Source of the DNA: an uncultured Verrucomicrobiota bacterium
Lineage (GTDB): Bacteria > Verrucomicrobiota > Kiritimatiellia > CAIQIC01 > JAGNIJ01
Reading direction: 5' to 3'
Assembly: GCA_964617565.1 (NCBI GenBank)
Contig: CAZTYH010000003.1
Coordinates: 13,666 to 68,947, forward strand
Length of the DNA: 55,282 nucleotides
The notes beneath the pieces are model-generated. The model worked only from the letters and a program-made list of their open reading frames with translations, was not told where the DNA came from and searched no databases. Of this stretch, positions 1-55,282 are shown in pieces. The position numbers were made by a program, and so were the translations under genes. Numbering within the stretch: position 1 is the first letter of the stretch; every line of letters starts with the position of its first letter.

Positions 1-762
1 TTCGCCTTTCAGCGCGTTCTCGATGAGCGTGGTGGTTTCTTTCGGGAAATCGTTTCGAACCATCCATTTCAGAAATCCCGGATCCTTCTTTACGAGGTCG
101 CGAACTTTCTGGCCCTGGTTCTTCCCGAAGTTGATCACCATTTCACCGTCCACCCACTTGAGTTTTCCGGCGCGATCGGCCCAGGCTGGATCGCGGGGAT
201 TGCAATAGGCGTCGAGCGCGTCCAGGTCACGGGGCAGGTCGGCATAGCGCTCAAGCTGTCCTTCCACCACGCGCAACGTGGCGAGGACGTCTTCCATTGC
301 GCCGTGCGCGCCAAGATGGAACTCCCCGCAATAATACTGGAGTGCGGCGGAAAGATCGCGGGGCACGCGCCGGTGGAAGATGCGTTGTGCGTCCAATATA
401 CGGAACGTTTCGAGGTTCAGCGACATCCCGACGCGCGCGAATTCTTCCATGAGCAGCGGGATGTCGAACGAGAGGATGTTGTATCCGCAAAGATCGCAAT
501 CCTTCAGCACCTCCATCACTTTGCCGGCGATGTCCTTGAAAGACGGCGAGTCCTTCACGTCATCATTTGTGATGCCGTGAACGGCGGTCGCTTCCGGCGG
601 GATGGGGATACCGGGGTTCACGCGGAAGAGGTGCTGCTCTTTCCTGCCGCCGGGATGAACCTTCAGGATGGCGAGGTCAATAATGCGATCCACGCGCCTG
701 TTGGTGCCGGTGGATTCGATGTCGAAAACCGCCAGGGGGCGGTCCAGTTTCAAGTCGAGCAT
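1..762 (-). CDS. DEDDh 3'-5' exonuclease (DnaQ/epsilon-like) with a DUF3820-like C-terminal tail; partial, the C-terminus runs off the window
   Basis: Not in the ORF track because no stop lies in the window. The reverse-strand translation from ATG (complement of 760-762) reads MLDLKLDRPLAVFDIESTGTN...HGITNDDV...GAHGAMEDV. These give the Exo I (DxE), Exo II and Exo III (Hx4D) motifs. A GGGAG Shine-Dalgarno lies 6 nt upstream. The frame stays open for exactly 254 codons to position 1. Confidence 0.8.
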   Translation of the reverse strand, partial: MLDLKLDRPLAVFDIESTGTNRRVDRIIDLAILKVHPGGRKEQHLFRVNPGIPIPPEATAVHGITNDDVKDSPSFKDIAGKVMEVLKDCDLCGYNILSFDIPLLMEEFARVGMSLNLETFRILDAQRIFHRRVPRDLSAALQYYCGEFHLGAHGAMEDVLATLRVVEGQLERYADLPRDLDALDAYCNPRDPAWADRAGKLKWVDGEMVINFGKNQGQKVRDLVKKDPGFLKWMVRNDFPKETTTLIENALKGE

Positions 763-840
763 AGGTGTCTCCCGCTGCAACGGCTATTTCGCGCACGGAC
801 ACCGCTTGAATCAAGCCATTTCTGCGGGTTGGTCCTGATA

Positions 841-869
841 TTGACAGTCACCACCCGGCCCTCTAGATT
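841..869 (+). promoter_or_regulatory. sigma70-type promoter candidate for hppA (TTGACA-N17-TAGATT)
   Basis: TTGACA at 841-846, an exact 17-nt spacer, and TAGATT at 864-869. It lies about 50 nt upstream of the hppA start. Confidence 0.4.
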
Positions 870-918
870 TACACCCCTATCGCGGTAAACCATAATGAAA
901 TGAAGGAGGAGTTGTCCC

Positions 919-3051
919 GTGACTATAGCTATATTGTTGCTTGGCATCATCAGCGGCGCGCTTGCGCTCGCTTTTGCGTGGTATAAGACGCAATGGATCA
1001 ACCGCCAGGAGCCCGGCACCGAACGCATGCAGGAAATCGGCGCGGCGGTTCGTGAAGGCGCCATGGCGTTCCTGGCGCGTGAATACAAGGTTCTTGCCGT
1101 GGTGGTCGTTATTGTAGCCGTTCTGCTCGCATGGGCGAACCAGGGCGCCGTGCGTCTCGTCGCGCTTTCCTTCGTCGTGGGCGCGCTTTGTTCGGCCGTG
1201 TCCGGTTTCTTCGGCATGCGCGTGGCTACAGCCTCCAACATGCGGACGACCAATGCGGCTCGTCGCGGACTGGCCGATGCGCTGCAGGTCGCGTTCTCGG
1301 GCGGTGCAGTTATGGGCATGAGCGTGGTCGGCCTCGGCTTGCTCGGCATTTCCGTCCTGACCATCATTTACTTCATCGCGTTCGGCATTTCGGCGGACAA
1401 TCTTGGGGGCTTGCGCGAAACGGTTTTGCCGATTCTCGCCGGATTCTCCATGGGCGCGAGCTCCATTGCGTTGTTTGCGCGTGTGGGCGGCGGCATTTAT
1501 ACGAAAGCGGCCGATGTGGGCGCTGATCTCGTGGGCAAAGTTGAAGCCGGGATTCCGGAAGACGATCCGCGCAATCCTGCGACGATTGCGGACAATGTCG
1601 GCGACAATGTCGGTGACGTGGCGGGCATGGGCGCCGACCTGTTCGAGTCTTATGTCGGCGCGATTATCAGCGCAATGGTGTTGGGCGCGACCGCAGTGGT
1701 TCCGGCCGGCTCGAATCGTCCTCTCCTGAACCTCGTGCTGCTTCCGCTGCTGCTCGCGGGCGCGGGCATTCTCGTTTCTATTGCCGGAACATTCTTCGTT
1801 AAAACGCGTGAAGGTGGTAATCCACAGACGGCCCTGAACATGGGGACGCTTTCTGCCGGTGTGGTCATGGCCTTGCTGACCTATCCGATCGTGAAAGTGG
1901 TCGCTCCCGCGACGTTCACGCTCACGAGCATGACGTTCGTCGGAACGGGGATACAGACGATCGCGCAGGAGTTCCAGGCAACCGGCATCTTCTGGGCTAC
2001 CATCGTGGGTCTGCTGGCGGGTGTGATTATCGGCCTTCTCGCCGAATACTACACCGCGGAAGGGAAAACGCCTTCGAACAAGATCGCCGATGCGTCTGAA
2101 ACCGGCGCAGCCACGAACATCATCGCGGGTCTCGGTACGGGCATGATCTCCACCGCGCTGCCGGTGCTGGTGCTGGCGGCGGCGATCGTTCTGACCTACA
2201 AATTCGCCGGCCTCTACGGCATCGCGCTCGGCGGCCTGGGCATGCTGGCGACAACCGGAATCCAGTTGGCCGTGGATGCGTATGGTCCGATCGCGGACAA
2301 CGCGGGCGGTCTGGCAGAGATGTCGAAGCTGGAGAAGGAAGTGCGTCAGCGTACCGACAAGCTGGACGCCGTGGGCAACACCACGGCTGCGATCGGCAAG
2401 GGTTTCGCGATCGGTTCCGCGGCGCTTACCGCGCTCGCGCTTTTCGCGGCGTTCCGCGAGACGGTCGGCCTTCCGATCATTGATGTGACCGATCCGAAAG
2501 TGATGGCGGGTCTGCTCGTCGGCGCGATGATGCCGTTCCTGTTCTCGGCGTTTGCGATGAGCGCGGTGGGCCAGGCGGCGTTCGCAATGGTCGAGGAAGT
2601 GCGCCGGCAGTTCCGCGAGATCCCGGGGCTGATGGAAGGTACGGCCAAGCCTGAATACGCGAAGTGCGTGGACATCTCCACGGCGGCGGCCATCAAGAAG
2701 ATGACCGTTCCCGCACTGCTCGGAATCCTGACCCCGGTGATCGTGGGCTTTGTGTTCGGCAAGGAGATGCTCGGTGGTTTGCTCGCCGGCGTGACGGCAT
2801 CCGGCGTGTTGATGGCGCTTTTCATGTCCAACGCGGGTGGCGCATGGGACAATGCGAAGAAGCACATTGAGGCCGGTTCGCACGGCGGCAAGGGATCTCC
2901 CGCGCACAAAGCGGCTGTCATCGGCGATACCGTGGGCGACCCCTTCAAGGATACTGCGGGCCCGTCGCTGAACATCCTGATGAAGCTCATGAGCGTGGTG
3001 GCCCTGGTGATTGCGCCGATTCTCAAAGCGGCCACTCCCCTGATCAAGTAA
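919..3051 (+). CDS. hppA: Membrane-bound proton/sodium-translocating pyrophosphatase
   Basis: 710 aa and polytopic. Carries the canonical M-PPase motifs [20 protein letters not shown] and [31 protein letters not shown] has Ala rather than Lys, which suggests the K+-dependent subfamily. GTG start with a GAAGGAGGA Shine-Dalgarno 8 nt upstream. Confidence 0.95.
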
Positions 3052-3073
3052 CGCTCTTATTGGCAGATTCGAA

Positions 3074-3105
3074 AGCGCCCCCGCTCACGCAGCGGGGGCG
3101 TTTTT
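3074..3105 (+). terminator. Rho-independent terminator of hppA
   Basis: A 10-bp GC stem (CGCCCCCGCT at 3076-3085 paired with AGCGGGGGCG at 3091-3100) with loop CACGC, followed by T5. It sits inside the 5' extension of the 3060 ORF, which argues for a later start for the next gene. Confidence 0.8.
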
Positions 3106-3158
3106 CATTGGCCGAAGGGAATCCATTATTCTACGATGCGCGTGCGGGGTATGATCGA

Positions 3159-4763
3159 ATGGTTGTGGAAAATTCCTTCGACGGCAAATTGACGACAGCG
3201 CGCAAGGCGTGGTTGGTCTTTCTCCTTTGCGGTTTTTTCCCTGTTTTTTCGGTTACTGCCGCCGAGCCGTTCGACGTCGTCATCGTGGTGAACAGCGCCG
3301 TGCCGGAATCCCGTGAGTTGGCCCGCCATTATGCCGAAGCGCGTGGCATACCGGTTGCGAACATCTGCCTGCTTGACTTGCCCTCGGGCGAATCCATGAG
3401 CCGCAGGGAATACGAGGAACGGCTCCGCGATCCGTTGCTCCGCTATCTGCAACGCCGGAAACTGGTGGACCAGGTTCGGCGCGATCCTGAATCGGTCAAG
3501 CCGAACGAGACGGCGTGGACGACGCTTTCGTCTTCTGTCCGCTACATGGTGCTGATGCATGGGGTGCCGCTGCGTATTTCGGACACGAGATGGCCGCTTG
3601 CGAGAATTATCGGCGACCGGCTCAGGCGGATCGGCGAAAAAAATGCGGCAGCGGTGGAGTCCGAACTCGCGCTCCTGCTGGCGGGGCCTTATCCGATCGG
3701 AGGGCAGGTGTCGAACCCGCTCTTCAACCGGCATTCATGGGAAGAGGTCAAGCGGGCGGCCGGCGCCGTGATTGCGGTGACACGCCTTGACGGTCCCGAT
3801 CCGGAAATTGTGAAAGGCATGATTGACGCATCGCTGGAAGCGGAGCGTTATGGATTGCTTGGGCGCGCCTACTTCGATGGCCGGGGTCTGCGCGAAGGCG
3901 CTTATTACGTTGGGGATTTCTGGATACGCGAGGCCTGCGAGCGGTTCCTGCGCGAAGGATACGAGTGTGTGCTGGATTCGGCCTCACCGATATGGGGGCG
4001 TTCATTTCCGATGGAGGATGCCGTCGTGTATATGGGCTGGTACCAGGATCGCGTGGAAGGGCCTTTCTTGAGAAAAGATTTCCGGTTCAGGACCGGCGCC
4101 GTGGCCAGTCACATTCATTCTTCCAGCGCCGTGAGCCTGCGAACAGGGACGGACTACTGGGCCGGCCCGCTGTTGGCCCGCGGCGCAGCGTTCACCTGGG
4201 GCGCTGTGAGCGAACCGTTCCTCTCGTTTGTGCCGCATATGGATATGTTCGCCACGCGATTCTGCTCCGGGATGTCCTTTGCGGACAGCGTTTATATGTC
4301 GCTACCGGCGCTGTCATGGCAGGTTACCGTTGTCGGCGATCCGCTGTTCAATCCTTTCCGGTATTCGCTGGATGAACAAATCAGGAACCTGGAGCAGGAC
4401 GGCAAGCCGGACGTCGAGTGGGCTCATGTGAGGAAGGTCAACCTGCTGGTTCGCGAAGGCCGGTTCAATACCGCGCTGAATTATTGCCGCGAGAAAATGG
4501 AAGCCTCCGGAAGCCTTGTGCTGAGAGAAAAGCTGGGGGATCTGTATGCCCGCAACGAATTGTTCGAGGACGCGGGTCGGCATTATGAGAAAGTGATTGA
4601 GATTGCGACTACGCCGGAAACAGCCGTGAGGGTGGGGGCGCGATGGATTTTGATTCTCCGGCTGATGGGCCAGCCGGAGCGCGCAAAAAATCTCGAAGCG
4701 AAAATCCGCGAGCGATGGAAAGACAGCGAATTGCTGCCGTGGCTCGAAACTGCTCAACCGTGA
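3159..4763 (+). CDS. Secreted TIGR03790-like protein with a C-terminal TPR-like region
   Basis: An N-terminal hydrophobic segment is followed by VVIVVNSAVPESRELARHYAEARGIPVANICLLDLP. I recall this as typical of the TIGR03790 family found in Verrucomicrobia and Planctomycetes. The C-terminus is helical-repeat-like. I moved the start to ATG 3159, downstream of the hppA terminator. Confidence 0.5.
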   Translation: MVVENSFDGKLTTARKAWLVFLLCGFFPVFSVTAAEPFDVVIVVNSAVPESRELARHYAEARGIPVANICLLDLPSGESMSRREYEERLRDPLLRYLQRRKLVDQVRRDPESVKPNETAWTTLSSSVRYMVLMHGVPLRISDTRWPLARIIGDRLRRIGEKNAAAVESELALLLAGPYPIGGQVSNPLFNRHSWEEVKRAAGAVIAVTRLDGPDPEIVKGMIDASLEAERYGLLGRAYFDGRGLREGAYYVGDFWIREACERFLREGYECVLDSASPIWGRSFPMEDAVVYMGWYQDRVEGPFLRKDFRFRTGAVASHIHSSSAVSLRTGTDYWAGPLLARGAAFTWGAVSEPFLSFVPHMDMFATRFCSGMSFADSVYMSLPALSWQVTVVGDPLFNPFRYSLDEQIRNLEQDGKPDVEWAHVRKVNLLVREGRFNTALNYCREKMEASGSLVLREKLGDLYARNELFEDAGRHYEKVIEIATTPETAVRVGARWILILRLMGQPERAKNLEAKIRERWKDSELLPWLETAQP

Positions 4764-4766
4764 CGC

Positions 4767-5582
4767 ATGACAGAATCTTCACAGAACATGCTCGTTGATT
4801 CCCACGCGCATTTCGACCATCTGCCGGATGAGCAGGCCGTCGGCGAAGTCCTCCAGCGGGCGCGCGCCGCCGGCGTGGGCCGGATTATTGCCATTGGCGG
4901 ACATGCCGCGGCGAATGCGCAGGCGATCGCGATCACTCGGTGCGCGCCGGATTTGGTTCGCGCCACGGTCGGCTTCGATCGCGATCAGGCGGCGCGCGAG
5001 GTGGATCATGCGGCGCTCATTCCGCTTCTCTCCGAACCGGAAGTCGTGGCGATTGGGGAAATCGGGTTGGACTATTATTACAGCCGCGACACGCGCGCGA
5101 TGCAGTTGACGCTTTTCGAGCGCATGCTTGAACATGCGCGCAGCGTTCGCAAACCGATCGTCGTGCACAGCCGTGACGCCGATGAAGACACCCTCCAGCT
5201 TTTGAAAGCTCATTGCGAGGCGCTGCGCGATACATTACCTTATCCGGGGGTGTTGCACTGCTTCACGGGTAGTCTGCCGTTTGCAGAGCGCCTGCTGGAA
5301 ATGGGCCTGCTGATCGGGTTCAGCGGCATTATCACGTTCAAGAACGCGGCCGCGCTGCGGGAAATCGCAAAAGTGTTGCCGGAAGACCGGATATTGGTGG
5401 AAACCGATTCACCCTACCTCGCGCCAGAGCCTGTTCGCGGGAAGCGGAACGAGCCCGCTCACGTGGCGCATGTGGCGGCGGCCCTCGCCAAGATTCGGGG
5501 TGACAGCGCGGAGCGCATCGCGCATATTACCGCGCAAAATGCCGTGAGATTATTTGAACCTTCGAGGAAGAGTCATGAGTGA
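4767..5582 (+). CDS. tatD: TatD-family metal-dependent hydrolase/DNase
   Basis: Has LVDSHAHFD (the HxH motif), an EIGLDYYY-type motif and VVHSRDA. Length is 271 aa. Confidence 0.85.
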   Translation: MTESSQNMLVDSHAHFDHLPDEQAVGEVLQRARAAGVGRIIAIGGHAAANAQAIAITRCAPDLVRATVGFDRDQAAREVDHAALIPLLSEPEVVAIGEIGLDYYYSRDTRAMQLTLFERMLEHARSVRKPIVVHSRDADEDTLQLLKAHCEALRDTLPYPGVLHCFTGSLPFAERLLEMGLLIGFSGIITFKNAAALREIAKVLPEDRILVETDSPYLAPEPVRGKRNEPAHVAHVAAALAKIRGDSAERIAHITAQNAVRLFEPSRKSHE

Positions 5583-6546
5583 TACAGGTCGGATTCGATA
5601 TGCCGTCGGTGTGGATTTCGGGGGAACTTTCATCAAGATGGCGCTCGTTAACGAGCAGGGAGTGATCGAAGCCCGCTCGCGCAAGGCGACCTCCGAGGCC
5701 GGCACTCAGGAAGGATGGCTGGATGCGGTTGAGGCGGGCGTGACGGAGATGCTGAAGGAGCGGGCGTTATCAAAATCCGACCTTTCCGGTATCGGCGTGG
5801 GCGTTCCGGGGTTTGTTGATTTCGAACGCGGATTTATCTTTGATCTCACCAACGTGCCCGGCTGGAAGGCGGTGACACTCGGGCCGCGCCTCGAAGAACG
5901 TTTCGGGGTGCACTCGCGCGTGGATAACGACGTCAACGCCATGGCGGTGGGCGAATGCACGTTTGGCGCGGGGCGGGTTTATCAGCACGCCGTTTTCGTT
6001 ACACTTGGAACGGGCGTGGGCGGAGCGTTGCTGATCAACAACCGCCTTTATCGCGGTGCCTGTTCGATGGCCGGTGAGATCGGGCATATGTCCATCGAGC
6101 TTGATGGCATCAAGTCGCCGCAGGGGCTCGGGGGGTTGGAGCAATATATTGGAAATCGAAGGCTGGTTGAGCGTGCCGTTTCTCTGTTGAAGAGCGGGCG
6201 CAAGTCCAGTTTGAGGGAATTGGCGGGCGGTGATTTTAACGCGATCACGCCGGAGTTGATCAGTCGCGCCGCGGAGCAGGGAGATGAGCTTTCGATCGAG
6301 ATCTTCGACTTTATGGCCAAGTGCCTCGCTTCGGCTTTTGCCTCGGTGACCTATCTCCTGCAGCCGCAGGCGATCATCGTGGGCGGCGGGGTTGCGCAGA
6401 GCGGCGCGGTGCTGTTCGATCCGCTTCGAAAACACCTGAAGGAGCGCTTGAGCCCGGTGTTCTTCGAGCGATTGGAGATCAAGAGCGCGGCGCTCGGCAA
6501 TGACGCGGGCGTAATTGGAGCCGCAACGCTGGCGATGATCGAATAG
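5575..6546 (+). CDS. ROK-family sugar kinase
   Basis: Has GVDFGGTFIKMAL (the DxGGT phosphate-1 motif) and GEIGH. The usual CxCGxxGC zinc motif is absent and reads SPQGLGGLE. I chose the ATG at 5575, which has an AGGAAG Shine-Dalgarno and overlaps the tatD stop by 8 nt. Confidence 0.75.
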   Translation: MSDTGRIRYAVGVDFGGTFIKMALVNEQGVIEARSRKATSEAGTQEGWLDAVEAGVTEMLKERALSKSDLSGIGVGVPGFVDFERGFIFDLTNVPGWKAVTLGPRLEERFGVHSRVDNDVNAMAVGECTFGAGRVYQHAVFVTLGTGVGGALLINNRLYRGACSMAGEIGHMSIELDGIKSPQGLGGLEQYIGNRRLVERAVSLLKSGRKSSLRELAGGDFNAITPELISRAAEQGDELSIEIFDFMAKCLASAFASVTYLLQPQAIIVGGGVAQSGAVLFDPLRKHLKERLSPVFFERLEIKSAALGNDAGVIGAATLAMIE

Positions 6547-6558
6547 CAAGGAGTTTTC

Positions 6559-7479
6559 TTGAAACGGGTTGGCTTGGCGCTGGGCAGCGGTGGTGCGCGG
6601 GGATGGGCGCATATCGGGGTGATCAAAGCCCTGCGCGATGCAGGGGTTGAGGTCGCTTGTGTTGCGGGCGCGAGTATGGGCGCACTCGTGGGCAGTGCGC
6701 TGGCATCCGACCGGATGAGCCAGCTCGAATCTTCTGCCCGCCGCCTCGATTGGCGCAAGGCGCTCTCCAACTTTTTGGAAATGTCGTTTCCCCGCTCCGG
6801 CTTGATTGACGGCGCAAAGATCGTGGAGTTTATACGCGAACATCTGGCCCGGCGTACCATTCAAGAGCTCCGACTGCCTTATGCTGCGGTGGCTACCGAC
6901 ATCCGGACCGGGAATGAAGTTGTAATCCGTGAAGGTGATTTAATTGAGGCTGTCCGCGCCAGTATTTCCATTCCGGGAATATTTACGCCCGTGCTGCGAA
7001 ATCATGTCGAGCTGGTGGATGGAGGCTTGGTTAATCCCGTGCCCGTTAATATCGCGCGTTCGCTGGGTGCCGACTTCGTGATTGCCGTGGACGTGAACTT
7101 CGGAGCCATGGGAAGGGATACACATAAACCGCGTGATGAGCGCAAAGACGGAAAACCGCCCCGGGCCCATCGGTTCCTGGCTGAAATTAAACGAAAGCTG
7201 GAATCGCTTGAGAATCCGTTTCGCGAGCAGACGCGCCATTGGTTGGAACAGGCGTCGCGCCCCAGCATGTTCGACGTGTTGGGCAACTCCATTGTAATCA
7301 TGCAGTCGCAGATCACGGAAACACGCCTCCGGCTTGAGCCGCCGGACATGTTGATTCAACCCGGCGGTGATGTGGGCTATATGGATTTTCATCGGGCGGC
7401 GGAAGCGATCAGCCGCGGATATGCCGCCGCATCGGAGAAGCTGGCAAAGAGCCGGGTACCGCACGCGCGGAAACGCTGA
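6559..7479 (+). CDS. Patatin-like phospholipase (RssA-like)
   Basis: Has GSGGARG (oxyanion hole), GASMG (GxSxG nucleophile) and DGG (catalytic Asp). TTG start preceded by an AAGGAG Shine-Dalgarno. Confidence 0.85.
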   Translation: MKRVGLALGSGGARGWAHIGVIKALRDAGVEVACVAGASMGALVGSALASDRMSQLESSARRLDWRKALSNFLEMSFPRSGLIDGAKIVEFIREHLARRTIQELRLPYAAVATDIRTGNEVVIREGDLIEAVRASISIPGIFTPVLRNHVELVDGGLVNPVPVNIARSLGADFVIAVDVNFGAMGRDTHKPRDERKDGKPPRAHRFLAEIKRKLESLENPFREQTRHWLEQASRPSMFDVLGNSIVIMQSQITETRLRLEPPDMLIQPGGDVGYMDFHRAAEAISRGYAAASEKLAKSRVPHARKR

Positions 7480-7486
7480 GAGATGT

Positions 7487-7783
7487 CTATTTCGTTGCGG
7501 ACAACAATCTTTCCTGTGCGACCGCAGCCCTGATGCCCTGAACGAGGACATGCTTGGTTCGTCCGGTTTCGCCATGCAGGATCTCCACGCAGCGCGGGGG
7601 AACGTTCAGCGTCTTTGCCAGAAATCGCGCCAGCGCTTCGTTGGCCTTGCCCTCCACCGGCGGCGCGCAGAGACGGATCTTCAGCGCGTCGCCTAGAACG
7701 CCGGCGACTTCGTCTTTCGACGCGCGCGGGACGACGCGGATCGTGAGAATTGCATCGCCGTTATTCTGCTCTATCCAGGACAT
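7487..7783 (-). CDS. DUF167 (YggU-like) protein
   Basis: The sequence LTIRVVPRASKDEV...LKIRLCAPPVEGKANEAL..FLAK is characteristic of DUF167. I trimmed the start to the internal Met (MSWIEQ). Confidence 0.7.
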   Translation of the reverse strand: MSWIEQNNGDAILTIRVVPRASKDEVAGVLGDALKIRLCAPPVEGKANEALARFLAKTLNVPPRCVEILHGETGRTKHVLVQGIRAAVAQERLLSATK

Positions 7784-7832
7784 GCGGGTATAGTGCGCCG
7801 CCGTTCTTCTGCGGTCAAGCGAACGGGCGGTC

Positions 7833-7861
7833 TTGCCAGAGTGCCCGATCCTCCGCATAAT
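7833..7861 (+). promoter_or_regulatory. sigma70-type promoter candidate (TTGCCA-N17-CATAAT) for the M50 protease gene
   Basis: The hexamers have an exact 17-nt spacer. The -10 element ends 12 nt before ATG 7874 and no Shine-Dalgarno is visible, so the mRNA would have a very short leader or none. Confidence 0.3.
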
Positions 7862-7873
7862 TAGAAAAATCGC

Positions 7874-8515
7874 ATGAGCTTTTTCGTCAGCACGTTGTTT
7901 GAAGATCCCTTCATGTATTTCGCATGGGTGGGGGTGGTGATGTTTTCAATTTGTCTCCATGAGTTCTCCCATGCGCACATGGCCTACAAGTTGGGTGACG
8001 ACACGGCGTATCTCACGGGGCACCACTCGCTGAACCCGATGGTTCAGATGGGGCCGGTTTCGATCGTGATCCTGTTGCTTTTCGGCATCGCATGGGGCGC
8101 CGTGCCGGTCAGTCTTGCGCGATTGCGGGATTCGCGCGCGCGGGCGCTCGTGTCCTTTGCGGGTCCGGCTTCAAATCTGCTGCTGAGTCTCCTGTTTGGT
8201 TTAGTTTATTCCCTGATGACCTCGTTGGGTGTGGGAGAGGCCCTGATGCGGGTGGCGATGATCGGATGTCTCGCGAACGCGGTCCTTTTCTTCTTCAATT
8301 TATTGCCGGTTCCGATTCTCGACGGATGGGCCGTGTTTTCGCTGTTCATTCCGGCCATGCGTCAGATTCATCCGGCGCGCGCGCAGCAGATGTCGTGGAT
8401 CTTTTTTGCGCTGGTTTTCATGACCCCGCTCGCGGCATTGATCTGGGCCGGAGGAGGTTGGCTCAGCAGCCTGATCGTCGGTGGGTGGACACAGTTTTTT
8501 GGTTTGATCTTTTAA
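7874..8515 (+). CDS. Site-2 protease family (peptidase M50) membrane metalloprotease
   Basis: Has an HEFSHA (HExxH) motif in the first transmembrane segment and is polytopic. Confidence 0.8.
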   Translation: MSFFVSTLFEDPFMYFAWVGVVMFSICLHEFSHAHMAYKLGDDTAYLTGHHSLNPMVQMGPVSIVILLLFGIAWGAVPVSLARLRDSRARALVSFAGPASNLLLSLLFGLVYSLMTSLGVGEALMRVAMIGCLANAVLFFFNLLPVPILDGWAVFSLFIPAMRQIHPARAQQMSWIFFALVFMTPLAALIWAGGGWLSSLIVGGWTQFFGLIF

Positions 8516-8707
8516 TCCTTTTCCTGTGCTTTAGCAAAGGCCCTGAAAAAGGGCTGGCCATTTGTGATTTCTTCAGCACAATGGAATCCAAACTCCGGTT
8601 GTTATTCCGGAATGTGCTCTTTGAGAAAGCTGTTTTTTGCGTTTGCGCAGTAATCGTTTCGACTGAAAACCGCGAAATTTCTCCTTCTGAAACGAGGCTG
8701 TGGAGAT

Positions 8708-8809
8708 GCGCCCCGCATGGGGCGCGACTCCCTGTCTTGTGGTTCAGAAGGTGGGGCTTCGCGGTCCCTCAGTCGAAGCATGAGCTTGGAGTTCGCGCCT
8801 CTTTTTTTT
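8708..8809 (+). terminator. Attenuator-like element with two mutually exclusive hairpins, the second followed by T8
   Basis: Hairpin A pairs GCGCCCC (8708-8714) with GGGGCGC (8719-8725). Stem B pairs GGCGCGACTCC (8721-8731) with GGAGTTCGCGCC (8788-8799), giving 11 bp with one bulge. Stem B encloses an inner hairpin (GCTTCG at 8756-8761 with CGAAGC at 8774-8779). It is followed by TC and then T8 (8802-8809). A and B share 8721-8725. Confidence 0.4.
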
Positions 8810-8867
8810 GGTGTGGATTCCGAATATTTAAGTCTTGCGGGAAAGCAATCAAGGAAAGGGGTTGGGA

Positions 8868-11800
8868 ATGAAGCATCTCGGGAGGACCGCATGGGGGCTT
8901 GGCATTGCGTCTCTGGTGTGCGCCTTGGTCGTATTTGCAGGGAGCGAAAAGAAGGCGGAACAACAAAACGTAGTAGATCCGTATGTCTACGCTGAATTCA
9001 TGTCCGCCGAAGTGGCGGACATCCGCGATTTAGGGGAGTTCTTTACCGAACAACAGGCTTTTTTTCTGCCGATGCTCCCGCCCGATCCCGATTTGGTTCT
9101 AAATCAAACCGCTCATCCACTTGTTCTGCCCTTCTCGTGGAAAGGTTTTTCGCCCGAGTTCAATCAGCATCTTGTTTTGGAGTACGAAAACAGCGTTCCC
9201 GTCTACCCGGTTACGATCCTCGAAGACCCTTTCACGCGCGAAACGGTATTCCTGAACTCGAAAGAAGAAAAGCTATTCATTCTCGCCCCTCTGTTCGGCT
9301 ACAATCCTTTTGCTTATCTTCGGTCCATTTTTCCGAGTCTTTACGCCGGACGCTATTCGTTCGATCAAATATCCTACTGGCAGAGCCTTTACGATCCGGC
9401 CCGGATACGGATTACGGCTAAACTGATCCCGACCGAATACGTGGAGCAGTATCTGTACGTTTCAGCGCGTGTTCAGGAAGAAGTCGCCCTTGCCGCCGCA
9501 ACACGCGATGACGGGGAATTGTTCCTGTTGCGGTCGGGGGAGTCGGAGAGCAACATTGTTTTTGAAGCGATCTCCATTACAAGCGGCGGAATTCGTCTTG
9601 TCATCGGCTATCCATCCGAGTTCACGAATCGGCTGGATGTGTACACGTGTAACGACCTTATGGAGTCTGTCTGGACTTTTGCCGTTAAGGAATTGTCCGT
9701 CATGGGGACCAATCGTATTATATGGACAGACACGAATCACTGGCTCCGCAGTGGCCCGCCCCTTCGATTCTATGTCGCCGGAAATGCAGAATTGGACACG
9801 GACGGCGACGGGTATGCGGACGCCCGCGAGTTGTTCGTCTACAAAACCGATCCTGAGGATTCCAATTCGCGGCCCGTACGCGTTTCAGGAGCTGTGAGCT
9901 ACAGCGGCATTGAAACAGGCGCTATCTTTGCATTGAGCACACACGATTCGGATGGCTGGTCTATCGCGCAATCGGTCGCATTGCCCGGCCCCGGTGGGTA
10001 CACCAATGACATCGCCATCAATCAAAGCTACTGGTTCAAAGCATTTTGCGATGTGAACAACAATTTTGTTTGGGACGAATGGGAGCCGCGCGGGTTATAC
10101 AGCGGCGGTTCGACACTCATCACTGGGGATACATCGGAGCTCAATATTACGGTGCAGGATCAACCGAGCATATGGGGAACGATTGATTACACCGGTTTGG
10201 CAACAGGCGATATCTGGGTTGTGGCGGTGAGTGAATCGAACAGTTGGGACACAACGTATCGTTGCGTGATCCCGTGGATCCAAGGGGGTGACCCGATGAC
10301 CGGCGGGGTCGTGTACGTGACTTTCCCGGTGAGTTTCTCGATTGACGGACTGCCTGCGTCGAACTACTGGATAAAAGCCTTTATTGATTCGGATGAGAAT
10401 GGGAATTATACGCATGGCGAGGATGCGGGTGTGTACTCCGCCCTCCCAATCCCTGTGAGCAATCGCGTTACCGGCGTTGACTTTACATTGGGAACCGATG
10501 CGGATAGCGATGGCATTCCGGATTGGTGGGAGATGCAGTATTTCGGTGGGCCGACCAACGCCGTCGCCGACGCGGATTCCGACAGCGACGGGTTGACGAA
10601 TAGTCAGGAATATCAGCACGGCACCGATCCGATCAACCCGGATACAGACGGCGATGGCATGGGTGACGGATGGGAAGTCGCATACGACCTCAATCCCCTT
10701 GATCCTTCGGACGCCATGAAGGACGCAGATGGTAACGGGTGGACCAACCTCGAAGAGCACGAAGGCGCAAGCAACCCTGTCGATCCGGATTCCATCCCAT
10801 TTCCGACTCTGTACGTGGACAGTACGGCGGGTAACGATGGGAATCCGGGAACCTTCAGCCAGCCATTCAAAACCATTCAGAGCGGCATTAATGACACTGT
10901 CAATGGAGACTGGTTGTTTATCAAGCCCGGCACTTATACGGGCACAAATAACGCAGGGCTATCTTATCACGGTAAATCCATCAAGTTGCGCTCCATGCTG
11001 AACGATGCGGAATCCGTGGTAATTGACGCGGAATCATCCGGTCGCGTGTTTTCATTCACTTCCGGCGAAACGACCAACGCACTGCTGCAAGGCGTTACAA
11101 TCAAAGGCGGCCTGGCCCAAAATGGCGCTGGTATTCTTTGCGTCACATCAAGTCCGACATTGCGCGGTCTAAAATTTATAGGACATGTCGCCCAAAATGG
11201 AGCGGCGATCTATCTCGAAGGATCAAGCCCCCTCATCGCCGATTGCCTGATCGCAAGCAATAGGGCATCGCAGATGGGCGGCGGCCTATACTCCACCTAT
11301 CACTCTGTTTATCTACAGCCCATTCCTCCCCGGTTTGCAAGCGTTGGTTCATCTCCCCAGATCGAGTGTTCGACGTTTTCTGGAAATCTGTCGCAGGGCG
11401 GCTCTGCGATCCTTCATACGGATCAACTGCGATTTTACACTTCTGTATTCGCAAAAACGAATCATTATATTGGTACAGCCAGTGTCGAGCGTTGTACATT
11501 TAAGGGTAATATAAGCCGGCAAAATGCGACTATTCAAAATATGAACAGTGGAAGCCTCGTTATTGAAAACTCGGTTATACTCAACAATATGGGGCGCGGG
11601 TTTTCCGTTTCGGAAGCTGAATTGCATATGCTGAATTGCACCATTGCTTACAATATTGCCAATGATGTAGCTTGTACTTATGAGCATATGGTAAATGGTG
11701 TGCCTGTTTTTGAAACCAATCTCATCGCGGGAGCCGCGGTTTTCTCAAGCCACATGCCTCTATCGGGATCAGAGCCGGACAGCGAAGGGTTTACCCGGAT

Positions 11801-13928
11801 CCGCAACAGCATAATATGGAATAATAATCCGAAGGAATGGCAGGTTTACAAGCAGTCTGGGGGCAGTGGTCCGGCGGCGATGATTCAAACCTCCTTGTAC
11901 GATCCGAACCCATCATCCTTTTTCGAGAGCAATTGTCCGGCTCATGCCACCTTGTCCGGGGTAATAACCAACGATCCACAGTTTGTGGCAAACAGCTTCC
12001 ACTTGCATCCGAATTCCCCGGCCATCGGCGCGGCGAACACAAATTGGGCGCCCACCATAGATATTCATGGTCAGGCCCGGCCATTTGGAGGTCTGGCAGA
12101 CATGGGCGCGGAGGAATTCGTCGATACAAATGCGAACGGCTTGCCGGACTGGTGGGAGACGCTTCATTACGGTGGACCGACCAATGCGACAGCTTCCGCC
12201 GATGATGATGGCGATAGTCTGACCAATATGGAGGAATATACATGGGGCGCAGATCCGCACAACGGGGATACCGATGACGATGGGCTCTCCGATGGTGATG
12301 AAGTCAGTATTCACAGCACCAACCCGCTGAATCCCGATACGGACGGTGACGGCATTCCCGACGGATGGGAAGCTCAACACGGCCTTGACCCGCTTGATCC
12401 GACAGACGCGAATTTTGACAGCGACAGTGACGGATTGACCGATTACGAAGAGTATCTGCTGGGCACCAATCCAAATCTTTGGGATACGGATGGCGACGGG
12501 ATATCAGACGGCAGCGAGGCGGATCAGGGATATGATCCTTTGGATCCGGGCAGCACCCCCGATGCAGAGTGGTTCATTGTAACCGGGGATCTGCAACAGA
12601 ATATTGTAAAAGAACGTAGCCGCACGATTCAGATTCCTGCCGGACGAGCTTGCCTCCTTGTTATTGGGGTGTACAGCGCAGAATATCCACAATGGACAGG
12701 CCAATCATCTCAGTATAACGATGTCCTTACTTGGAATATCCAGCCTTCGCAGGGGGAGACCGTTATCGGAAGCATCGATGTGAACAGTCGGCACACAGAA
12801 TGGCAACAGGGTACGAACATGCTCGGTTATGCGCCGGTTCATATCGAGCATGAGAGTATCATTGCGGCGCCAAGCAACACACCACTGACACTCGATCTCA
12901 CATTGTCGGCCAAGAATGTTGGGGACAACATTCTGCCCAGCACGGTCATGGTAGGGGTATACATTCTCAAAACGGACATCAAATGGGACGGTATCAATGG
13001 AGAGGCCTCGGCGAGTGGTGCGACAAACACCGTTAGCGCAGGCCATAATATTCGGCTGATTGGTTCTGCTGAACCATCTAGGATCACGTCATCTAATCAC
13101 CAGTGGACGGTAGCCGGCAAGGTGATCAAAGATTACTACATTGACTCGGGTATTTTGCCACAAGAAGGCTATATCATTCCGCTTACCGATACTACAACTC
13201 AGGCAATAAGCTACTACTGGGTTGACGGTAACACGAACGCTGGGGCAGGCAGTGTGTTTTCCGTAACCTACTCATGCGAAATGGCTGGCATTGCGTGCAG
13301 CGCAACAGCTTACTTCGATGTGAAAAGGCCTGTTGCGGAGATTTCGATCACAACCGGATACGCACTACTTAAAAACAGGTGGACTGACAACCATCCTTTA
13401 TTCACATTCGGTGAATACTCTGATGTGGGATCCACGAACCCTCCGGGGATGTTCTTTGCCAATGCTAATTTTTCTGCCCCTTGGGGTTTCGGTGATATAG
13501 AAAACTGCTTTTGGCTGCAGATAGTGGATAGCTGCTACGTCCGCGAAGTGACGGTATCAAACACCTTGGAAGAGGTGACGCGCGGACTTGACGGCGATGT
13601 ACATTATGGCAACTTCAGCGGGTATTCAGCCGAAGATTGTCCTGTCAATGTCCTTGGCGAGAATACGCACTCGCTCTACGAAGAACTGAACGCAACGATG
13701 TACTTGATGTTTGAACCTAATCCGATCGATGCGGGAGCCGCATCAGTGCCGATTCCCCTCCGCAAGATCTCTTGGCGTTGGCAGGGCGTGGTAACGAACA
13801 TCCATCCATACGCACCCAATTGGCAAAACGTCACGAATTGGGCAATTGAAGTCGATGCACCGTGGCAAGGTCCTGAGACGGACACGACGGATCATCCGAC
13901 ATGGACTACTAACAGCATGGGAGGTTGA
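8868..13928 (+). CDS. Giant secreted protein with an N-terminal beta-sandwich, a Pmp-like right-handed beta-helix, two TSP3 acidic repeat blocks and an unrecognised C-terminal module
   Basis: Signal peptide is MKHLGRTAWGLGIASLVCALVVFAG. The beta-helix region (LYVDSTAGNDGNPG...KPGTY) carries repeated NGAGILC, NGAAIYL and MGGGLYS motifs. DxDxDG-rich blocks lie at 10494-10793 and 12123-12555. The last ~460 aa match no family I recognise. Confidence 0.85.
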   Translation: MKHLGRTAWGLGIASLVCALVVFAGSEKKAEQQNVVDPYVYAEFMSAEVADIRDLGEFFTEQQAFFLPMLPPDPDLVLNQTAHPLVLPFSWKGFSPEFNQHLVLEYENSVPVYPVTILEDPFTRETVFLNSKEEKLFILAPLFGYNPFAYLRSIFPSLYAGRYSFDQISYWQSLYDPARIRITAKLIPTEYVEQYLYVSARVQEEVALAAATRDDGELFLLRSGESESNIVFEAISITSGGIRLVIGYPSEFTNRLDVYTCNDLMESVWTFAVKELSVMGTNRIIWTDTNHWLRSGPPLRFYVAGNAELDTDGDGYADARELFVYKTDPEDSNSRPVRVSGAVSYSGIETGAIFALSTHDSDGWSIAQSVALPGPGGYTNDIAINQSYWFKAFCDVNNNFVWDEWEPRGLYSGGSTLITGDTSELNITVQDQPSIWGTIDYTGLATGDIWVVAVSESNSWDTTYRCVIPWIQGGDPMTGGVVYVTFPVSFSIDGLPASNYWIKAFIDSDENGNYTHGEDAGVYSALPIPVSNRVTGVDFTLGTDADSDGIPDWWEMQYFGGPTNAVADADSDSDGLTNSQEYQHGTDPINPDTDGDGMGDGWEVAYDLNPLDPSDAMKDADGNGWTNLEEHEGASNPVDPDSIPFPTLYVDSTAGNDGNPGTFSQPFKTIQSGINDTVNGDWLFIKPGTYTGTNNAGLSYHGKSIKLRSMLNDAESVVIDAESSGRVFSFTSGETTNALLQGVTIKGGLAQNGAGILCVTSSPTLRGLKFIGHVAQNGAAIYLEGSSPLIADCLIASNRASQMGGGLYSTYHSVYLQPIPPRFASVGSSPQIECSTFSGNLSQGGSAILHTDQLRFYTSVFAKTNHYIGTASVERCTFKGNISRQNATIQNMNSGSLVIENSVILNNMGRGFSVSEAELHMLNCTIAYNIANDVACTYEHMVNGVPVFETNLIAGAAVFSSHMPLSGSEPDSEGFTRIRNSIIWNNNPKEWQVYKQSGGSGPAAMIQTSLYDPNPSSFFESNCPAHATLSGVITNDPQFVANSFHLHPNSPAIGAANTNWAPTIDIHGQARPFGGLADMGAEEFVDTNANGLPDWWETLHYGGPTNATASADDDGDSLTNMEEYTWGADPHNGDTDDDGLSDGDEVSIHSTNPLNPDTDGDGIPDGWEAQHGLDPLDPTDANFDSDSDGLTDYEEYLLGTNPNLWDTDGDGISDGSEADQGYDPLDPGSTPDAEWFIVTGDLQQNIVKERSRTIQIPAGRACLLVIGVYSAEYPQWTGQSSQYNDVLTWNIQPSQGETVIGSIDVNSRHTEWQQGTNMLGYAPVHIEHESIIAAPSNTPLTLDLTLSAKNVGDNILPSTVMVGVYILKTDIKWDGINGEASASGATNTVSAGHNIRLIGSAEPSRITSSNHQWTVAGKVIKDYYIDSGILPQEGYIIPLTDTTTQAISYYWVDGNTNAGAGSVFSVTYSCEMAGIACSATAYFDVKRPVAEISITTGYALLKNRWTDNHPLFTFGEYSDVGSTNPPGMFFANANFSAPWGFGDIENCFWLQIVDSCYVREVTVSNTLEEVTRGLDGDVHYGNFSGYSAEDCPVNVLGENTHSLYEELNATMYLMFEPNPIDAGAASVPIPLRKISWRWQGVVTNIHPYAPNWQNVTNWAIEVDAPWQGPETDTTDHPTWTTNSMGG
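10494..10793 (+). repeat. Thrombospondin type-3-like Ca-binding acidic repeats, block 1
   Basis: Reads DADSDGIPDWWEMQYFGG...DSDSDGLTNSQEYQHGTDPINPDTDGDGMGDGWE...DADGNGWTNLEE. Confidence 0.75.
12123..12555 (+). repeat. Thrombospondin type-3-like Ca-binding acidic repeats, block 2
   Basis: Reads DTNANGLPDWWETLHYGG...DDDGDSLTNMEEY...DTDDDGLSDGDE...DTDGDGIPDGWE...DSDSDGLTDYEEY...DTDGDGISDGSE. Confidence 0.75.
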
Positions 13929-13931
13929 GCG

Positions 13932-14492
13932 ATGTCGAAATCAAGAATACAAAAGCCATTAAATGTAATCCTGGCGGGTTTTTTTGGTGTATGCAGCGGG
14001 ATTTCTTTTGCGGCCTCTGGAGAACCAGTGTCGAGTTGTGGCGTCGTCACCAACGGTCTTCAGGTATGTATTTCTCTATCTAGCAGCGAATTTGCCGCGA
14101 TAGAGCCGATCATTGTCGACCTCATTGTCAGCAATAGTTCTGAAAAGGCGTTCATGATCGCTGTCGGACGTCCGGAATGGGTTTGTGATATCGAAGTGAT
14201 GCAAGTAGGTGAGGGGAAGATTGCTCAAACTCGGTTTGGCGTGAATGCTGCGCAGAGCATAAGGCGTGCGAATCCGAAGCCATGGCTGCTAAAGCCTGGA
14301 GAATGCCGGCATGATCCGATTCTCCTGAACCGGTATTTTGACATGAGCGTGGCCGGAATATATCGCGTGTCTATAACGAGACGGCTGAGCATGCCCAGTG
14401 CAAGCCAAGGCGTTATCGCCAACTCAGGAGATGTGGAAATCCGCGTTATAGATGAAGTGCCAGGAGGAAGGTCGGCGTGGGGTGGAGAGTAG
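13932..14492 (+). CDS. Small secreted protein of unknown function, translationally coupled to the giant gene
   Basis: Sec-type signal peptide is MSKSRIQKPLNVILAGFFGVCSGISFAAS. Its GGGAGG Shine-Dalgarno lies within the last codons of the giant gene (atgggaggttga). The gap between the two genes is 3 nt. Confidence 0.7.
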   Translation: MSKSRIQKPLNVILAGFFGVCSGISFAASGEPVSSCGVVTNGLQVCISLSSSEFAAIEPIIVDLIVSNSSEKAFMIAVGRPEWVCDIEVMQVGEGKIAQTRFGVNAAQSIRRANPKPWLLKPGECRHDPILLNRYFDMSVAGIYRVSITRRLSMPSASQGVIANSGDVEIRVIDEVPGGRSAWGGE

Positions 14493-14589
14493 TGTATGGG
14501 GTCATTGAAGCGTCATCCATCTTTCCTGCTGCAGAACAGCCCCCTACACGTATCAGGTCTACGGGGATGATCCAGTGACGGAGGTCCTT

Positions 14590-15112
14590 ATGAAGTATCT
14601 TCTTTTTTGTGCTATTGCCATGCGCTGTAATGAATAATGCCGCAGCCATGGATTCCATTGTGTCGCAGACCAACAATCAGCCTGCCGTCAGTTTCACTAC
14701 CGCTATCAGCAAGTCTACCGCTAATACAATGGAACCCATCGTGCTGTCAGCCGTCGTCTAAAACATATCTACAAATGATATCCGAATCGCTCTAACGCAT
14801 AAGCATCTCGATTGTGCCGTTATTGTGCGGAATGAACGCGGCGAGATCGTCCCCCCGACCAGATACAATCAGGCCGTTTTGAAGATGATCCAACGTTCAG
14901 GCACATATGTGCGCACACTCAAGTCGGGCGAATCTTATACCTTCGCGATCCCGATCGATTTGCTTTATGATATGAGCGTGCCCGAAAAGTATTTCGTGAG
15001 CGCTGTAATGAATGTTTCCTTCGACCGTGGCGGTGAGCGGGCAAGCGCTGAGCTCCGTTCAGCGGAACAGCAAGTTCTTATTCGCCGTATGGACGGAGTC
15101 GGAGAACAGTAA
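14590..15112 (+). pseudogene. Disrupted tandem paralog of the 13932-14492 gene
   Basis: ATG 14590 has a GGAGG Shine-Dalgarno and encodes MKYLLF. The frame then breaks in a T6 run (14603-14608). Deleting one T would restore MKYLLFVLLPCAVMNNAAAMDSIVSQ. An in-frame TAA sits at 14759-14761. The downstream part (the 14825-15112 ORF) aligns with the C-terminal half of the upstream paralog (EPIVLSAVV*NIS versus EPIIVDLIVSNSS). Confidence 0.6.
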
Positions 15113-15147
15113 GCGTAGTTGTTTATTCGCGTGAGGTTGCGGTAGAG

Positions 15148-15771
15148 ATGATACTGATTATCTTCGGGATTCCGTTTTTATTGTGTCTGCTCGTGAGCAT
15201 GACGGCGGCGCGGGCCGGCGTTTGGTGTCGGGCCCTTTTCAAGTTCTATGCCGGTATGTTGGGCGCAGCCCTCCTTGTCGAACGATTCTGGACACTGCTT
15301 CTCGGAGATCGCTTCGAAAAACCGGCGTATCTTTTTGTGATGTTGTTATTTGTCTGCGGGACGCTGATTTTCGTGGACGCAAGAAGGCTTGCGCAGGAGC
15401 CTGTGGATGTCGAAACAAAGAGAAGCCACCTGATCCTTTCCGCATTATCCGTTGAGGGACTGATCTTTGCGCTCTTCTCAGCTTTATTGCTTTTCGGTGG
15501 TACGTGGGCAAGGCTTTGCTGGGAAGCAGGCGCACAAAGGTCTGGCCAATATATCCGAGGCGGGGGGACAGTGATATTTTTTCACGGCTTCATAGCTGTG
15601 CTGCTTCCCCTGGCAGTACTCGTTTCTGCTGTTGGATGTTTCCTGAAGCGAAAACATCTGTTTCGAGAACAGGTGAAAGCGTTAGTCAATCCGTCTCCAA
15701 AGAAGCTTCATCCGGCTTTGGCGCTGTTGATCCTTATTCTGTTCTTCTGCCTGGTCGAATTTCTTCTGTGA
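15148..15771 (+). CDS. Polytopic membrane protein of unknown function
   Basis: 207 aa with about six hydrophobic segments. I recognise no family motifs. Confidence 0.6.
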   Translation: MILIIFGIPFLLCLLVSMTAARAGVWCRALFKFYAGMLGAALLVERFWTLLLGDRFEKPAYLFVMLLFVCGTLIFVDARRLAQEPVDVETKRSHLILSALSVEGLIFALFSALLLFGGTWARLCWEAGAQRSGQYIRGGGTVIFFHGFIAVLLPLAVLVSAVGCFLKRKHLFREQVKALVNPSPKKLHPALALLILILFFCLVEFLL

Positions 15772-15788
15772 TGGCTGCTGGTGGCGGG

Positions 15789-16808
15789 TCAGGCCGATTT
15801 GTCTCCAAGAGCCTCGTGCAGTTCGCGACGCACGGCCTCTCGTGCGCCGGCAGGGCGAGCGAGAAACAGGATGCCACCGAACAGGCTCCAGAGCACCCCG
15901 TCCGCATAGACCATCAACGATAGCAGCATGGCCTGATCAGGCGTTGCGCCCACCGTGCCGAACATCGTCACGAACAAGCTTTCGCGCAAGCCGAGGCTGC
16001 CGGGCGTGATAGGGATTGCAGCAATTACCGTGATGATTGGGAACAGCGTGAAGTAGTCAACGACCGGGATGGATAGTTCCAGGCTGATGCCGAAGCAGAT
16101 GCAGGCGAGCGTCAGGAACAGAAGGTTCAGCAGGGAATAGAACAAAGCGCCCGCGAGGACCTGCCGCTTGCCGCGGTAAAGATAGAAAGCTTCGTACGTG
16201 CGGCGGATCAGGGGGCCGAAGCGGGTGTCGCGCTCCAATCGCTGAAAGAACGTCCATTGTTCAAATAGGTTACGCCGGAAGATCGCTGCAATCGCGGCGA
16301 GCGATGCGGCAAGAAAGGCGAACATCAGTAACCCCGGCCCGCGGTTCACGGGAAAGCGGCGGAACAGCGGGATCTGCAACAGGATCATGACACAGCCGAA
16401 GACGATGGTGACGAACAGTCCGATCGCCCGGTCCACGAAAACGGTTGAGGCCGCTTCCGCGCGTCTTCCGGGCGCGTTCCGGCATATGCACACGGCGCGC
16501 GCGACATCGCCGCCGCAGGCGCCCAGCATGAAAGCGTTGAAGAACTGGCCGATAAAGAAGTAATTGAAGACGGAACCGGCGGATGGCGTAAAGCCCTGTG
16601 CCAAAAGAATCCGGTGCCAGCGAATCGCGCCGGTTCCCAGTCCGACGAAGGTTAACACCACCCCCAGTAGCACCCACGGCCAGCGACCGGTGATGGATTG
16701 AAGGGCGGCGAGTACGTCCGAGGCCTCGACCCGGTGGATGATGTAGGCCATGAGACCGATCGCGAGGCCAATTCTGAGCAGATTCACGATGATTCGACGT
16801 GAGCTCAT
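15789..16808 (-). CDS. Flippase-like membrane protein with a lysylphosphatidylglycerol-synthase-type transmembrane region (UPF0104)
   Basis: 339 aa and polytopic. The N-terminus (RIGLAIGLMAYIIHRV...AIRWHRILLAQG) is typical of PF03706-type proteins. Confidence 0.6.
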   Translation of the reverse strand: MSSRRIIVNLLRIGLAIGLMAYIIHRVEASDVLAALQSITGRWPWVLLGVVLTFVGLGTGAIRWHRILLAQGFTPSAGSVFNYFFIGQFFNAFMLGACGGDVARAVCICRNAPGRRAEAASTVFVDRAIGLFVTIVFGCVMILLQIPLFRRFPVNRGPGLLMFAFLAASLAAIAAIFRRNLFEQWTFFQRLERDTRFGPLIRRTYEAFYLYRGKRQVLAGALFYSLLNLLFLTLACICFGISLELSIPVVDYFTLFPIITVIAAIPITPGSLGLRESLFVTMFGTVGATPDQAMLLSLMVYADGVLWSLFGGILFLARPAGAREAVRRELHEALGDKSA

Positions 16809-16819
16809 AGCCGTGTCTG

Positions 16820-19690
<2,871 letters not shown>

Positions 19691-19698
19691 ATTTATTC

Positions 19699-19732
19699 AA
19701 AACAATCGGCCCGGCGGATGATCCGCCGGGCC
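19699..19732 (-). terminator. Rho-independent terminator after rpsU
   Basis: On the minus strand GGCCCGGCGGA-TCA-TCCGCCGGGCC forms an 11-bp stem (19708-19732). It is followed by GATTGTTTT. The terminator ends only about 8 nt before the ATG of the TIM-barrel gene. Confidence 0.65.
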
Positions 19733-19832
19733 GCCGTGTTCATTCCAGATCATTTTTCGTCATGCGCCATGATTTCATGCCTGCCCGTTTTGAAAGCGGG
19801 CGCCGGCGCATCCATGATGCATGTCGAAAAGG

Positions 19833-20018
19833 TTAAAACTGCATTGAGCGAAGCCGCGCTCTTGCTGCCTTGCGCCTTCGCTTTTCGCTTGGTTTCTCGA
19901 AATGCCGATGGGCCCGGATCTCCCGCATGATGCCTTCCTTGTCCAATTTCTTCTTCAAGCGGCGAAGAGCCTTGTCCACGGACTCGCCTTTTCTGATTTT
20001 GACTTCAGCGACTACCAG
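19833..20018 (-). CDS. rpsU: 30S ribosomal protein S21
   Basis: Not in the ORF track. The minus-strand translation is (L)[60 protein letters not shown]. It aligns well with the E. coli S21 core ALRRFKR...EKP..ER. No ATG, GTG or TTG lies in frame between the upstream TGA and the conserved core, so a CTG at 20016-20018 is the candidate start. An AAGGGAG Shine-Dalgarno lies upstream. Confidence 0.75.
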
Positions 20019-20088
20019 AGTAAATCACGCTCCCTTCTGCTTTTCGGCCAACTCGGCCCGGAGGCGGAGGTGGCTCTCAAGACCGCAC

Positions 20089-20117
20089 ACGCTAAAGAAA
20101 GTGGGTGGGGTTGTCAA
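20089..20117 (-). promoter_or_regulatory. sigma70-type promoter candidate for rpsU (TTGACA-N17-TAGCGT)
   Basis: On the minus strand TTGACA is the complement of 20112-20117 and TAGCGT is the complement of 20089-20094. The spacer is 17 nt. Confidence 0.35.
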
Positions 20118-20202
20118 TGGAAACCCGAGTTGCCGGAAGCCGCGATCCGGGCCGGAAAAAGCCTGACCGGACGTGGAAATCCTTAGAAAAGCGCCTGCAG
20201 CC

Positions 20203-21504
20203 TTACGGCCGGCCCACGCAATGATAGGTGAAGCCTTTTTCCCGCACTTCGGCCGGATTGAAGATGTTTCGGCCGTCAATGATAACGGGGCAGCGCATCG
20301 CCTTCTTAAGAGCGGCCAAGTCCATGTTCTTGACCTCCGGCCATTCCGTCAGAATCAGCAGCAGGTCCGCATCTTTCGCGCATTCGATCGGGTCCTGGAA
20401 GTATTTCATGTTCGGGAACTGTTCGGCGAATTTTTCCTGCGCTACCGGGTCCCACAGCTTGAGGTGCGCTTTCGCCTCGATCAGTTGGGAAACGAAATAC
20501 AGGGATGGCGCTTCGCGAATGTCGTCCGTGCCGGGCTTGAAGGCGAGACCGAGAATCGAAACCGTCTTGTCCTGGATGACCCACAATTCATGCTGGATCT
20601 TCTGCATCACGTGTTCGCGCTGGGTCTTGTTGACCAGTTGAACCTGCTTGAGCAACTGGAAGTCATAACCCAGTTGGTCCGCGAGGTGCACGAAGGCGTC
20701 CACATCCTTGGGGAAGCAGGACCCGCCGTAGCCGGTGCCGGCGTTCAGGAAGCGCGGCCCGATACGGGAATCGAGGCCCATGCCGTGTGCCACCTGTTCC
20801 ACATCCGCGCCCGCCAATTCGCAAATGCGGCTGACGGCGTTGATATAGGAAATCTTCATCGCGAGAAATGAATTGGAGGCGTGCTTTGTCATTTCGGCGC
20901 TCGCGATATTCATTTCGAGGAGTTTCGCGCCCTTGCCGGTGAGTGGCGCGTACACTTCGCGCAACAGCTTGGCGGCACGTTCGCTTTCGATGCCGACCAC
21001 GATACGATCCGGCGCCATCGCATCCTCGATGGCCGATCCCTCACGCAGGAATTCAGGATTGGAAGCGACATCGAAGGGGACGTCTTCGCGCGAATATTTC
21101 GAGACGGTGCGCTTGAGCTGTTCGGCGGTGTTGACCGGCACCGTGCTTTTCTCGATGAGCAGGCGATAGCTCTTCATGTGCTCGGCCACCTTGCGGCCGA
21201 CCTGTTCGACGTAGGAAAGGTTGGCCTGGCCGCGGTATCCGGGAGGGGTGCCCACGGCAATGAAAATGACTTCGGCGAAGTCCGTTCCTTCTTCGATCGA
21301 AGGGGTGAAGTGCAGGCGGCCCGCGGCGACATTGCGATCAACCATTTCCTGCAGGCCTGGCTCGTAGATGGGCAGCTTGCCGGATTTCAGCGTCTTGATT
21401 TTGCGCTCGTCATTATCCACGCAGAGCACGTCGTGCCCCAATTCCGCAAAACATGTTCCGCTCACCAGTCCGACATATCCGGTTCCAACAATCGTGATCT
21501 TCAT
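20203..21504 (-). CDS. ugd: UDP-glucose 6-dehydrogenase
   Basis: Has MKITIVGTGYVGLVSGTCFAELGH (Rossmann fold) and the catalytic-Cys motif GGSCFPKD. I chose the ATG at 21504, which has a GGAGG Shine-Dalgarno 10 nt upstream. Confidence 0.9.
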   Translation of the reverse strand: MKITIVGTGYVGLVSGTCFAELGHDVLCVDNDERKIKTLKSGKLPIYEPGLQEMVDRNVAAGRLHFTPSIEEGTDFAEVIFIAVGTPPGYRGQANLSYVEQVGRKVAEHMKSYRLLIEKSTVPVNTAEQLKRTVSKYSREDVPFDVASNPEFLREGSAIEDAMAPDRIVVGIESERAAKLLREVYAPLTGKGAKLLEMNIASAEMTKHASNSFLAMKISYINAVSRICELAGADVEQVAHGMGLDSRIGPRFLNAGTGYGGSCFPKDVDAFVHLADQLGYDFQLLKQVQLVNKTQREHVMQKIQHELWVIQDKTVSILGLAFKPGTDDIREAPSLYFVSQLIEAKAHLKLWDPVAQEKFAEQFPNMKYFQDPIECAKDADLLLILTEWPEVKNMDLAALKKAMRCPVIIDGRNIFNPAEVREKGFTYHCVGRP

Positions 21505-21545
21505 CTTCAACAAGCCTCCGCATTATCTTAAGGCACAAAGGTGAA

Positions 21546-21574
21546 ATCCTAGACGCTGATGCGGCTAAAATCAA
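21546..21574 (-). promoter_or_regulatory. sigma70-type promoter candidate for ugd (TTGATT-N17-TAGGAT)
   Basis: On the minus strand TTGATT is the complement of 21569-21574 and TAGGAT is the complement of 21546-21551. The spacer is 17 nt. Confidence 0.35.
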
Positions 21575-21672
21575 CCTGCCGGGCGTCTTTTCACTCTCCC
21601 GACCGCAGCGGACTATACCCTTCGCCCCGCCGGAGCGGTAGCGAAAACTGGTGCAGAGCCGTCATTCCGGGT

Positions 21673-23019
21673 TCAGTCGCCGGGCGCCTCGCTGTCGCCG
21701 CCCAGGTTGTACCAGTTGATTTTGCGGGTCAGGAACATGACCGCGCCGAGAATTACGAACAAGCCGATGCTGCCGAGCAGCAGCGCGTAATCCTCGAGCT
21801 GGAGCAGAACGTAGAGGTATGCGTAGAGGATGGTGAGGATGGATCCCACCAGCAGGGCGACCGACGCTCTTCTGAGAATGCTGACCGCGTAGCCGGTGAC
21901 CAGCAGAATCGTTGCCGCGCTGGCGATCAGGTAGCCGCGGGCGAAAGACAGGTGTTCGGAGATGGACAGCAGGAGCGTGTAGAAAATGATCAGCGCGAGC
22001 CCGATGAGCAGGTATTGAAGCGGGTGCAGGCGCACGCGGATGAGCACTTCGGAAAGGAAGAACGCGAGAAAGGTCAACGCGATGAAGAGCGCGGCGTATT
22101 TCGCCGTGCGTTCCGATTTCTGATAGGCGTCGGTTGGGATGAGCAGGCCGACCCCGAAGGCCGAGTCGTTGATCTTGTAACGGCTGCCGGTCCAGTACTG
22201 AGGATAATTGCGGTTCAGATGCAGCACTTCCCACTGCGCGGTGAAGCCGGAAGCCGCTACGCTGCGGCGGGTGGGCAGGAACGCTCCGTCGAAACTCGGG
22301 CTGTGCCATGTGGAGGCCAGTTCCACAGAAGTTTCTCTTCCCACGGGCACAAAAGACAGTTGCTGGCTGCCGTTGATGTCCAGTTCGGTGGTCATGGCCA
22401 GGGTGCGCGATTTCCGGGAGAGCGCGGCAGGAACGGATACGCCGGATGCCAGCACATCGCTTGCCGCGATGCCGGGCTCCATCGGCCGCTCCGCGCCGTC
22501 CACTTTTGCCGTGATTTCCTGCCGCACGCCTTTCATGTCCGAGATGCCGAGCGCGAGCGCTGCGCGATCCCACTGAACGCGTTTCTCCGGGATATCCAGA
22601 CTCTTCAGGTCGGGCAATGTGAATTCGGCGGCGATGCCGATGCGCGCATTGTAGAGGACGGTCTCATAAATGCCGCGGTAGCGAACTTCGGGAATTATCT
22701 CGCCCGAAACCTTCAGCGAATCCGGCAGGACATGAAGATAACTTGTAACGGTCACCGGCTTGCCTTCCGGACCGGGCAATTCCTGTGTATAGGGAATCAT
22801 CAGCAGCGGGCCCGTCACGACCTGCTGGTAGCCCCACTTGGAGCCGATTTCATTAGCGACTTGAACTTTGCGGTGTTCGCGCTCGCGGATCAGGGAACGG
22901 ACCATGCCGGCAGGAATGAGCAGCACGAGGACAAGGAATCCGATCACGAAGACTTTGAAGGTTGTGGACTCCCGGATGCGTCTTGCCTTCTGTTTGATCG
23001 GCGGCGGTTCGCTGTTCAT
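21673..23019 (-). CDS. creD: Cell envelope integrity inner-membrane protein CreD
   Basis: The N-terminal TM segment and LIREREHR motif, large periplasmic region and C-terminal transmembrane bundle are characteristic of CreD. I trimmed the start to MNSEPPP. Confidence 0.75.
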   Translation of the reverse strand: MNSEPPPIKQKARRIRESTTFKVFVIGFLVLVLLIPAGMVRSLIREREHRKVQVANEIGSKWGYQQVVTGPLLMIPYTQELPGPEGKPVTVTSYLHVLPDSLKVSGEIIPEVRYRGIYETVLYNARIGIAAEFTLPDLKSLDIPEKRVQWDRAALALGISDMKGVRQEITAKVDGAERPMEPGIAASDVLASGVSVPAALSRKSRTLAMTTELDINGSQQLSFVPVGRETSVELASTWHSPSFDGAFLPTRRSVAASGFTAQWEVLHLNRNYPQYWTGSRYKINDSAFGVGLLIPTDAYQKSERTAKYAALFIALTFLAFFLSEVLIRVRLHPLQYLLIGLALIIFYTLLLSISEHLSFARGYLIASAATILLVTGYAVSILRRASVALLVGSILTILYAYLYVLLQLEDYALLLGSIGLFVILGAVMFLTRKINWYNLGGDSEAPGD

Positions 23020-23088
23020 GAATAGCCTCTTTTCAGGGTTAAAGCTTAAGGCGATCGTCAACTATAGACAATAACGTTTAACGGATGT

Positions 23089-23421
23089 TCACGTTGCCCG
23101 ATCGGCCTTTGCGGCAAGGATGAAATCATTCTCGGTCAGGCCATCCACCTTGTGCGTCCATATCTTCACCCGCACTTTCCCCCACGTGAAGCAGATTTCC
23201 GGGTGATGTCCTTCCTGTTCGGCTATTTCTCCGACGCGGTTGACGAAGGCCAGCGCCTCCTTGAAGTCTTTGAATCGAAAATCCTTCTCCAAGTGGTGGT
23301 CTTCAATAATACGCCACTGCCCGCCGAGTTCCCGAGCCTGTTCAGTGATCTGCTCGCTCTTAAGGGGCTTTGCGCCCGCTTCACAGGGCTTGCATTTACG
23401 CGAAACCAGTTTGTCGCTCAT
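23089..23421 (-). CDS. phhB: 4a-hydroxytetrahydrobiopterin dehydratase (PCD/DCoH family)
   Basis: 110 aa with the EQEGHHPE..F.W..V.V.IWTH signature. Confidence 0.85.
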   Translation of the reverse strand: MSDKLVSRKCKPCEAGAKPLKSEQITEQARELGGQWRIIEDHHLEKDFRFKDFKEALAFVNRVGEIAEQEGHHPEICFTWGKVRVKIWTHKVDGLTENDFILAAKADRAT

Positions 23422-23485
23422 GGCTTGCTCCCTTCATCTTTCACCTTACCACCGAAATGCGCCGGTTAAAGGGGGCGTTCGCCAT

Positions 23486-23514
23486 TTGACACGGGGTATG
23501 TCGTGGATTACGGT
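23486..23514 (+). promoter_or_regulatory. sigma70-type promoter candidate for the PKS-methyltransferase pair (TTGACA-N17-TACGGT)
   Basis: TTGACA at 23486-23491, a 17-nt spacer, and TACGGT at 23509-23514. It lies about 60 nt upstream of ATG 23576. Confidence 0.35.
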
Positions 23515-23575
23515 GCGGCTGGGCTTTTCAGGCAAATCCCTTCTTCAGAAGGATTTCAGAGAATGGAAGCATGAT

Positions 23576-24643
23576 ATGGATATCGCGGTGCGTGCGCTGG
23601 CGACCGGTCTTCCTCCCCTCTACGTTACGCAGCAGGAGTCATTCGATTTCTTTCGCGCGCACTTTGAATTGGCGGCTGAGGAGGAGGCTCTTTATCGCCG
23701 GTTGATGATGGACGGACCGATCCGCGGTCGTTTCCTTGGTATGGACAGCACCGAAGAGGCGTTGGAAACAGATCCGGACCATCTCAACGCGCGTTTTTTA
23801 AAGGCCGCGCGGACGATCGGGGCGGACGCGGCGAGGCGCGCCATGGCGGCGGCGGGCTTGCGACCGGATGATGTGGGCGGACTGGCGGTCAACACATGTA
23901 CCGGCTACCTGTGCCCGGGACTTTCATCTTACCTTGCAGGCGATCTCGGATTGCCGGTTGCGATCAAGGCGATAGACCTTGCGGGCATGGGTTGCGGCGG
24001 CGCGCTCCCGAACCTCGAGTGCGCCGCGGGATGGCTTGCTGCGGGATGCGCAAAGCCGGTCCTCAGCGTGGCCGTGGAGATTTGCAGCGCGACGCTGTTC
24101 ATGGGCGATGACCCTGGTCTTATTGTCAGCAATTCGATCTTTGGCGACGGGGCAGCGGCGTGCGTTCTCGATGTGTTTTCAGAAAAATCAAAGCCGGTTC
24201 TGTTTCGATTGCTCGACTTTGAAAGCGCCGTGTTTCCGGAGCACCGCGAACAATTGCGTTATCGCCAGGAAGGGGGACGGCTGCGCAACGTGCTGACGCG
24301 CCGCGTGCCGGCCATCGGCGCAAAGTGCGCCCGCATGGTTTTGGAGCGTTTGCTCGAACGGAACGGGCTCCAACTTGAGACGGTGAAGTGGTGGGCGGTT
24401 CACGCAGGCGGTTCGGCGGTGCTTGACCACCTGGGAGAAGGGCTGGGCCTTGATCGCGAGCGCCTTCGTTTTTCCAGCGAGATTTTTTCGGAACACGGAA
24501 ATATGTCCTCGCCGTCCGTGCTTTTTGCGATGCGTCGCGTGCTGGACGCAGGTCGGCCGTCGCAGGGCGACAGAGGCGTGCTGGTGACATTCGGTGCGGG
24601 TTTTTCGGCCTTTGCAGCTTTGGTGGAGTTCGGAGCGGCATGA
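23576..24643 (+). CDS. Type III polyketide synthase (chalcone/stilbene synthase superfamily)
   Basis: A Cys-His-Asn triad is visible in the expected contexts: NTCTGYLCPG, WAVHAGGSAVLD and HGNMSSPSVLF. Length is 355 aa. The ORF-track start at 23240 would overlap the opposite-strand phhB, so I moved the start to MDIAVRALATG. Confidence 0.85.
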   Translation: MDIAVRALATGLPPLYVTQQESFDFFRAHFELAAEEEALYRRLMMDGPIRGRFLGMDSTEEALETDPDHLNARFLKAARTIGADAARRAMAAAGLRPDDVGGLAVNTCTGYLCPGLSSYLAGDLGLPVAIKAIDLAGMGCGGALPNLECAAGWLAAGCAKPVLSVAVEICSATLFMGDDPGLIVSNSIFGDGAAACVLDVFSEKSKPVLFRLLDFESAVFPEHREQLRYRQEGGRLRNVLTRRVPAIGAKCARMVLERLLERNGLQLETVKWWAVHAGGSAVLDHLGEGLGLDRERLRFSSEIFSEHGNMSSPSVLFAMRRVLDAGRPSQGDRGVLVTFGAGFSAFAALVEFGAA

Positions 24644-25377
24644 ACACAGGCGATCGTCTCAACGTGCGTGAAAACCTGGCCGATCCCGATCGCAAGCGCC
24701 GGTTGAACGAGCGTATCTTCAGCATCATCGCGCCGCACTATGACATGATAAACCGCGGGCTCTCGTTCGGTCGCGACCAGTCTTGGAAACGATATCTCAT
24801 CGCCGCGCTTCCCCAAGTCGCTGCGCCCTGCTGTGTGGACCTTGCATGCGGCACCGGAGATCTCGCCTTCCTCCTCGCAACGCGCTACCCGGAAGGCAAA
24901 ATTGTCGGCCTTGATCTGACCGAGCCGATGCTGGTCCGCGCGCGCAAGGCGAACCGTTTTGAGCACATCGAATTTCGCAGGGGCGACATGGCGGATACAG
25001 GATTGCCGGATGCATCGGTGGATATCGTCACCGGCGGATATGCGTTGCGTAACGCGGCCGATCTTGCAGCGGCGCTGCGCGAGGTCCGGCGCATCCTCAA
25101 GCCCGGCGGCGCGGCCGCATTCCTCGATTTCTCGAAGCCGCCGGACGGATTGCGTCAACGATTGCAGCTTGGCCTGCTCCGCTTCTGGGGCGGTTTTTGG
25201 GGCGTAATGCTTCATGGTGAGGCGGATGTTTATGCATACATAGCCGAAAGCCTGCGCTGCTTCCCGGATCGGATCGAGCTGGGAGAAATGCTGGAGAAGG
25301 AAGGTTTGTCCACCGTTTCCCTGAGGCTGTTTATTGCCGGGATGATCGAATGCCGCGTGACGCGCAAAGTGTCGTGA
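24640..25377 (+). CDS. UbiE/MenG-family SAM-dependent methyltransferase
   Basis: Has APHYDMINRGLSFGRDQSWKRYL (the UbiE/COQ5 signature region) and the SAM motif VDLACGTGD. Its start overlaps the PKS stop in an ATGA. Confidence 0.8.
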   Translation: MNTGDRLNVRENLADPDRKRRLNERIFSIIAPHYDMINRGLSFGRDQSWKRYLIAALPQVAAPCCVDLACGTGDLAFLLATRYPEGKIVGLDLTEPMLVRARKANRFEHIEFRRGDMADTGLPDASVDIVTGGYALRNAADLAAALREVRRILKPGGAAAFLDFSKPPDGLRQRLQLGLLRFWGGFWGVMLHGEADVYAYIAESLRCFPDRIELGEMLEKEGLSTVSLRLFIAGMIECRVTRKVS

Positions 25378-25405
25378 TGCCTTGTACCGCGGTGGCCGGA
25401 AGCCA

Positions 25406-25434
25406 TTGCGTCGGAAGATGTTCGCTTCTATAAT
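25406..25434 (+). promoter_or_regulatory. sigma70-type promoter candidate (TTGCGT-N17-TATAAT)
   Basis: A consensus -10 TATAAT lies at 25429-25434 and TTGCGT at 25406-25411, with a 17-nt spacer. An AAGGAG Shine-Dalgarno and ATG 25454 follow. Confidence 0.45.
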
Positions 25435-25453
25435 ATGAAGAAAGGAGACGCGC

Positions 25454-27118
25454 ATGTTCCGTTCAACTCATTTACATGGTGCGCACACATGGGCGTTCCT
25501 CTTTTTTCTGGCGCAGGCCATGGTCGGCTGCGCGGGTCCATCCGGTTCGAAGCAGGGCTCAGACCCCCAAATTCTGGGCATTGAGCGCAGGGCAGGCGGA
25601 GCGATTGTTGTTGAGTGGGCAGGGGAGACGGGGAAGGTCTATTCGGTCAATACCGCTCATGTGCTTGGGCACAATGAGCTTTTCTATCCGTTGAGGACCA
25701 GCGGATCCGATGTGGAAAGCGTTCTGTCCATAACCAACATGGCGGACCCGTCGGGGGTCCGTTTTTATCGGGTCGAGGAAAAGAGTTCCGTCGGCGCGGC
25801 GCTGGTGTTGAGCGATGTTCATCTGAATCCGTTTGCGTCAACGAACGTCGCGACGCAACTTGTGGCGCGAAGCTACACGAAATGGCGCGAGGTGCTCGCG
25901 CCGCTGACGAACGAAGCCTTCTTTGCGAAGAGCGAATGGGGGGAGTCGGTCACGAGCTACAAGCTGTTCGATTCCGCGCTTAACAACGCGCAGGCGGTTG
26001 TGCCGGAACCGGACATGATTCTTTATCTCGGCGACTTTCCGGTGCACAACTTCCGCGACCTGTTTATCGCTTATACGGGAGATGCCACGGACGAGGGATT
26101 CGAGCATTTTGCTTACAAGCTCATCGGTTTTGTCGGCGACGAGGTGGCGCGCCGATTCCCGGGCACGCCGGTGTTTGCCGTTCTCGGTAATAACGACAGC
26201 TATGACGAAGACTATCAACAGACGCCCGAAGGACTTTTCTTCACGGATATGGCAGGGCTTTTCTTCACAAACGGCCTGTCGAACGCCACGAGCTTCGCGG
26301 CTTTTGCACCGAATTTTCAAAAGAGCGGCTATTACTCCGTTGCGCTCGGTACGGGCGCGCAGGCCATTGCGTTGTGCGCGAATTTTCTTTCGGTGCTGTA
26401 CACCAACCCCTCCGGCTTCATCGCGTATGATCCGGCGACAAATCAGATTCAATTTCTCGATCAGGAGTTGACGGTGTGCGGTGCCGAGGGCAAGGGGGCG
26501 TGGGTCCTTGTGCACATCCTGCCCGGAGTGGATGCGTATGCGACGTACCAGAGCTGGAAGGGACAGGGCGATCTCACCAATGTGGTCGAGATGTGGAAGG
26601 ACGAGTATCTCGGACAATTCATGCAGGTGATTGCGCGCCACAGCAACATCGTCCGGCAGGTATTCACGGGGCATACGCATATGCGCGAGTTCCGGCTTGT
26701 GAGCGATCCGCTTTCTTCCAACGTCGTGGCTGCCGTGCATGTGGCGCCCGGCATTGATTACACCCACGGAAACAATCCCGCGTTCCAAGTGCTGACTTTT
26801 GATCGGGGCACATTTGAGGTTCGCGGCGCGGTGACCTACGCGCTTTCGCGCGACAAATACACCGGTGCCACCGGCCCCGCACTGTGGGATGAAGTGTTCA
26901 GCTACAATCCTTCCTTTGGCATTCATTCCTTCGCGTGGCCGGTGATGGAAGGTGTTTATGAAGAGCTGACAAACAATGCTGCGGCCTGCGAAGTTTATCG
27001 CGCGATCTATGAAACGGGCAGGGGGCATGGAGCGATCAACTCAAACAACTGGCCCGTGTATTCCACCGCGATCCGGTGGATGACCGTTCAGCAGTTCATG
27101 GACCACTTTGAGCCCTGA
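25454..27118 (+). CDS. Lipoprotein metallophosphoesterase (acid-sphingomyelinase-like/calcineurin-like) with an N-terminal beta-sandwich module
   Basis: Lipobox is AMVGC. Metallophosphoesterase motifs are SDVHLNP, GDFPVHN, GNNDSY and GHTH. The N-terminal ~70-aa module ends in VRFYRV. Confidence 0.75.
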   Translation: MFRSTHLHGAHTWAFLFFLAQAMVGCAGPSGSKQGSDPQILGIERRAGGAIVVEWAGETGKVYSVNTAHVLGHNELFYPLRTSGSDVESVLSITNMADPSGVRFYRVEEKSSVGAALVLSDVHLNPFASTNVATQLVARSYTKWREVLAPLTNEAFFAKSEWGESVTSYKLFDSALNNAQAVVPEPDMILYLGDFPVHNFRDLFIAYTGDATDEGFEHFAYKLIGFVGDEVARRFPGTPVFAVLGNNDSYDEDYQQTPEGLFFTDMAGLFFTNGLSNATSFAAFAPNFQKSGYYSVALGTGAQAIALCANFLSVLYTNPSGFIAYDPATNQIQFLDQELTVCGAEGKGAWVLVHILPGVDAYATYQSWKGQGDLTNVVEMWKDEYLGQFMQVIARHSNIVRQVFTGHTHMREFRLVSDPLSSNVVAAVHVAPGIDYTHGNNPAFQVLTFDRGTFEVRGAVTYALSRDKYTGATGPALWDEVFSYNPSFGIHSFAWPVMEGVYEELTNNAAACEVYRAIYETGRGHGAINSNNWPVYSTAIRWMTVQQFMDHFEP

Positions 27119-27127
27119 TGTGCAGGG

Positions 27128-28663
27128 TCACGGAATGGCGATCAGGTAGAAAGCGCCTTCAATATCGTCAACGTCATCGAGAAAGATGTTTATCGGTGGC
27201 GTGGCTGTGATGACGGCGGAACGCGGCGTGAAGGTGTCGAGCATGTTTGTTGTGCGATAGACCTGATACTGCTTTCCGTGGACGCTGCTCCAACGAATGG
27301 AAAAAATCCCGTCGTTTTGCTCTTCGTCCGGCCGGAATACCTGGAACACATCCGTGGGGTCCAGGGGGTCCGTGCCCGCCAGAAATTCGTCGAGATTGCT
27401 CGCGCCATCCTCGTCTTCATCGTCAACCGCGTCCGCGGGATTGTTCGTGGAAAAGCCGTTGTACAATTCCCATGCGTCGGGCATTCCGTCCTCGTCCGTG
27501 TCCGCGAGCGTTTCCACGATCCTGAGAATACGTCCGCCCCAGTAATCATTGACGTAAAGTGTGCCGTCTTCGTCTTGTCCAAACGTAGTGATGCTGAACG
27601 GCGCGTCGAGCAGCAACGATGAGACCCAATTGGTGTTTTCGTCGCGGCGCAAGCCCCAGATACGGCCATTGCAGTAATCGGAGAAGAAATAAACTCCATA
27701 CATGAATGACCATGGAATTTGTCGCGAAACTTCGCCGCCGGTTATTGAACATCCTTGGCCGTGGTCATAGACATGAACCGGAAGGGTCAAGTCGTTTGTT
27801 ACACACGGATCGAGGCCGGTGCATTGGTTGCCTTCCATGATGCGCCACCCATAGTTCTCGCCGCCCGTGCCGTCGCCCGGCTGGTAGTTGACTTCCTCCC
27901 ATGCGGACTGTCCGACATCCGCGATGTAAAGATCGCCGTTCAGCGAATCGAATGCGAAGCGCCACGGATTTCTCAGTCCGAGCGCCCATATTTCTTCGCG
28001 CCAGCCGGGTTGGCCGAAGAACGGATTGCTTGCCGGAATGAAGTAGTTGGTTCCGTTCGGCGGTTCGACGCCGATCCGCAGTATTTTGCCCAGGAGGTTG
28101 GTTTGATTTTGTGCGCGGTCGCCCGGATCGTTTCCGGATCCGCCGTCCCCCATACCTATATAAAGAAATCCGTCCAGCGGGCTGAATGCGATTTGTCCGC
28201 CGTTATGATTGGCGAAAGGTTGTGGCACGGTGAGAAGAATTTCCTCGCTGCCGGGCGGCGCGACATTCGGGGTGTTCGTGTCCACGGTGAATCGCGACAC
28301 GATGGACGCGCCGTCGCTATGACGGGTGTAGGATGCATAAAAGCGGCCGTGCGCGGAAAAGTTGGTTGGAAAAGCCAGCGCGAAAAAGCCGCGCTCACCG
28401 CCGTTGGTGCTGACTCGATCCGAGATGTTCAGAAAAGGGACAGGCAGGACGGACCCGCCTTGGACAATGCTGACCACTCCGGTCTGCTGGACGACAAAGG
28501 TGCGGCCGCTTCCGTCTCCTGCATGTGTGATGTGCGTGACGCGGTCGAAGCCTGTAGCCATGGGTTCGAGGGAGATTGCAGGCCAATGAACGGCGAGTGC
28601 GCTGCTGCATGCGAGCAACCCCATGAAGAGGAATGCGAGGACCGGATTGGGGCGCGCTCTCAT
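27128..28663 (-). CDS. PQQ-dependent (soluble) sugar dehydrogenase beta-propeller fused to a TSP3 acidic repeat and a C-terminal beta-sandwich
   Basis: A signal peptide is present. GSDH-like motifs are RGFFALAF, NHNGGQIAF, GMGDGGSGNDP and LLGKILRI. The C-terminus has DTDEDGMPDAWE...DEDEDGASNLDEFLAGTDPLDP followed by a ~70-aa module. Confidence 0.75.
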   Translation of the reverse strand: MRARPNPVLAFLFMGLLACSSALAVHWPAISLEPMATGFDRVTHITHAGDGSGRTFVVQQTGVVSIVQGGSVLPVPFLNISDRVSTNGGERGFFALAFPTNFSAHGRFYASYTRHSDGASIVSRFTVDTNTPNVAPPGSEEILLTVPQPFANHNGGQIAFSPLDGFLYIGMGDGGSGNDPGDRAQNQTNLLGKILRIGVEPPNGTNYFIPASNPFFGQPGWREEIWALGLRNPWRFAFDSLNGDLYIADVGQSAWEEVNYQPGDGTGGENYGWRIMEGNQCTGLDPCVTNDLTLPVHVYDHGQGCSITGGEVSRQIPWSFMYGVYFFSDYCNGRIWGLRRDENTNWVSSLLLDAPFSITTFGQDEDGTLYVNDYWGGRILRIVETLADTDEDGMPDAWELYNGFSTNNPADAVDDEDEDGASNLDEFLAGTDPLDPTDVFQVFRPDEEQNDGIFSIRWSSVHGKQYQVYRTTNMLDTFTPRSAVITATPPINIFLDDVDDIEGAFYLIAIP

Positions 28664-28768
28664 AAGTCAATATACGACAACCCTCAGGCGGAGCAAGTTG
28701 CCCAAGAGTTGGCTTGGATGGGAGCGAAGCAATTGATAAAGTAGCGGGGAATCTCGGAGGGAGACACT

Positions 28769-31700
28769 GTGAGGGGGTTGTTTGGCCTGGTGTTTGCAGC
28801 GTTGTTGCTTCCCGTTTTCCCTGTTTGCGCGTCGGCGTTGGATAACGGATCATTTGAGCTTCCGTACGGCACGACGAATTGGACCGACAGCGGCTGGTCT
28901 GTGTCCGGCAATGCATGGCGGCTCTATTCCGGGGCCTGGAAGGGGGATCGCGGCGTTCTGATTCCCGGGGATACGGCTGGCGGCGCTACGGTTGCCCAGG
29001 ACATCCCGGCTGCGACGGGCACTTATACTTTTACGGGATGGGTTCGCATACGGCAGGGTACAACCCTGACCAACCTGCAACTTCGATTGGAATGGAAAGA
29101 TTCGAGCGCGAACGATATCGAAGCGCCTGCCGTCAGTACGTATGAACATCTCGAGCGAGACGGCCGCTGGCGGCATATTCATGTCACAGGTTCCTGTGCG
29201 GATCCGCAACTTGATTTCGTGCGCGTGACGTTCGTTTCCGAGCATGACGCCAAAACTTCCGATCCCGCCGGGATTTCGTTTGATCATGCGGAGTGGTATG
29301 AAGGCGGATATACGGGGGTACCTTTTCTCGTTAATGGCGGATTCGAGCAGGGCGGAACGAACGAGACGCGATGGTGGTACGGAAGCCAGTGGGGCGTGAA
29401 TCCGGAAAGCCATGCGAACAGCAGGAGGAATTGGGCGAGGTGTGCCGGGAGCTGGGGGGGGGTGCTGGAGGGATGGGTGCCCGGCTCCTTCACAAGCCGG
29501 TTCTCACAGAGCATCTATCCCATGGGAACCGGGACGTGGAGCTTTCTGATCTATTTGCACCGCGAGCCGGGCTTTGGGCTCAGCAACGCGCAACTCCGCC
29601 TCGAATGGCGGGACCGCTCGGGCACCAATCTTGTGCAGGCGGATTCCGTGGCCGATCTGAGTGTGCCGGAAGACAGCGCATGGTATCGCTACGAAGTTCA
29701 AGGGTCTTGTGGTGACACCAATCTTTTTGAAATCACCGCTGTCGCGGAATTCGTGTACGGTAATGATGCGGGCACCCACGCCATGCGGATGGATGAGGCG
29801 CGGCTTGTTCCCAATGGGTTCACGAATGTGATCCGCACGGATTGGGTATATCACAATCACCTTGATGTGGATCCGCGCATCGAGAGAGTGCCCGGCACCA
29901 ATTCGCCGGGACCGTTTCTGCAAATCAATTACGCGCGCACGGCCACAACGTTCTATGCGATCACTCCAAAAAGCGCGATCGCCCGCTATCCGGATTCGGA
30001 CGGCCAGGCGTGGATTTACATCAGCTACCTTCCTCCCCATCTGCCCGATGTGTCGGGTAATTGGATAACGATCTATGCGCCGATGACAAACATTTCGACC
30101 ATCACGCTGACGACCAACACGTCTTTCCATGGGGCGCCTGTCAGCGGAAGTCTTGATTTCGATTTGTGGCAGTTCGGCTGGCGGCAGCCGTTGAGCAATG
30201 GAGTGCCATATTCCCGCGACGTGAAAGTGTACTACGCGCCCTACCTGAGGGTTTTTCATGGGGGCGTGCCCGAGGACGAAAAATATCTCGTCAGGCTGGA
30301 TGGAGCGTTGACGAACAACTATCCCGAGGGTCCGCAACTTTTTGATCAAGCGCCCTGGGACAAGGACTATTTTCATTACAATCTGGCGCATCAGCCGGTT
30401 GCGGCATTCACCAATGGTGGATTCGAAACACCGGCGACAACCAACTGGGGCGGCGCGTCGTGGCAGGGGTACGGTTCGGCGGCGGTGGACGACTGGTCCG
30501 CTCATTCGGGCAGCCTGGGCGCGTTTCTCCCGGGTTGGTTCACCAATCGGCCGGGCGTGCGTGATTTCAGCGAGTGCGGCGTGATTCAGCCGGTTACGAC
30601 CACGGGAGGGACCTTCACCTTTGCGGCGTGGCTGCGTAGCGATGCGGGCGTGAATCCGCATCGCGTCGAAATGCGGATCGAATGGTATGATACGAACGGG
30701 GTCATGGTTCAGGTTGATCGGCGTGACTTGGCCGGCTTCCCTCGCGACGGAAGCTGGCATCATGCGCACGTCACGGGAATGTGTCTGAGCAACGGATTGG
30801 CGTACCTGGTGCCGGTGGTGTGGGGTCAGTTCTGGGCCCGCACGAACGATCCGGACCGGATACAGGTGGATGATGCGTCGCTTTATGCAGGCATCTACAC
30901 CGGAGTTCATCGGCTGGGCAACGGCGGCTTTGAGCAGGGCAATGGGGTGGAATTTCGCGGGAGCCAATGGTACGTCTGGCCCGAATATGAAGCGGCGTAT
31001 CGTCCGGCATGGGGAGCGCGGATCGGGGAGGTGGCCGCGCAATTCGACGGCAAAATCACCAATGCGCCTACCTACACGCAGATTCTCGCGCAGAATCTCA
31101 CACCCGGCACGGGCACGTATACGTTCAGCATCTGGATCACGCGGGATACCAACTTTATTATGGAGTATGCCGAACTTCGCCTTGGCTGGTACGATCACAC
31201 GTTCACCAACCGCGTACAAGACGATGACGTGGTCATGCTGGATATCCCACCCGATGGGAACTGGCGTGAATATTATGTGACGGGCACCTGCACCAATACA
31301 GCCCTTTACGAAGTTCGGTCTGTGGTGGATATGGGGTTCGAGCAGAACACAAACGATGGCTCAACCTGCCGTTTTGATGCGGCCCGATTTCTGAGTGGAG
31401 AGTATTATCCGTTGATCCGGCGCGATTGGACTTATCATCACGCCGGGCCGGTAGCTCCCGATCTCGAGCAGGTGCCACGGTCTGGAGCCGGCTCCTTCAG
31501 GCAGGTTGATTATGCAAGAACAACGACCACCTTCTACGTGATGACGGATTATCCGGACTTTGCGTCCGAGCCCGGACAGACCGGCATGGTGTACCTGCGG
31601 ACCAGTTACTATCATCCGGTTTCCAATGAATGGGTTGATCTTGTGGCGCCGATGCAGGATTCCGGCACCCTGGACCTGGAAGAAAGCGATCGTTTCCATG

Positions 31701-32347
31701 GATGGCCTGTAAGCGGATCGAAGACATTGCAACTCTACGAATATAAATGGACGCAGCCGTTGTCCGGCACAGGCGAGCCGCTGACGGATCCGATCTGGGT
31801 TTACTATACGCCGGTGCTGCGCGTGTACGAAGATGGTGAGGAGGCTGATTATCTCTGGCTTGTGCAGTCCGGAGTCGTGACCAATGCCTATCCGGAGAAC
31901 CCTCAGTTGTTCGACAGCACGTTTTATGGACGTGATTATGGATACAGTCAGGCTTGGACGACGGACCAGGACGAGGATGGCCTGCCCGATTTGTGGGAGC
32001 TGTTGTATTTCGATTCCATTGCCGATTGTCATCCGGCGGTGGACAGCGATGATGACGATTGGACGAACTTCGAGGAATACATTTCGGATACGAACCCGAG
32101 AGACGAAAATTCCTATTATCGCGGCAGGATCACGCTTCTGCGAGGTGGGTCGGTGATGGAAATGCTGCAGCAGGGGCCGACGACAAACAGCAGGCGATAT
32201 GATGTCTGGTCCACCACGAATCTGGTCGAAGGTGGACCGTGGGTCCGGTACGGGCACGAGGTTCCGGGGGGTGGCGGCGACTTGTGGATGGTCGTCACCA
32301 ATGAAGGGCCCCAGCGCTTTTTCCGCACCGGCGTCAAACTGCCATAG
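28769..32347 (+). CDS. Large secreted protein with an internally duplicated [CBM4/9-like, CBM4/9-like, unknown domain] unit, then a TSP3-like motif and a C-terminal beta-sandwich
   Basis: Signal peptide with a GTG start and a GGAGGGAG Shine-Dalgarno. Four modules begin with NGSFE or NGGFE, which is the usual opening of a carbohydrate-binding module. The protein ends with DQDEDGLPDLWELLYF...DSDDDDWTNFEEYISDTNP and ...QRFFRTGVKLP. Confidence 0.7.
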   Translation: MRGLFGLVFAALLLPVFPVCASALDNGSFELPYGTTNWTDSGWSVSGNAWRLYSGAWKGDRGVLIPGDTAGGATVAQDIPAATGTYTFTGWVRIRQGTTLTNLQLRLEWKDSSANDIEAPAVSTYEHLERDGRWRHIHVTGSCADPQLDFVRVTFVSEHDAKTSDPAGISFDHAEWYEGGYTGVPFLVNGGFEQGGTNETRWWYGSQWGVNPESHANSRRNWARCAGSWGGVLEGWVPGSFTSRFSQSIYPMGTGTWSFLIYLHREPGFGLSNAQLRLEWRDRSGTNLVQADSVADLSVPEDSAWYRYEVQGSCGDTNLFEITAVAEFVYGNDAGTHAMRMDEARLVPNGFTNVIRTDWVYHNHLDVDPRIERVPGTNSPGPFLQINYARTATTFYAITPKSAIARYPDSDGQAWIYISYLPPHLPDVSGNWITIYAPMTNISTITLTTNTSFHGAPVSGSLDFDLWQFGWRQPLSNGVPYSRDVKVYYAPYLRVFHGGVPEDEKYLVRLDGALTNNYPEGPQLFDQAPWDKDYFHYNLAHQPVAAFTNGGFETPATTNWGGASWQGYGSAAVDDWSAHSGSLGAFLPGWFTNRPGVRDFSECGVIQPVTTTGGTFTFAAWLRSDAGVNPHRVEMRIEWYDTNGVMVQVDRRDLAGFPRDGSWHHAHVTGMCLSNGLAYLVPVVWGQFWARTNDPDRIQVDDASLYAGIYTGVHRLGNGGFEQGNGVEFRGSQWYVWPEYEAAYRPAWGARIGEVAAQFDGKITNAPTYTQILAQNLTPGTGTYTFSIWITRDTNFIMEYAELRLGWYDHTFTNRVQDDDVVMLDIPPDGNWREYYVTGTCTNTALYEVRSVVDMGFEQNTNDGSTCRFDAARFLSGEYYPLIRRDWTYHHAGPVAPDLEQVPRSGAGSFRQVDYARTTTTFYVMTDYPDFASEPGQTGMVYLRTSYYHPVSNEWVDLVAPMQDSGTLDLEESDRFHGWPVSGSKTLQLYEYKWTQPLSGTGEPLTDPIWVYYTPVLRVYEDGEEADYLWLVQSGVVTNAYPENPQLFDSTFYGRDYGYSQAWTTDQDEDGLPDLWELLYFDSIADCHPAVDSDDDDWTNFEEYISDTNPRDENSYYRGRITLLRGGSVMEMLQQGPTTNSRRYDVWSTTNLVEGGPWVRYGHEVPGGGGDLWMVVTNEGPQRFFRTGVKLP

Positions 32348-32422
32348 TTCCCGTGGTTGACCTTGTGCGCGGCATCGCGTATTCCTTTTCGACTTTCGTT
32401 TTGAAGGGAAAGGAGTTTTAGC

Positions 32423-33523
32423 GTGTCTTTTGAAGGTGGTTCGATCAGTTTTCGTCTCTTTTATCTCCCCCGCGATCTGCCCAACAACGCGGTTGAGCGG
32501 TTCACAAAGTTTGTCGTGCCGCCGCTGCAGCATCTGAAAGAAGCGCCGGTGAATGGATGGGTAACCGGCCGGCACTTGCTCGACCGGCAGATCAACAAGG
32601 ATACCGCTTACTTCGGTGGGTATCTCCGAATGACGCTCATGCGGGCAGAACGCAAGATCCCCACGTCGCTGTTCCGCGCGGAATGCCGCATGGAGGAGTT
32701 GGCGCGCCAGCAGGCGATGGGTGTTGCGGCGTTGCCTGCCAAGATTCGAGGGGAGATCAAGAAACAGATCACGGAGCGTTTACTGCCCACGATGCCTCCC
32801 ACGCTGAAGGGCATTACTCTTGTTTACGATGAAAACAGCCGATTGATGTTCGTGTCGGCGCTGTCCGAGAAACAGGTCGAAGCCTTCAATGTTTCCTTCG
32901 GGCAGACCATGCAGATGCAACCGATCCTGCTGACGCCATCCTCCATGGCGGCTTGGCGGCGCAAGGTGGACGTGCGCGATTGGGATCCGGCGTCGTTTTC
33001 GCCGGAAGTGGAAAGCGAGCCGGGCGAGGAGACCGTGGGGCTCGACTTTCTGACCTGGCTGTTGTTTGCGTCCGAGGCGCGCGGCGGAATCTTTCAGGTT
33101 CCGGATATCGGTGAAGTGGGCGTGATGGTGGAAGGGCCTTTGATGTTTGTCATGGAAGGGGCGGGCGCTCACGAAGCGGTATTGCGGAAAGGCGAGCCGG
33201 TGTTCAGCGTCGAAGCCAAGACGGCCCTGATGAGCGGAAAGAAGCTGCGTCGCGCGAAGGTCAGTTTCGCGCGCGGGAACGAAACATGGCAATGCACTCT
33301 GGACGCGCAGGATTTCGCCTTCCGGAGCTTGCGGTTGCCGGATACCGAGGCGCTGGATCCCGTCGGCCGATTCCAGGAGCGCATGCGTCACCTCGATACC
33401 TTTAACGGGGTCTTGTTCGGCATGTACGAGCGGTTTCTGGACGAGCGTGCGGATGCAGGGCGGTGGGCAAGCACTCTCAAGGAAGTGCACAAGTGGCTGG
33501 CTGATCGCGGTGCGCGGAAGTAG
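32423..33523 (+). CDS. RdgC-like recombination-associated protein
   Basis: 366 aa and collinear by eye with E. coli RdgC: N-terminal F+L, GWV, RKEEKILP versus RAERKIPTS, and LLPR versus LLPT. GTG start with an AAAGGAG Shine-Dalgarno. Confidence 0.5.
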   Translation: MSFEGGSISFRLFYLPRDLPNNAVERFTKFVVPPLQHLKEAPVNGWVTGRHLLDRQINKDTAYFGGYLRMTLMRAERKIPTSLFRAECRMEELARQQAMGVAALPAKIRGEIKKQITERLLPTMPPTLKGITLVYDENSRLMFVSALSEKQVEAFNVSFGQTMQMQPILLTPSSMAAWRRKVDVRDWDPASFSPEVESEPGEETVGLDFLTWLLFASEARGGIFQVPDIGEVGVMVEGPLMFVMEGAGAHEAVLRKGEPVFSVEAKTALMSGKKLRRAKVSFARGNETWQCTLDAQDFAFRSLRLPDTEALDPVGRFQERMRHLDTFNGVLFGMYERFLDERADAGRWASTLKEVHKWLADRGARK

Positions 33524-33869
33524 TTGCCGGCGAAATTTTCCAATCCCTGGAAAAACTCCCGAAAATATTTCCAATGTCTGGAAGAAAGCATTTTGCTTTC
33601 GACGATGTTCCGCAGGAACGAAGACCGATGCGATCGCTTGAAGAGCCCTCTTCCCCGCAGGCCGGCCGCTCTTGTCCCGGCTTCATTCCTTCAGATCTGC
33701 GCCGTGATGCGAGAGCGCTTCCCACAGGAAGAGAAGCCGTTTTGTTTCCCATGCCCGACACGCCTTGAGAACTGCGAGCCACGTAGCGCGAACCTCCTGG
33801 CTCGCGTGTGAAGGCTCGGCCCCCATTTATCATCTCTCTTCCTCCCAACAGGATGTCCATTGTCACGCG

Positions 33870-33913
33870 GACCTTATCAGCTTATGCGCATATGCGCATA
33901 AGCTGATAAGGTC
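33870..33913. repeat. Perfect 44-bp palindrome (22 + 22 nt with no loop)
   Basis: GACCTTATCAGCTTATGCGCAT|ATGCGCATAAGCTGATAAGGTC. Every position is self-complementary. It lies in a ~580-bp gap with no convincing ORF. Confidence 0.95.
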
Positions 33914-34036
33914 AGAAGAGAGAGCGGTGGAGTTTCTGAAAAGAGGGGGTGGTTTGGGTCGGGTGAGTGGGCGTGGTGGGGTCGGGCATTGAATGCGCAT
34001 GGATATTTTGAGCAGGAGCGGGACTTGAGCGGTGTC

Positions 34037-34065
34037 TTGAACGCGATGCGAAAAGCTATTAGGAT
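34037..34065 (+). promoter_or_regulatory. sigma70-type promoter candidate for pyk (TTGAAC-N17-TAGGAT)
   Basis: TTGAAC at 34037-34042, a 17-nt spacer, and TAGGAT at 34060-34065. It lies about 37 nt upstream of the pyk start. Confidence 0.35.
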
Positions 34066-34101
34066 CGGCGATGCCGTTCAACGTGCCTGTTGAGGTGAGA
34101 T

Positions 34102-35517
34102 ATGCGAATGACGAAAATAGTCTGCACCATTGGACCTGCTACCGATACCCCGGAGCGGATCGAGCAGTTGCTTCGCGCGGGGATGAATGTCGCGCGGCTT
34201 AACTTCTCGCACGGTACACAGGCGGAAAAAGGAAAAACCCTCCGGCTGATTCGTAATACAGCGGCGCGGCTTGGGCTGCCGATTGCGATCCTGCAGGACC
34301 TTGCCGGCCCCAAGATCAGAACCGGCATCATCGAGAACGGCCCGATTCAGTTGGAGTCCGGACAAACATTCATTCTCACCGGGCGGCGCGTGAAAGGAAA
34401 TGAGAAAGAGGTCTCCGTGACCTATGCCGGCCTCCCGAACGATGTGCGCACGGGCGATACGATCCTTCTGAGCGACGGCGCGCTCGAGTTGGTGGTGAAG
34501 GAAGTAAAAGGAAAAGACATTCGTTGCCGCGTGGTGGTCGGGGGCCCGCTCAGTTCGCACAAGGGCATCAACCTGCCCGGGGGTTCCGTCCGCGCGGCGA
34601 TCCTCACGAAAAAGGATCGCAGCGATCTTGCCTACGGCCTGGCTCGTGGCGTTGATTTCGTCGCTCTTTCATTTGTCCGCACCGCCAAGGATGTGGAGGT
34701 CACCCGCCGGCTGATGAAACGTCTCGGCCGCTCGGTCCCGCTGATCGCAAAGATAGAGAAGCATGAAGCGGTCAATAACATTGACCGGATTCTCGAGGTG
34801 GTGGACGGCGTGATGGTGGCGCGCGGAGACCTGGGCGTTGAAATCCCGATTGAAGATGTGCCGCGTGTGCAGAAAATGGTTATCGAAAAAGCAAACCGTG
34901 CCGGCAAGCCGGTGATCACCGCAACGCAGATGCTGAAATCCATGGTGGATAATCCGCGTCCGACAAGGGCGGAAGTGACCGATGTGGCCAACGCGATCCT
35001 CGACGGCAGCGACGCGGTAATGCTATCGGAGGAAACGGCGGCGGGCGGATATCCCGTACAGGCTGTGCAAGTCATGTCCCGTGTGGCGCGTGCAACCGAG
35101 GCCGGTTTCCCGTATCGCGTGTGGACATCAAAATTCGACCACGGTGAGCCCATGGATTCACAATTGGCCGTTGCCCACGTCGCTTGCCATCTTGCGGAAG
35201 AGATTCATGCGGCCGCCATTATCACATGCACGCAGTCGGGCAGCACGACGCGCATGGTATCGCGATACCGCCCGCCGCAACCGATCCTTGCGATGACGCC
35301 GGACGAACATATATACCGCCGGCTGTCCCTGGTGTGGGGTGCGGTGCCCGTTCTGATGAAACCGGCGCGGACGGCAGACAGTATGGAGCGGCAGGCGGTG
35401 CGGCTTGCCGTCAAACAGGCCGGCCTCAGGACCGGTCAGACGGTTGTTCTGACGGCGGGTCTGCCGTTGCATGTGCCGGGCACGACGAACCTGGTGAAAG
35501 TGATGAAATTGAGCTGA
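34102..35517 (+). CDS. pyk: Pyruvate kinase
   Basis: Has KIVCTIGPA, NFSHG, and MVARGDLGVEIP. Length is 471 aa. Confidence 0.95.
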   Translation: MRMTKIVCTIGPATDTPERIEQLLRAGMNVARLNFSHGTQAEKGKTLRLIRNTAARLGLPIAILQDLAGPKIRTGIIENGPIQLESGQTFILTGRRVKGNEKEVSVTYAGLPNDVRTGDTILLSDGALELVVKEVKGKDIRCRVVVGGPLSSHKGINLPGGSVRAAILTKKDRSDLAYGLARGVDFVALSFVRTAKDVEVTRRLMKRLGRSVPLIAKIEKHEAVNNIDRILEVVDGVMVARGDLGVEIPIEDVPRVQKMVIEKANRAGKPVITATQMLKSMVDNPRPTRAEVTDVANAILDGSDAVMLSEETAAGGYPVQAVQVMSRVARATEAGFPYRVWTSKFDHGEPMDSQLAVAHVACHLAEEIHAAAIITCTQSGSTTRMVSRYRPPQPILAMTPDEHIYRRLSLVWGAVPVLMKPARTADSMERQAVRLAVKQAGLRTGQTVVLTAGLPLHVPGTTNLVKVMKLS

Positions 35518-35537
35518 TGGCCTGGAGGATTTGAACT

Positions 35538-36176
35538 GTGAATGAATTGAAGGATCTCTTAGACGGCAACAAAGCATGGGCCGAGCGGGTCAAGAAAGAG
35601 AATCCCCATTTTTTCGAGACGCTTTCAAAGCAACAGGCACCCGAGTATTTATGGATCGGTTGCTCCGATAGCCGCGTGCCCGCCAACGAGATTGTCGGGC
35701 TTCTCCCCGGGGAGCTTTTAGTTCACCGGAACGTGGCGAATCTGGTCATTCACACCGATCTCAACTGCCTCAGCGTGTTGCAGTATGCGGTGGATGTGTT
35801 GAAGGTCCGTCACGTGATTGTCTGCGGTCATTACGGCTGCGGCGGTGTTAAGGCCGCGATGGGGTCAGAATCCTACGGGCTGATAGACAACTGGTTGCGT
35901 CACTTGAAGGATGTCTATCAGAAATACGCCGCGCAATTGGATGCCATCACGGACGACCATGCGCGCCTGGAGCGATTTTGCGAGCTGAACATTATCGAGC
36001 AGGTTCGTAACGTGTGCCAGACAACGGTCGTGCAGGAAGCATGGCAACGAGGGCAGGAAGTTTCCGTGCATGGACTGGCTTACAGTCTCGAGGATGGTTT
36101 GCTGCGCGACCTTCGCCTGTGTATTTCCTGCGCGGGCGATCTGTCGTCAGCGACTTGTTCAGATTGCGCGCGATGA
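35538..36176 (+). CDS. can: Beta-class carbonic anhydrase
   Basis: Has the CSDSRVP and VCGHYGCGGV zinc-ligand motifs. GTG start. Confidence 0.9.
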   Translation: MNELKDLLDGNKAWAERVKKENPHFFETLSKQQAPEYLWIGCSDSRVPANEIVGLLPGELLVHRNVANLVIHTDLNCLSVLQYAVDVLKVRHVIVCGHYGCGGVKAAMGSESYGLIDNWLRHLKDVYQKYAAQLDAITDDHARLERFCELNIIEQVRNVCQTTVVQEAWQRGQEVSVHGLAYSLEDGLLRDLRLCISCAGDLSSATCSDCAR

Positions 36177-36237
36177 CGGTTTTGGGATAGAAATAGGGGC
36201 CTCAGCGCTATGAGACATCGGAAAGGTTCGCATTAGG

Positions 36238-37029
36238 ATGAGCATCTGGCTTGGACGAATCGGTGCGAACGCCATCGGCAAGCTGCGGATTCACAGCGAT
36301 ACCGCGGCGATTGTCTGGGGCGTTTTCTGCGCTGCGTTTCGCCGGGACACCTGGCCGCGAACCGTTCGGAATGTCTTTGCCCGGCAGATTCTTTTCACCG
36401 GTTATGAGGCTTCCCGCTTTATTGCCCTGCTGGCTGTCATGGTCGGCATTTCCGTCGTCGTTCAAATGCAGGTCTGGTTGGCGCGGGTGGGGCAGACCGG
36501 TTTGCTCGGTCCCGTGCTGGTGATGGTTATTGTGCGGGAGTTGGGGCCGTTGCTGGTCAACTTCATCGTTCTGGGCCGAAGCGGAACCGCGATGGCCACG
36601 GAACTGGGCAACATGAAAGTGGCCGGCGAGGTGAACGTGTTGGATGCGCAGGGATTGGATCCTTTCATCTACCTCGTGGTGCCGCGCGTACTGGGGATGG
36701 CGATTTCCGTTTTCTGCCTCACGATCATTTTTATTATCGTATCCTTTTTCAGCGGTTATTTAATCGGCCTGCTCCTGGGTGCTAATCCCGGACCGTTCGT
36801 TCTCTTTGTGGAAAGCGTTTTCCGCGCGGTCAGTCCGCAAGACGTGGTGAACGTGCTGGTGAAAACGTTCATCCCCGGCGCGATGACGGGCGTGATCTGT
36901 TGCATGGAAGGCCTGAGCGTGGAGGCATCCATAACGGAGGTGCCTCAGGTGATGACGCGAGCCGTGGTGCGCTCGGTGGGTGCTTTGTTTGTGGTTTCGG
37001 CCATCATGTCTATTTTGACGTATGTATAG
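36238..37029 (+). CDS. mlaE: MlaE-family ABC transporter permease
   Basis: 263 aa with VRELGPLL...GRSGTAMATELGNMKV..E...L...G, which is characteristic of MlaE/TGD1 permeases. Confidence 0.85.
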   Translation: MSIWLGRIGANAIGKLRIHSDTAAIVWGVFCAAFRRDTWPRTVRNVFARQILFTGYEASRFIALLAVMVGISVVVQMQVWLARVGQTGLLGPVLVMVIVRELGPLLVNFIVLGRSGTAMATELGNMKVAGEVNVLDAQGLDPFIYLVVPRVLGMAISVFCLTIIFIIVSFFSGYLIGLLLGANPGPFVLFVESVFRAVSPQDVVNVLVKTFIPGAMTGVICCMEGLSVEASITEVPQVMTRAVVRSVGALFVVSAIMSILTYV

Positions 37030-37032
37030 CGT

Positions 37033-37749
37033 TTGCGGACACGAGAGGTGCGCGTGGCACAAGAGCCAATCATTAGATTCGAAGAGGTCACGATCGAGGT
37101 GCGACCTCCGTTTGATGCCGGTCTTCGCTCTTTTTCGTGCGCGATCAGGCCGGGAGAGTTGCTTGCCGTGCACGTGGCGGATGGATATGGGCATATACCC
37201 CTGGCAAGTGCCGCACAGGGATTGATCACGCCGGATAGCGGCCGTGTTTTCATCAAAGGCGAAGATTGGAGCCTTGTGTCTCCGCTTCGCGCAGCGGAAT
37301 GCCGGGGGAAGACCGGCCGCGTTTTCGAGGAACACGGATGGGTGAGCAACCTCGATATGGATGAAAATATCACCCTTTCGGAGCGCCATCATACGCTTCG
37401 GCCCGAGGACGAGATTATTGCGGAGGCGCGTGAATTGGCCCGCCGGTTCGGTCTCCGGGAACTCCCCGCCGGGCGCGCGGGGATTTTGAAGCGCGCAGAC
37501 CGGCGCCGCGCGGAGTGGGTGCGCGCCTTCCTGGGCAGTCCGCTGCTGATCCTCCTGGAGCATCCGATGCGTGACGTCTACGAGGAGGCGCGCGCGAGCT
37601 TGTTGGACGAGGTTCGCGCGGCGAAAAATCGCGGCGCGGGAGTCATTTGGATTTTATCGGATCCTGTGTCATGGAAAGCTGTTTCTGAAATCGCAAATTA
37701 CAAGCTGAAGCAAAATGGAGCCGACCTGGTTCCTGCGGAGGGGATGTGA
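37033..37749 (+). CDS. MlaF-position ABC-ATPase-like protein with all nucleotide-binding motifs degenerate
   Basis: The length and layout match an ABC nucleotide-binding domain (IIRFEEVTI, GELLAV, ITPDSGRVFIKGEDW). The Walker A position reads VADGYGHIP and has no GK[ST]. The Q-loop reads FE. The signature position reads LKRAD rather than LSGGQ. Walker B reads LILLEHP rather than DEP. The H-loop position reads SDP. Alternative GTG starts lie at 37048 and 37054. Confidence 0.6.
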   Translation: MRTREVRVAQEPIIRFEEVTIEVRPPFDAGLRSFSCAIRPGELLAVHVADGYGHIPLASAAQGLITPDSGRVFIKGEDWSLVSPLRAAECRGKTGRVFEEHGWVSNLDMDENITLSERHHTLRPEDEIIAEARELARRFGLRELPAGRAGILKRADRRRAEWVRAFLGSPLLILLEHPMRDVYEEARASLLDEVRAAKNRGAGVIWILSDPVSWKAVSEIANYKLKQNGADLVPAEGM

Positions 37750-38663
37750 TCATGCCCAAGCCATTCAAATTCAGATACGTCAATGAAATCACCGGAGCGT
37801 TTGTGCTGCTGGTCGTCGCTGCCCTCGTGGTCGGCATCTTCGTGGCCGGCCGCGCACAGAAGTGGTTTGAGGAAATACATGAAGTGAACATCAAGTTCCC
37901 TGAGGAAGGGTCATTCGACCTGCAGCGGGGCGCGGAAGTGAGGATCCTCGGCGCTCTGGTCGGCTCGATCGAGGAAATCAGCGTCGCGGACGACGGTGAA
38001 ATGTCCGGCATCCTCCGCATTCGCGGCAAGTTTATCCGTTTCGTGCGCACCGATTCGCGCGCCATCGCGAAGAAAAAATTCGGCGTTGCGGGCGATGCGT
38101 TCCTGGAAATCACGAAGGGCAACGGGGATCCATGGCCGGAGGAATCCGTGCTGAAGGTGGAGAAGGATACGGAAATCACGGAGCTGATCCAGGAAGTGAT
38201 CGAACGAGTGGAGGAAGTGGCCCTGCCCGCCATAGAACAGGTTCAGAAAGCGCTGGAGGAATACACCAACCTTGCGGCGGATCTTCGCGACAGGGAGGGG
38301 AATTTGCAGCAACTCCTCGGACACCTCAGCAACCTGGCGGATTCTCTCGAGAAGGGCGAGGGCACAGTGGGCCAGTTGCTGCGCGACCCGTCGTTGGCCG
38401 AGGAATTGCGCGCGATCGCGGCCAAGGTGGATGACTCGCTCGCCGAGGTGACGAAGATCCTCGAGGATGTGCGCGCCTCCACGGGCGTGGTGAAGGATGA
38501 GATGCAGGACGTGCCGGGCATTATGCTGCAAACCAGGGCAACGATGCGCGAAACGGAGAAGCTGATCGAAGCGCTGCAGCGGCATTGGCTTTTGCGGAAA
38601 TACGTGGAGGGCGGGGAGCCCAGCACATTGATTTCACCCGCAGCGGTGGGAGGTGGGCGATGA
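37746..38663 (+). CDS. mlaD: MlaD/MCE-domain protein with a long C-terminal coiled-coil region
   Basis: An N-terminal transmembrane segment is followed by an MCE domain (GAEVRILGALVGSIEEISV...). It overlaps the stop of the preceding gene. The start could be GTG 37746 or ATG 37752. Confidence 0.8.
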   Translation: MIMPKPFKFRYVNEITGAFVLLVVAALVVGIFVAGRAQKWFEEIHEVNIKFPEEGSFDLQRGAEVRILGALVGSIEEISVADDGEMSGILRIRGKFIRFVRTDSRAIAKKKFGVAGDAFLEITKGNGDPWPEESVLKVEKDTEITELIQEVIERVEEVALPAIEQVQKALEEYTNLAADLRDREGNLQQLLGHLSNLADSLEKGEGTVGQLLRDPSLAEELRAIAAKVDDSLAEVTKILEDVRASTGVVKDEMQDVPGIMLQTRATMRETEKLIEALQRHWLLRKYVEGGEPSTLISPAAVGGGR

Positions 38664-39637
38664 AAAAGAACCCGGGCATTTTGTGCTGGGCCTGCTGGAG
38701 TGTCGCCATCCTGATGCTGGTCGGTTGCGCGGCGAAGAAGCCCGCGATGACAACCGATCCGGAGCTGTCGCGCGTTGCCGGTGTTGCGCGGATGTCGTTC
38801 GAACAGGGTTCGCTCGAACAGTCCGCCCGCCTGTATGCGAGGGCCTTGCGTATAGCGCGTAAAATGGATGATGCGCGGGAGGTCGGCAGTAACGCGTATA
38901 ACCTGGCCGCGTGCCTCGCGGAATTGGGGCGCTATCCGGAAGCGCTCGGTTATCTCCACGAAGCGCAGGCGGAGTTCGATCGCGCGGGACGTCCGCTGGC
39001 CGATGTACTCTTGCTGAAAGCGAAGATCGCGCTGCTCGATGGACGCTATGACGAAGCGTTGAGCTATGGCGATCAGGTCGTGCCGGCGGCACAAAAGCCG
39101 GGCCAGGATTCCTATGCCGTGCAGGTCATGCTGCTGCGGACGGATGTGGCAATTGCCCGGGGTTCGATGGCCGAGGCCCAGGCCGAATTCGACCGCGCAA
39201 AAAAGGAAGTGCAGCGCATTCGGGACCCGCTACTGAACGCGCAGGCGGCAGGCGTCGAGGGGCGAATCCTCCAACTCGCCGGTTCGTTCACGCAGGCCGC
39301 TGAAGGATTCGACCGCCAGGCTGAATTGCTGCGAGGTGTTGCCCGCTTCCGCGAAATGGCTCATGCGTTGGGCCGCGCCGGAGAGGCGTACCAGCAGGCG
39401 GGGCTTTTTGCGCCTGCCGGCGACCGGTTTTATCGCGCGGCGCGCAGCTTGTATGCGCAAGGGGACGACCTTATGGCTTTGAAGATGATCCAGGCCGCCC
39501 TCGCCGCCGGGGAAAAAAGCGGCGACGAAAATGCGTTTCGTTCGATTGCCGCACTTTTCGAGGAAGTGCGCGCGCGCGTGGAAAACAGCGTGAAGAAATC
39601 ACCCACCGAAACGTCGAATGATGCGGGTGATATTTGA
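38660..39637 (+). CDS. TPR-like lipoprotein, the fourth gene of the Mla-like operon
   Basis: Lipobox is MLVGC. The rest is helical-repeat and Ala-rich. Its ATG overlaps the mlaD stop in an ATGA. Confidence 0.65.
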   Translation: MKKNPGILCWACWSVAILMLVGCAAKKPAMTTDPELSRVAGVARMSFEQGSLEQSARLYARALRIARKMDDAREVGSNAYNLAACLAELGRYPEALGYLHEAQAEFDRAGRPLADVLLLKAKIALLDGRYDEALSYGDQVVPAAQKPGQDSYAVQVMLLRTDVAIARGSMAEAQAEFDRAKKEVQRIRDPLLNAQAAGVEGRILQLAGSFTQAAEGFDRQAELLRGVARFREMAHALGRAGEAYQQAGLFAPAGDRFYRAARSLYAQGDDLMALKMIQAALAAGEKSGDENAFRSIAALFEEVRARVENSVKKSPTETSNDAGDI

Positions 39638-39705
39638 TTTCAGATGGACCTTGGGATAGTCTGACGGCGAAACAGCGACGGCTGTGACAGTATAATGGAG
39701 GATCC

Positions 39706-40200
39706 ATGAAAAGATGTGTGGATTTATGTGTTGTGCTTGCTTTGCTCTTTTGCTCCGGGGCGGCGCTTGCCGCCGCGCCGCAGCAGATGAGTGTGCAGAT
39801 TCGCAATGGCCAGGTACGCGCGAATCCTTCTTTCCTCGGGCCGATCGTTGCGCCGGTTGAATACGGCGACTCGGTCCGGGTTTCGGGCGAGCAGGCGGGA
39901 TGGATGAAAATCACGACGCCGGCAGGCAAGGAAGGATGGATTCACGGATCGGCGTTGACTACCAAGCGCGTGGTACTCCAGGCCGGAACCAAGGATGTGC
40001 AGGCCGCTGCGTCGGGCGACGAATTGGCGTTGGCGGGCAAGGGGTTCAGCTCCGAAGTGGAGGCCGAGTTCAAGGCGGCGAACAAGGACATTGATTTCAG
40101 GTGGGTGGACCGCATGGAAACGTTCAAGGTGGATATGCAGGAAATCCAGCGCTTCCTTAAAGAAGGAAATGTGACCTCGCGGGAAGGAGGCCGGCCGTGA
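39706..40200 (+). CDS. Secreted bacterial SH3 (SH3b) domain protein
   Basis: A signal peptide ends ALAAAP. The SH3b-like core reads VRANPSFLGPIVAPVEYGDSVRVSGEQAGWMKITTPAGKEGWIHGSAL. Confidence 0.65.
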   Translation: MKRCVDLCVVLALLFCSGAALAAAPQQMSVQIRNGQVRANPSFLGPIVAPVEYGDSVRVSGEQAGWMKITTPAGKEGWIHGSALTTKRVVLQAGTKDVQAAASGDELALAGKGFSSEVEAEFKAANKDIDFRWVDRMETFKVDMQEIQRFLKEGNVTSREGGRP

Positions 40201-41120
40201 AGAAATGCTTCCTTTCCATTAATTGGATTGCCGTTGCTGTTCTGGCGATGGTTGTTGCGGCGGTTGCCGTGGGATGCGCGACCGTGGCCCAGGTTGGAAC
40301 CGCGGTCGGGCAGGCAACCGGAGTGATCACACAGGAACAGGCCGATTCCATCAATCGCGGCGCTGCGGCGGTGGAAAAAACTTTCCAGGACATCACGCCT
40401 GAGCAGGAGTACTACCTTGGGCGCTCCGTGGCCGCGACGATCCTGAAGGCGTACAATGTGTACGAAAACGATGCGGCCACGCATTATCTGAACGTGCTTG
40501 GGCAGACGCTCGCTCTTGCATCAGACAAGCCGGAAACCTTCGGCGGCTACCATTTCGCCATCCTGGATACGGACGAAATCAATGCGTTTGCGGCCCCGGG
40601 CGGATTGATCATGATCTCGCGCGGGATGATTCGCTGCTGCACGACGGAAGATGCGCTCGCCGCTGTGCTCGCGCACGAAGTCGGGCACGTCGAAAATCAG
40701 CACGGACTCAAGGCGATTCGGAAGGGGCGACTGACTTCGGCACTCACGATCCTTGCGCTGGAAAGTGCGAAGCAACTGGGTGGTGAAAATCTGGCCGAGG
40801 TAACGAAGGCCTTTGAAGGCAGTATCAGCGACATCACCGCGACGCTGATGAACAACGGTTATTCCCGCAAAACGGAATACGAGGCCGATCGGTCCGCGGT
40901 GAAGGTCATGAACCGCGTCGGCTACGATCCCGAGGCGCTGGTGGATATGCTGCACGAGATGAAGAAGAATCTGAAACCGGGCGGACTCGATTTTGCAAAG
41001 ACCCATCCCGACCCGAACGTGCGTATCGCCGAATTGCGGAAGGTAATCGGCCCGGCCGGCAAGGTGGATGTGGTTCCCGCGCGCCAGCGCCGTTTCGAGA
41101 AGGCTGTGGGCGGGATCTGA
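40197..41120 (+). CDS. M48-family zinc metallopeptidase lipoprotein
   Basis: Lipobox is AVGC and the zinc motif is HEVGH. The GTG start overlaps the SH3b gene stop by 4 nt. Confidence 0.8.
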   Translation: MKKCFLSINWIAVAVLAMVVAAVAVGCATVAQVGTAVGQATGVITQEQADSINRGAAAVEKTFQDITPEQEYYLGRSVAATILKAYNVYENDAATHYLNVLGQTLALASDKPETFGGYHFAILDTDEINAFAAPGGLIMISRGMIRCCTTEDALAAVLAHEVGHVENQHGLKAIRKGRLTSALTILALESAKQLGGENLAEVTKAFEGSISDITATLMNNGYSRKTEYEADRSAVKVMNRVGYDPEALVDMLHEMKKNLKPGGLDFAKTHPDPNVRIAELRKVIGPAGKVDVVPARQRRFEKAVGGI

Positions 41121-41127
41121 GAGAGCT

Positions 41128-43263
41128 TTGAAGAAGAAACTTCTATTCGGAATTCTTATCGGCGCAGTGTCTGCCTTGCTGGCCTGCACGCTTGATGGAT
41201 TGCGCCAGCTCGATACATGGGAATTCAATACGTGGGATCTTCGTGTCCGCTTCTTCAAGGGCGAGAGTCCTGCCACCGACAAAATTCGGGTCATTCTTCT
41301 CGACCAGGCGAGCCTCGATTGGGGCAAGAACGAGAACGCGCTGGCGTGGCCATGGCCGCGCCAGGTCTATGCGCCGATCCTGGATTTCTGCCGGCGCGGT
41401 GGGGCAAAAGTGATTGCCTTCGACGTGCTGTACACGGAGCCGTCCGCTTATGATGCCTATGACGATACAGCCCTCGGGACGGCGATTCAGGCGACGCCCG
41501 GTTTTGTCGGAGCCGTTTTCATGGGTCGGGCTTCGGGCGACAGAGATGCGTGGCCGGAATTCGTTCCGTCGCCGCCCTATGTGATTCAAGGCTTGGAGCA
41601 ATGGTTGGCAGGAGAACGGCCGACCCGTGTTGAATCTTTGCGCGCGGCGTTCCCGATTCCCGATCTTGCGACCAACGCCACATTACTCGGCAATGTCAGC
41701 GATGAGCCGGACAAGGACGGGGTTTTTCGGCGTGCCACTCTTTTCAAGGTGTTCGATGGGCGGGCCGTGGCATCCCTCGGCCTTGCGGCCTATCTTGCGG
41801 GTGAACCGGACGGCGGCCGCCAGGTTCCGCTTTCCATTGAGGCCGGATGGTTGAGGGTCAACAATCGCCGCATTCCCATTGATTCCGAGGGGCGTTATAT
41901 CCTGCGGTTTGTCGGGCCTTCGGGATCGCACCGGACCTTCAACGCGGCAACAATCATACAGTCGGAAGTGCGAATCCTTTCGGGAGAAACGCCGGCATTG
42001 GATCCCGAGGTGTTTCGCGATTGCTATGTGCTTTTCGGGTTCAGCGCGCCGGGGCTGCTGGATTTGCGGCCGACGCCGGTCAGCGGAGTCTATCCCGGGG
42101 TCGAAATTCATGCGACGATGTTGGACAACCTGCTTTCACAGCTTTTCCTGCGTGATGCACCACCCGCGCTGGTCATGATCGTCATTATCGCGATGGCCTT
42201 GTTCAGCGGTGTGCTTGGCACATTGAGCCGAAAAGCGTGGCAGAGTGTGTTGACCTTCTTCGTTTGCCTGCCGGTGCCGGTTGTGGTCGGGCTTGCGGCC
42301 TATCCGGCGGGCTACTGGTGGCCGATAGTGGCAGGGACTATTGCGGTTGCTCTTTCTCTGGTCGGAGCCGTGGTGGTGAACTACGCGACCGAAGGCCGCC
42401 AGAAAGCCTTCATTAAAAATGCATTCCGGTTCTACGTGGGACCGGAAGTGATTGACCAGATGATCTCCGATCCATCGAAACTCAAGCTCGGCGGCGAAAA
42501 GAAGGAGCTGACCCTGTTCTTTTCAGACTTGGAGAAATTCTCCTCGTTCTCCGAAAAACTGAAACCCGAAGAGCTGACGGCATTGCTCAACGATTACCTC
42601 TCCGACATGGGTGAAATCATCAAGGAGGAGGGGGGGTATCTCGATAAGTATATTGGTGACGCGATCGTCGCGTTCTGGAACGCGCCGGTGCCGCAACCCG
42701 ATCACGCGTTGCGCGCTTGCCGGGCCGCGCTTCGCTGTCAGAGGAAGCTTGCAGAGCGGCGCGAGGAAATCGCGCAGCGAACCGGCGCCGTGCTGAAAAT
42801 GCGCATCGGCATCAACACCGGCGAAGTGACCGTGGGCAACATGGGCTCGCGTGAACGGTTTAATTATACCGTACTCGGGGATGCCGCGAACCTGGCGTCG
42901 CGGCTTGAGGGCGCAAACAAGTTCTTCGGCACCTACACGATGATTTCCGAATCGGCCTGGGGGCAGGCGTCGCAGGGGCTGGTCGGCCGCGAGATGGGCC
43001 GTATCCGGGTGGTGGGTCGCGCCACGCCCGTACGTGTCTACGAAGTGGTCGGCCTGGCGGGAGAGTCCGTGCCGGAAGCGGTTTCCGGATTTGAACAAGC
43101 AATCAAACTTTGCTATGCTGGCGCGTGGCGTCAGGCGCTGGATCTATTGGAGCGTTTCCCGGACGATCCGTTGTCCGCGAAATATGCTGCGCACTGCAGA
43201 ACGATGTTGGCTGAACCCTCCCGTAAATGGGAGGGAGTCTGGACGTTGACGGAAAAGGGCTGA
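41128..43263 (+). CDS. CHASE2 sensor domain plus class III adenylate/guanylate cyclase
   Basis: The N-terminal periplasmic CHASE2-like region is followed by transmembrane segments and then the cyclase catalytic motifs FFSDLEKFSSFSE, GDAIVAFWNAP, RIGINTGEVTVGNMGS and YTVLGDAANLASRLE. I chose the TTG at 41128, downstream of the M48 stop. Confidence 0.8.
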   Translation: MKKKLLFGILIGAVSALLACTLDGLRQLDTWEFNTWDLRVRFFKGESPATDKIRVILLDQASLDWGKNENALAWPWPRQVYAPILDFCRRGGAKVIAFDVLYTEPSAYDAYDDTALGTAIQATPGFVGAVFMGRASGDRDAWPEFVPSPPYVIQGLEQWLAGERPTRVESLRAAFPIPDLATNATLLGNVSDEPDKDGVFRRATLFKVFDGRAVASLGLAAYLAGEPDGGRQVPLSIEAGWLRVNNRRIPIDSEGRYILRFVGPSGSHRTFNAATIIQSEVRILSGETPALDPEVFRDCYVLFGFSAPGLLDLRPTPVSGVYPGVEIHATMLDNLLSQLFLRDAPPALVMIVIIAMALFSGVLGTLSRKAWQSVLTFFVCLPVPVVVGLAAYPAGYWWPIVAGTIAVALSLVGAVVVNYATEGRQKAFIKNAFRFYVGPEVIDQMISDPSKLKLGGEKKELTLFFSDLEKFSSFSEKLKPEELTALLNDYLSDMGEIIKEEGGYLDKYIGDAIVAFWNAPVPQPDHALRACRAALRCQRKLAERREEIAQRTGAVLKMRIGINTGEVTVGNMGSRERFNYTVLGDAANLASRLEGANKFFGTYTMISESAWGQASQGLVGREMGRIRVVGRATPVRVYEVVGLAGESVPEAVSGFEQAIKLCYAGAWRQALDLLERFPDDPLSAKYAAHCRTMLAEPSRKWEGVWTLTEKG

Positions 43264-43283
43264 TGCGGAAACCAGGTGATGCA

Positions 43284-44129
43284 ATGAAAGTAATTTTTGG
43301 CGGTGTTCGCGGAACCAGTTGCGTGGCGCAGCCCGAGTTTTCCCGTTTCGGAGGCGATACGACCTCCTTGCTGGTGGAGGGGTCTGCCGGGGGGCGTATC
43401 CTGATAGACGCTGGAACGGGTATCCGGCAACTTGGCGAGCGCATTGCGGCAGCAGGAAGCGAGTCGCGCGCACTGCTGCTGATGACGCATTACCATCTGG
43501 ATCACGTCATGGGTTTGCCCTCGCTGCCGTTGTTATATCAGCCGGGCGCATCCCTGTTGATGGCGTCACCGCCTCGTGCCGGGCGCACGATGGAAAAAGT
43601 GGTGCGTCAGATCATGGCCCAGCCGTACTGGCCCGTGCAGATGGAGGACCTTCACGCTTCGATTCGCTTTCTGAAGTGGAAGGATGTCGCCCCGAAAGCG
43701 CCTGCCCGCTTCGGCGAGTTCGACATCCGGTGGTGTTCGGTGCATCATCCGGGCGGTTGTACGGCCTATCGCGTGGAAGAGCGGGAGAGCGGCGCATCGC
43801 TGGTCTTTGCGACGGATATCGAATGGGCGTTGTCGAGCCCGAAGGAGAAGAAGACCTTTCTGAAACTTTGCACGGAGCCAGTGCCCGCGAACCTGCTCGT
43901 CATGGACGGCCAGTACAACCGGCGCGGCTACGCTCCGTTCAAAGGCTGGGGCCACAGCACGTGGGAAGATACCGTGGATGTGGCGCGGGAGACCGGTGTC
44001 GGAACGTTGTTGATCACGCACCATGCGCCCCGGAATACGGACCAGCAATTGCGGAGCCTGGAAGGTCTTGTGCAGAAAGCGTTTGCCCGCGCCGGGTTGG
44101 CGCGCGCGGGCCAGGAGGTTTCGCTTTAG
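43284..44129 (+). CDS. MBL-fold metallo-hydrolase
   Basis: Has the HYHLDH (HxHxDH) motif. The start is ATG 43284, or alternatively ATG 43263, which overlaps the cyclase stop by 1 nt. Confidence 0.75.
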   Translation: MKVIFGGVRGTSCVAQPEFSRFGGDTTSLLVEGSAGGRILIDAGTGIRQLGERIAAAGSESRALLLMTHYHLDHVMGLPSLPLLYQPGASLLMASPPRAGRTMEKVVRQIMAQPYWPVQMEDLHASIRFLKWKDVAPKAPARFGEFDIRWCSVHHPGGCTAYRVEERESGASLVFATDIEWALSSPKEKKTFLKLCTEPVPANLLVMDGQYNRRGYAPFKGWGHSTWEDTVDVARETGVGTLLITHHAPRNTDQQLRSLEGLVQKAFARAGLARAGQEVSL

Positions 44130-44131
44130 CA

Positions 44132-44845
44132 ATGCCCGAACCGAAGCATCCATCCCTTTATCTTTGCGCGCCTGTCAATGCCCTGGTCCAGGGTTTGTAC
44201 GAGCAGAACATCCCTATGTCGGAGGTCCGGAAGCATGGTGATTTCGGACTCGGTACTTTTAATGATCTCGATGGCGAAATGATCCTGCTGGATGGAGCCG
44301 TGTACCAGGTGACCGGCAAGGGCGAGGTGCGCGTGGTGGAGGAGGATGTGCTGACGCCCTTTGCATGCGTCACTTTTTACGACGCATTGACGCAGGATGC
44401 GTTGGATGGGGAGCGGGATTACACCGCGTTCAATGAATGGCTGCTGCGATTGCTTCCCTCACCGAACATCTTCTACGCCATTCGATTTGAAGGTTTGTTC
44501 CGGAGCATTCGAACGCGCTCGGTTCCGAAACAAGACAATTACAGACCTCTCGTGGAAGTTGCAAAAGAGCAGCCGGAGTTCACGTTTGAAGATGTCGAGG
44601 GCACGCTGGCGGGTTTTTTTACGCCATCCTTCATGGCGTCCTTAAACGTGCCGGGATTGCATCTCCATTTCCTGTCGAAAGATCGGAAATGCGGAGGGCA
44701 CCTTCTTCAATGCCGTCCAATGCGCGGGCGGGTCGGTATCCAATTCATAAGCAAGTTGGAGCTCGGATTGCCGATGACGCTGGATTACCTCGGCGGCGAG
44801 TTCGACCGCGATGTCCGTAAGGATCTCGATCGGGCGGAGAAGTGA
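44132..44845 (+). CDS. budA: Alpha-acetolactate decarboxylase
   Basis: Has LYLCAPVNALVQGLYE...GDFGLGTFNDLDGEMILLDG.VYQ and GLHLHFLS, which are AlsD/BudA hallmarks. The long 5' extension in the ORF track (43319 onward) overlaps the MBL gene and I rejected it. Confidence 0.85.
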   Translation: MPEPKHPSLYLCAPVNALVQGLYEQNIPMSEVRKHGDFGLGTFNDLDGEMILLDGAVYQVTGKGEVRVVEEDVLTPFACVTFYDALTQDALDGERDYTAFNEWLLRLLPSPNIFYAIRFEGLFRSIRTRSVPKQDNYRPLVEVAKEQPEFTFEDVEGTLAGFFTPSFMASLNVPGLHLHFLSKDRKCGGHLLQCRPMRGRVGIQFISKLELGLPMTLDYLGGEFDRDVRKDLDRAEK

Positions 44846-44908
44846 AGGCATCCCTGAAACCTGCTTGCCCTCCATAGCCTCCGGGCGAAGGAGGGAAACC
44901 CCTCTCCT

Positions 44909-45247
44909 CTACCGCGCAGCCATCACGAAAAAGGAGATGACGGCCAGGGTCACGCCGATGTAGGCCACCGGAGTAAGCATTTCTTTCAGAAACAGCAACC
45001 CGAGAATATTGCTGATGACAATGGATGACGCGCCCATGAGCGCCATGGTTCGGCCAAGTTCCACGTGGGCGAAGACGTAAAGCTGACCGAACATCGCAAG
45101 CTGTCGGAGCACGAGATAGATGAAGAACCAGAACGTGAGAAAGGTGGCCATGCGGAAGCCGTGTCGGTGCATGTAGATCCGGCCCATGAAATCGCTGACG
45201 GAATAAACGAGTTGCGTACCGACGAGAATCAGCAAGGCCTTGGGCAT
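44909..45247 (-). CDS. Small EamA-like/DMT-superfamily membrane protein (single 4-TM module)
   Basis: 112 aa with four hydrophobic helices. I trimmed the start to MPKALL. Confidence 0.5.
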   Translation of the reverse strand: MPKALLILVGTQLVYSVSDFMGRIYMHRHGFRMATFLTFWFFIYLVLRQLAMFGQLYVFAHVELGRTMALMGASSIVISNILGLLFLKEMLTPVAYIGVTLAVISFFVMAAR

Positions 45248-45257
45248 AGTGCGGTCC

Positions 45258-46226
45258 TCAGCGTCTTTCTTCGCGCTTCTTGATATGCAACTCCGCATGC
45301 TTGCTGGTGACGAAACTGTTCGGGGGGACGGACTCCATCAGGAATACGTTGCCTCCGACCGTTGATCCTTTGCCGATCACCGTGTCGCCACCGAGAATCG
45401 TCGCGTTCGCGTAAACCACGACATCGTCCTCAACCGTGGGATGGCGCTTGATGTGCTTGATCGGCCTTCCATGCTTGTCGAGCGGGAAGCTCTTCGCGCC
45501 CAGCGTTACACCTTGGTACAGCTTCACGTGATTGCCGATATGGGTTGTTTCGCCGATCACCACACCGGTCGCATGATCAATGAAGAAGCCGTGCCCGATC
45601 TGGGCGCCCGGATGAATATCCACGCCTGTTGTGGCGTGGGTCCATTCGCTCATTACGCGGGAAACGATCGGCACTTCGAGTTTGTAGAGTTCGTGGGCCA
45701 GGCGATGCGAGGTGATTGCAAGAAGGCCGGGATAGGCCAATTGCACTTCAGCAAACGTCAGCGCGGCGGGGTCGCCTTCATAGGCCGCTTTCACGTCCTC
45801 GACGAGAAGCTTCCGCACGTCAGGCAGACGGTTGATGAATGTCTGCATCACGGTGAACGATTCTTTCCTCGCATCGGAGGCTTTGTGCCCGCCCTCTACG
45901 CGCGAGGCTTCGCCCATCCAGCGAAACGGAATGGCGCGTTCGACTTCGGGACGGAGCAGGGCCCATCCGTCGCTGATCCGCCGGACCAGGAAGATTCCAA
46001 GCTCGCCCGGATCAATGCTGTTCTGGGACATCCGTCCGGGGAACATGACGTCAATAAACAGCTTGAGCGCCTCGATAATATTCGTTGTATTCGGATAGGA
46101 ACCGAGCAGACTGTCCGCGCGATCTTCGGCGGCGCCGGAGTAAAGCGGGGTCAGTCGCGTGGCCGCGTGGCAGATGCAATATTCCGCCTCCGGCCCCGCG
46201 CATTCAGGCGTCATTTTCTTTGTCAT
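45258..46226 (-). CDS. cysE: Serine O-acetyltransferase (long form)
   Basis: Has a left-handed beta-helix hexapeptide region (GVDIHPGAQIGHGFFIDHATGVVIGETTHIGNHVKLYQGVTLG) and an N-terminal SATase helical domain. I chose the ATG at 46226, which has a GGAGGA Shine-Dalgarno 7 nt upstream. Confidence 0.85.
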   Translation of the reverse strand: MTKKMTPECAGPEAEYCICHAATRLTPLYSGAAEDRADSLLGSYPNTTNIIEALKLFIDVMFPGRMSQNSIDPGELGIFLVRRISDGWALLRPEVERAIPFRWMGEASRVEGGHKASDARKESFTVMQTFINRLPDVRKLLVEDVKAAYEGDPAALTFAEVQLAYPGLLAITSHRLAHELYKLEVPIVSRVMSEWTHATTGVDIHPGAQIGHGFFIDHATGVVIGETTHIGNHVKLYQGVTLGAKSFPLDKHGRPIKHIKRHPTVEDDVVVYANATILGGDTVIGKGSTVGGNVFLMESVPPNSFVTSKHAELHIKKREERR

Positions 46227-46389
46227 CGCATATTCCTCCGGCAAAACTTCCAGCACGGTAACGCAGAATGCGCCGCCAATCAAGCCGTCCATTCCCTGTA
46301 TCCGTTCTTGCATCCCGGGCCATCTCCAAACACAATACAGTTAACGAACGGCAGTGTGGCTGAAGCTCCTTAACCCTGTAGGTGTTTAT

Positions 46390-47166
46390 ATGAAGATTCT
46401 GATGCGCATCGTGATCGTGATCCTGATTCTTCTGGCCATACTTATTCTTGCGCGAAACGTCATTATTGAGAAGTTGACTCGAAAGACCGTGTTGCAGACT
46501 ACGGGTTTCGATATCGAAATGGGTGGAATTCGCGCAGGACTGCTGGATCCCGTGTTCGAGATTACAAATGCCCGCTTGATCAATCCGGAGGATTTTACCG
46601 AGCCAACCGCATTGGAGATCAAGACCCTCAGGGTGAAGTACGATTTGCCGTCGTTCTTCAAGGAAGAGGTTCATCTCCGGGAGGTTGTAGTGGATGTGCC
46701 TCGCGCGGTGCTTGTGATCCGCGAGGATGGGGAAAGCAATCTCGCGCGATTAGGTCAGGTCGCCCAGGGAGAGAGCAAAGAGGAATCCACGGGCAAAGAG
46801 GGCGAGGGCGGGCAGGAGGCTAAGCCAGGAAAGCGTGTCCGCGTGGATATCCTGACGCTCCGAGTGGGCAAGGTTGATGTCTATCGCTATCGCGAGGGAT
46901 CTGACAAGCCGGAAGTGGACAAGTACGACGTGAATTTTGACCGGACCGCGCGCGATGTGACCGATCTTAATGTCGTCAACGGTATGATTACCGCGGGTGT
47001 GATAGAAGCTGTAGGCGCAAGAGCCCTGCAAGGGTTCACAAAAGCTTTCCAGCAAAACGAGGGCGATCTTGAGAAAGTCGGCCAACAAGTCGAGCGGACA
47101 GCAAAAGATGTAGGGAAGCAGCTTAAAGGCTTGCTGAAAGATGCCGGCATAAACACAGACCGCTGA
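46390..47166 (+). CDS. Membrane-anchored protein of unknown function
   Basis: Has an N-terminal transmembrane segment (MKILMRIVIVILILLAILILA) followed by a soluble, charged region. Confidence 0.55.
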   Translation: MKILMRIVIVILILLAILILARNVIIEKLTRKTVLQTTGFDIEMGGIRAGLLDPVFEITNARLINPEDFTEPTALEIKTLRVKYDLPSFFKEEVHLREVVVDVPRAVLVIREDGESNLARLGQVAQGESKEESTGKEGEGGQEAKPGKRVRVDILTLRVGKVDVYRYREGSDKPEVDKYDVNFDRTARDVTDLNVVNGMITAGVIEAVGARALQGFTKAFQQNEGDLEKVGQQVERTAKDVGKQLKGLLKDAGINTDR

Positions 47167-47293
47167 GCGTGTCATCGCTTATCCTCGAATCACGAAAAAG
47201 CGCCAGCTTCACGGGATAAGCAGCGGCGACTGAGCAGGAACTCGGAATTTATCCGCCCCTTAACAATCCGTTACCATTGCACCATGCGTGTAT

Positions 47294-47310
47294 AGCGCCA
47301 ATATGGCGCT
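47294..47310. promoter_or_regulatory. Palindrome AGCGCCA-ATA-TGGCGCT, a candidate enhancer-binding-protein site
   Basis: A perfect 7-bp inverted repeat about 115 bp upstream of the sigma54-type promoter, at the usual distance for an upstream activator sequence. Confidence 0.3.
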
Positions 47311-47418
47311 GTATTATTGTTGTAATGTTTATTAAAAGCGCATTAATGACACACTCTAATCGTTTAGAAAAAAGTGTAAGCAATTGAAATACAATATATA
47401 GCATAAGATTTGGCGTTT

Positions 47419-47434
47419 TGGCATGCCCATTGCT
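47419..47434 (+). promoter_or_regulatory. sigma54 (-24/-12) promoter candidate for the Hsp20 operon
   Basis: TGGCAT-GCCCA-TTGCT compares with the consensus TGGCAC-N5-TTGCW. The GG and GC dinucleotides are correctly spaced. It lies about 70 nt upstream of the first Hsp20 ATG. Confidence 0.55.
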
Positions 47435-47505
47435 GTATATGGTTTTGTGTATTGTGGAGGATATCCCTCCATGCAAAGACAAGACGATTATGGAAGGAGG
47501 AAAAT

Positions 47506-47940
47506 ATGTGGTGGTTGAACGACATAACAATGGGGTCGGATCCGTTCCGAGAGATGAGGCGGTTGCAGAGAGACATTAACCGGCTTTTCTCCGGCTACGA
47601 AACTGCCGGCGATGTTTTCCCGGCAGTAAATGTCTGGGCAAACAGGGAAAACGTTGTGGTTACGGCAGAGTTGCCGGGAATGGATGCGTCTTCCATAGAT
47701 ATCTCGGTCCAGGGAGACCAACTCTTGCTTCAAGGCGAGAAAAAGGCGGATGAGATGGCGGGTGATGTGGTTTGCCATCGAATTGAGCGTGGGTCCGGCA
47801 AATTCATGCGCACGTTCCGTCTGCCTTACGAGGTGGATAACGCGAAGGTGGACGCCAAGTATCGAAACGGCGTGTTAACCGTGACCCTGCCTCGCCAGGA
47901 AAGCAGCAAGCCGAAAAAGATCGCCATCAATGCGGGTTAA
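47506..47940 (+). CDS. Hsp20/alpha-crystallin small heat-shock protein 1
   Basis: Has VVTAELPGMDASSIDISV and GVLTVTLPR. A GGAAGGAGG Shine-Dalgarno precedes the ATG. Confidence 0.9.
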   Translation: MWWLNDITMGSDPFREMRRLQRDINRLFSGYETAGDVFPAVNVWANRENVVVTAELPGMDASSIDISVQGDQLLLQGEKKADEMAGDVVCHRIERGSGKFMRTFRLPYEVDNAKVDAKYRNGVLTVTLPRQESSKPKKIAINAG

Positions 47941-47956
47941 TCGGGAGGTGACGAAC

Positions 47957-48361
47957 ATGACACAGGAAACAAAAGCCATGAAGACGCAGAAGAAAGAAAA
48001 CACGGATGTCGAACTGACTCGTGATGAGCCGGTTTTCCTTCCCGCGACGGATATCTATGAAAAATCCGATGCGGTTTTGGTGATGTGTGACATGCCGGGT
48101 GTGGATGAAAAGAGCGTGGATGTAGGCCTTGAAAACGGTGTGCTTACCATCACGGGGCGCCAGGAGTCGGCGCCGATGGATGGGTATGAGTTGCTCCATC
48201 ATGGCTATCGCACAGGCATCTTTCGAAGGACATTCAATGTAACGGCGGATATAGATGCATCGAAGATAGACGCCAAGATTGCAAAAGGCGTTCTTCGACT
48301 GGTCTTGCCGAAGAGCGAGAAGGCTCGGCCGCGCAAGATTGCTGTCGTGTCCGGTGATTGA
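47957..48361 (+). CDS. Hsp20/alpha-crystallin small heat-shock protein 2
   Basis: Has VMCDMPGVDEKSVDVGL and GVLRLVLPK, with a GGGAGG Shine-Dalgarno. Confidence 0.9.
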   Translation: MTQETKAMKTQKKENTDVELTRDEPVFLPATDIYEKSDAVLVMCDMPGVDEKSVDVGLENGVLTITGRQESAPMDGYELLHHGYRTGIFRRTFNVTADIDASKIDAKIAKGVLRLVLPKSEKARPRKIAVVSGD

Positions 48362-48389
48362 AATCACGAAATGAAGGGAGGTGTCGTCT

Positions 48390-48902
48390 ATGAACAGAAG
48401 TCTGATTCCGTGGCGCAGAAAGGAGGGCCTTCCGGCCCGGAGTCGGGATGCAGACAATCCTTTCGAAGCGCTGCATCGGCAGATGAACGAACTCTTTGAG
48501 AGTTATTTTGAGGAATTTGATGTTCCTCGTCTGCCGGGGCTGTGGCGCGGCGGTGAAGGGCTAAGCACCCTGACACCGAGTTTCGAGGTGGCCGAGACGG
48601 ATGATGAGGTCAAGGTCACGGCGGAACTTCCGGGCATGGAGGAAAAGGATATCGAAGTGACGCTGGAAAACAACATTCTCACTGTGAAGGGTGAGAAGAA
48701 GGAAGAGAGGGAGGAGAAGAAAAAGGGCCGCTACTTCACAGAGCGCCGATACGGGCACTTCCAGCGGATGCTTTCCCTGCCTTCAAATGTGCAGGAGGAA
48801 AAGGTCAGGGCAAAATTCAAGAAAGGCGTTCTTTCGATCACGCTTCCGAAGTCGGAAGAAGCCCGCAAGAAGGGGCGGAAAATAGAAGTTGCGGTGGAAT
48901 AA
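48390..48902 (+). CDS. Hsp20/alpha-crystallin small heat-shock protein 3
   Basis: Has VTAELPGMEEKDIEVTL and GVLSITLPK, with a GGGAGG Shine-Dalgarno 8 nt upstream of ATG 48390. Confidence 0.9.
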   Translation: MNRSLIPWRRKEGLPARSRDADNPFEALHRQMNELFESYFEEFDVPRLPGLWRGGEGLSTLTPSFEVAETDDEVKVTAELPGMEEKDIEVTLENNILTVKGEKKEEREEKKKGRYFTERRYGHFQRMLSLPSNVQEEKVRAKFKKGVLSITLPKSEEARKKGRKIEVAVE

Positions 48903-48928
48903 TCTTGCCGACAGATGGGTCGTACGTG

Positions 48929-48956
48929 GCGCGGGGATCATCCCCCGCGCTTTTTT
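48929..48956 (+). terminator. Rho-independent terminator of the Hsp20 operon
   Basis: GCGCGGGG pairs with CCCCGCGC around a 6-nt loop, followed by T6. Confidence 0.85.
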
Positions 48957-49067
48957 ATGCTCGCAAAATGGGCGTTGATGGGCTGGCATGGACATCTGAC
49001 GTGAGGTAGGCTATGGCAAGTCGTTGAAATCGGCTTTACAGTAGGCGCCGGGTGGAGGGCAGATACC

Positions 49068-50027
49068 GTGATCCAGATCATCGGGTTCGATTTTACCAGC
49101 AAGACCATCACAGATGTCCATGTTGATTCTGTGCAGGAAGGCTTGAAGCAAGGAGCTTTCTGCTGGGTGGACATCATGCCGGAAGCCGGAGATGACGTGG
49201 CGCCCTTGCTGCAGAATCTCGGGGTGAATTCGGTGGCGATTTCCGAGACGCTGGGCGGTGACCAGGAAGGCCGATACGATATTTATGAAGATTGTCTGCA
49301 CTTTTCTTTCACAGAAGCCGCTTATCGCGGAGATCAGTTGCAGACCGGACACCTGGACGTTCTTTTCGGGGCTTCGTACCTAGTGACTTTTCATCGCAAG
49401 GAGTTGACGCTGATTCAACGAATGAAACGGACATACCGGGTAGACTTCATGAAGTTCAGCCGCACCCCGGGATTTCTGCTCTACGAGTTGGCCGATGGCC
49501 TTACCGATATTTACCGTAAGGCATTCCAATCCAGTTCCGCAGTCTCGGAGAAACTGCAGTTAAGCCTTTTCGATTCGGCCAGCGACGCGATTTTTCAAGA
49601 GGTGTCCGGCTTCATGGGCGGGTTGTTGGCCCTGCGCAAATACGTCATGGCGTCGCGCGAGGTTCTTCATGAGCTCGCTACGCGCCGGTCTCCTTTTATC
49701 AGCGATACCACGCAACCTTTTCTGCTTAATATGGCTGGCGCGTTGGACCGGTTGTCGAACGACCTCACGACCGAGCGCGATACGTTGAACGAGAACCTGA
49801 ATCTCTACATGGGGATGGTAGGCCATCGCACCAATAAGATCGTGAGCCGATTGACGCTGATCAGCATGATCTTCCTGCCGTTGACCTTCTTGTGCGGTGT
49901 ATATGGGATGAATTTTGTGGGGATCCCGGAACTGGAATGGAAGTACAGCTATCCTGTTTTCTGGCTGCTTGTATTGGTCATCTCCGGAATGTCCTTTTAT
50001 TTTATGAAGAAGCGAAAATGGGTATAG
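49068..50027 (+). CDS. corA: CorA-family magnesium/cobalt transporter
   Basis: The C-terminus has two transmembrane segments and the YGMNF (GMN) motif. GTG start. Confidence 0.85.
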   Translation: MIQIIGFDFTSKTITDVHVDSVQEGLKQGAFCWVDIMPEAGDDVAPLLQNLGVNSVAISETLGGDQEGRYDIYEDCLHFSFTEAAYRGDQLQTGHLDVLFGASYLVTFHRKELTLIQRMKRTYRVDFMKFSRTPGFLLYELADGLTDIYRKAFQSSSAVSEKLQLSLFDSASDAIFQEVSGFMGGLLALRKYVMASREVLHELATRRSPFISDTTQPFLLNMAGALDRLSNDLTTERDTLNENLNLYMGMVGHRTNKIVSRLTLISMIFLPLTFLCGVYGMNFVGIPELEWKYSYPVFWLLVLVISGMSFYFMKKRKWV

Positions 50028-50036
50028 GGGTGTTCG

Positions 50037-50825
50037 TCAAGGATTCAACAGCTCATCGACCAACAGAATTCGGCTCGGATTGGATGGATCATACAGGATG
50101 CCGACGGGGGCTCCGGATGTGCGCTTGTTTTCGGCCAGCGTCGCCTGATCGCCGTAGGCATAATAGTAAGTCGTGCGATCCGCAAAATCGTCTTGGAACG
50201 AAACCTGGACCTTGTATTGCATCTGTTTGTTCACCCGGACGTTGGTGGCGTCAACCGATTCAATTTTGCCTGAGCTGAATCGGCCGTACGAGAGAATCGC
50301 CCGCAATCGCCTGCGGCTCCGCAGGCTGAAAAACACCATGCCGAATCCCACAAGAGGAAAGATGACGACGAAAATCCCGCCCCAGCCGAAAGGAGAAAGC
50401 CGGCATCCCTTGATGCGCGCGACATCGGGATTGCCGGGCAGATACTCGACCATGACCCGCGCTTTTTCAGCGATCGCTCCGCCTCTCAGAAAGCAATGCC
50501 CGGGGCGGATTGCGCCCTCGTCGGTCGTGTAGGAAAATTCATAGCGGTAAACCCTGACCTCGTTTTCGCGCATATTGGTTTCGGCGCGAACCGTAACCGT
50601 TGCATCACTTGCAGTCTTTGCATGGATATTCAGGCGAAGCTCATCCGCGATGCGCCAGGGGAAGAAGATGAAAAGAAAGCTGCTGCCGAACAGGCCAAAA
50701 AACAGCCCGAAAATGATCAAGACCGCGGGTACGCGCTTCAGGGCTTTTTTCCGGATATTGGCAGGGATGGAGCGCGGCGGATTCTGGCGCAGGAAGTCGC
50801 GCAGCTCTTCGACGCTGATGTTCAT
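50037..50825 (-). CDS. Membrane protein with two DUF3592-like modules
   Basis: The pattern TM, beta-rich soluble segment, TM, beta-rich segment occurs twice. The family assignment is from memory only. Confidence 0.45.
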   Translation of the reverse strand: MNISVEELRDFLRQNPPRSIPANIRKKALKRVPAVLIIFGLFFGLFGSSFLFIFFPWRIADELRLNIHAKTASDATVTVRAETNMRENEVRVYRYEFSYTTDEGAIRPGHCFLRGGAIAEKARVMVEYLPGNPDVARIKGCRLSPFGWGGIFVVIFPLVGFGMVFFSLRSRRRLRAILSYGRFSSGKIESVDATNVRVNKQMQYKVQVSFQDDFADRTTYYYAYGDQATLAENKRTSGAPVGILYDPSNPSRILLVDELLNP

Positions 50826-50922
50826 GCGACATATTATAGCGTTTGCCCGAGGGTGGGAGTAGAACGAAACGCAAGGAAGAGGGCGTTTAATTTTATATCA
50901 GGATTGGTGTTATCTGTTCATT

Positions 50923-52944
50923 GTGAAGTGGTTTGGAAAATCATGTCTGGCGGTCACTCTGGCATGTGCATCGGCATGGGCTCAGGGCGTCGAGATTGAG
51001 GATCCCTCCAGTTGGCTGGTTTCTTCGCTTGAAGAATGGAATAAACTTCTGGGGCAAACGAACGGCTGGATCGGCGCCGACGGCATATTCACCATTCCTC
51101 TTTCCGGTGACGATCGGCTTGCAACGGCTCACAGCACCACCACGCTGGTTGTGTTCAGCGATACATTCGTAGGGCAGGTGGATTCAGGTAATCGAATTGT
51201 GGCTTGGCGGATGCCGCACAATACCGCAGCGGTGCTGGCAGGCGGAACACCGGATCGGGCGAAGCTGACCTATTACTGGGGAACCAATGCGGATGGATCC
51301 GCCAAGTCTCTGTTTGAGCCTTCCACTCCGAATGCAAAGGGCAATGAATGGTATTGGCTCCAGGACGGGATCGCGATCAGCGGGCGTGTTTTCCTGACCG
51401 CTGCACGCATAGCCGCGGTCGGAGAAGGATATTGGGGTTTTGCAGTAACGGGCGTTGCCATGCTGGTTTCCGCGCCCGGACAACCTTTGAATTTTGCGCA
51501 GTACACTCAAGTGGATGCTCCGTTGCTCTACGACCCGATTGATGGGCGCGGGCAGATTATCATAGGGGCGGGGATTCTTCCCAACACCGCCGAGGCCGGG
51601 GCGCCATTCCCGGACGGCTATATTTATTTTTACGGAACGCAAAACGATTTTTTGAACAAGAAACTGGTTGCAGCGCGGGTGTTGCCGCATCTCATTCAGG
51701 ATTTTTCAAGTTGGCGGTACTGGGATGGGGCGGGATGGAGTACGGAAATAGGGGATGCTGTTGTGCTTACCGATCGCGTCTCTTCGGAACTGAGCGTTAC
51801 GCCGTTGGCGGACGGCACGTATGCGCTTGTTTTTCAGGCGGACACCCTGGGATCGAATACCGCGGTGCGAATCGGCCAAAGCCCGGTGGGCCCTTTTGGT
51901 CCCTTGATCCCGATCTGGTCGGCGCCGGAGCGTTCGGATCCGGCGCTTGGCACCAATATCCTTACCTATAACGCCAAGGCGCACCCGCACCTGTCCGAGC
52001 CGGGAACTCTATATATAACGTACAACGTGGGCTCGACGAGTGGATCGGAGACGCTGGCGAATGCGGACGTTACCCGCCCGCGGTTCATCCGGGCGCAGAT
52101 TTCGGATATGCAGAAGCAGCAGGTCAATTGCGGAGGGGGCGCCGTGGGCGCATGGGGAAAGGACAGGAATTATTCGGGAAAGACAATAAAGTACTACGTC
52201 GGCCGAAAGATAAAAAACGCCGGGGTTGTGCCGCAGAAGGTGCTGCGGTGCATCCGTGGAGTCTTTGCCCCGAAAATCCTGAACTACAGCTTCGCGAATG
52301 TCCCACCGGGTCCTTGCATTATCCGGCTTTACTTTGCGGACATTTATTCGACGGCCAAGGGGATGGTGCGATTTCATGTGGATATCGAGGGCGTGCGAGT
52401 GTTGAGCAATTTCGATGTCTTCGCCGCGGCGGGAGGAAGGGATCGTGCGCTGATGCGAGAGTTCAGCGCGGAAGTGGATGAAAACGGCTTGCAGTTGAAA
52501 TTCACTCCGAAGAAGGGTGGAGCATTCATCAACGCAATCGAAATCATTTCCTCTATGCAGGCCACGGATTACAGCTTATCGCTCCGTGATTTCCCGATTC
52601 CGGAAGCCTGGACCAGCGGCAACTGGGATGAAAGTCATGGCGGGAAAAACGCGGTGGATGGCGATATCTCGACGGCGTGGATTGGGAACGCGGGAGCCAA
52701 AAGATGGTGGCTGTCGCTGGGGTATCCGCGCTCGATGTTTGCTTCCGATGTTCACATTCTGTTCGATGCGGACTCGGTTAAAAACACGGCGCTGCTCGCA
52801 AGCCGGGATGGATTTGAATGGTTTGACTTGGACGAAGCGCTGCCTGCCGGGCCGTGCGAACTTCAATATCTCTGGATCGAGTTCATGCCGGACGAAGAAA
52901 ATGCCGTACGCGTCCCGAGAGTGCTGGAAGTGGATGTCAAATAA
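50923..52944 (+). CDS. Secreted protein with a DUF4185-like putative glycoside-hydrolase propeller, a malectin domain and an F5/8-type-C (discoidin) domain
   Basis: A signal peptide is present. The malectin-like region reads VNCGG...RLYFADIY...GMVRFHVDIEGVRVL.NFDVFAAAGG...INAIEI. The discoidin-like region reads NAVDGDISTAWIG...WWLSLGY. The N-terminal family call is tentative. Confidence 0.65.
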   Translation: MKWFGKSCLAVTLACASAWAQGVEIEDPSSWLVSSLEEWNKLLGQTNGWIGADGIFTIPLSGDDRLATAHSTTTLVVFSDTFVGQVDSGNRIVAWRMPHNTAAVLAGGTPDRAKLTYYWGTNADGSAKSLFEPSTPNAKGNEWYWLQDGIAISGRVFLTAARIAAVGEGYWGFAVTGVAMLVSAPGQPLNFAQYTQVDAPLLYDPIDGRGQIIIGAGILPNTAEAGAPFPDGYIYFYGTQNDFLNKKLVAARVLPHLIQDFSSWRYWDGAGWSTEIGDAVVLTDRVSSELSVTPLADGTYALVFQADTLGSNTAVRIGQSPVGPFGPLIPIWSAPERSDPALGTNILTYNAKAHPHLSEPGTLYITYNVGSTSGSETLANADVTRPRFIRAQISDMQKQQVNCGGGAVGAWGKDRNYSGKTIKYYVGRKIKNAGVVPQKVLRCIRGVFAPKILNYSFANVPPGPCIIRLYFADIYSTAKGMVRFHVDIEGVRVLSNFDVFAAAGGRDRALMREFSAEVDENGLQLKFTPKKGGAFINAIEIISSMQATDYSLSLRDFPIPEAWTSGNWDESHGGKNAVDGDISTAWIGNAGAKRWWLSLGYPRSMFASDVHILFDADSVKNTALLASRDGFEWFDLDEALPAGPCELQYLWIEFMPDEENAVRVPRVLEVDVK

Positions 52945-53048
52945 TCGGCGTCCAGTCCGATTCCTCTCTTGATGCCGCCCTGCGATTGCTTTAAGCTTAA
53001 CAGCATAAGGACGTTACACGGGAACAGTTTTCTGCAAGGAGACCTTTG

Positions 53049-55208
53049 ATGAGACCGCCTCGATTACTGACCATAGTTGTATTGTGCACGGCGTGGACCT
53101 TTCAATGCTGGGGGCAGAAAATCTGGGACCGGCGGTTCGGCGGCACTTCGAACGACTATTGCCAGGTTGTACTGGAGACATCAGATGGCGGGTACATTGC
53201 CGCCGGATATTCAATGTCGAGCGTGTCGGGGAACAGAACGGAACCAACATGGGGCGTAAACGATTACTGGCTTGTTAAGGTGAATACAAACGGAGCGAAG
53301 CAGTGGGACAAGAGATTTGGCGGCAATGGCAGCGACTATGCCTATTCAATCCGGCAAACAGCCGATGGCGGTTACATTGTTGGCGGACAATCTACCACCG
53401 GCATTAACGGCGATAAAACGGAAAGTCATTGGGGGCAGGGCGACTATTGGATCGTGAAGGTCGCGAGTAACGGGGCGAAGCAGTGGGACAAGCGTTTTGG
53501 TGGAACTGATTCTGATGAGCTGAGAAGTGTTCTGCAAACGCCGGACGGCGGATATTTCCTTGCCGGGCACTCTCTCTCGGGATTGAACGGCGACAAGTCG
53601 GAATCGTCGCGAGGGAGCAACGACTTCTGGGTTGTAAAGACGACCACCAATGGCGTCAAGCAATGGGACAAGCGATATGGCGGCAGCGGCAATGAAGCGT
53701 TAAGAAGTGCGTGCCTGACTTCGGATGGGGGTTACCTCCTGGCTGGGTATTCCGACTCAGGGATTGGTGGCGACAAGTCGGAAGCGTCGCGTGGCAGCAA
53801 TGACTTCTGGATTGTGAAGATAAGTTCCACAGGTGTGAAGCAATGGGACAAACGATTTGGCGGTGGCGGCGACGACCGGCTCATGAGCATACGTCCGACA
53901 GCGGATGACGGCTATATTCTGGCAGGCACATCCGACTCGCCGATTGGAGGCGACAGGACGGACACACCTCGTGGTGGCCGGGACTTTTGGGTTGTCAAGG
54001 TTGACGCAGCCGGAAACAAGCAATGGGATAAAGCCTTTGGTGCAACGGGATGGGAGTGGGCCTACGATATCAGGCAGACAATAGACGGCGGTTATGTGGT
54101 CGGCGGCATGACCACGTCGGACCAGGAGGGTGATATAACGGAGCCGACGCGGGGCAATGTGGACTACTGGATCGTCAAAATGTCGGACAGTGGAGCGAAG
54201 CAATGGGATCGGCGATTCGGGGGAGCCAATTGGGATCAGTTTCTGAGTCTGGATCAATGCGTGGATGGCTCTTTCATTTTTGGCGGCTATTCCGAATCCG
54301 GTATCGGCGGAGATAAGACAGAGAATTCGTGGGGCTCGTTTAAAAACGATTACTGGCTGATAAAAATGGCCGATCCGACCTCTAGAATAAATGCCGGGGG
54401 CATCAAGCAGAGAATATGGATAAAAGATTTCGGCTTCGGGTCCGGCACGACCAAATATGCGGTCAACAGGACCATCAAGAATGTAGGCGCGATTCCTCAA
54501 AAAGTTATGCAAAGCATTCGCGGGGTATTTGCTCCGGCAGTGATGAATTACAGCTTCCCAGGCGTTCAGCCGGGACCCTGCAAGGTTCGCCTGCATTTTG
54601 CGGACATCTATGCCACCTCTAAAGGAATGATTCAATTCGACGTGCATATTGAAGGGGTGAGGGTTTTGAAAAGCTTTGATGTCTTTGCGGCCGCAGGAGG
54701 TCGGGACCGTGCCATTGTAAAAGAGTTCGACACGGTGGTGAATGGAAACGGGTTGCAGTTGAAGTTCACACCGAAGAAGGGCGGCGCTTTCGTAAATGCG
54801 ATTGAAATCACGCCCAGTATTGGTGCGATGGCCTACAGCTTGCAGTCAACCATGTCGCCGCCGCCGGAAGCCTGGACCAGCGGCAACTGGGATGAAAGTC
54901 ATGGCGGGAAAAACGCGGTGGATGGCGATATCTCGACGGCGTGGATTGGGAACGCGGGAGCCAAAAGATGGTGGCTGTCGCTGGGGTATCCGCGCTCGAT
55001 GTTTGCTTCCGATGTTCACATTCTGTTCGATGCGGACTCGGTTAAAAACACGGCGCTGCTCGCAAGCCGGGATGGATTTGAATGGTTTGACTTGGACGAA
55101 GCGCTATCGGGCGGGCCGTGCGAACTTCAGTATCTCTGGGTTGAGTTTTTGCCGGACGAGGAAGATGCCGTACGCGTCCCGAGAGTGCTGGAGATCAAGG
55201 TGGAGTAG
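53049..55208 (+). CDS. Secreted protein with a seven-repeat beta-propeller-like head, a malectin domain and an F5/8-type-C (discoidin) domain
   Basis: A signal peptide is present. Seven 60-aa repeats follow the pattern KQWDKRFGG..D....S..QT.DGGY..AG.S.S...GDK.E...G..D.W.VK....G. The malectin and discoidin modules are paralogous to those of the upstream gene. ATG 53049 has an AAGGAG Shine-Dalgarno. Confidence 0.8.
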   Translation: MRPPRLLTIVVLCTAWTFQCWGQKIWDRRFGGTSNDYCQVVLETSDGGYIAAGYSMSSVSGNRTEPTWGVNDYWLVKVNTNGAKQWDKRFGGNGSDYAYSIRQTADGGYIVGGQSTTGINGDKTESHWGQGDYWIVKVASNGAKQWDKRFGGTDSDELRSVLQTPDGGYFLAGHSLSGLNGDKSESSRGSNDFWVVKTTTNGVKQWDKRYGGSGNEALRSACLTSDGGYLLAGYSDSGIGGDKSEASRGSNDFWIVKISSTGVKQWDKRFGGGGDDRLMSIRPTADDGYILAGTSDSPIGGDRTDTPRGGRDFWVVKVDAAGNKQWDKAFGATGWEWAYDIRQTIDGGYVVGGMTTSDQEGDITEPTRGNVDYWIVKMSDSGAKQWDRRFGGANWDQFLSLDQCVDGSFIFGGYSESGIGGDKTENSWGSFKNDYWLIKMADPTSRINAGGIKQRIWIKDFGFGSGTTKYAVNRTIKNVGAIPQKVMQSIRGVFAPAVMNYSFPGVQPGPCKVRLHFADIYATSKGMIQFDVHIEGVRVLKSFDVFAAAGGRDRAIVKEFDTVVNGNGLQLKFTPKKGGAFVNAIEITPSIGAMAYSLQSTMSPPPEAWTSGNWDESHGGKNAVDGDISTAWIGNAGAKRWWLSLGYPRSMFASDVHILFDADSVKNTALLASRDGFEWFDLDEALSGGPCELQYLWVEFLPDEEDAVRVPRVLEIKVE
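53118..54383 (+). repeat. Seven tandem ~180-bp (60-aa) coding repeats
   Basis: Each unit opens with K(Q/I)WD(K/R)(R/A)(F/Y)G. I counted units 1 and 2 at exactly 60 aa each. Unit 7 has a small insertion, and units 3-6 are inferred from the regular spacing. Confidence 0.85.
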
Positions 55209-55282
55209 AAGAGCCGCCCGGGAAAAGTGGTCGTCCTTCTTGGACGCCGCTCGAAAGTACTACCAACGATAGCCGGTCCTTG

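Follow-up and report, generated by a model that had tools for sequence, protein, structure and literature searches.

Type III polyketide synthase (PKS) operons that carry tailoring enzymes and make phenolic lipids or polyketide quinones occur in actinobacteria, Azotobacter, cyanobacteria, and Planctomycetota. The methyltransferases of the Srs, Pkq, and Bps systems are presumably ICMT-like membrane enzymes. SrsABC of Streptomyces griseus and PkqABC of Mycobacterium smegmatis and Streptomyces sp. MNU77 are alkylquinone or polyketide-quinone operons (PMC9927152). HidABC of picocyanobacteria has been described, as has a planctomycetal operon encoding a methyltransferase, an FAD-oxidoreductase, and a type III PKS (PMC10896814, PMC8086630). 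The type III PKSs of the planctomycetal Hid-like operons produced alkylresorcinols on heterologous expression, and a single C-methyl group was gained when the methyltransferase and oxidoreductase of the operon were co-expressed (PMC10896814). The Gimesia maris methyltransferase of such an operon is probably a C-methyltransferase, and two-gene versions without the oxidoreductase exist, as in Stieleria maiorica (PMC10896814, PMC8086630).

The locus described here lies in a stretch of 55,282 nucleotides from an uncultured Verrucomicrobiota bacterium, hereafter referred to as the window. It pairs a type III PKS with a methyltransferase (MT), and its features are as follows.

23486..23514, + strand: weak promoter candidate TTGACA-N17-TACGGT (TTGACA at 23486-23491, a 17-nt spacer, TACGGT at 23509-23514)
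23565..23569, + strand: GGAAG, a possible ribosome-binding site 6 nt 5' of the PKS ATG
23576..24643, + strand: type III PKS ORF, 355 aa, with its TGA stop at 24641-24643
24626-24629 and 24633-24636: GGAG motifs near the PKS-MT junction
24640..24643, + strand: ATGA overlap of the PKS stop and the MT start, exact, as read from the sequence
24640..25377, + strand: UbiE/COQ5-family SAM-dependent MT ORF, 245 aa, assigned to a PKS-linked paralog clade

The type III PKS adjoins a methyltransferase, an arrangement that may parallel SrsABC and PkqABC, and close relatives of the window add an FAD hydroxylase; verrucomicrobial clusters with a canonical PKS have the same UbiE-like MT beside an FAD hydroxylase. 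The window differs from those operons in that no hydroxylase was found in the assembly, the MT is of the UbiE/COQ5 type, the PKS falls in a separate deep clade, and no respiratory context was found in the genome. The planctomycetal operons, compared like HidABC by operon logic only, provide a precedent within the PVC group for a type III PKS with an MT, although the gene order there is MT-oxidoreductase-PKS rather than PKS-MT.

The first-pass annotation had described a 355-aa PKS with a Cys-His-Asn triad and an ATGA overlap with the MT, and both descriptions were borne out. An in-frame ATG at 23498 would give a longer, 381-aa variant, which is the database call P0001, but alignment with homologs favors the 355-aa start. 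The identical 4-nt overlap is found in the two closest metagenomic relatives, L119 and L120, whose PKSs are 88% and 80% identical to that of the window. Across these three loci, dN/dS was 0.09-0.17 for both PKS and MT, at dS values of 0.8-1.7 that are saturating. Strong purifying selection thus acts on the pair in all three loci. Because the overlap recurs and dN/dS is this low, the sequence data support a real functional pair, and the ATGA overlap suggests that PKS and MT are translationally coupled.

The surroundings of the pair were less informative. The promoter candidate and leader hairpin noted in the first-pass annotation are literally present, but neither exceeds chance, and we discarded them as evidence. 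The -10 hexamer TACGGT matches three of six consensus positions, a consensus scan of 23000-25700 returned no promoter-like site (about one expected by chance), and the hairpin near 23533-23556 had z = +1.21, with 184 of 200 shuffles folding as well or better. Involvement of the neighboring lipoprotein phosphoesterase, raised earlier, found no backing, as this gene is conserved beside the pair in no related locus. The phosphoesterase, a pterin dehydratase, and CreD were all rejected as conserved partners, the sole exception being the pterin dehydratase in L120. The remainder of the window consists of unrelated housekeeping genes, and its GC content reveals no clear island.

All five CHS/KAS-III Pfam domains, including PF00195 and PF02797, scored above cut-off in the 355-aa protein. 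Its best PDB sequence matches were Pks11, PKS18, and THNS (E 1e-30 to 1e-32). A Foldseek search with its AF2 model (pLDDT 83.8) returned type III PKSs as all of the top 50 hits, with a TM-score of 0.87 to PKS18. Cys140, His276, and Asn309, which do not vary among 17 homologs, occupy the catalytic positions of Pks11, PKS18, and THNS in the alignment. By its domains, its triad, and its sequence and structural neighbors, the protein is predicted to be a type III PKS of the CHS/STS superfamily. The long-chain alkylpyrone synthases PKS18 and PKS11 of Mycobacterium tuberculosis are its best sequence and structural neighbors (E ~1e-32; TM 0.86-0.87) and have in common with it a Cys at the CHS-197 position. 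Identity to them is only 24-27%, however, and three invariant motifs, NTCTGYxC, RYRQEGGRLRN, and FGAGF, set the window clade apart. The clade is far from characterized enzymes, with ~115 bits to the best PDB match versus ~170 for a canonical bacterial PKS. According to the alignment, the gatekeeper Phe189 (CHS Phe215) is kept, and an invariant Asn238 occupies the position of CHS Phe265. Of 86 sequences from the clade and its sister, 85 have FGAGF in place of the GFGPG loop. Because of these two departures from hallmark residues, the chemistry of the PKS may differ. Tyr229 is invariant and aligns with THNS Tyr224, a residue tied to malonyl-CoA priming and starter selection.

Some of these features would also fit a divergent KAS-III/CHS-like condensing enzyme that forms no aromatic ring. 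Such an enzyme would condense once or a few times toward an unusual aliphatic lipid, the substrate of the MT. The C-terminal domain scores nearly equally as CHS (60.8 bits) and KAS-III (56.4 bits), Phe265 is replaced by Asn, and FGAGF resembles the FabH motif FGGGF. In the sister clade of the PKS, moreover, the neighboring genes include FabF-like KAS genes and a B12 radical SAM gene that matches the "lipid biosynthesis" model TIGR04072 at 299 bits. We nevertheless regard this reading as improbable. The top 50 structural matches and all leading sequence matches are type III PKSs and not FabH, the partners in related loci, namely a class-A flavoprotein hydroxylase and an MT of the UbiE family, are of the kind that acts on aromatic rings, and clusters with a canonical type III PKS have the same tailoring set.

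The PKS clade (SH-aLRT support 99) is deep, uncharacterized, and highly conserved, and is present in at least 593 species-level genomes of PVC bacteria, Desulfobacterota, Nitrospirota, Fibrobacterota, and others. A literature search on type III PKSs with U32, radical SAM, or UbiE proteins found no paper describing it. Within the clade, the window PKS was placed in an 11-member UbiE-linked subclade (support 98). The usual set there comprises four genes in the order PKS-FADmo-UbiE-MT2 (L013, L018, L019, L020, L027, and L042), FADmo being a class-A FAD aromatic hydroxylase (PF01494, 172 bits) and MT2 a second MT; the window, L119, and L120 retain PKS-MT alone. All four genes are present in genome G122, on separate short contigs. 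Conservation of the pairing in relatives, which the first-pass annotation had left as a check, therefore held in part: it extends to L119 and L120 and, with the hydroxylase inserted, to the 11-member subclade, but the two reference genomes of the same family lack the PKS. FADmo-UbiE-MT2 likewise accompanies a canonical type III PKS clade that has Trp at the CHS-256 position, presumably equivalent to ArsB Trp281. That both PKS clades have this tailoring set in common argues for a similar aromatic scaffold.

Related loci vary in their other partners. In Planctomycetota loci of the window PKS clade, the partners are a U32-like gene and an MT of another kind. The U32-like protein has a weak Pfam match (26.3 bits), did not match E. 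coli UbiU or UbiV by hmmsearch, and reached 51% probability over 106 columns against UbiU by hhalign; a role as an anaerobic hydroxylase is only a lead. An ICMT-like membrane protein of canonical-PKS clusters has no Pfam match, its resemblance being by eye only. A B12 radical SAM gene near the L013 PKS was set aside as a linked partner, its 77%-identical homolog in the genome of the window being on another contig, C55. The L013 operon also adjoins cytochrome bd genes.

The MT contains the UbiE/COQ5 motif HYDMINRGLSFGRDQSWKRYL and matches PF01209 over its full length (135.5 bits, model positions 10-228 of 233), confirming the signature region claimed earlier. Like canonical UbiE/MenG proteins, it belongs to this Pfam family and passes the subfamily cut-off of TIGR01934, by a small margin (159.3 versus 158.35 bits). 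It differs from them in reaching the cut-off of none of the MenG/UbiE equivalog models (best NF001244, 173.2 bits versus a cut-off of 216) and in lying across a fully supported branch. In the MT tree, 14 canonical MenG proteins from men/mqn clusters of the same phylum were split, with support of 100, from a clade of 33 sequences that includes the window MT. Twenty-seven of the 33 are PKS-linked and six stand alone. Leaving aside its own trio, the window MT was 45-58% identical to most PKS-linked paralogs, compared with 30-37% to the MenG genes in men/mqn clusters of the same phylum. In seven genomes (G098, G107, G044, G110, G104, G071, and G008), 1-5 kb separate the PKS-linked paralog from a type III PKS, and genomes with Men or Mqn have both kinds of MT, canonical MenG and PKS-linked. 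Assignment of the window MT to a PKS-associated UbiE paralog clade apart from canonical MenG is thus supported at the sequence level, and its identity as a housekeeping MenG is not.

The tree leaves some room for a different account, in which the MT is the organism's own MenG, working with a MenA-like enzyme on 1,4-dihydroxy-2-naphthoate salvaged from neighbors, and the adjacent PKS is functionally unrelated. A whole-genome profile search found the MT to be the only full-length PF01209/UbiE homolog in its genome. A MenA-like prenyltransferase that passes TIGR00751 (111.4 bits versus a cut-off of 102.15) is encoded at C26:7323-8285, unlinked to the window. The same-family genome G050 has an MT ortholog (55% identical) and a MenA-like gene without the PKS, and in G026, which has MenA and MenB, the sole UbiE homolog is a stand-alone member of the window MT clade. 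AU tests rejected neither grouping of the window MT, with PKS-linked sequences (p = 0.32) or with the stand-alone G050 and G026 sequences (p = 0.48). Weighing against this account are the 4-nt PKS-MT overlap, which three genomes keep at saturating dS, and the predominance of PKS-linked members in a clade separate from canonical MenG. In addition, no respiratory enzyme able to use menaquinone was found in the genome, and G149 retains a MenA-like gene without the MT. Clade members from family f8 lack MenB, MqnA/D, and the PKS, and two of three also lack MenA. We consider it unlikely that the MT serves as the organism's MenG.

The first-pass annotation had asked whether the genome has a separate menG/ubiE and a menaquinone pathway, since a complete pathway with the MT as the sole UbiE/MenG homolog would point to a housekeeping menG. 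Although the MT is the sole UbiE homolog, a menaquinone pathway was not found. The assembly comprises 103 contigs and reaches 88% completeness, and the absences reported for it are therefore provisional. In this assembly, there was no PF02621 match for MqnA/D and no TIGR01929 match for MenB; tblastn searches with E. coli MenB, MenC, and MenH returned nothing, and MenD returned only a weak match to a thiamine-diphosphate enzyme. Among quinone-using respiratory enzymes, NuoH/F/G, CydAB, SdhB/C, and NqrA were not found in the 88%-complete assembly, nor were FADmo, the U32-like protein, MT2, or an ICMT-like gene.

A genome with MenA-like and UbiE-like genes and no Men or Mqn ring pathway invites the proposal that the PKS makes the head group of a redox quinone replacing Men/Mqn, either a non-isoprenoid polyketide quinone or a naphthalene-type ring prenylated by the MenA-like enzyme and methylated by the MT. 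In keeping with this, the operons of relatives also encode a hydroxylase and MT2, resembling a ubiquinone-like ring decoration set; cytochrome bd genes lie next to one such operon; and the invariant Tyr229 aligns with THNS Tyr224. Yet searches of the window's genome found neither the hydroxylase nor cytochrome bd, SdhB/C, NqrA, or the core of complex I. MqnA/D are present in G122, which among reference genomes with the PKS is the nearest. Relatives without the PKS still have the MenA-like gene, and across 80 related loci the PKS never has a linked prenyltransferase gene. We hold such a replacement quinone to be improbable. Its specific form, in which a ring from the divergent PKS is prenylated by the MenA-like enzyme and methylated by the coupled MT, would open a third biosynthetic route to menaquinone-like quinones, by way of a polyketide, and is very improbable. 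Two broader ideas were rejected. Association of the MenA-like gene with the PKS conflicts with the phyletic pattern, as both G050 and G149 have that gene without the PKS. The PKS as a general menaquinone replacement conflicts with the presence of both PKS and MqnA/D in G122 and with the more distant PKS homologs, most of which coexist with MenB.

We favor, with slightly better than even confidence, a reduced phenolic-lipid/quinone operon whose product would be a C-methylated phenolic membrane lipid and not a redox quinone or menaquinone. Against it stand the distance of the PKS from characterized enzymes, its altered hallmark residues, the match of Tyr229 to THNS Tyr224, the stand-alone members of the MT clade, and AU tests that do not separate the two groupings of the MT. 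The first-pass annotation had proposed a polyketide-derived quinone or phenolic lipid. Because no hydroxylase and no quinone-using respiratory enzyme were found in the 88%-complete assembly, a phenolic (alkylresorcinol-type) lipid is the better reading; the quinone alternative fared less well, as the genome yielded no FAD or U32-like hydroxylase, second MT, or quinone-dependent respiratory enzyme. For the starter, ring type, methylation site, and cellular role of the pathway, we infer the following. PKS and MT would act as one translationally coupled biosynthetic unit. Using its Cys-His-Asn triad, the PKS would extend an acyl starter, most likely a fatty acyl thioester from general lipid metabolism, with malonyl-CoA and cyclize the chain to a phenolic ring, as in alkylresorcinols or alkylpyrones. 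With SAM as donor, the UbiE-family MT would then C-methylate this ring. The pair may have been derived by reduction from the four-gene operon of its closest PVC relatives (PKS, class-A FAD aromatic hydroxylase, UbiE-like MT, and second MT), which by analogy with SrsABC, PkqABC, and HidABC would make methylated or methoxylated alkyl-hydroquinones, quinones, or methoxyphenols. The hydroxylase and second MT would have been lost in this apparently fermentative Kiritimatiellia-type genome.

These results describe a deep, conserved, and uncharacterized PKS clade present in at least 593 species-level genomes and a UbiE-type methyltransferase lineage that travels with PKS genes, not with quinone pathways. 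Annotation pipelines will name these PKS-linked MTs MenG or UbiE, so menaquinone capacity may be inferred where none exists. As the minimal two-gene form, the window would be the simplest construct from which to learn the product of the PKS clade and the substrate of the UbiE-like MT. Should that product turn out to be a quinone head group, the finding would be relevant to the source of electron carriers in anaerobes that lack the Men and Mqn pathways.

The type III polyketide synthase (PKS) and UbiE/COQ5-family methyltransferase (MT) genes were read from the sequence as follows.

23576 (ATG) to 24641-24643 (TGA), + strand: type III PKS, 355 aa
24640 (ATG) to 25377, + strand: MT, 245 aa

The PKS stop and MT start overlap exactly in the ATGA at 24640-24643, as the first-pass annotation had described, and GGAG motifs precede the MT start codon by 4-14 nt. 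The longer database call of the PKS, P0001 (381 aa), is explained by an in-frame ATG at 23498, upstream of the 355-aa start; the MDIAV position is the start in 17 homologs, one of them 88% identical to the PKS. Pfam matched both chalcone-synthase domains and KAS-III domains in the PKS. The MT matched PF01209 (UbiE/COQ5) over its full length (135.5 bits), in agreement with the family first assigned to it; it barely exceeded the TIGR01934 cut-off (159.3 versus 158.35) and reached no equivalog cut-off for UbiE or for MenG, the canonical demethylmenaquinone methyltransferase. Two proposed leader elements are present in sequence and gained no further support: a consensus scan of 23000-25700 gave no promoter-like site despite the TTGACA-N17-TACGGT candidate, and the hairpin was less stable than shuffled sequences are on average (z = +1.21).

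The pairing is conserved in the nearest relatives, since loci L119 (PKS 88% identical) and L120 (80%) consist of PKS and MT only, with the identical 4-nt overlap; at locus L009, the two genes are separated by 2.3 kb. Among the three minimal PKS-MT pairs (the window's, L119, and L120), dN/dS was 0.09-0.17 for both genes. PKS and MT are a real pair. The downstream gene (25454-27118) encodes a lipoprotein-like metallophosphoesterase (PF00149, 28.9 bits) that is not conserved as a neighbor in related loci. Its own promoter candidate, noted earlier, is there (TTGCGT-N17-TATAAT, 25406-25434), together with an AAGGAG ribosome-binding site, and no terminator-like site was found between it and the MT.

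Homologs 57-66% identical to the PKS occur in metagenome-assembled genomes of Verrucomicrobiota, Kiritimatiellae, Lentisphaerae, Planctomycetota, and Desulfobacterota; a 17-sequence alignment had a mean column identity of 69%, and the clade-specific peptides NTCTGYLC and [YH]GNMSSP[ST]V matched at least 593 species-level genomes. Among enzymes of solved structure, Pks11, PKS18, THNS, and rice CUS gave the best sequence matches (about 110-115 bits), whereas a canonical bacterial type III PKS from the same phylum scored about 150-170 bits against the same set. In a phylogenetic tree, solved enzymes and canonical verrucomicrobial PKSs formed one group (support 96), and the window clade stood apart from it (32 rows, support 99). 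All of the top 50 structural matches to the AF2 model (pLDDT 83.8, pTM 0.88) were type III PKSs, with PKS18 and PKS11 best (TM 0.86-0.87). The PKS retains the catalytic triad, Phe189 (CHS Phe215), and Cys170 (CHS Thr197 position). The CHS Phe265 position is an invariant Asn238 in the clade, FGAGF replaces the GFGPG loop, and the CHS-256 position is Tyr229, compared with Tyr224 in THNS and Trp in canonical verrucomicrobial PKSs. A basic motif, RYRQEGGRLRN, is conserved within the clade.

ORFs lying no more than 5 kb from the PKS were clustered for about 85 related loci, which revealed several sets of recurrent partners. An 11-row PVC subclade (support 98) has an operon of PKS, FAD monooxygenase (PF01494, 172 bits), UbiE-like MT, and a second methyltransferase, MT2. 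In Desulfobacterota, Planctomycetota, and Victivallales, a weak U32-family protein and a generic class-I MT lie upstream of the PKS. This 400-aa U32-like protein with Cys-rich motifs (26.3 bits; L012, L021-L025, L028-L032, L034, L037, L040, and L041), encoded upstream of the class-I MT and PKS, takes the operon place held in PVC relatives by the FAD monooxygenase, and hhalign gave only 51% probability against E. coli UbiU. In Fibrobacterota, the partner is a FabF-like KAS. In a sister clade (35-45% identical) from Nitrospirota, anammox, and Geobacter-like genomes, the PKS gene immediately follows a B12 radical SAM gene (L044, L046, L048, L053, L059, L063, L076, and others) whose product is close to TIGR04072, a ladderane-associated "lipid biosynthesis" family (299 bits, cut-off 360). 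The window's own genome, G000, carries a B12-binding radical SAM gene (C55:9677-11128) that is 77% identical to the one preceding the L013 PKS operon by 2 kb, an unusually high identity for an unlinked gene.

In seven genomes belonging to the same class, PKSs of the canonical clade are likewise accompanied by the tailoring set of FAD monooxygenase, UbiE-like MT, and MT2.

L100-L106 (genomes G098, G107, G044, G110, G104, G071, and G008): canonical type III PKS clusters

These clusters additionally encode a membrane protein and, in some, an MMPL exporter. Because one tailoring set is common to both PKS clades, we argue that their aromatic scaffolds are similar. The membrane protein has an ICMT-like C-terminal motif by eye and no Pfam match; at L105, it shares one open frame with the monooxygenase.

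If the MT were a housekeeping MenG, the PKS beside it would be unrelated in function. The MT is the sole full-length PF01209 match in G000 (remaining matches span the SAM-binding core only), but the complete menaquinone pathway that the first-pass annotation had envisaged alongside a single UbiE homolog was not found: this 88%-complete assembly (2.86 Mb, 103 contigs) yielded neither MenB of the classical (Men) ring pathway nor MqnA/MqnD of the futalosine (Mqn) pathway. Searches by tblastn with E. coli proteins gave no match to MenB, MenC, or MenH, only TrpE/PabB-like matches to MenF, and for MenD only a weak match to a thiamine-diphosphate enzyme. In a 150-genome phylum sample, genomes with Men or Mqn have two UbiE-like genes: one shares 30-36% identity with the window MT and is located within the men or mqn cluster, and the other shares 50-56% identity and has a type III PKS 1-5 kb away. 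A support-100 branch divides 14 canonical MenG proteins from a 33-row clade holding the window MT and every PKS-linked UbiE-like protein. Six members of this clade stand alone, including those of G050 (same family as G000), G026 (same order; MenA and MenB present, no other UbiE homolog), and three family-f8 genomes, where the gene lies beside arginine genes. AU tests did not decide between grouping of the window trio with G050/G026 (p = 0.48) and with PKS-linked rows (p = 0.32). From the searches of the 88%-complete assembly and this tree, a housekeeping MenG is unlikely.

In the three f8 genomes (G146, G056, and G020), the stand-alone genes (L111, L112, and L113) adjoin argD, argB, and argJ; PKS, MenB, and MqnA/D had no match there, and MenA none in at least two of the three, which leaves neither a quinone nor a polyketide partner visible for this UbiE-like enzyme. 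In Omnitrophota (L054:9992-11843 and L060:9977-11831), a UbiE-like MT that overlaps the PKS branches on the canonical-MenG side, and looks like an independent recruitment to the PKS family.

PKS matches are consistent with a Kiritimatiellia-type genome, and a prenyltransferase gene lies on another contig of G000.

C26:7323-8285, - strand: MenA-like UbiA-family prenyltransferase (TIGR00751, 111.4 bits; cut-off 102.15)

It is conserved in same-family G050 and G149 (53-60% identity), and all three genomes lack matches to MenB and MqnA/D. NuoH/F/G, CydA/B, SdhB/C, and NqrA were not found in the 88%-complete assembly; we saw no quinone-using enzyme. A cluster of NuoL/M/N-, NuoCD-, NuoB-, and NuoI-like genes (C21:28084-35044), with no NuoH/F/G match elsewhere, resembles a group-4 hydrogenase or Mrp-type complex more than it does complex I. 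Nor did tblastn of the whole assembly, at the same completeness, find the FAD monooxygenase, U32-like protein, or MT2.

The closest known systems are SrsABC and PkqABC (PMC9927152) and HidABC and a planctomycetal operon (PMC10896814, PMC8086630). The window pair differs from these in its PKS, from a deep, uncharacterised clade, in its UbiE-family MT, and in having no hydroxylase. It is probably a reduced form of such a phenolic-lipid or quinone operon; the reduction may plausibly be explained by an apparent strict fermenter losing an O2-dependent flavin hydroxylase. Since neither a hydroxylase nor quinone-using enzymes were found, the most likely product is a C-methylated alkylresorcinol-type lipid, for which we infer starter, ring type, and methylation site alike. 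Of the quinone or phenolic lipid first proposed, the phenolic lipid is the likelier in this 88%-complete genome. Heterologously expressed PKSs of the planctomycetal operon formed alkylresorcinols, which gained one C-methyl group when the operon's methyltransferase and oxidoreductase were co-expressed (PMC10896814); this precedent fits such a product. Full-text literature searches found no paper on the PKS clade or on the U32, radical SAM, and UbiE proteins associated with it. The PKS-MT pair is useful mainly as a minimal construct for characterising this PKS clade.

Follow-up and report, generated by a model that had tools for sequence, protein, structure and literature searches.

The window analysed here, a stretch of DNA of 55,282 nt, contains between positions 36238 and 39637 a module of four ORFs, all on the + strand: an MlaE-family permease of 263 aa (36238..37029; PF02405, E 2.5e-52), a 231-aa homologue of ABC nucleotide-binding domains (NBDs) that we refer to as the pseudo-NBD (37054..37749; PF00005), a single-MCE-domain protein of 303-305 aa (37746..38663; PF02470, 28.1 bits) and, as the final gene, a TPR lipoprotein of 325 aa (38660..39637; TPR_12, 47 bits). 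ORFs and Pfam matches agree with the order given in an earlier note on this DNA (MlaE, NBD-like protein, MlaD and TPR lipoprotein), an MlaE permease and an MlaD-type MCE protein sharing one operon. Two details of that reading required adjustment, because the pseudo-NBD had been taken as a 238-aa protein separated from mlaE by 3 nt. The longest pseudo-NBD ORF opens at TTG 37033; the most likely start, however, is GTG 37054, as it is preceded by a GAGAGG Shine-Dalgarno sequence 5 nt upstream and is used in homologues, giving a protein of 231 aa encoded 24 nt downstream of mlaE. The overlaps at the two following junctions were as described, each of 4 nt: the MCE gene opens with GTG 37746, overlapping the pseudo-NBD stop (or else with ATG 37752), and translation of the TPR gene begins at ATG 38660, overlapping the MCE stop within ATGA, with the identical start called in loci L083 and L084. 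TTG 38585 is not the TPR start; the protein read from ATG 38660 has the lipobox LVGC. The module genes are translationally coupled.

Three linked genes that are not universal among relatives follow on the + strand, encoding a secreted SH3 protein (39706..40200; SH3_3, E 2.3e-10), an M48 metallopeptidase that is a probable lipoprotein and whose gene shares 4 nt with the end of the SH3 gene (40197..41120; PF01435, E 6.9e-34) and an adenylate/guanylate cyclase with a CHASE2 sensor (41128..43263; PF05226 and PF00211 detected in L084, where the gene is identical). These SH3, M48 and cyclase genes follow the module in 17 of the 44 loci with enough downstream DNA (~40%), in some cases after an insert of ~3 kb, and the four-gene module stands alone in other loci. 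One locus (L001) carries an additional cNMP-binding MscS channel. The order of the four module genes is near-invariant among the loci of relatives. Of the 71 loci having upstream DNA, only L042 lacks a visible MlaE gene immediately upstream of the pseudo-NBD; a scripted count gave 64/71, six of the seven misses being overlap artefacts of stop-to-stop ORFs. The MCE gene is downstream of the pseudo-NBD in 74/74 loci, and the accessory position noted previously for the TPR lipoprotein is kept by a TPR gene in 61/63 loci.

The pseudo-NBD matches PF00005 with only 28.0 bits against a Pfam cutoff of 25. The motif columns were set by aligning the protein at residue level, with phmmer, to NBDs of known structure (FbpC 9j4r, LolD 7mdx and 7v8i), and all five degenerate motifs fell exactly where they had been read from the sequence. 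Where the solved NBDs have GPSGCGKT at Walker A (consensus GxxGxGK[ST]), the window protein has VADGYGHI; FQ of the Q-loop is FE (Q to E), the signature LSGGQ is LKRAD, LLDEP of Walker B is LLEHP (DE to EH) and THD of the H-loop is LSD (H to S). The protein thus lacks the Walker A Lys/Thr, the Q-loop Gln, LSGGQ, the Walker B Asp-Glu and the H-loop His and, judged as a functional ATPase of PF00005, fails at Walker A, at the signature and at Walker B, Q-loop and H-loop. Both profile- and structure-based alignments, a check that the earlier note had proposed, show no intact Walker A or B and no misalignment. The general ABC layout, also claimed previously, is evident from AlphaFold (AF2), Foldseek and PF00005, which agree on a RecA-like and a helical subdomain. 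The AF2 model is a clean ABC NBD fold (pLDDT 95, pTM 0.92) that Foldseek superposes on LolD, FtsE, MacB and MlaF with TM 0.8-0.87 at 17-23% identity, and on MlaF specifically with TM 0.77-0.82. The modelled fold is intact and the permease-docking region, as judged from aligned sequences, is conserved. Pfam and TIGRFAM profile scans detected no signalling domain of known kind in the pseudo-NBD.

The same protein is carried by no fewer than 123 species-level PVC genomes, every one a MAG, and forms a family of 531 clusters at 50% identity (E<=1e-30), with the four-gene operon conserved across Verrucomicrobia and relatives. Of six catalytic residues, at most two are kept in any of the 233 sequences examined (83 members found at 80 genome loci and 150 representatives of the 50%-identity clusters). 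Among the 83 locus sequences the Q-loop Gln and the SGG of the signature are both absent (0/83 each), a Walker A Lys-Thr pair occurs once, in L001/P0008, which keeps GHGKT, and another sequence has the Lys alone. Similarly, the Walker A Lys is present in 3/150 representatives and the Gly positions of the signature are Gly in 4/150 and 16/150. The Walker B Asp is replaced by Glu in nearly all of the 83 sequences and in 127/150 representatives, with the position of the catalytic Glu occupied mostly by Arg, His or Asn and a few members having Glu-Glu; the Q-loop Gln is exchanged for Glu or Asp, and the H-loop His is rare. The P-loop is often acidic (e.g. VEPGNEQL, LEEGREHI), and in the hmmalign alignment roughly one representative in four is gapped at this place.

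Across 229 sequences the most conserved 25-residue stretch, GRVFE..GW.SNLD.DENITL.ERHHT, covers the Q-loop and helical subdomain, i.e. the permease-docking face, and P-loop, signature and C-terminus are the least conserved parts. W72, W96, W155, W199 and the ERHHT motif are invariant and specific to the family. In comparison with the 93%-identical relative L083, the pseudo-NBD has a dN/dS of 0.17 at dS 0.20, in line with the purifying selection that the earlier note had regarded as a possible sign of a pseudo-ATPase; the values for MlaE, MCE and TPR are 0.04, 0.02 and 0.19, respectively. These alignments show the loss of catalytic motifs to be conserved and selected, and its spread over the PVC superphylum together with purifying selection points to a conserved pseudo-ATPase and not to a recent degenerate copy. 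The earlier note had asked whether orthologues carry canonical motifs; none has a canonical set, and the comparison confirms a broader observation than the one made there, a loss that is family-wide as opposed to the decay of a single copy.

The permease scores 121 bits with TIGR00056, below the 212-bit cutoff, 72 bits against P. aeruginosa MlaE (7ch8) and 57 bits against YrbE1A (8fed), and it represents a divergent MlaE subfamily keeping an EAA-like loop (RELGP...GRSG...ELGNMK...G.DP) that is >90% conserved in a 76-sequence profile. The MCE protein matches the Mce family model TIGR00996 with 51 bits over residues 17-276 and TIGR04430 with 32 bits, below the equivalog cutoff. Its predicted layout resembles the Mce1/needle type, with an N-terminal TM helix, an MCE beta-barrel (~42-138) and a helical C-terminal region of ~150 residues; the AF2 monomer has a TM segment at 7-38, beta structure at 42-138 with pLDDT ~80-86 and helices at 140-283 that are of low confidence (pLDDT ~50). 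Over residues 23-284 (E 5.7e-4) the MCE profile aligns to a chain of the mycobacterial Mce1 structure, 8fed_B ('Virulence factor Mce family protein'), and this alignment takes in both the MCE domain and the helical region; the window gene and its relatives give faint or weak matches to PF28544 (Helical_needle). The TPR lipoprotein has a signal peptide and a lipobox, LVG-C, with Ala at +2, and Pfam identifies it as a TPR protein, not as PqiC- or MlaA-like. A strict pattern (a hydrophobic stretch, then [GAS]C) was found in 34/61 TPR ORFs, and a lipobox-like pattern is visible by eye in most of the N-termini inspected among the remainder.

The earlier note had also stated that the window lacks any other ABC ATPase as well as MlaA, MlaB and MlaC genes, and this was borne out. 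An HMM built from canonical NBDs and run against all six-frame window ORFs of >=60 aa matched the pseudo-NBD ORF only, and Pfam detected no MlaA (PF04333), MlaB (STAS) or MlaC (PF05494) among 36 window ORFs or in the gene calls of L084 (20.9 kb, overlapping the window around the operon). In relatives, canonical MlaF is a gene distinct from the pseudo-NBD: of the 80 loci, at least 10 have a canonical MlaE-MlaF-MlaD operon 5-6 kb downstream in the same orientation, with GPSGTGKS, ISGG, DEP and THD present in its MlaF. The module MlaE scores 63-79 bits against this neighbouring canonical MlaE versus 236-548 bits within its own family, and most loci have no canonical MlaF within 10 kb.

By analogy with known systems, we infer that the four genes encode an Mla/MCE-type envelope lipid conduit, with the complex, its stoichiometry and its substrate assigned by homology. 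We lean, with somewhat more confidence than doubt, towards a model in which a structural pseudo-NBD holds an MlaE-MCE-lipoprotein conduit whose transport is not driven by ATP at the pseudo-NBD. Homology to MlaFEDB and Mce1 suggests that an MlaE dimer in the inner membrane would be joined to a hexamer of the single-MCE protein, whose helical tails would form a needle crossing the periplasm, with the TPR lipoprotein probably at the outer-membrane end. The place usually taken by the MlaF ATPase belongs in this operon to a paralogue retaining the ABC fold and the docking face onto the permease coupling helix. From the motif loss, this subunit is predicted neither to bind or hydrolyse ATP nor to form an ATP-sandwich dimer, and it may instead cap MlaE structurally and keep it in a state resembling the nucleotide-free one, open to the periplasm. 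Lipids would then follow their own gradient through the MlaE cavity and the MCE tunnel, or else transport would be gated by something besides ATP at the pseudo-NBD. The transporter probably does not use its ATPase-like subunit as a motor. MlaE without ATP is V-shaped and open towards the MlaD pore, and lipids have been reported to be transferred from MlaD independently of ATP (PMC10212509). The strong constraint on MlaE and MCE is as expected for a working conduit. On the other hand, a passive conduit does not account for the retention of a full-size NBD instead of its loss.

The earlier note had offered two readings, an ATPase borrowed from elsewhere or a system without ATP drive, and this interpretation is supported as a pair, although the data do not strictly separate the two. 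Were the motor borrowed, the pseudo-NBD would pair with, or be swapped for, a canonical MlaF encoded elsewhere and transport would still be ATP-driven. The downstream MlaE-MlaF-MlaD operons make cross-talk with a real ATPase conceivable in at least 10 relatives, and the resemblance of the EAA-like loop of the module MlaE to that of canonical MlaE makes docking of a real MlaF conceivable as well. We nevertheless consider this unlikely, since a pseudo-NBD without Walker A and signature would render both composite sites of a heterodimer defective, in contrast to the asymmetric ABC transporters known so far, where one site stays intact (PMC7756269); since the docking face is the best-conserved part of the pseudo-NBD, which is translationally coupled to MlaE and presumably fills both docking sites; and since the module MlaE is distant from its canonical neighbour and most loci have no MlaF nearby. 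Equally unlikely in our estimation is a sensor or regulator, in which the module would report envelope or lipid status with the pseudo-NBD as a cytoplasmic signalling or ligand platform, possibly coupled to the adjacent CHASE2 cyclase and M48 protease. Such a function could explain the linked SH3, M48 and cyclase genes of the window and its relatives, the MscS channel of L001 and the invariant Trp residues and ERHHT motif, which ATPase function leaves unexplained, and a regulatory or ligand-binding role is as compatible with the conservation as a structural one. By contrast, the linkage is confined to ~40% of loci, the pseudo-NBD has no recognizable signalling domain and the most constrained genes are those of the conduit itself.

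The conserved Walker B-like hhhhE-x-P, with its prevalent Glu, and the few members with Glu-Glu or GHGKT could be taken as traces of a cryptic NTPase, still able to bind or hydrolyse nucleotides or some other phosphate compound through non-canonical residues such as this Glu. With a P-loop that is among the least conserved stretches, often acidic and gapped in part of the representatives, and with the phosphate-binding Lys, signature, switch His and Q-loop Gln all missing, we regard such an activity as very improbable. Least credible of all is a recent degenerate copy or an annotation artefact: the Pfam score barely over threshold might raise the suspicion of a pseudogene or of misaligned motifs, yet the ORF is intact throughout the species-level genomes and clusters of the family, and the alignments to solved NBDs, the family-wide loss, the dN/dS of 0.17 and the pLDDT of 95 refute this reading.

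We found no literature description of a system like this one. A close counterpart is Mpc of Brucella abortus (MpcE/F/D/A; PMC12436622), which is likewise a four-gene operon with an MlaE-type permease and an NBD gene, a single-MCE protein of ~300-330 aa and a lipoprotein encoded last, is also devoid of MlaC and MlaA, and has been proposed as a trans-envelope bridge. The helical needle of the Mpc MCE protein and the outer-membrane location of the Mpc lipoprotein have predicted equivalents in the module. However, MpcF is described as an ABC ATPase that is conserved and homologous to MlaF, whereas the window NBD appears catalytically dead, MpcE has a STAS (MlaB-like) domain that was not detected in the window module, and the Mpc lipoprotein is PqiC-like instead of TPR (PMC12436622). 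MlaFEDB of E. coli, P. aeruginosa and A. baumannii (6xbd, 7ch8, 6z5u) has a homologous MlaE (60-72 bits), an MCE domain and, in MlaF, the fold of the pseudo-NBD; unlike the latter, MlaF actively hydrolyses ATP, carries a C-terminal extension and partners with MlaB, and a short MlaD (183 aa) works with MlaC and MlaA as lipid shuttles, whereas the window has an MCE protein of the long type and none of these accessory genes. Mycobacterial Mce1 (YrbE1A/B, Mce1A-F, MceG; 8fed) has chains (8fed_B, MCE1c) that the window MCE protein matches over both the MCE domain and the long region predicted to be helical, as well as YrbE1A, to which the window permease is related, and it shares with the long-MlaD MlaEFD of Veillonella (PMC10665443) the concept of a bridge without MlaA or MlaC that we propose for the module. 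Both retain a working ATPase (MceG or MlaF), unlike the window module; moreover, Mce1 is a hetero-hexamer, and the Veillonella MlaD terminates in a beta-barrel that PVC MlaD proteins lack (PMC10665443).

Precedent for MCE tunnels working without an ABC ATPase comes from PqiABC and LetAB: PqiABC is an MCE system without any ATPase, and Pqi has an outer-membrane lipoprotein partner (PMC12436622). These systems differ from the window module in using PqiA or LetA, not MlaE (PF02405), in the inner membrane, in having MCE proteins built from 3-7 MCE domains instead of one, and in lacking an NBD-like subunit altogether. Finally, ABC transporters with one degenerate site (TM287/288, TmrAB, CFTR, ABCC1, SUR1) likewise have a non-canonical Walker B, switch His and signature, and their degenerate site has a structural role (PMC7756269). 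In these transporters only one composite site is degenerate, and this site still binds ATP as the other powers transport (PMC7756269), whereas in the presumably homodimeric pseudo-NBD every motif is lost and both sites would be dead.

Four tightly packed ORFs in the same direction occupy window 36238-39637. They encode a MlaE permease (36238-37029; PF02405, E 2.5e-52), an ABC-NBD-like protein at the MlaF position (the pseudo-NBD, 37054-37749; PF00005, 28.0 bits versus a cutoff of 25), an MCE protein (37746-38663; PF02470, 28 bits; TIGR00996 'Mtu_fam_mce', 51 bits over residues 17-276) and a TPR protein (38660-39637; TPR_12, 47 bits). The gap of 3 nt that the earlier note had seen between the MlaE and MlaF-like ORFs had to be revised: judging from the sequence, the start codon of the pseudo-NBD gene is almost certainly GTG 37054, which has a GAGAGG Shine-Dalgarno 5 nt on its 5' side and corresponds to the residue at which the homologues start, so that the spacer is 24 nt. 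For the TPR gene the start is ATG 38660, where an ATGA is shared with the MCE stop codon, and the N-terminus of the TPR protein, MKKNPGILCWACWSVAILMLVG-C, is a predicted lipoprotein signal peptide. A canonical-NBD HMM run against all six-frame ORFs found no second ABC ATPase or NBD in the window, and the window ORFs scanned included no member of the MlaC, MlaA or STAS families, in agreement with the note's statement that the window holds no further ABC ATPase and no MlaB, MlaC or MlaA-like gene.

phmmer alignments of the pseudo-NBD to solved NBDs gave unambiguous motif columns, in which GPSGCGKT of Walker A is replaced by VADGYGHI, VFQ of the Q-loop by VFE, the signature LSGGQQQR by LKRADRRR, LVLLDEP of Walker B by LILLEHP and VTHD of the H-loop by ILSD. 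hmmalign to a profile of 15 canonical NBDs returned the same columns, and the two kinds of alignment together rule out motif misalignment. The AlphaFold2 model computed from 65 family sequences (pLDDT 95, pTM 0.92) superposes on LolD, FtsE, MacB, YbbA and MlaF with TM scores of 0.8-0.87 at 17-23% identity. Together, the alignments, the model and its superposition indicate that the pseudo-NBD is a genuine ABC NBD by descent and predicted fold from which the catalytic residues have all gone. Its assignment by sequence to MlaF over other NBD families was not possible, as the top matches in PDB and NCBIfam are FbpC, LolD, FtsE and LptB and MlaF reaches just 30-37 bits. A broad Mla survey used synteny as the sole basis for identifying MlaF.

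A first protein search with the pseudo-NBD retrieved about 66 relatives with identities of 33-93%; with one genome per species scanned, at least 123 genomes encode it, and a profile run against 1.84 billion cluster representatives yielded 531 clusters at E<=1e-30. The best 80 of the 123 carrier genomes are all MAGs, with no cultured host seen among them; those with informative names are Verrucomicrobiota/Kiritimatiellia and Lentisphaerota, plus a few Phycisphaerales/Tepidisphaerales, Auribacterota and 'PVC group' members. Public records label these proteins 'ATP-binding protein' or 'phospholipid/cholesterol/gamma-HCH transport system ATP-binding protein', and the ATP-binding label is probably wrong for this family. 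None of 83 locus-derived family sequences carries the Q-loop Gln or the signature SGG, the Walker A Lys-Thr pair occurs in one of them and Lys alone in one more, the Walker B Asp is changed to Glu nearly throughout, the catalytic Glu position mostly holds Arg, His, Asn or Gln, and His is rare at the switch position. Likewise, every one of 150 diverse representatives has at most two of the six key catalytic residues. The sequence with the Lys-Thr pair (P0008, L001 10001-10678, from the locus of a 49%-identical relative) keeps a Walker A-like VTPGHGKT and Glu-Glu at Walker B, although Q-loop Gln, signature and switch His are gone; it may be a relic or have partly reverted.

In a single comparison, that of the window with the 93%-identical relative L083, dN/dS was 0.17 for the pseudo-NBD (dS 0.20), 0.04 for MlaE, 0.02 for MCE, 0.19 for TPR and 0.08 for pyruvate kinase. 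Across 229 pseudo-NBD sequences the top-conserved stretch, GRVFE..GW.SNLD.DENITL.ERHHT.RP, comprises the Q-loop and the helical subdomain, which in ABC transporters form the groove that receives the permease coupling helix; EWVRAF and LIxLE.P also belong to the most conserved set, and conservation is lowest in the P-loop, the signature and the C-terminus. In the partner MlaE, the EAA-like segment RELGP...GRSG...ELGNMK...G.DP is more than 90% conserved. Family-wide conservation, the dN/dS of 0.17 and the confident fold rule out recent pseudogenisation: the pseudo-NBDs make up a conserved family, and the window gene is no decayed member of it. The earlier note's description of an overall ABC layout with five degenerate motifs thus stands (PF00005 match and modelled fold for the layout, solved NBDs and canonical profile for the motifs), and the check that it proposed, whether orthologs share the degeneration, comes out in favour of purifying selection on a pseudo-ATPase (83 and 150 sequences; dN/dS).

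ORFs were called in the 80 genome loci and named by their phmmer matches to the proteins of the window. MlaE lies directly upstream of the pseudo-NBD in all but one (L042) of the 71 loci with enough DNA (the script counted 64/71, six of the seven misses being artefacts of overlapping stop-to-stop ORFs), the MCE gene lies downstream in 74/74 and the TPR gene in 61/63. A strict lipobox-like pattern (a hydrophobic stretch, then [GAS]C) was found in 34 of the 61 TPR ORFs, and by eye in most of the remaining N-termini displayed, and the proposal of a TPR lipoprotein at the accessory position is borne out by its gene counts and predicted signal peptide.

At least 10 loci also have, 5-6 kb downstream, an entire canonical MlaE-MlaF-MlaD operon, whose MlaF is intact in its motifs (GPSGTGKS, ISGGMRKR, ILYDEP, VVVTHD). 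The MlaE of the pseudo-NBD module scores 63-79 bits against the neighbouring canonical MlaE versus 236-548 bits within its own family; thus, at least in some lineages, the pseudo-NBD system coexists as a divergent paralogue with a normal Mla core. The canonical operon is on the same strand as the module in L002 (17089-19573), L029, L049, L050, L051, L060, L062, L072, L073, L075 and L078, which belong to one subclade, and its MlaD is of the needle type (338 aa). In L002 two OTCase-like genes, among others, separate module and operon. The arrangement suggests an old tandem duplication. Other ABC ATPases within 10 kb in relatives were rejected as partners: that upstream in L082 belongs to an unrelated ABC_tran_2 system, that of L037 is a TOBE-domain importer ATPase and that upstream in L002 adjoins FecCD and Peripla_BP_2 genes. 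Only ATPases in MlaE-MlaF-MlaD triplets are relevant here.

The AlphaFold2 monomer of the MCE protein shows an N-terminal TM helix (7-38), an MCE beta-barrel (42-138, pLDDT ~80-86) and about 150 residues of helix (140-283) predicted with low confidence. Its profile aligns over the MCE domain and helical region to mycobacterial Mce1 chains (8fed_B, MCE1c; E 5.7e-4 and 3.3e-3), and PF28544 'Helical_needle' matches the window gene and its relatives faintly or weakly. By sequence features, then, the protein appears to have the long needle-type architecture, not the short E. coli MlaD type. With a putative needle-type MCE protein, a predicted lipoprotein as last gene product and no MlaC, MlaA or STAS among the scanned ORFs, the module has the same layout as the Brucella Mpc trans-envelope system, which consists of MpcE, MpcF, the 331-aa needle protein MpcD and the outer-membrane lipoprotein MpcA (PMC12436622), but differs in its dead NBD and in having a TPR lipoprotein instead of a PqiC-like one. 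The layout also matches the 'bridge' concept of Veillonella MlaEFD (PMC10665443).

Downstream of the module, window 39706-44129 encodes a secreted SH3 protein (39706-40200), an M48 lipoprotein peptidase (40197-41120), a CHASE2-sensor nucleotide cyclase (41128-43263) and a metallo-beta-lactamase-fold protein (43284-44129), a group that may form a unit for envelope signalling with a link to the proposed lipid conduit. The first three of these genes follow the module in 17 of the 44 loci with enough DNA, sometimes behind an insert of ~3 kb, and L001 has a cNMP-binding MscS channel in addition.

The pseudo-NBD lacks catalytic and nucleotide-binding motifs while being conserved and selected, its fold is intact and its docking region conserved, and its operon partnership with MlaE, the putative needle-type MCE protein and the lipoprotein is invariant save for L042 and two loci without the TPR gene. 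We infer that, as a structural cap, it would bind the coupling helices of MlaE; because the P-loop lysine and the signature motif are absent, the ATP sandwich closing the MlaE dimer could not form. In solved MlaFEDB, nucleotide-free MlaE is V-shaped and open toward the MlaD pore, and lipid transfer from MlaD without ATP has been observed in vitro (PMC10212509). On this precedent, a permanently nucleotide-free MlaE would connect the inner membrane to the MCE tunnel as a static portal, and lipid would flow along its own gradient, as assumed for ATPase-less PqiABC. That the pseudo-NBD is a conserved, catalytically dead structural subunit is highly probable, and we lean slightly towards the overall reading of cap, static portal and lipid movement along a gradient; for the passive conduit taken by itself, the case falls just short of even.

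A borrowed MlaF could instead be the motor, a reading supported by the canonical MlaEFD operons near the module in relatives, but its heterodimer with the pseudo-NBD would have two defective composite sites, whereas known asymmetric ABC proteins with one degenerate site retain an intact one (PMC7756269) and the pseudo-NBD motifs are all lost; we consider this unlikely. Equally doubtful is a sensor or regulatory role tied to the CHASE2 cyclase, which draws on the partial synteny but for which the linkage is missing in most loci. A cryptic NTPase with non-canonical residues is more improbable still, given a P-loop that varies, is often acidic and in some cases is missing, and a pseudogene or motif misalignment is refuted and retains virtually no probability.

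ATP-driven dimerisation of the NBDs is what defines ABC transporters, and natural examples with one degenerate site are well studied. The full-text literature searched contained no account of an MlaF-like subunit that lacks its motifs, of an ABC system with a fully degenerate NBD as its only one, or of a conserved family in which a complex's only NBD has no catalytic motif and is yet under selection. PVC bacteria have unusual envelopes, and the module, an MCE/Mla-type system with a pseudo-NBD, represents a widespread uncharacterised PVC envelope system (at least 123 species-level genomes). More tentatively than the passive conduit, we envisage an ABC-derived machine working without ATP: PVC-wide MlaE-MCE bridges in which a fossilised NBD serves only as structural or regulatory cap and lipid movement is passive or bidirectional, possibly gated by CHASE2 cyclic nucleotides. 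Debate continues over both the direction and the energy need of Mla/MCE transport (PMC10212509). An MlaE-MCE system that is ATPase-dead by nature offers a direct test of what permease and tunnel achieve in the absence of a motor and, if the reading is true, this natural 'ATPase-dead Mla' experiment bears on the forward-versus-backward debate.

Elsewhere in the window, 7 kb downstream of the MCE module, a short AsmA/DUF748-like protein (46354-47166, 270 aa) belongs to another of the families implicated in lipid transport between membranes. At 23240-25377, a type III polyketide synthase (chalcone/stilbene synthase-like) and a UbiE/COQ5-type methyltransferase are translationally coupled and may be a phenolic-lipid biosynthesis pair. 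Two very large ORFs lie at 8835-13928 and 28769-32347: one encodes 1697 aa with bacterial TSP3 repeats and a beta-helix, the other 1192 aa with no Pfam match, followed by a weak RdgC-like gene. Three HSP20 (alpha-crystallin) small heat-shock genes stand in a row at 47410-48902 according to the gene calls of L084, the locus overlapping the window, two of which were also found by the Pfam scan of window ORFs. Finally, a membrane H+-pyrophosphatase gene is located upstream of the module both in the window (919-3051) and in L001 (1-1137), which hints at longer-range synteny in this lineage.
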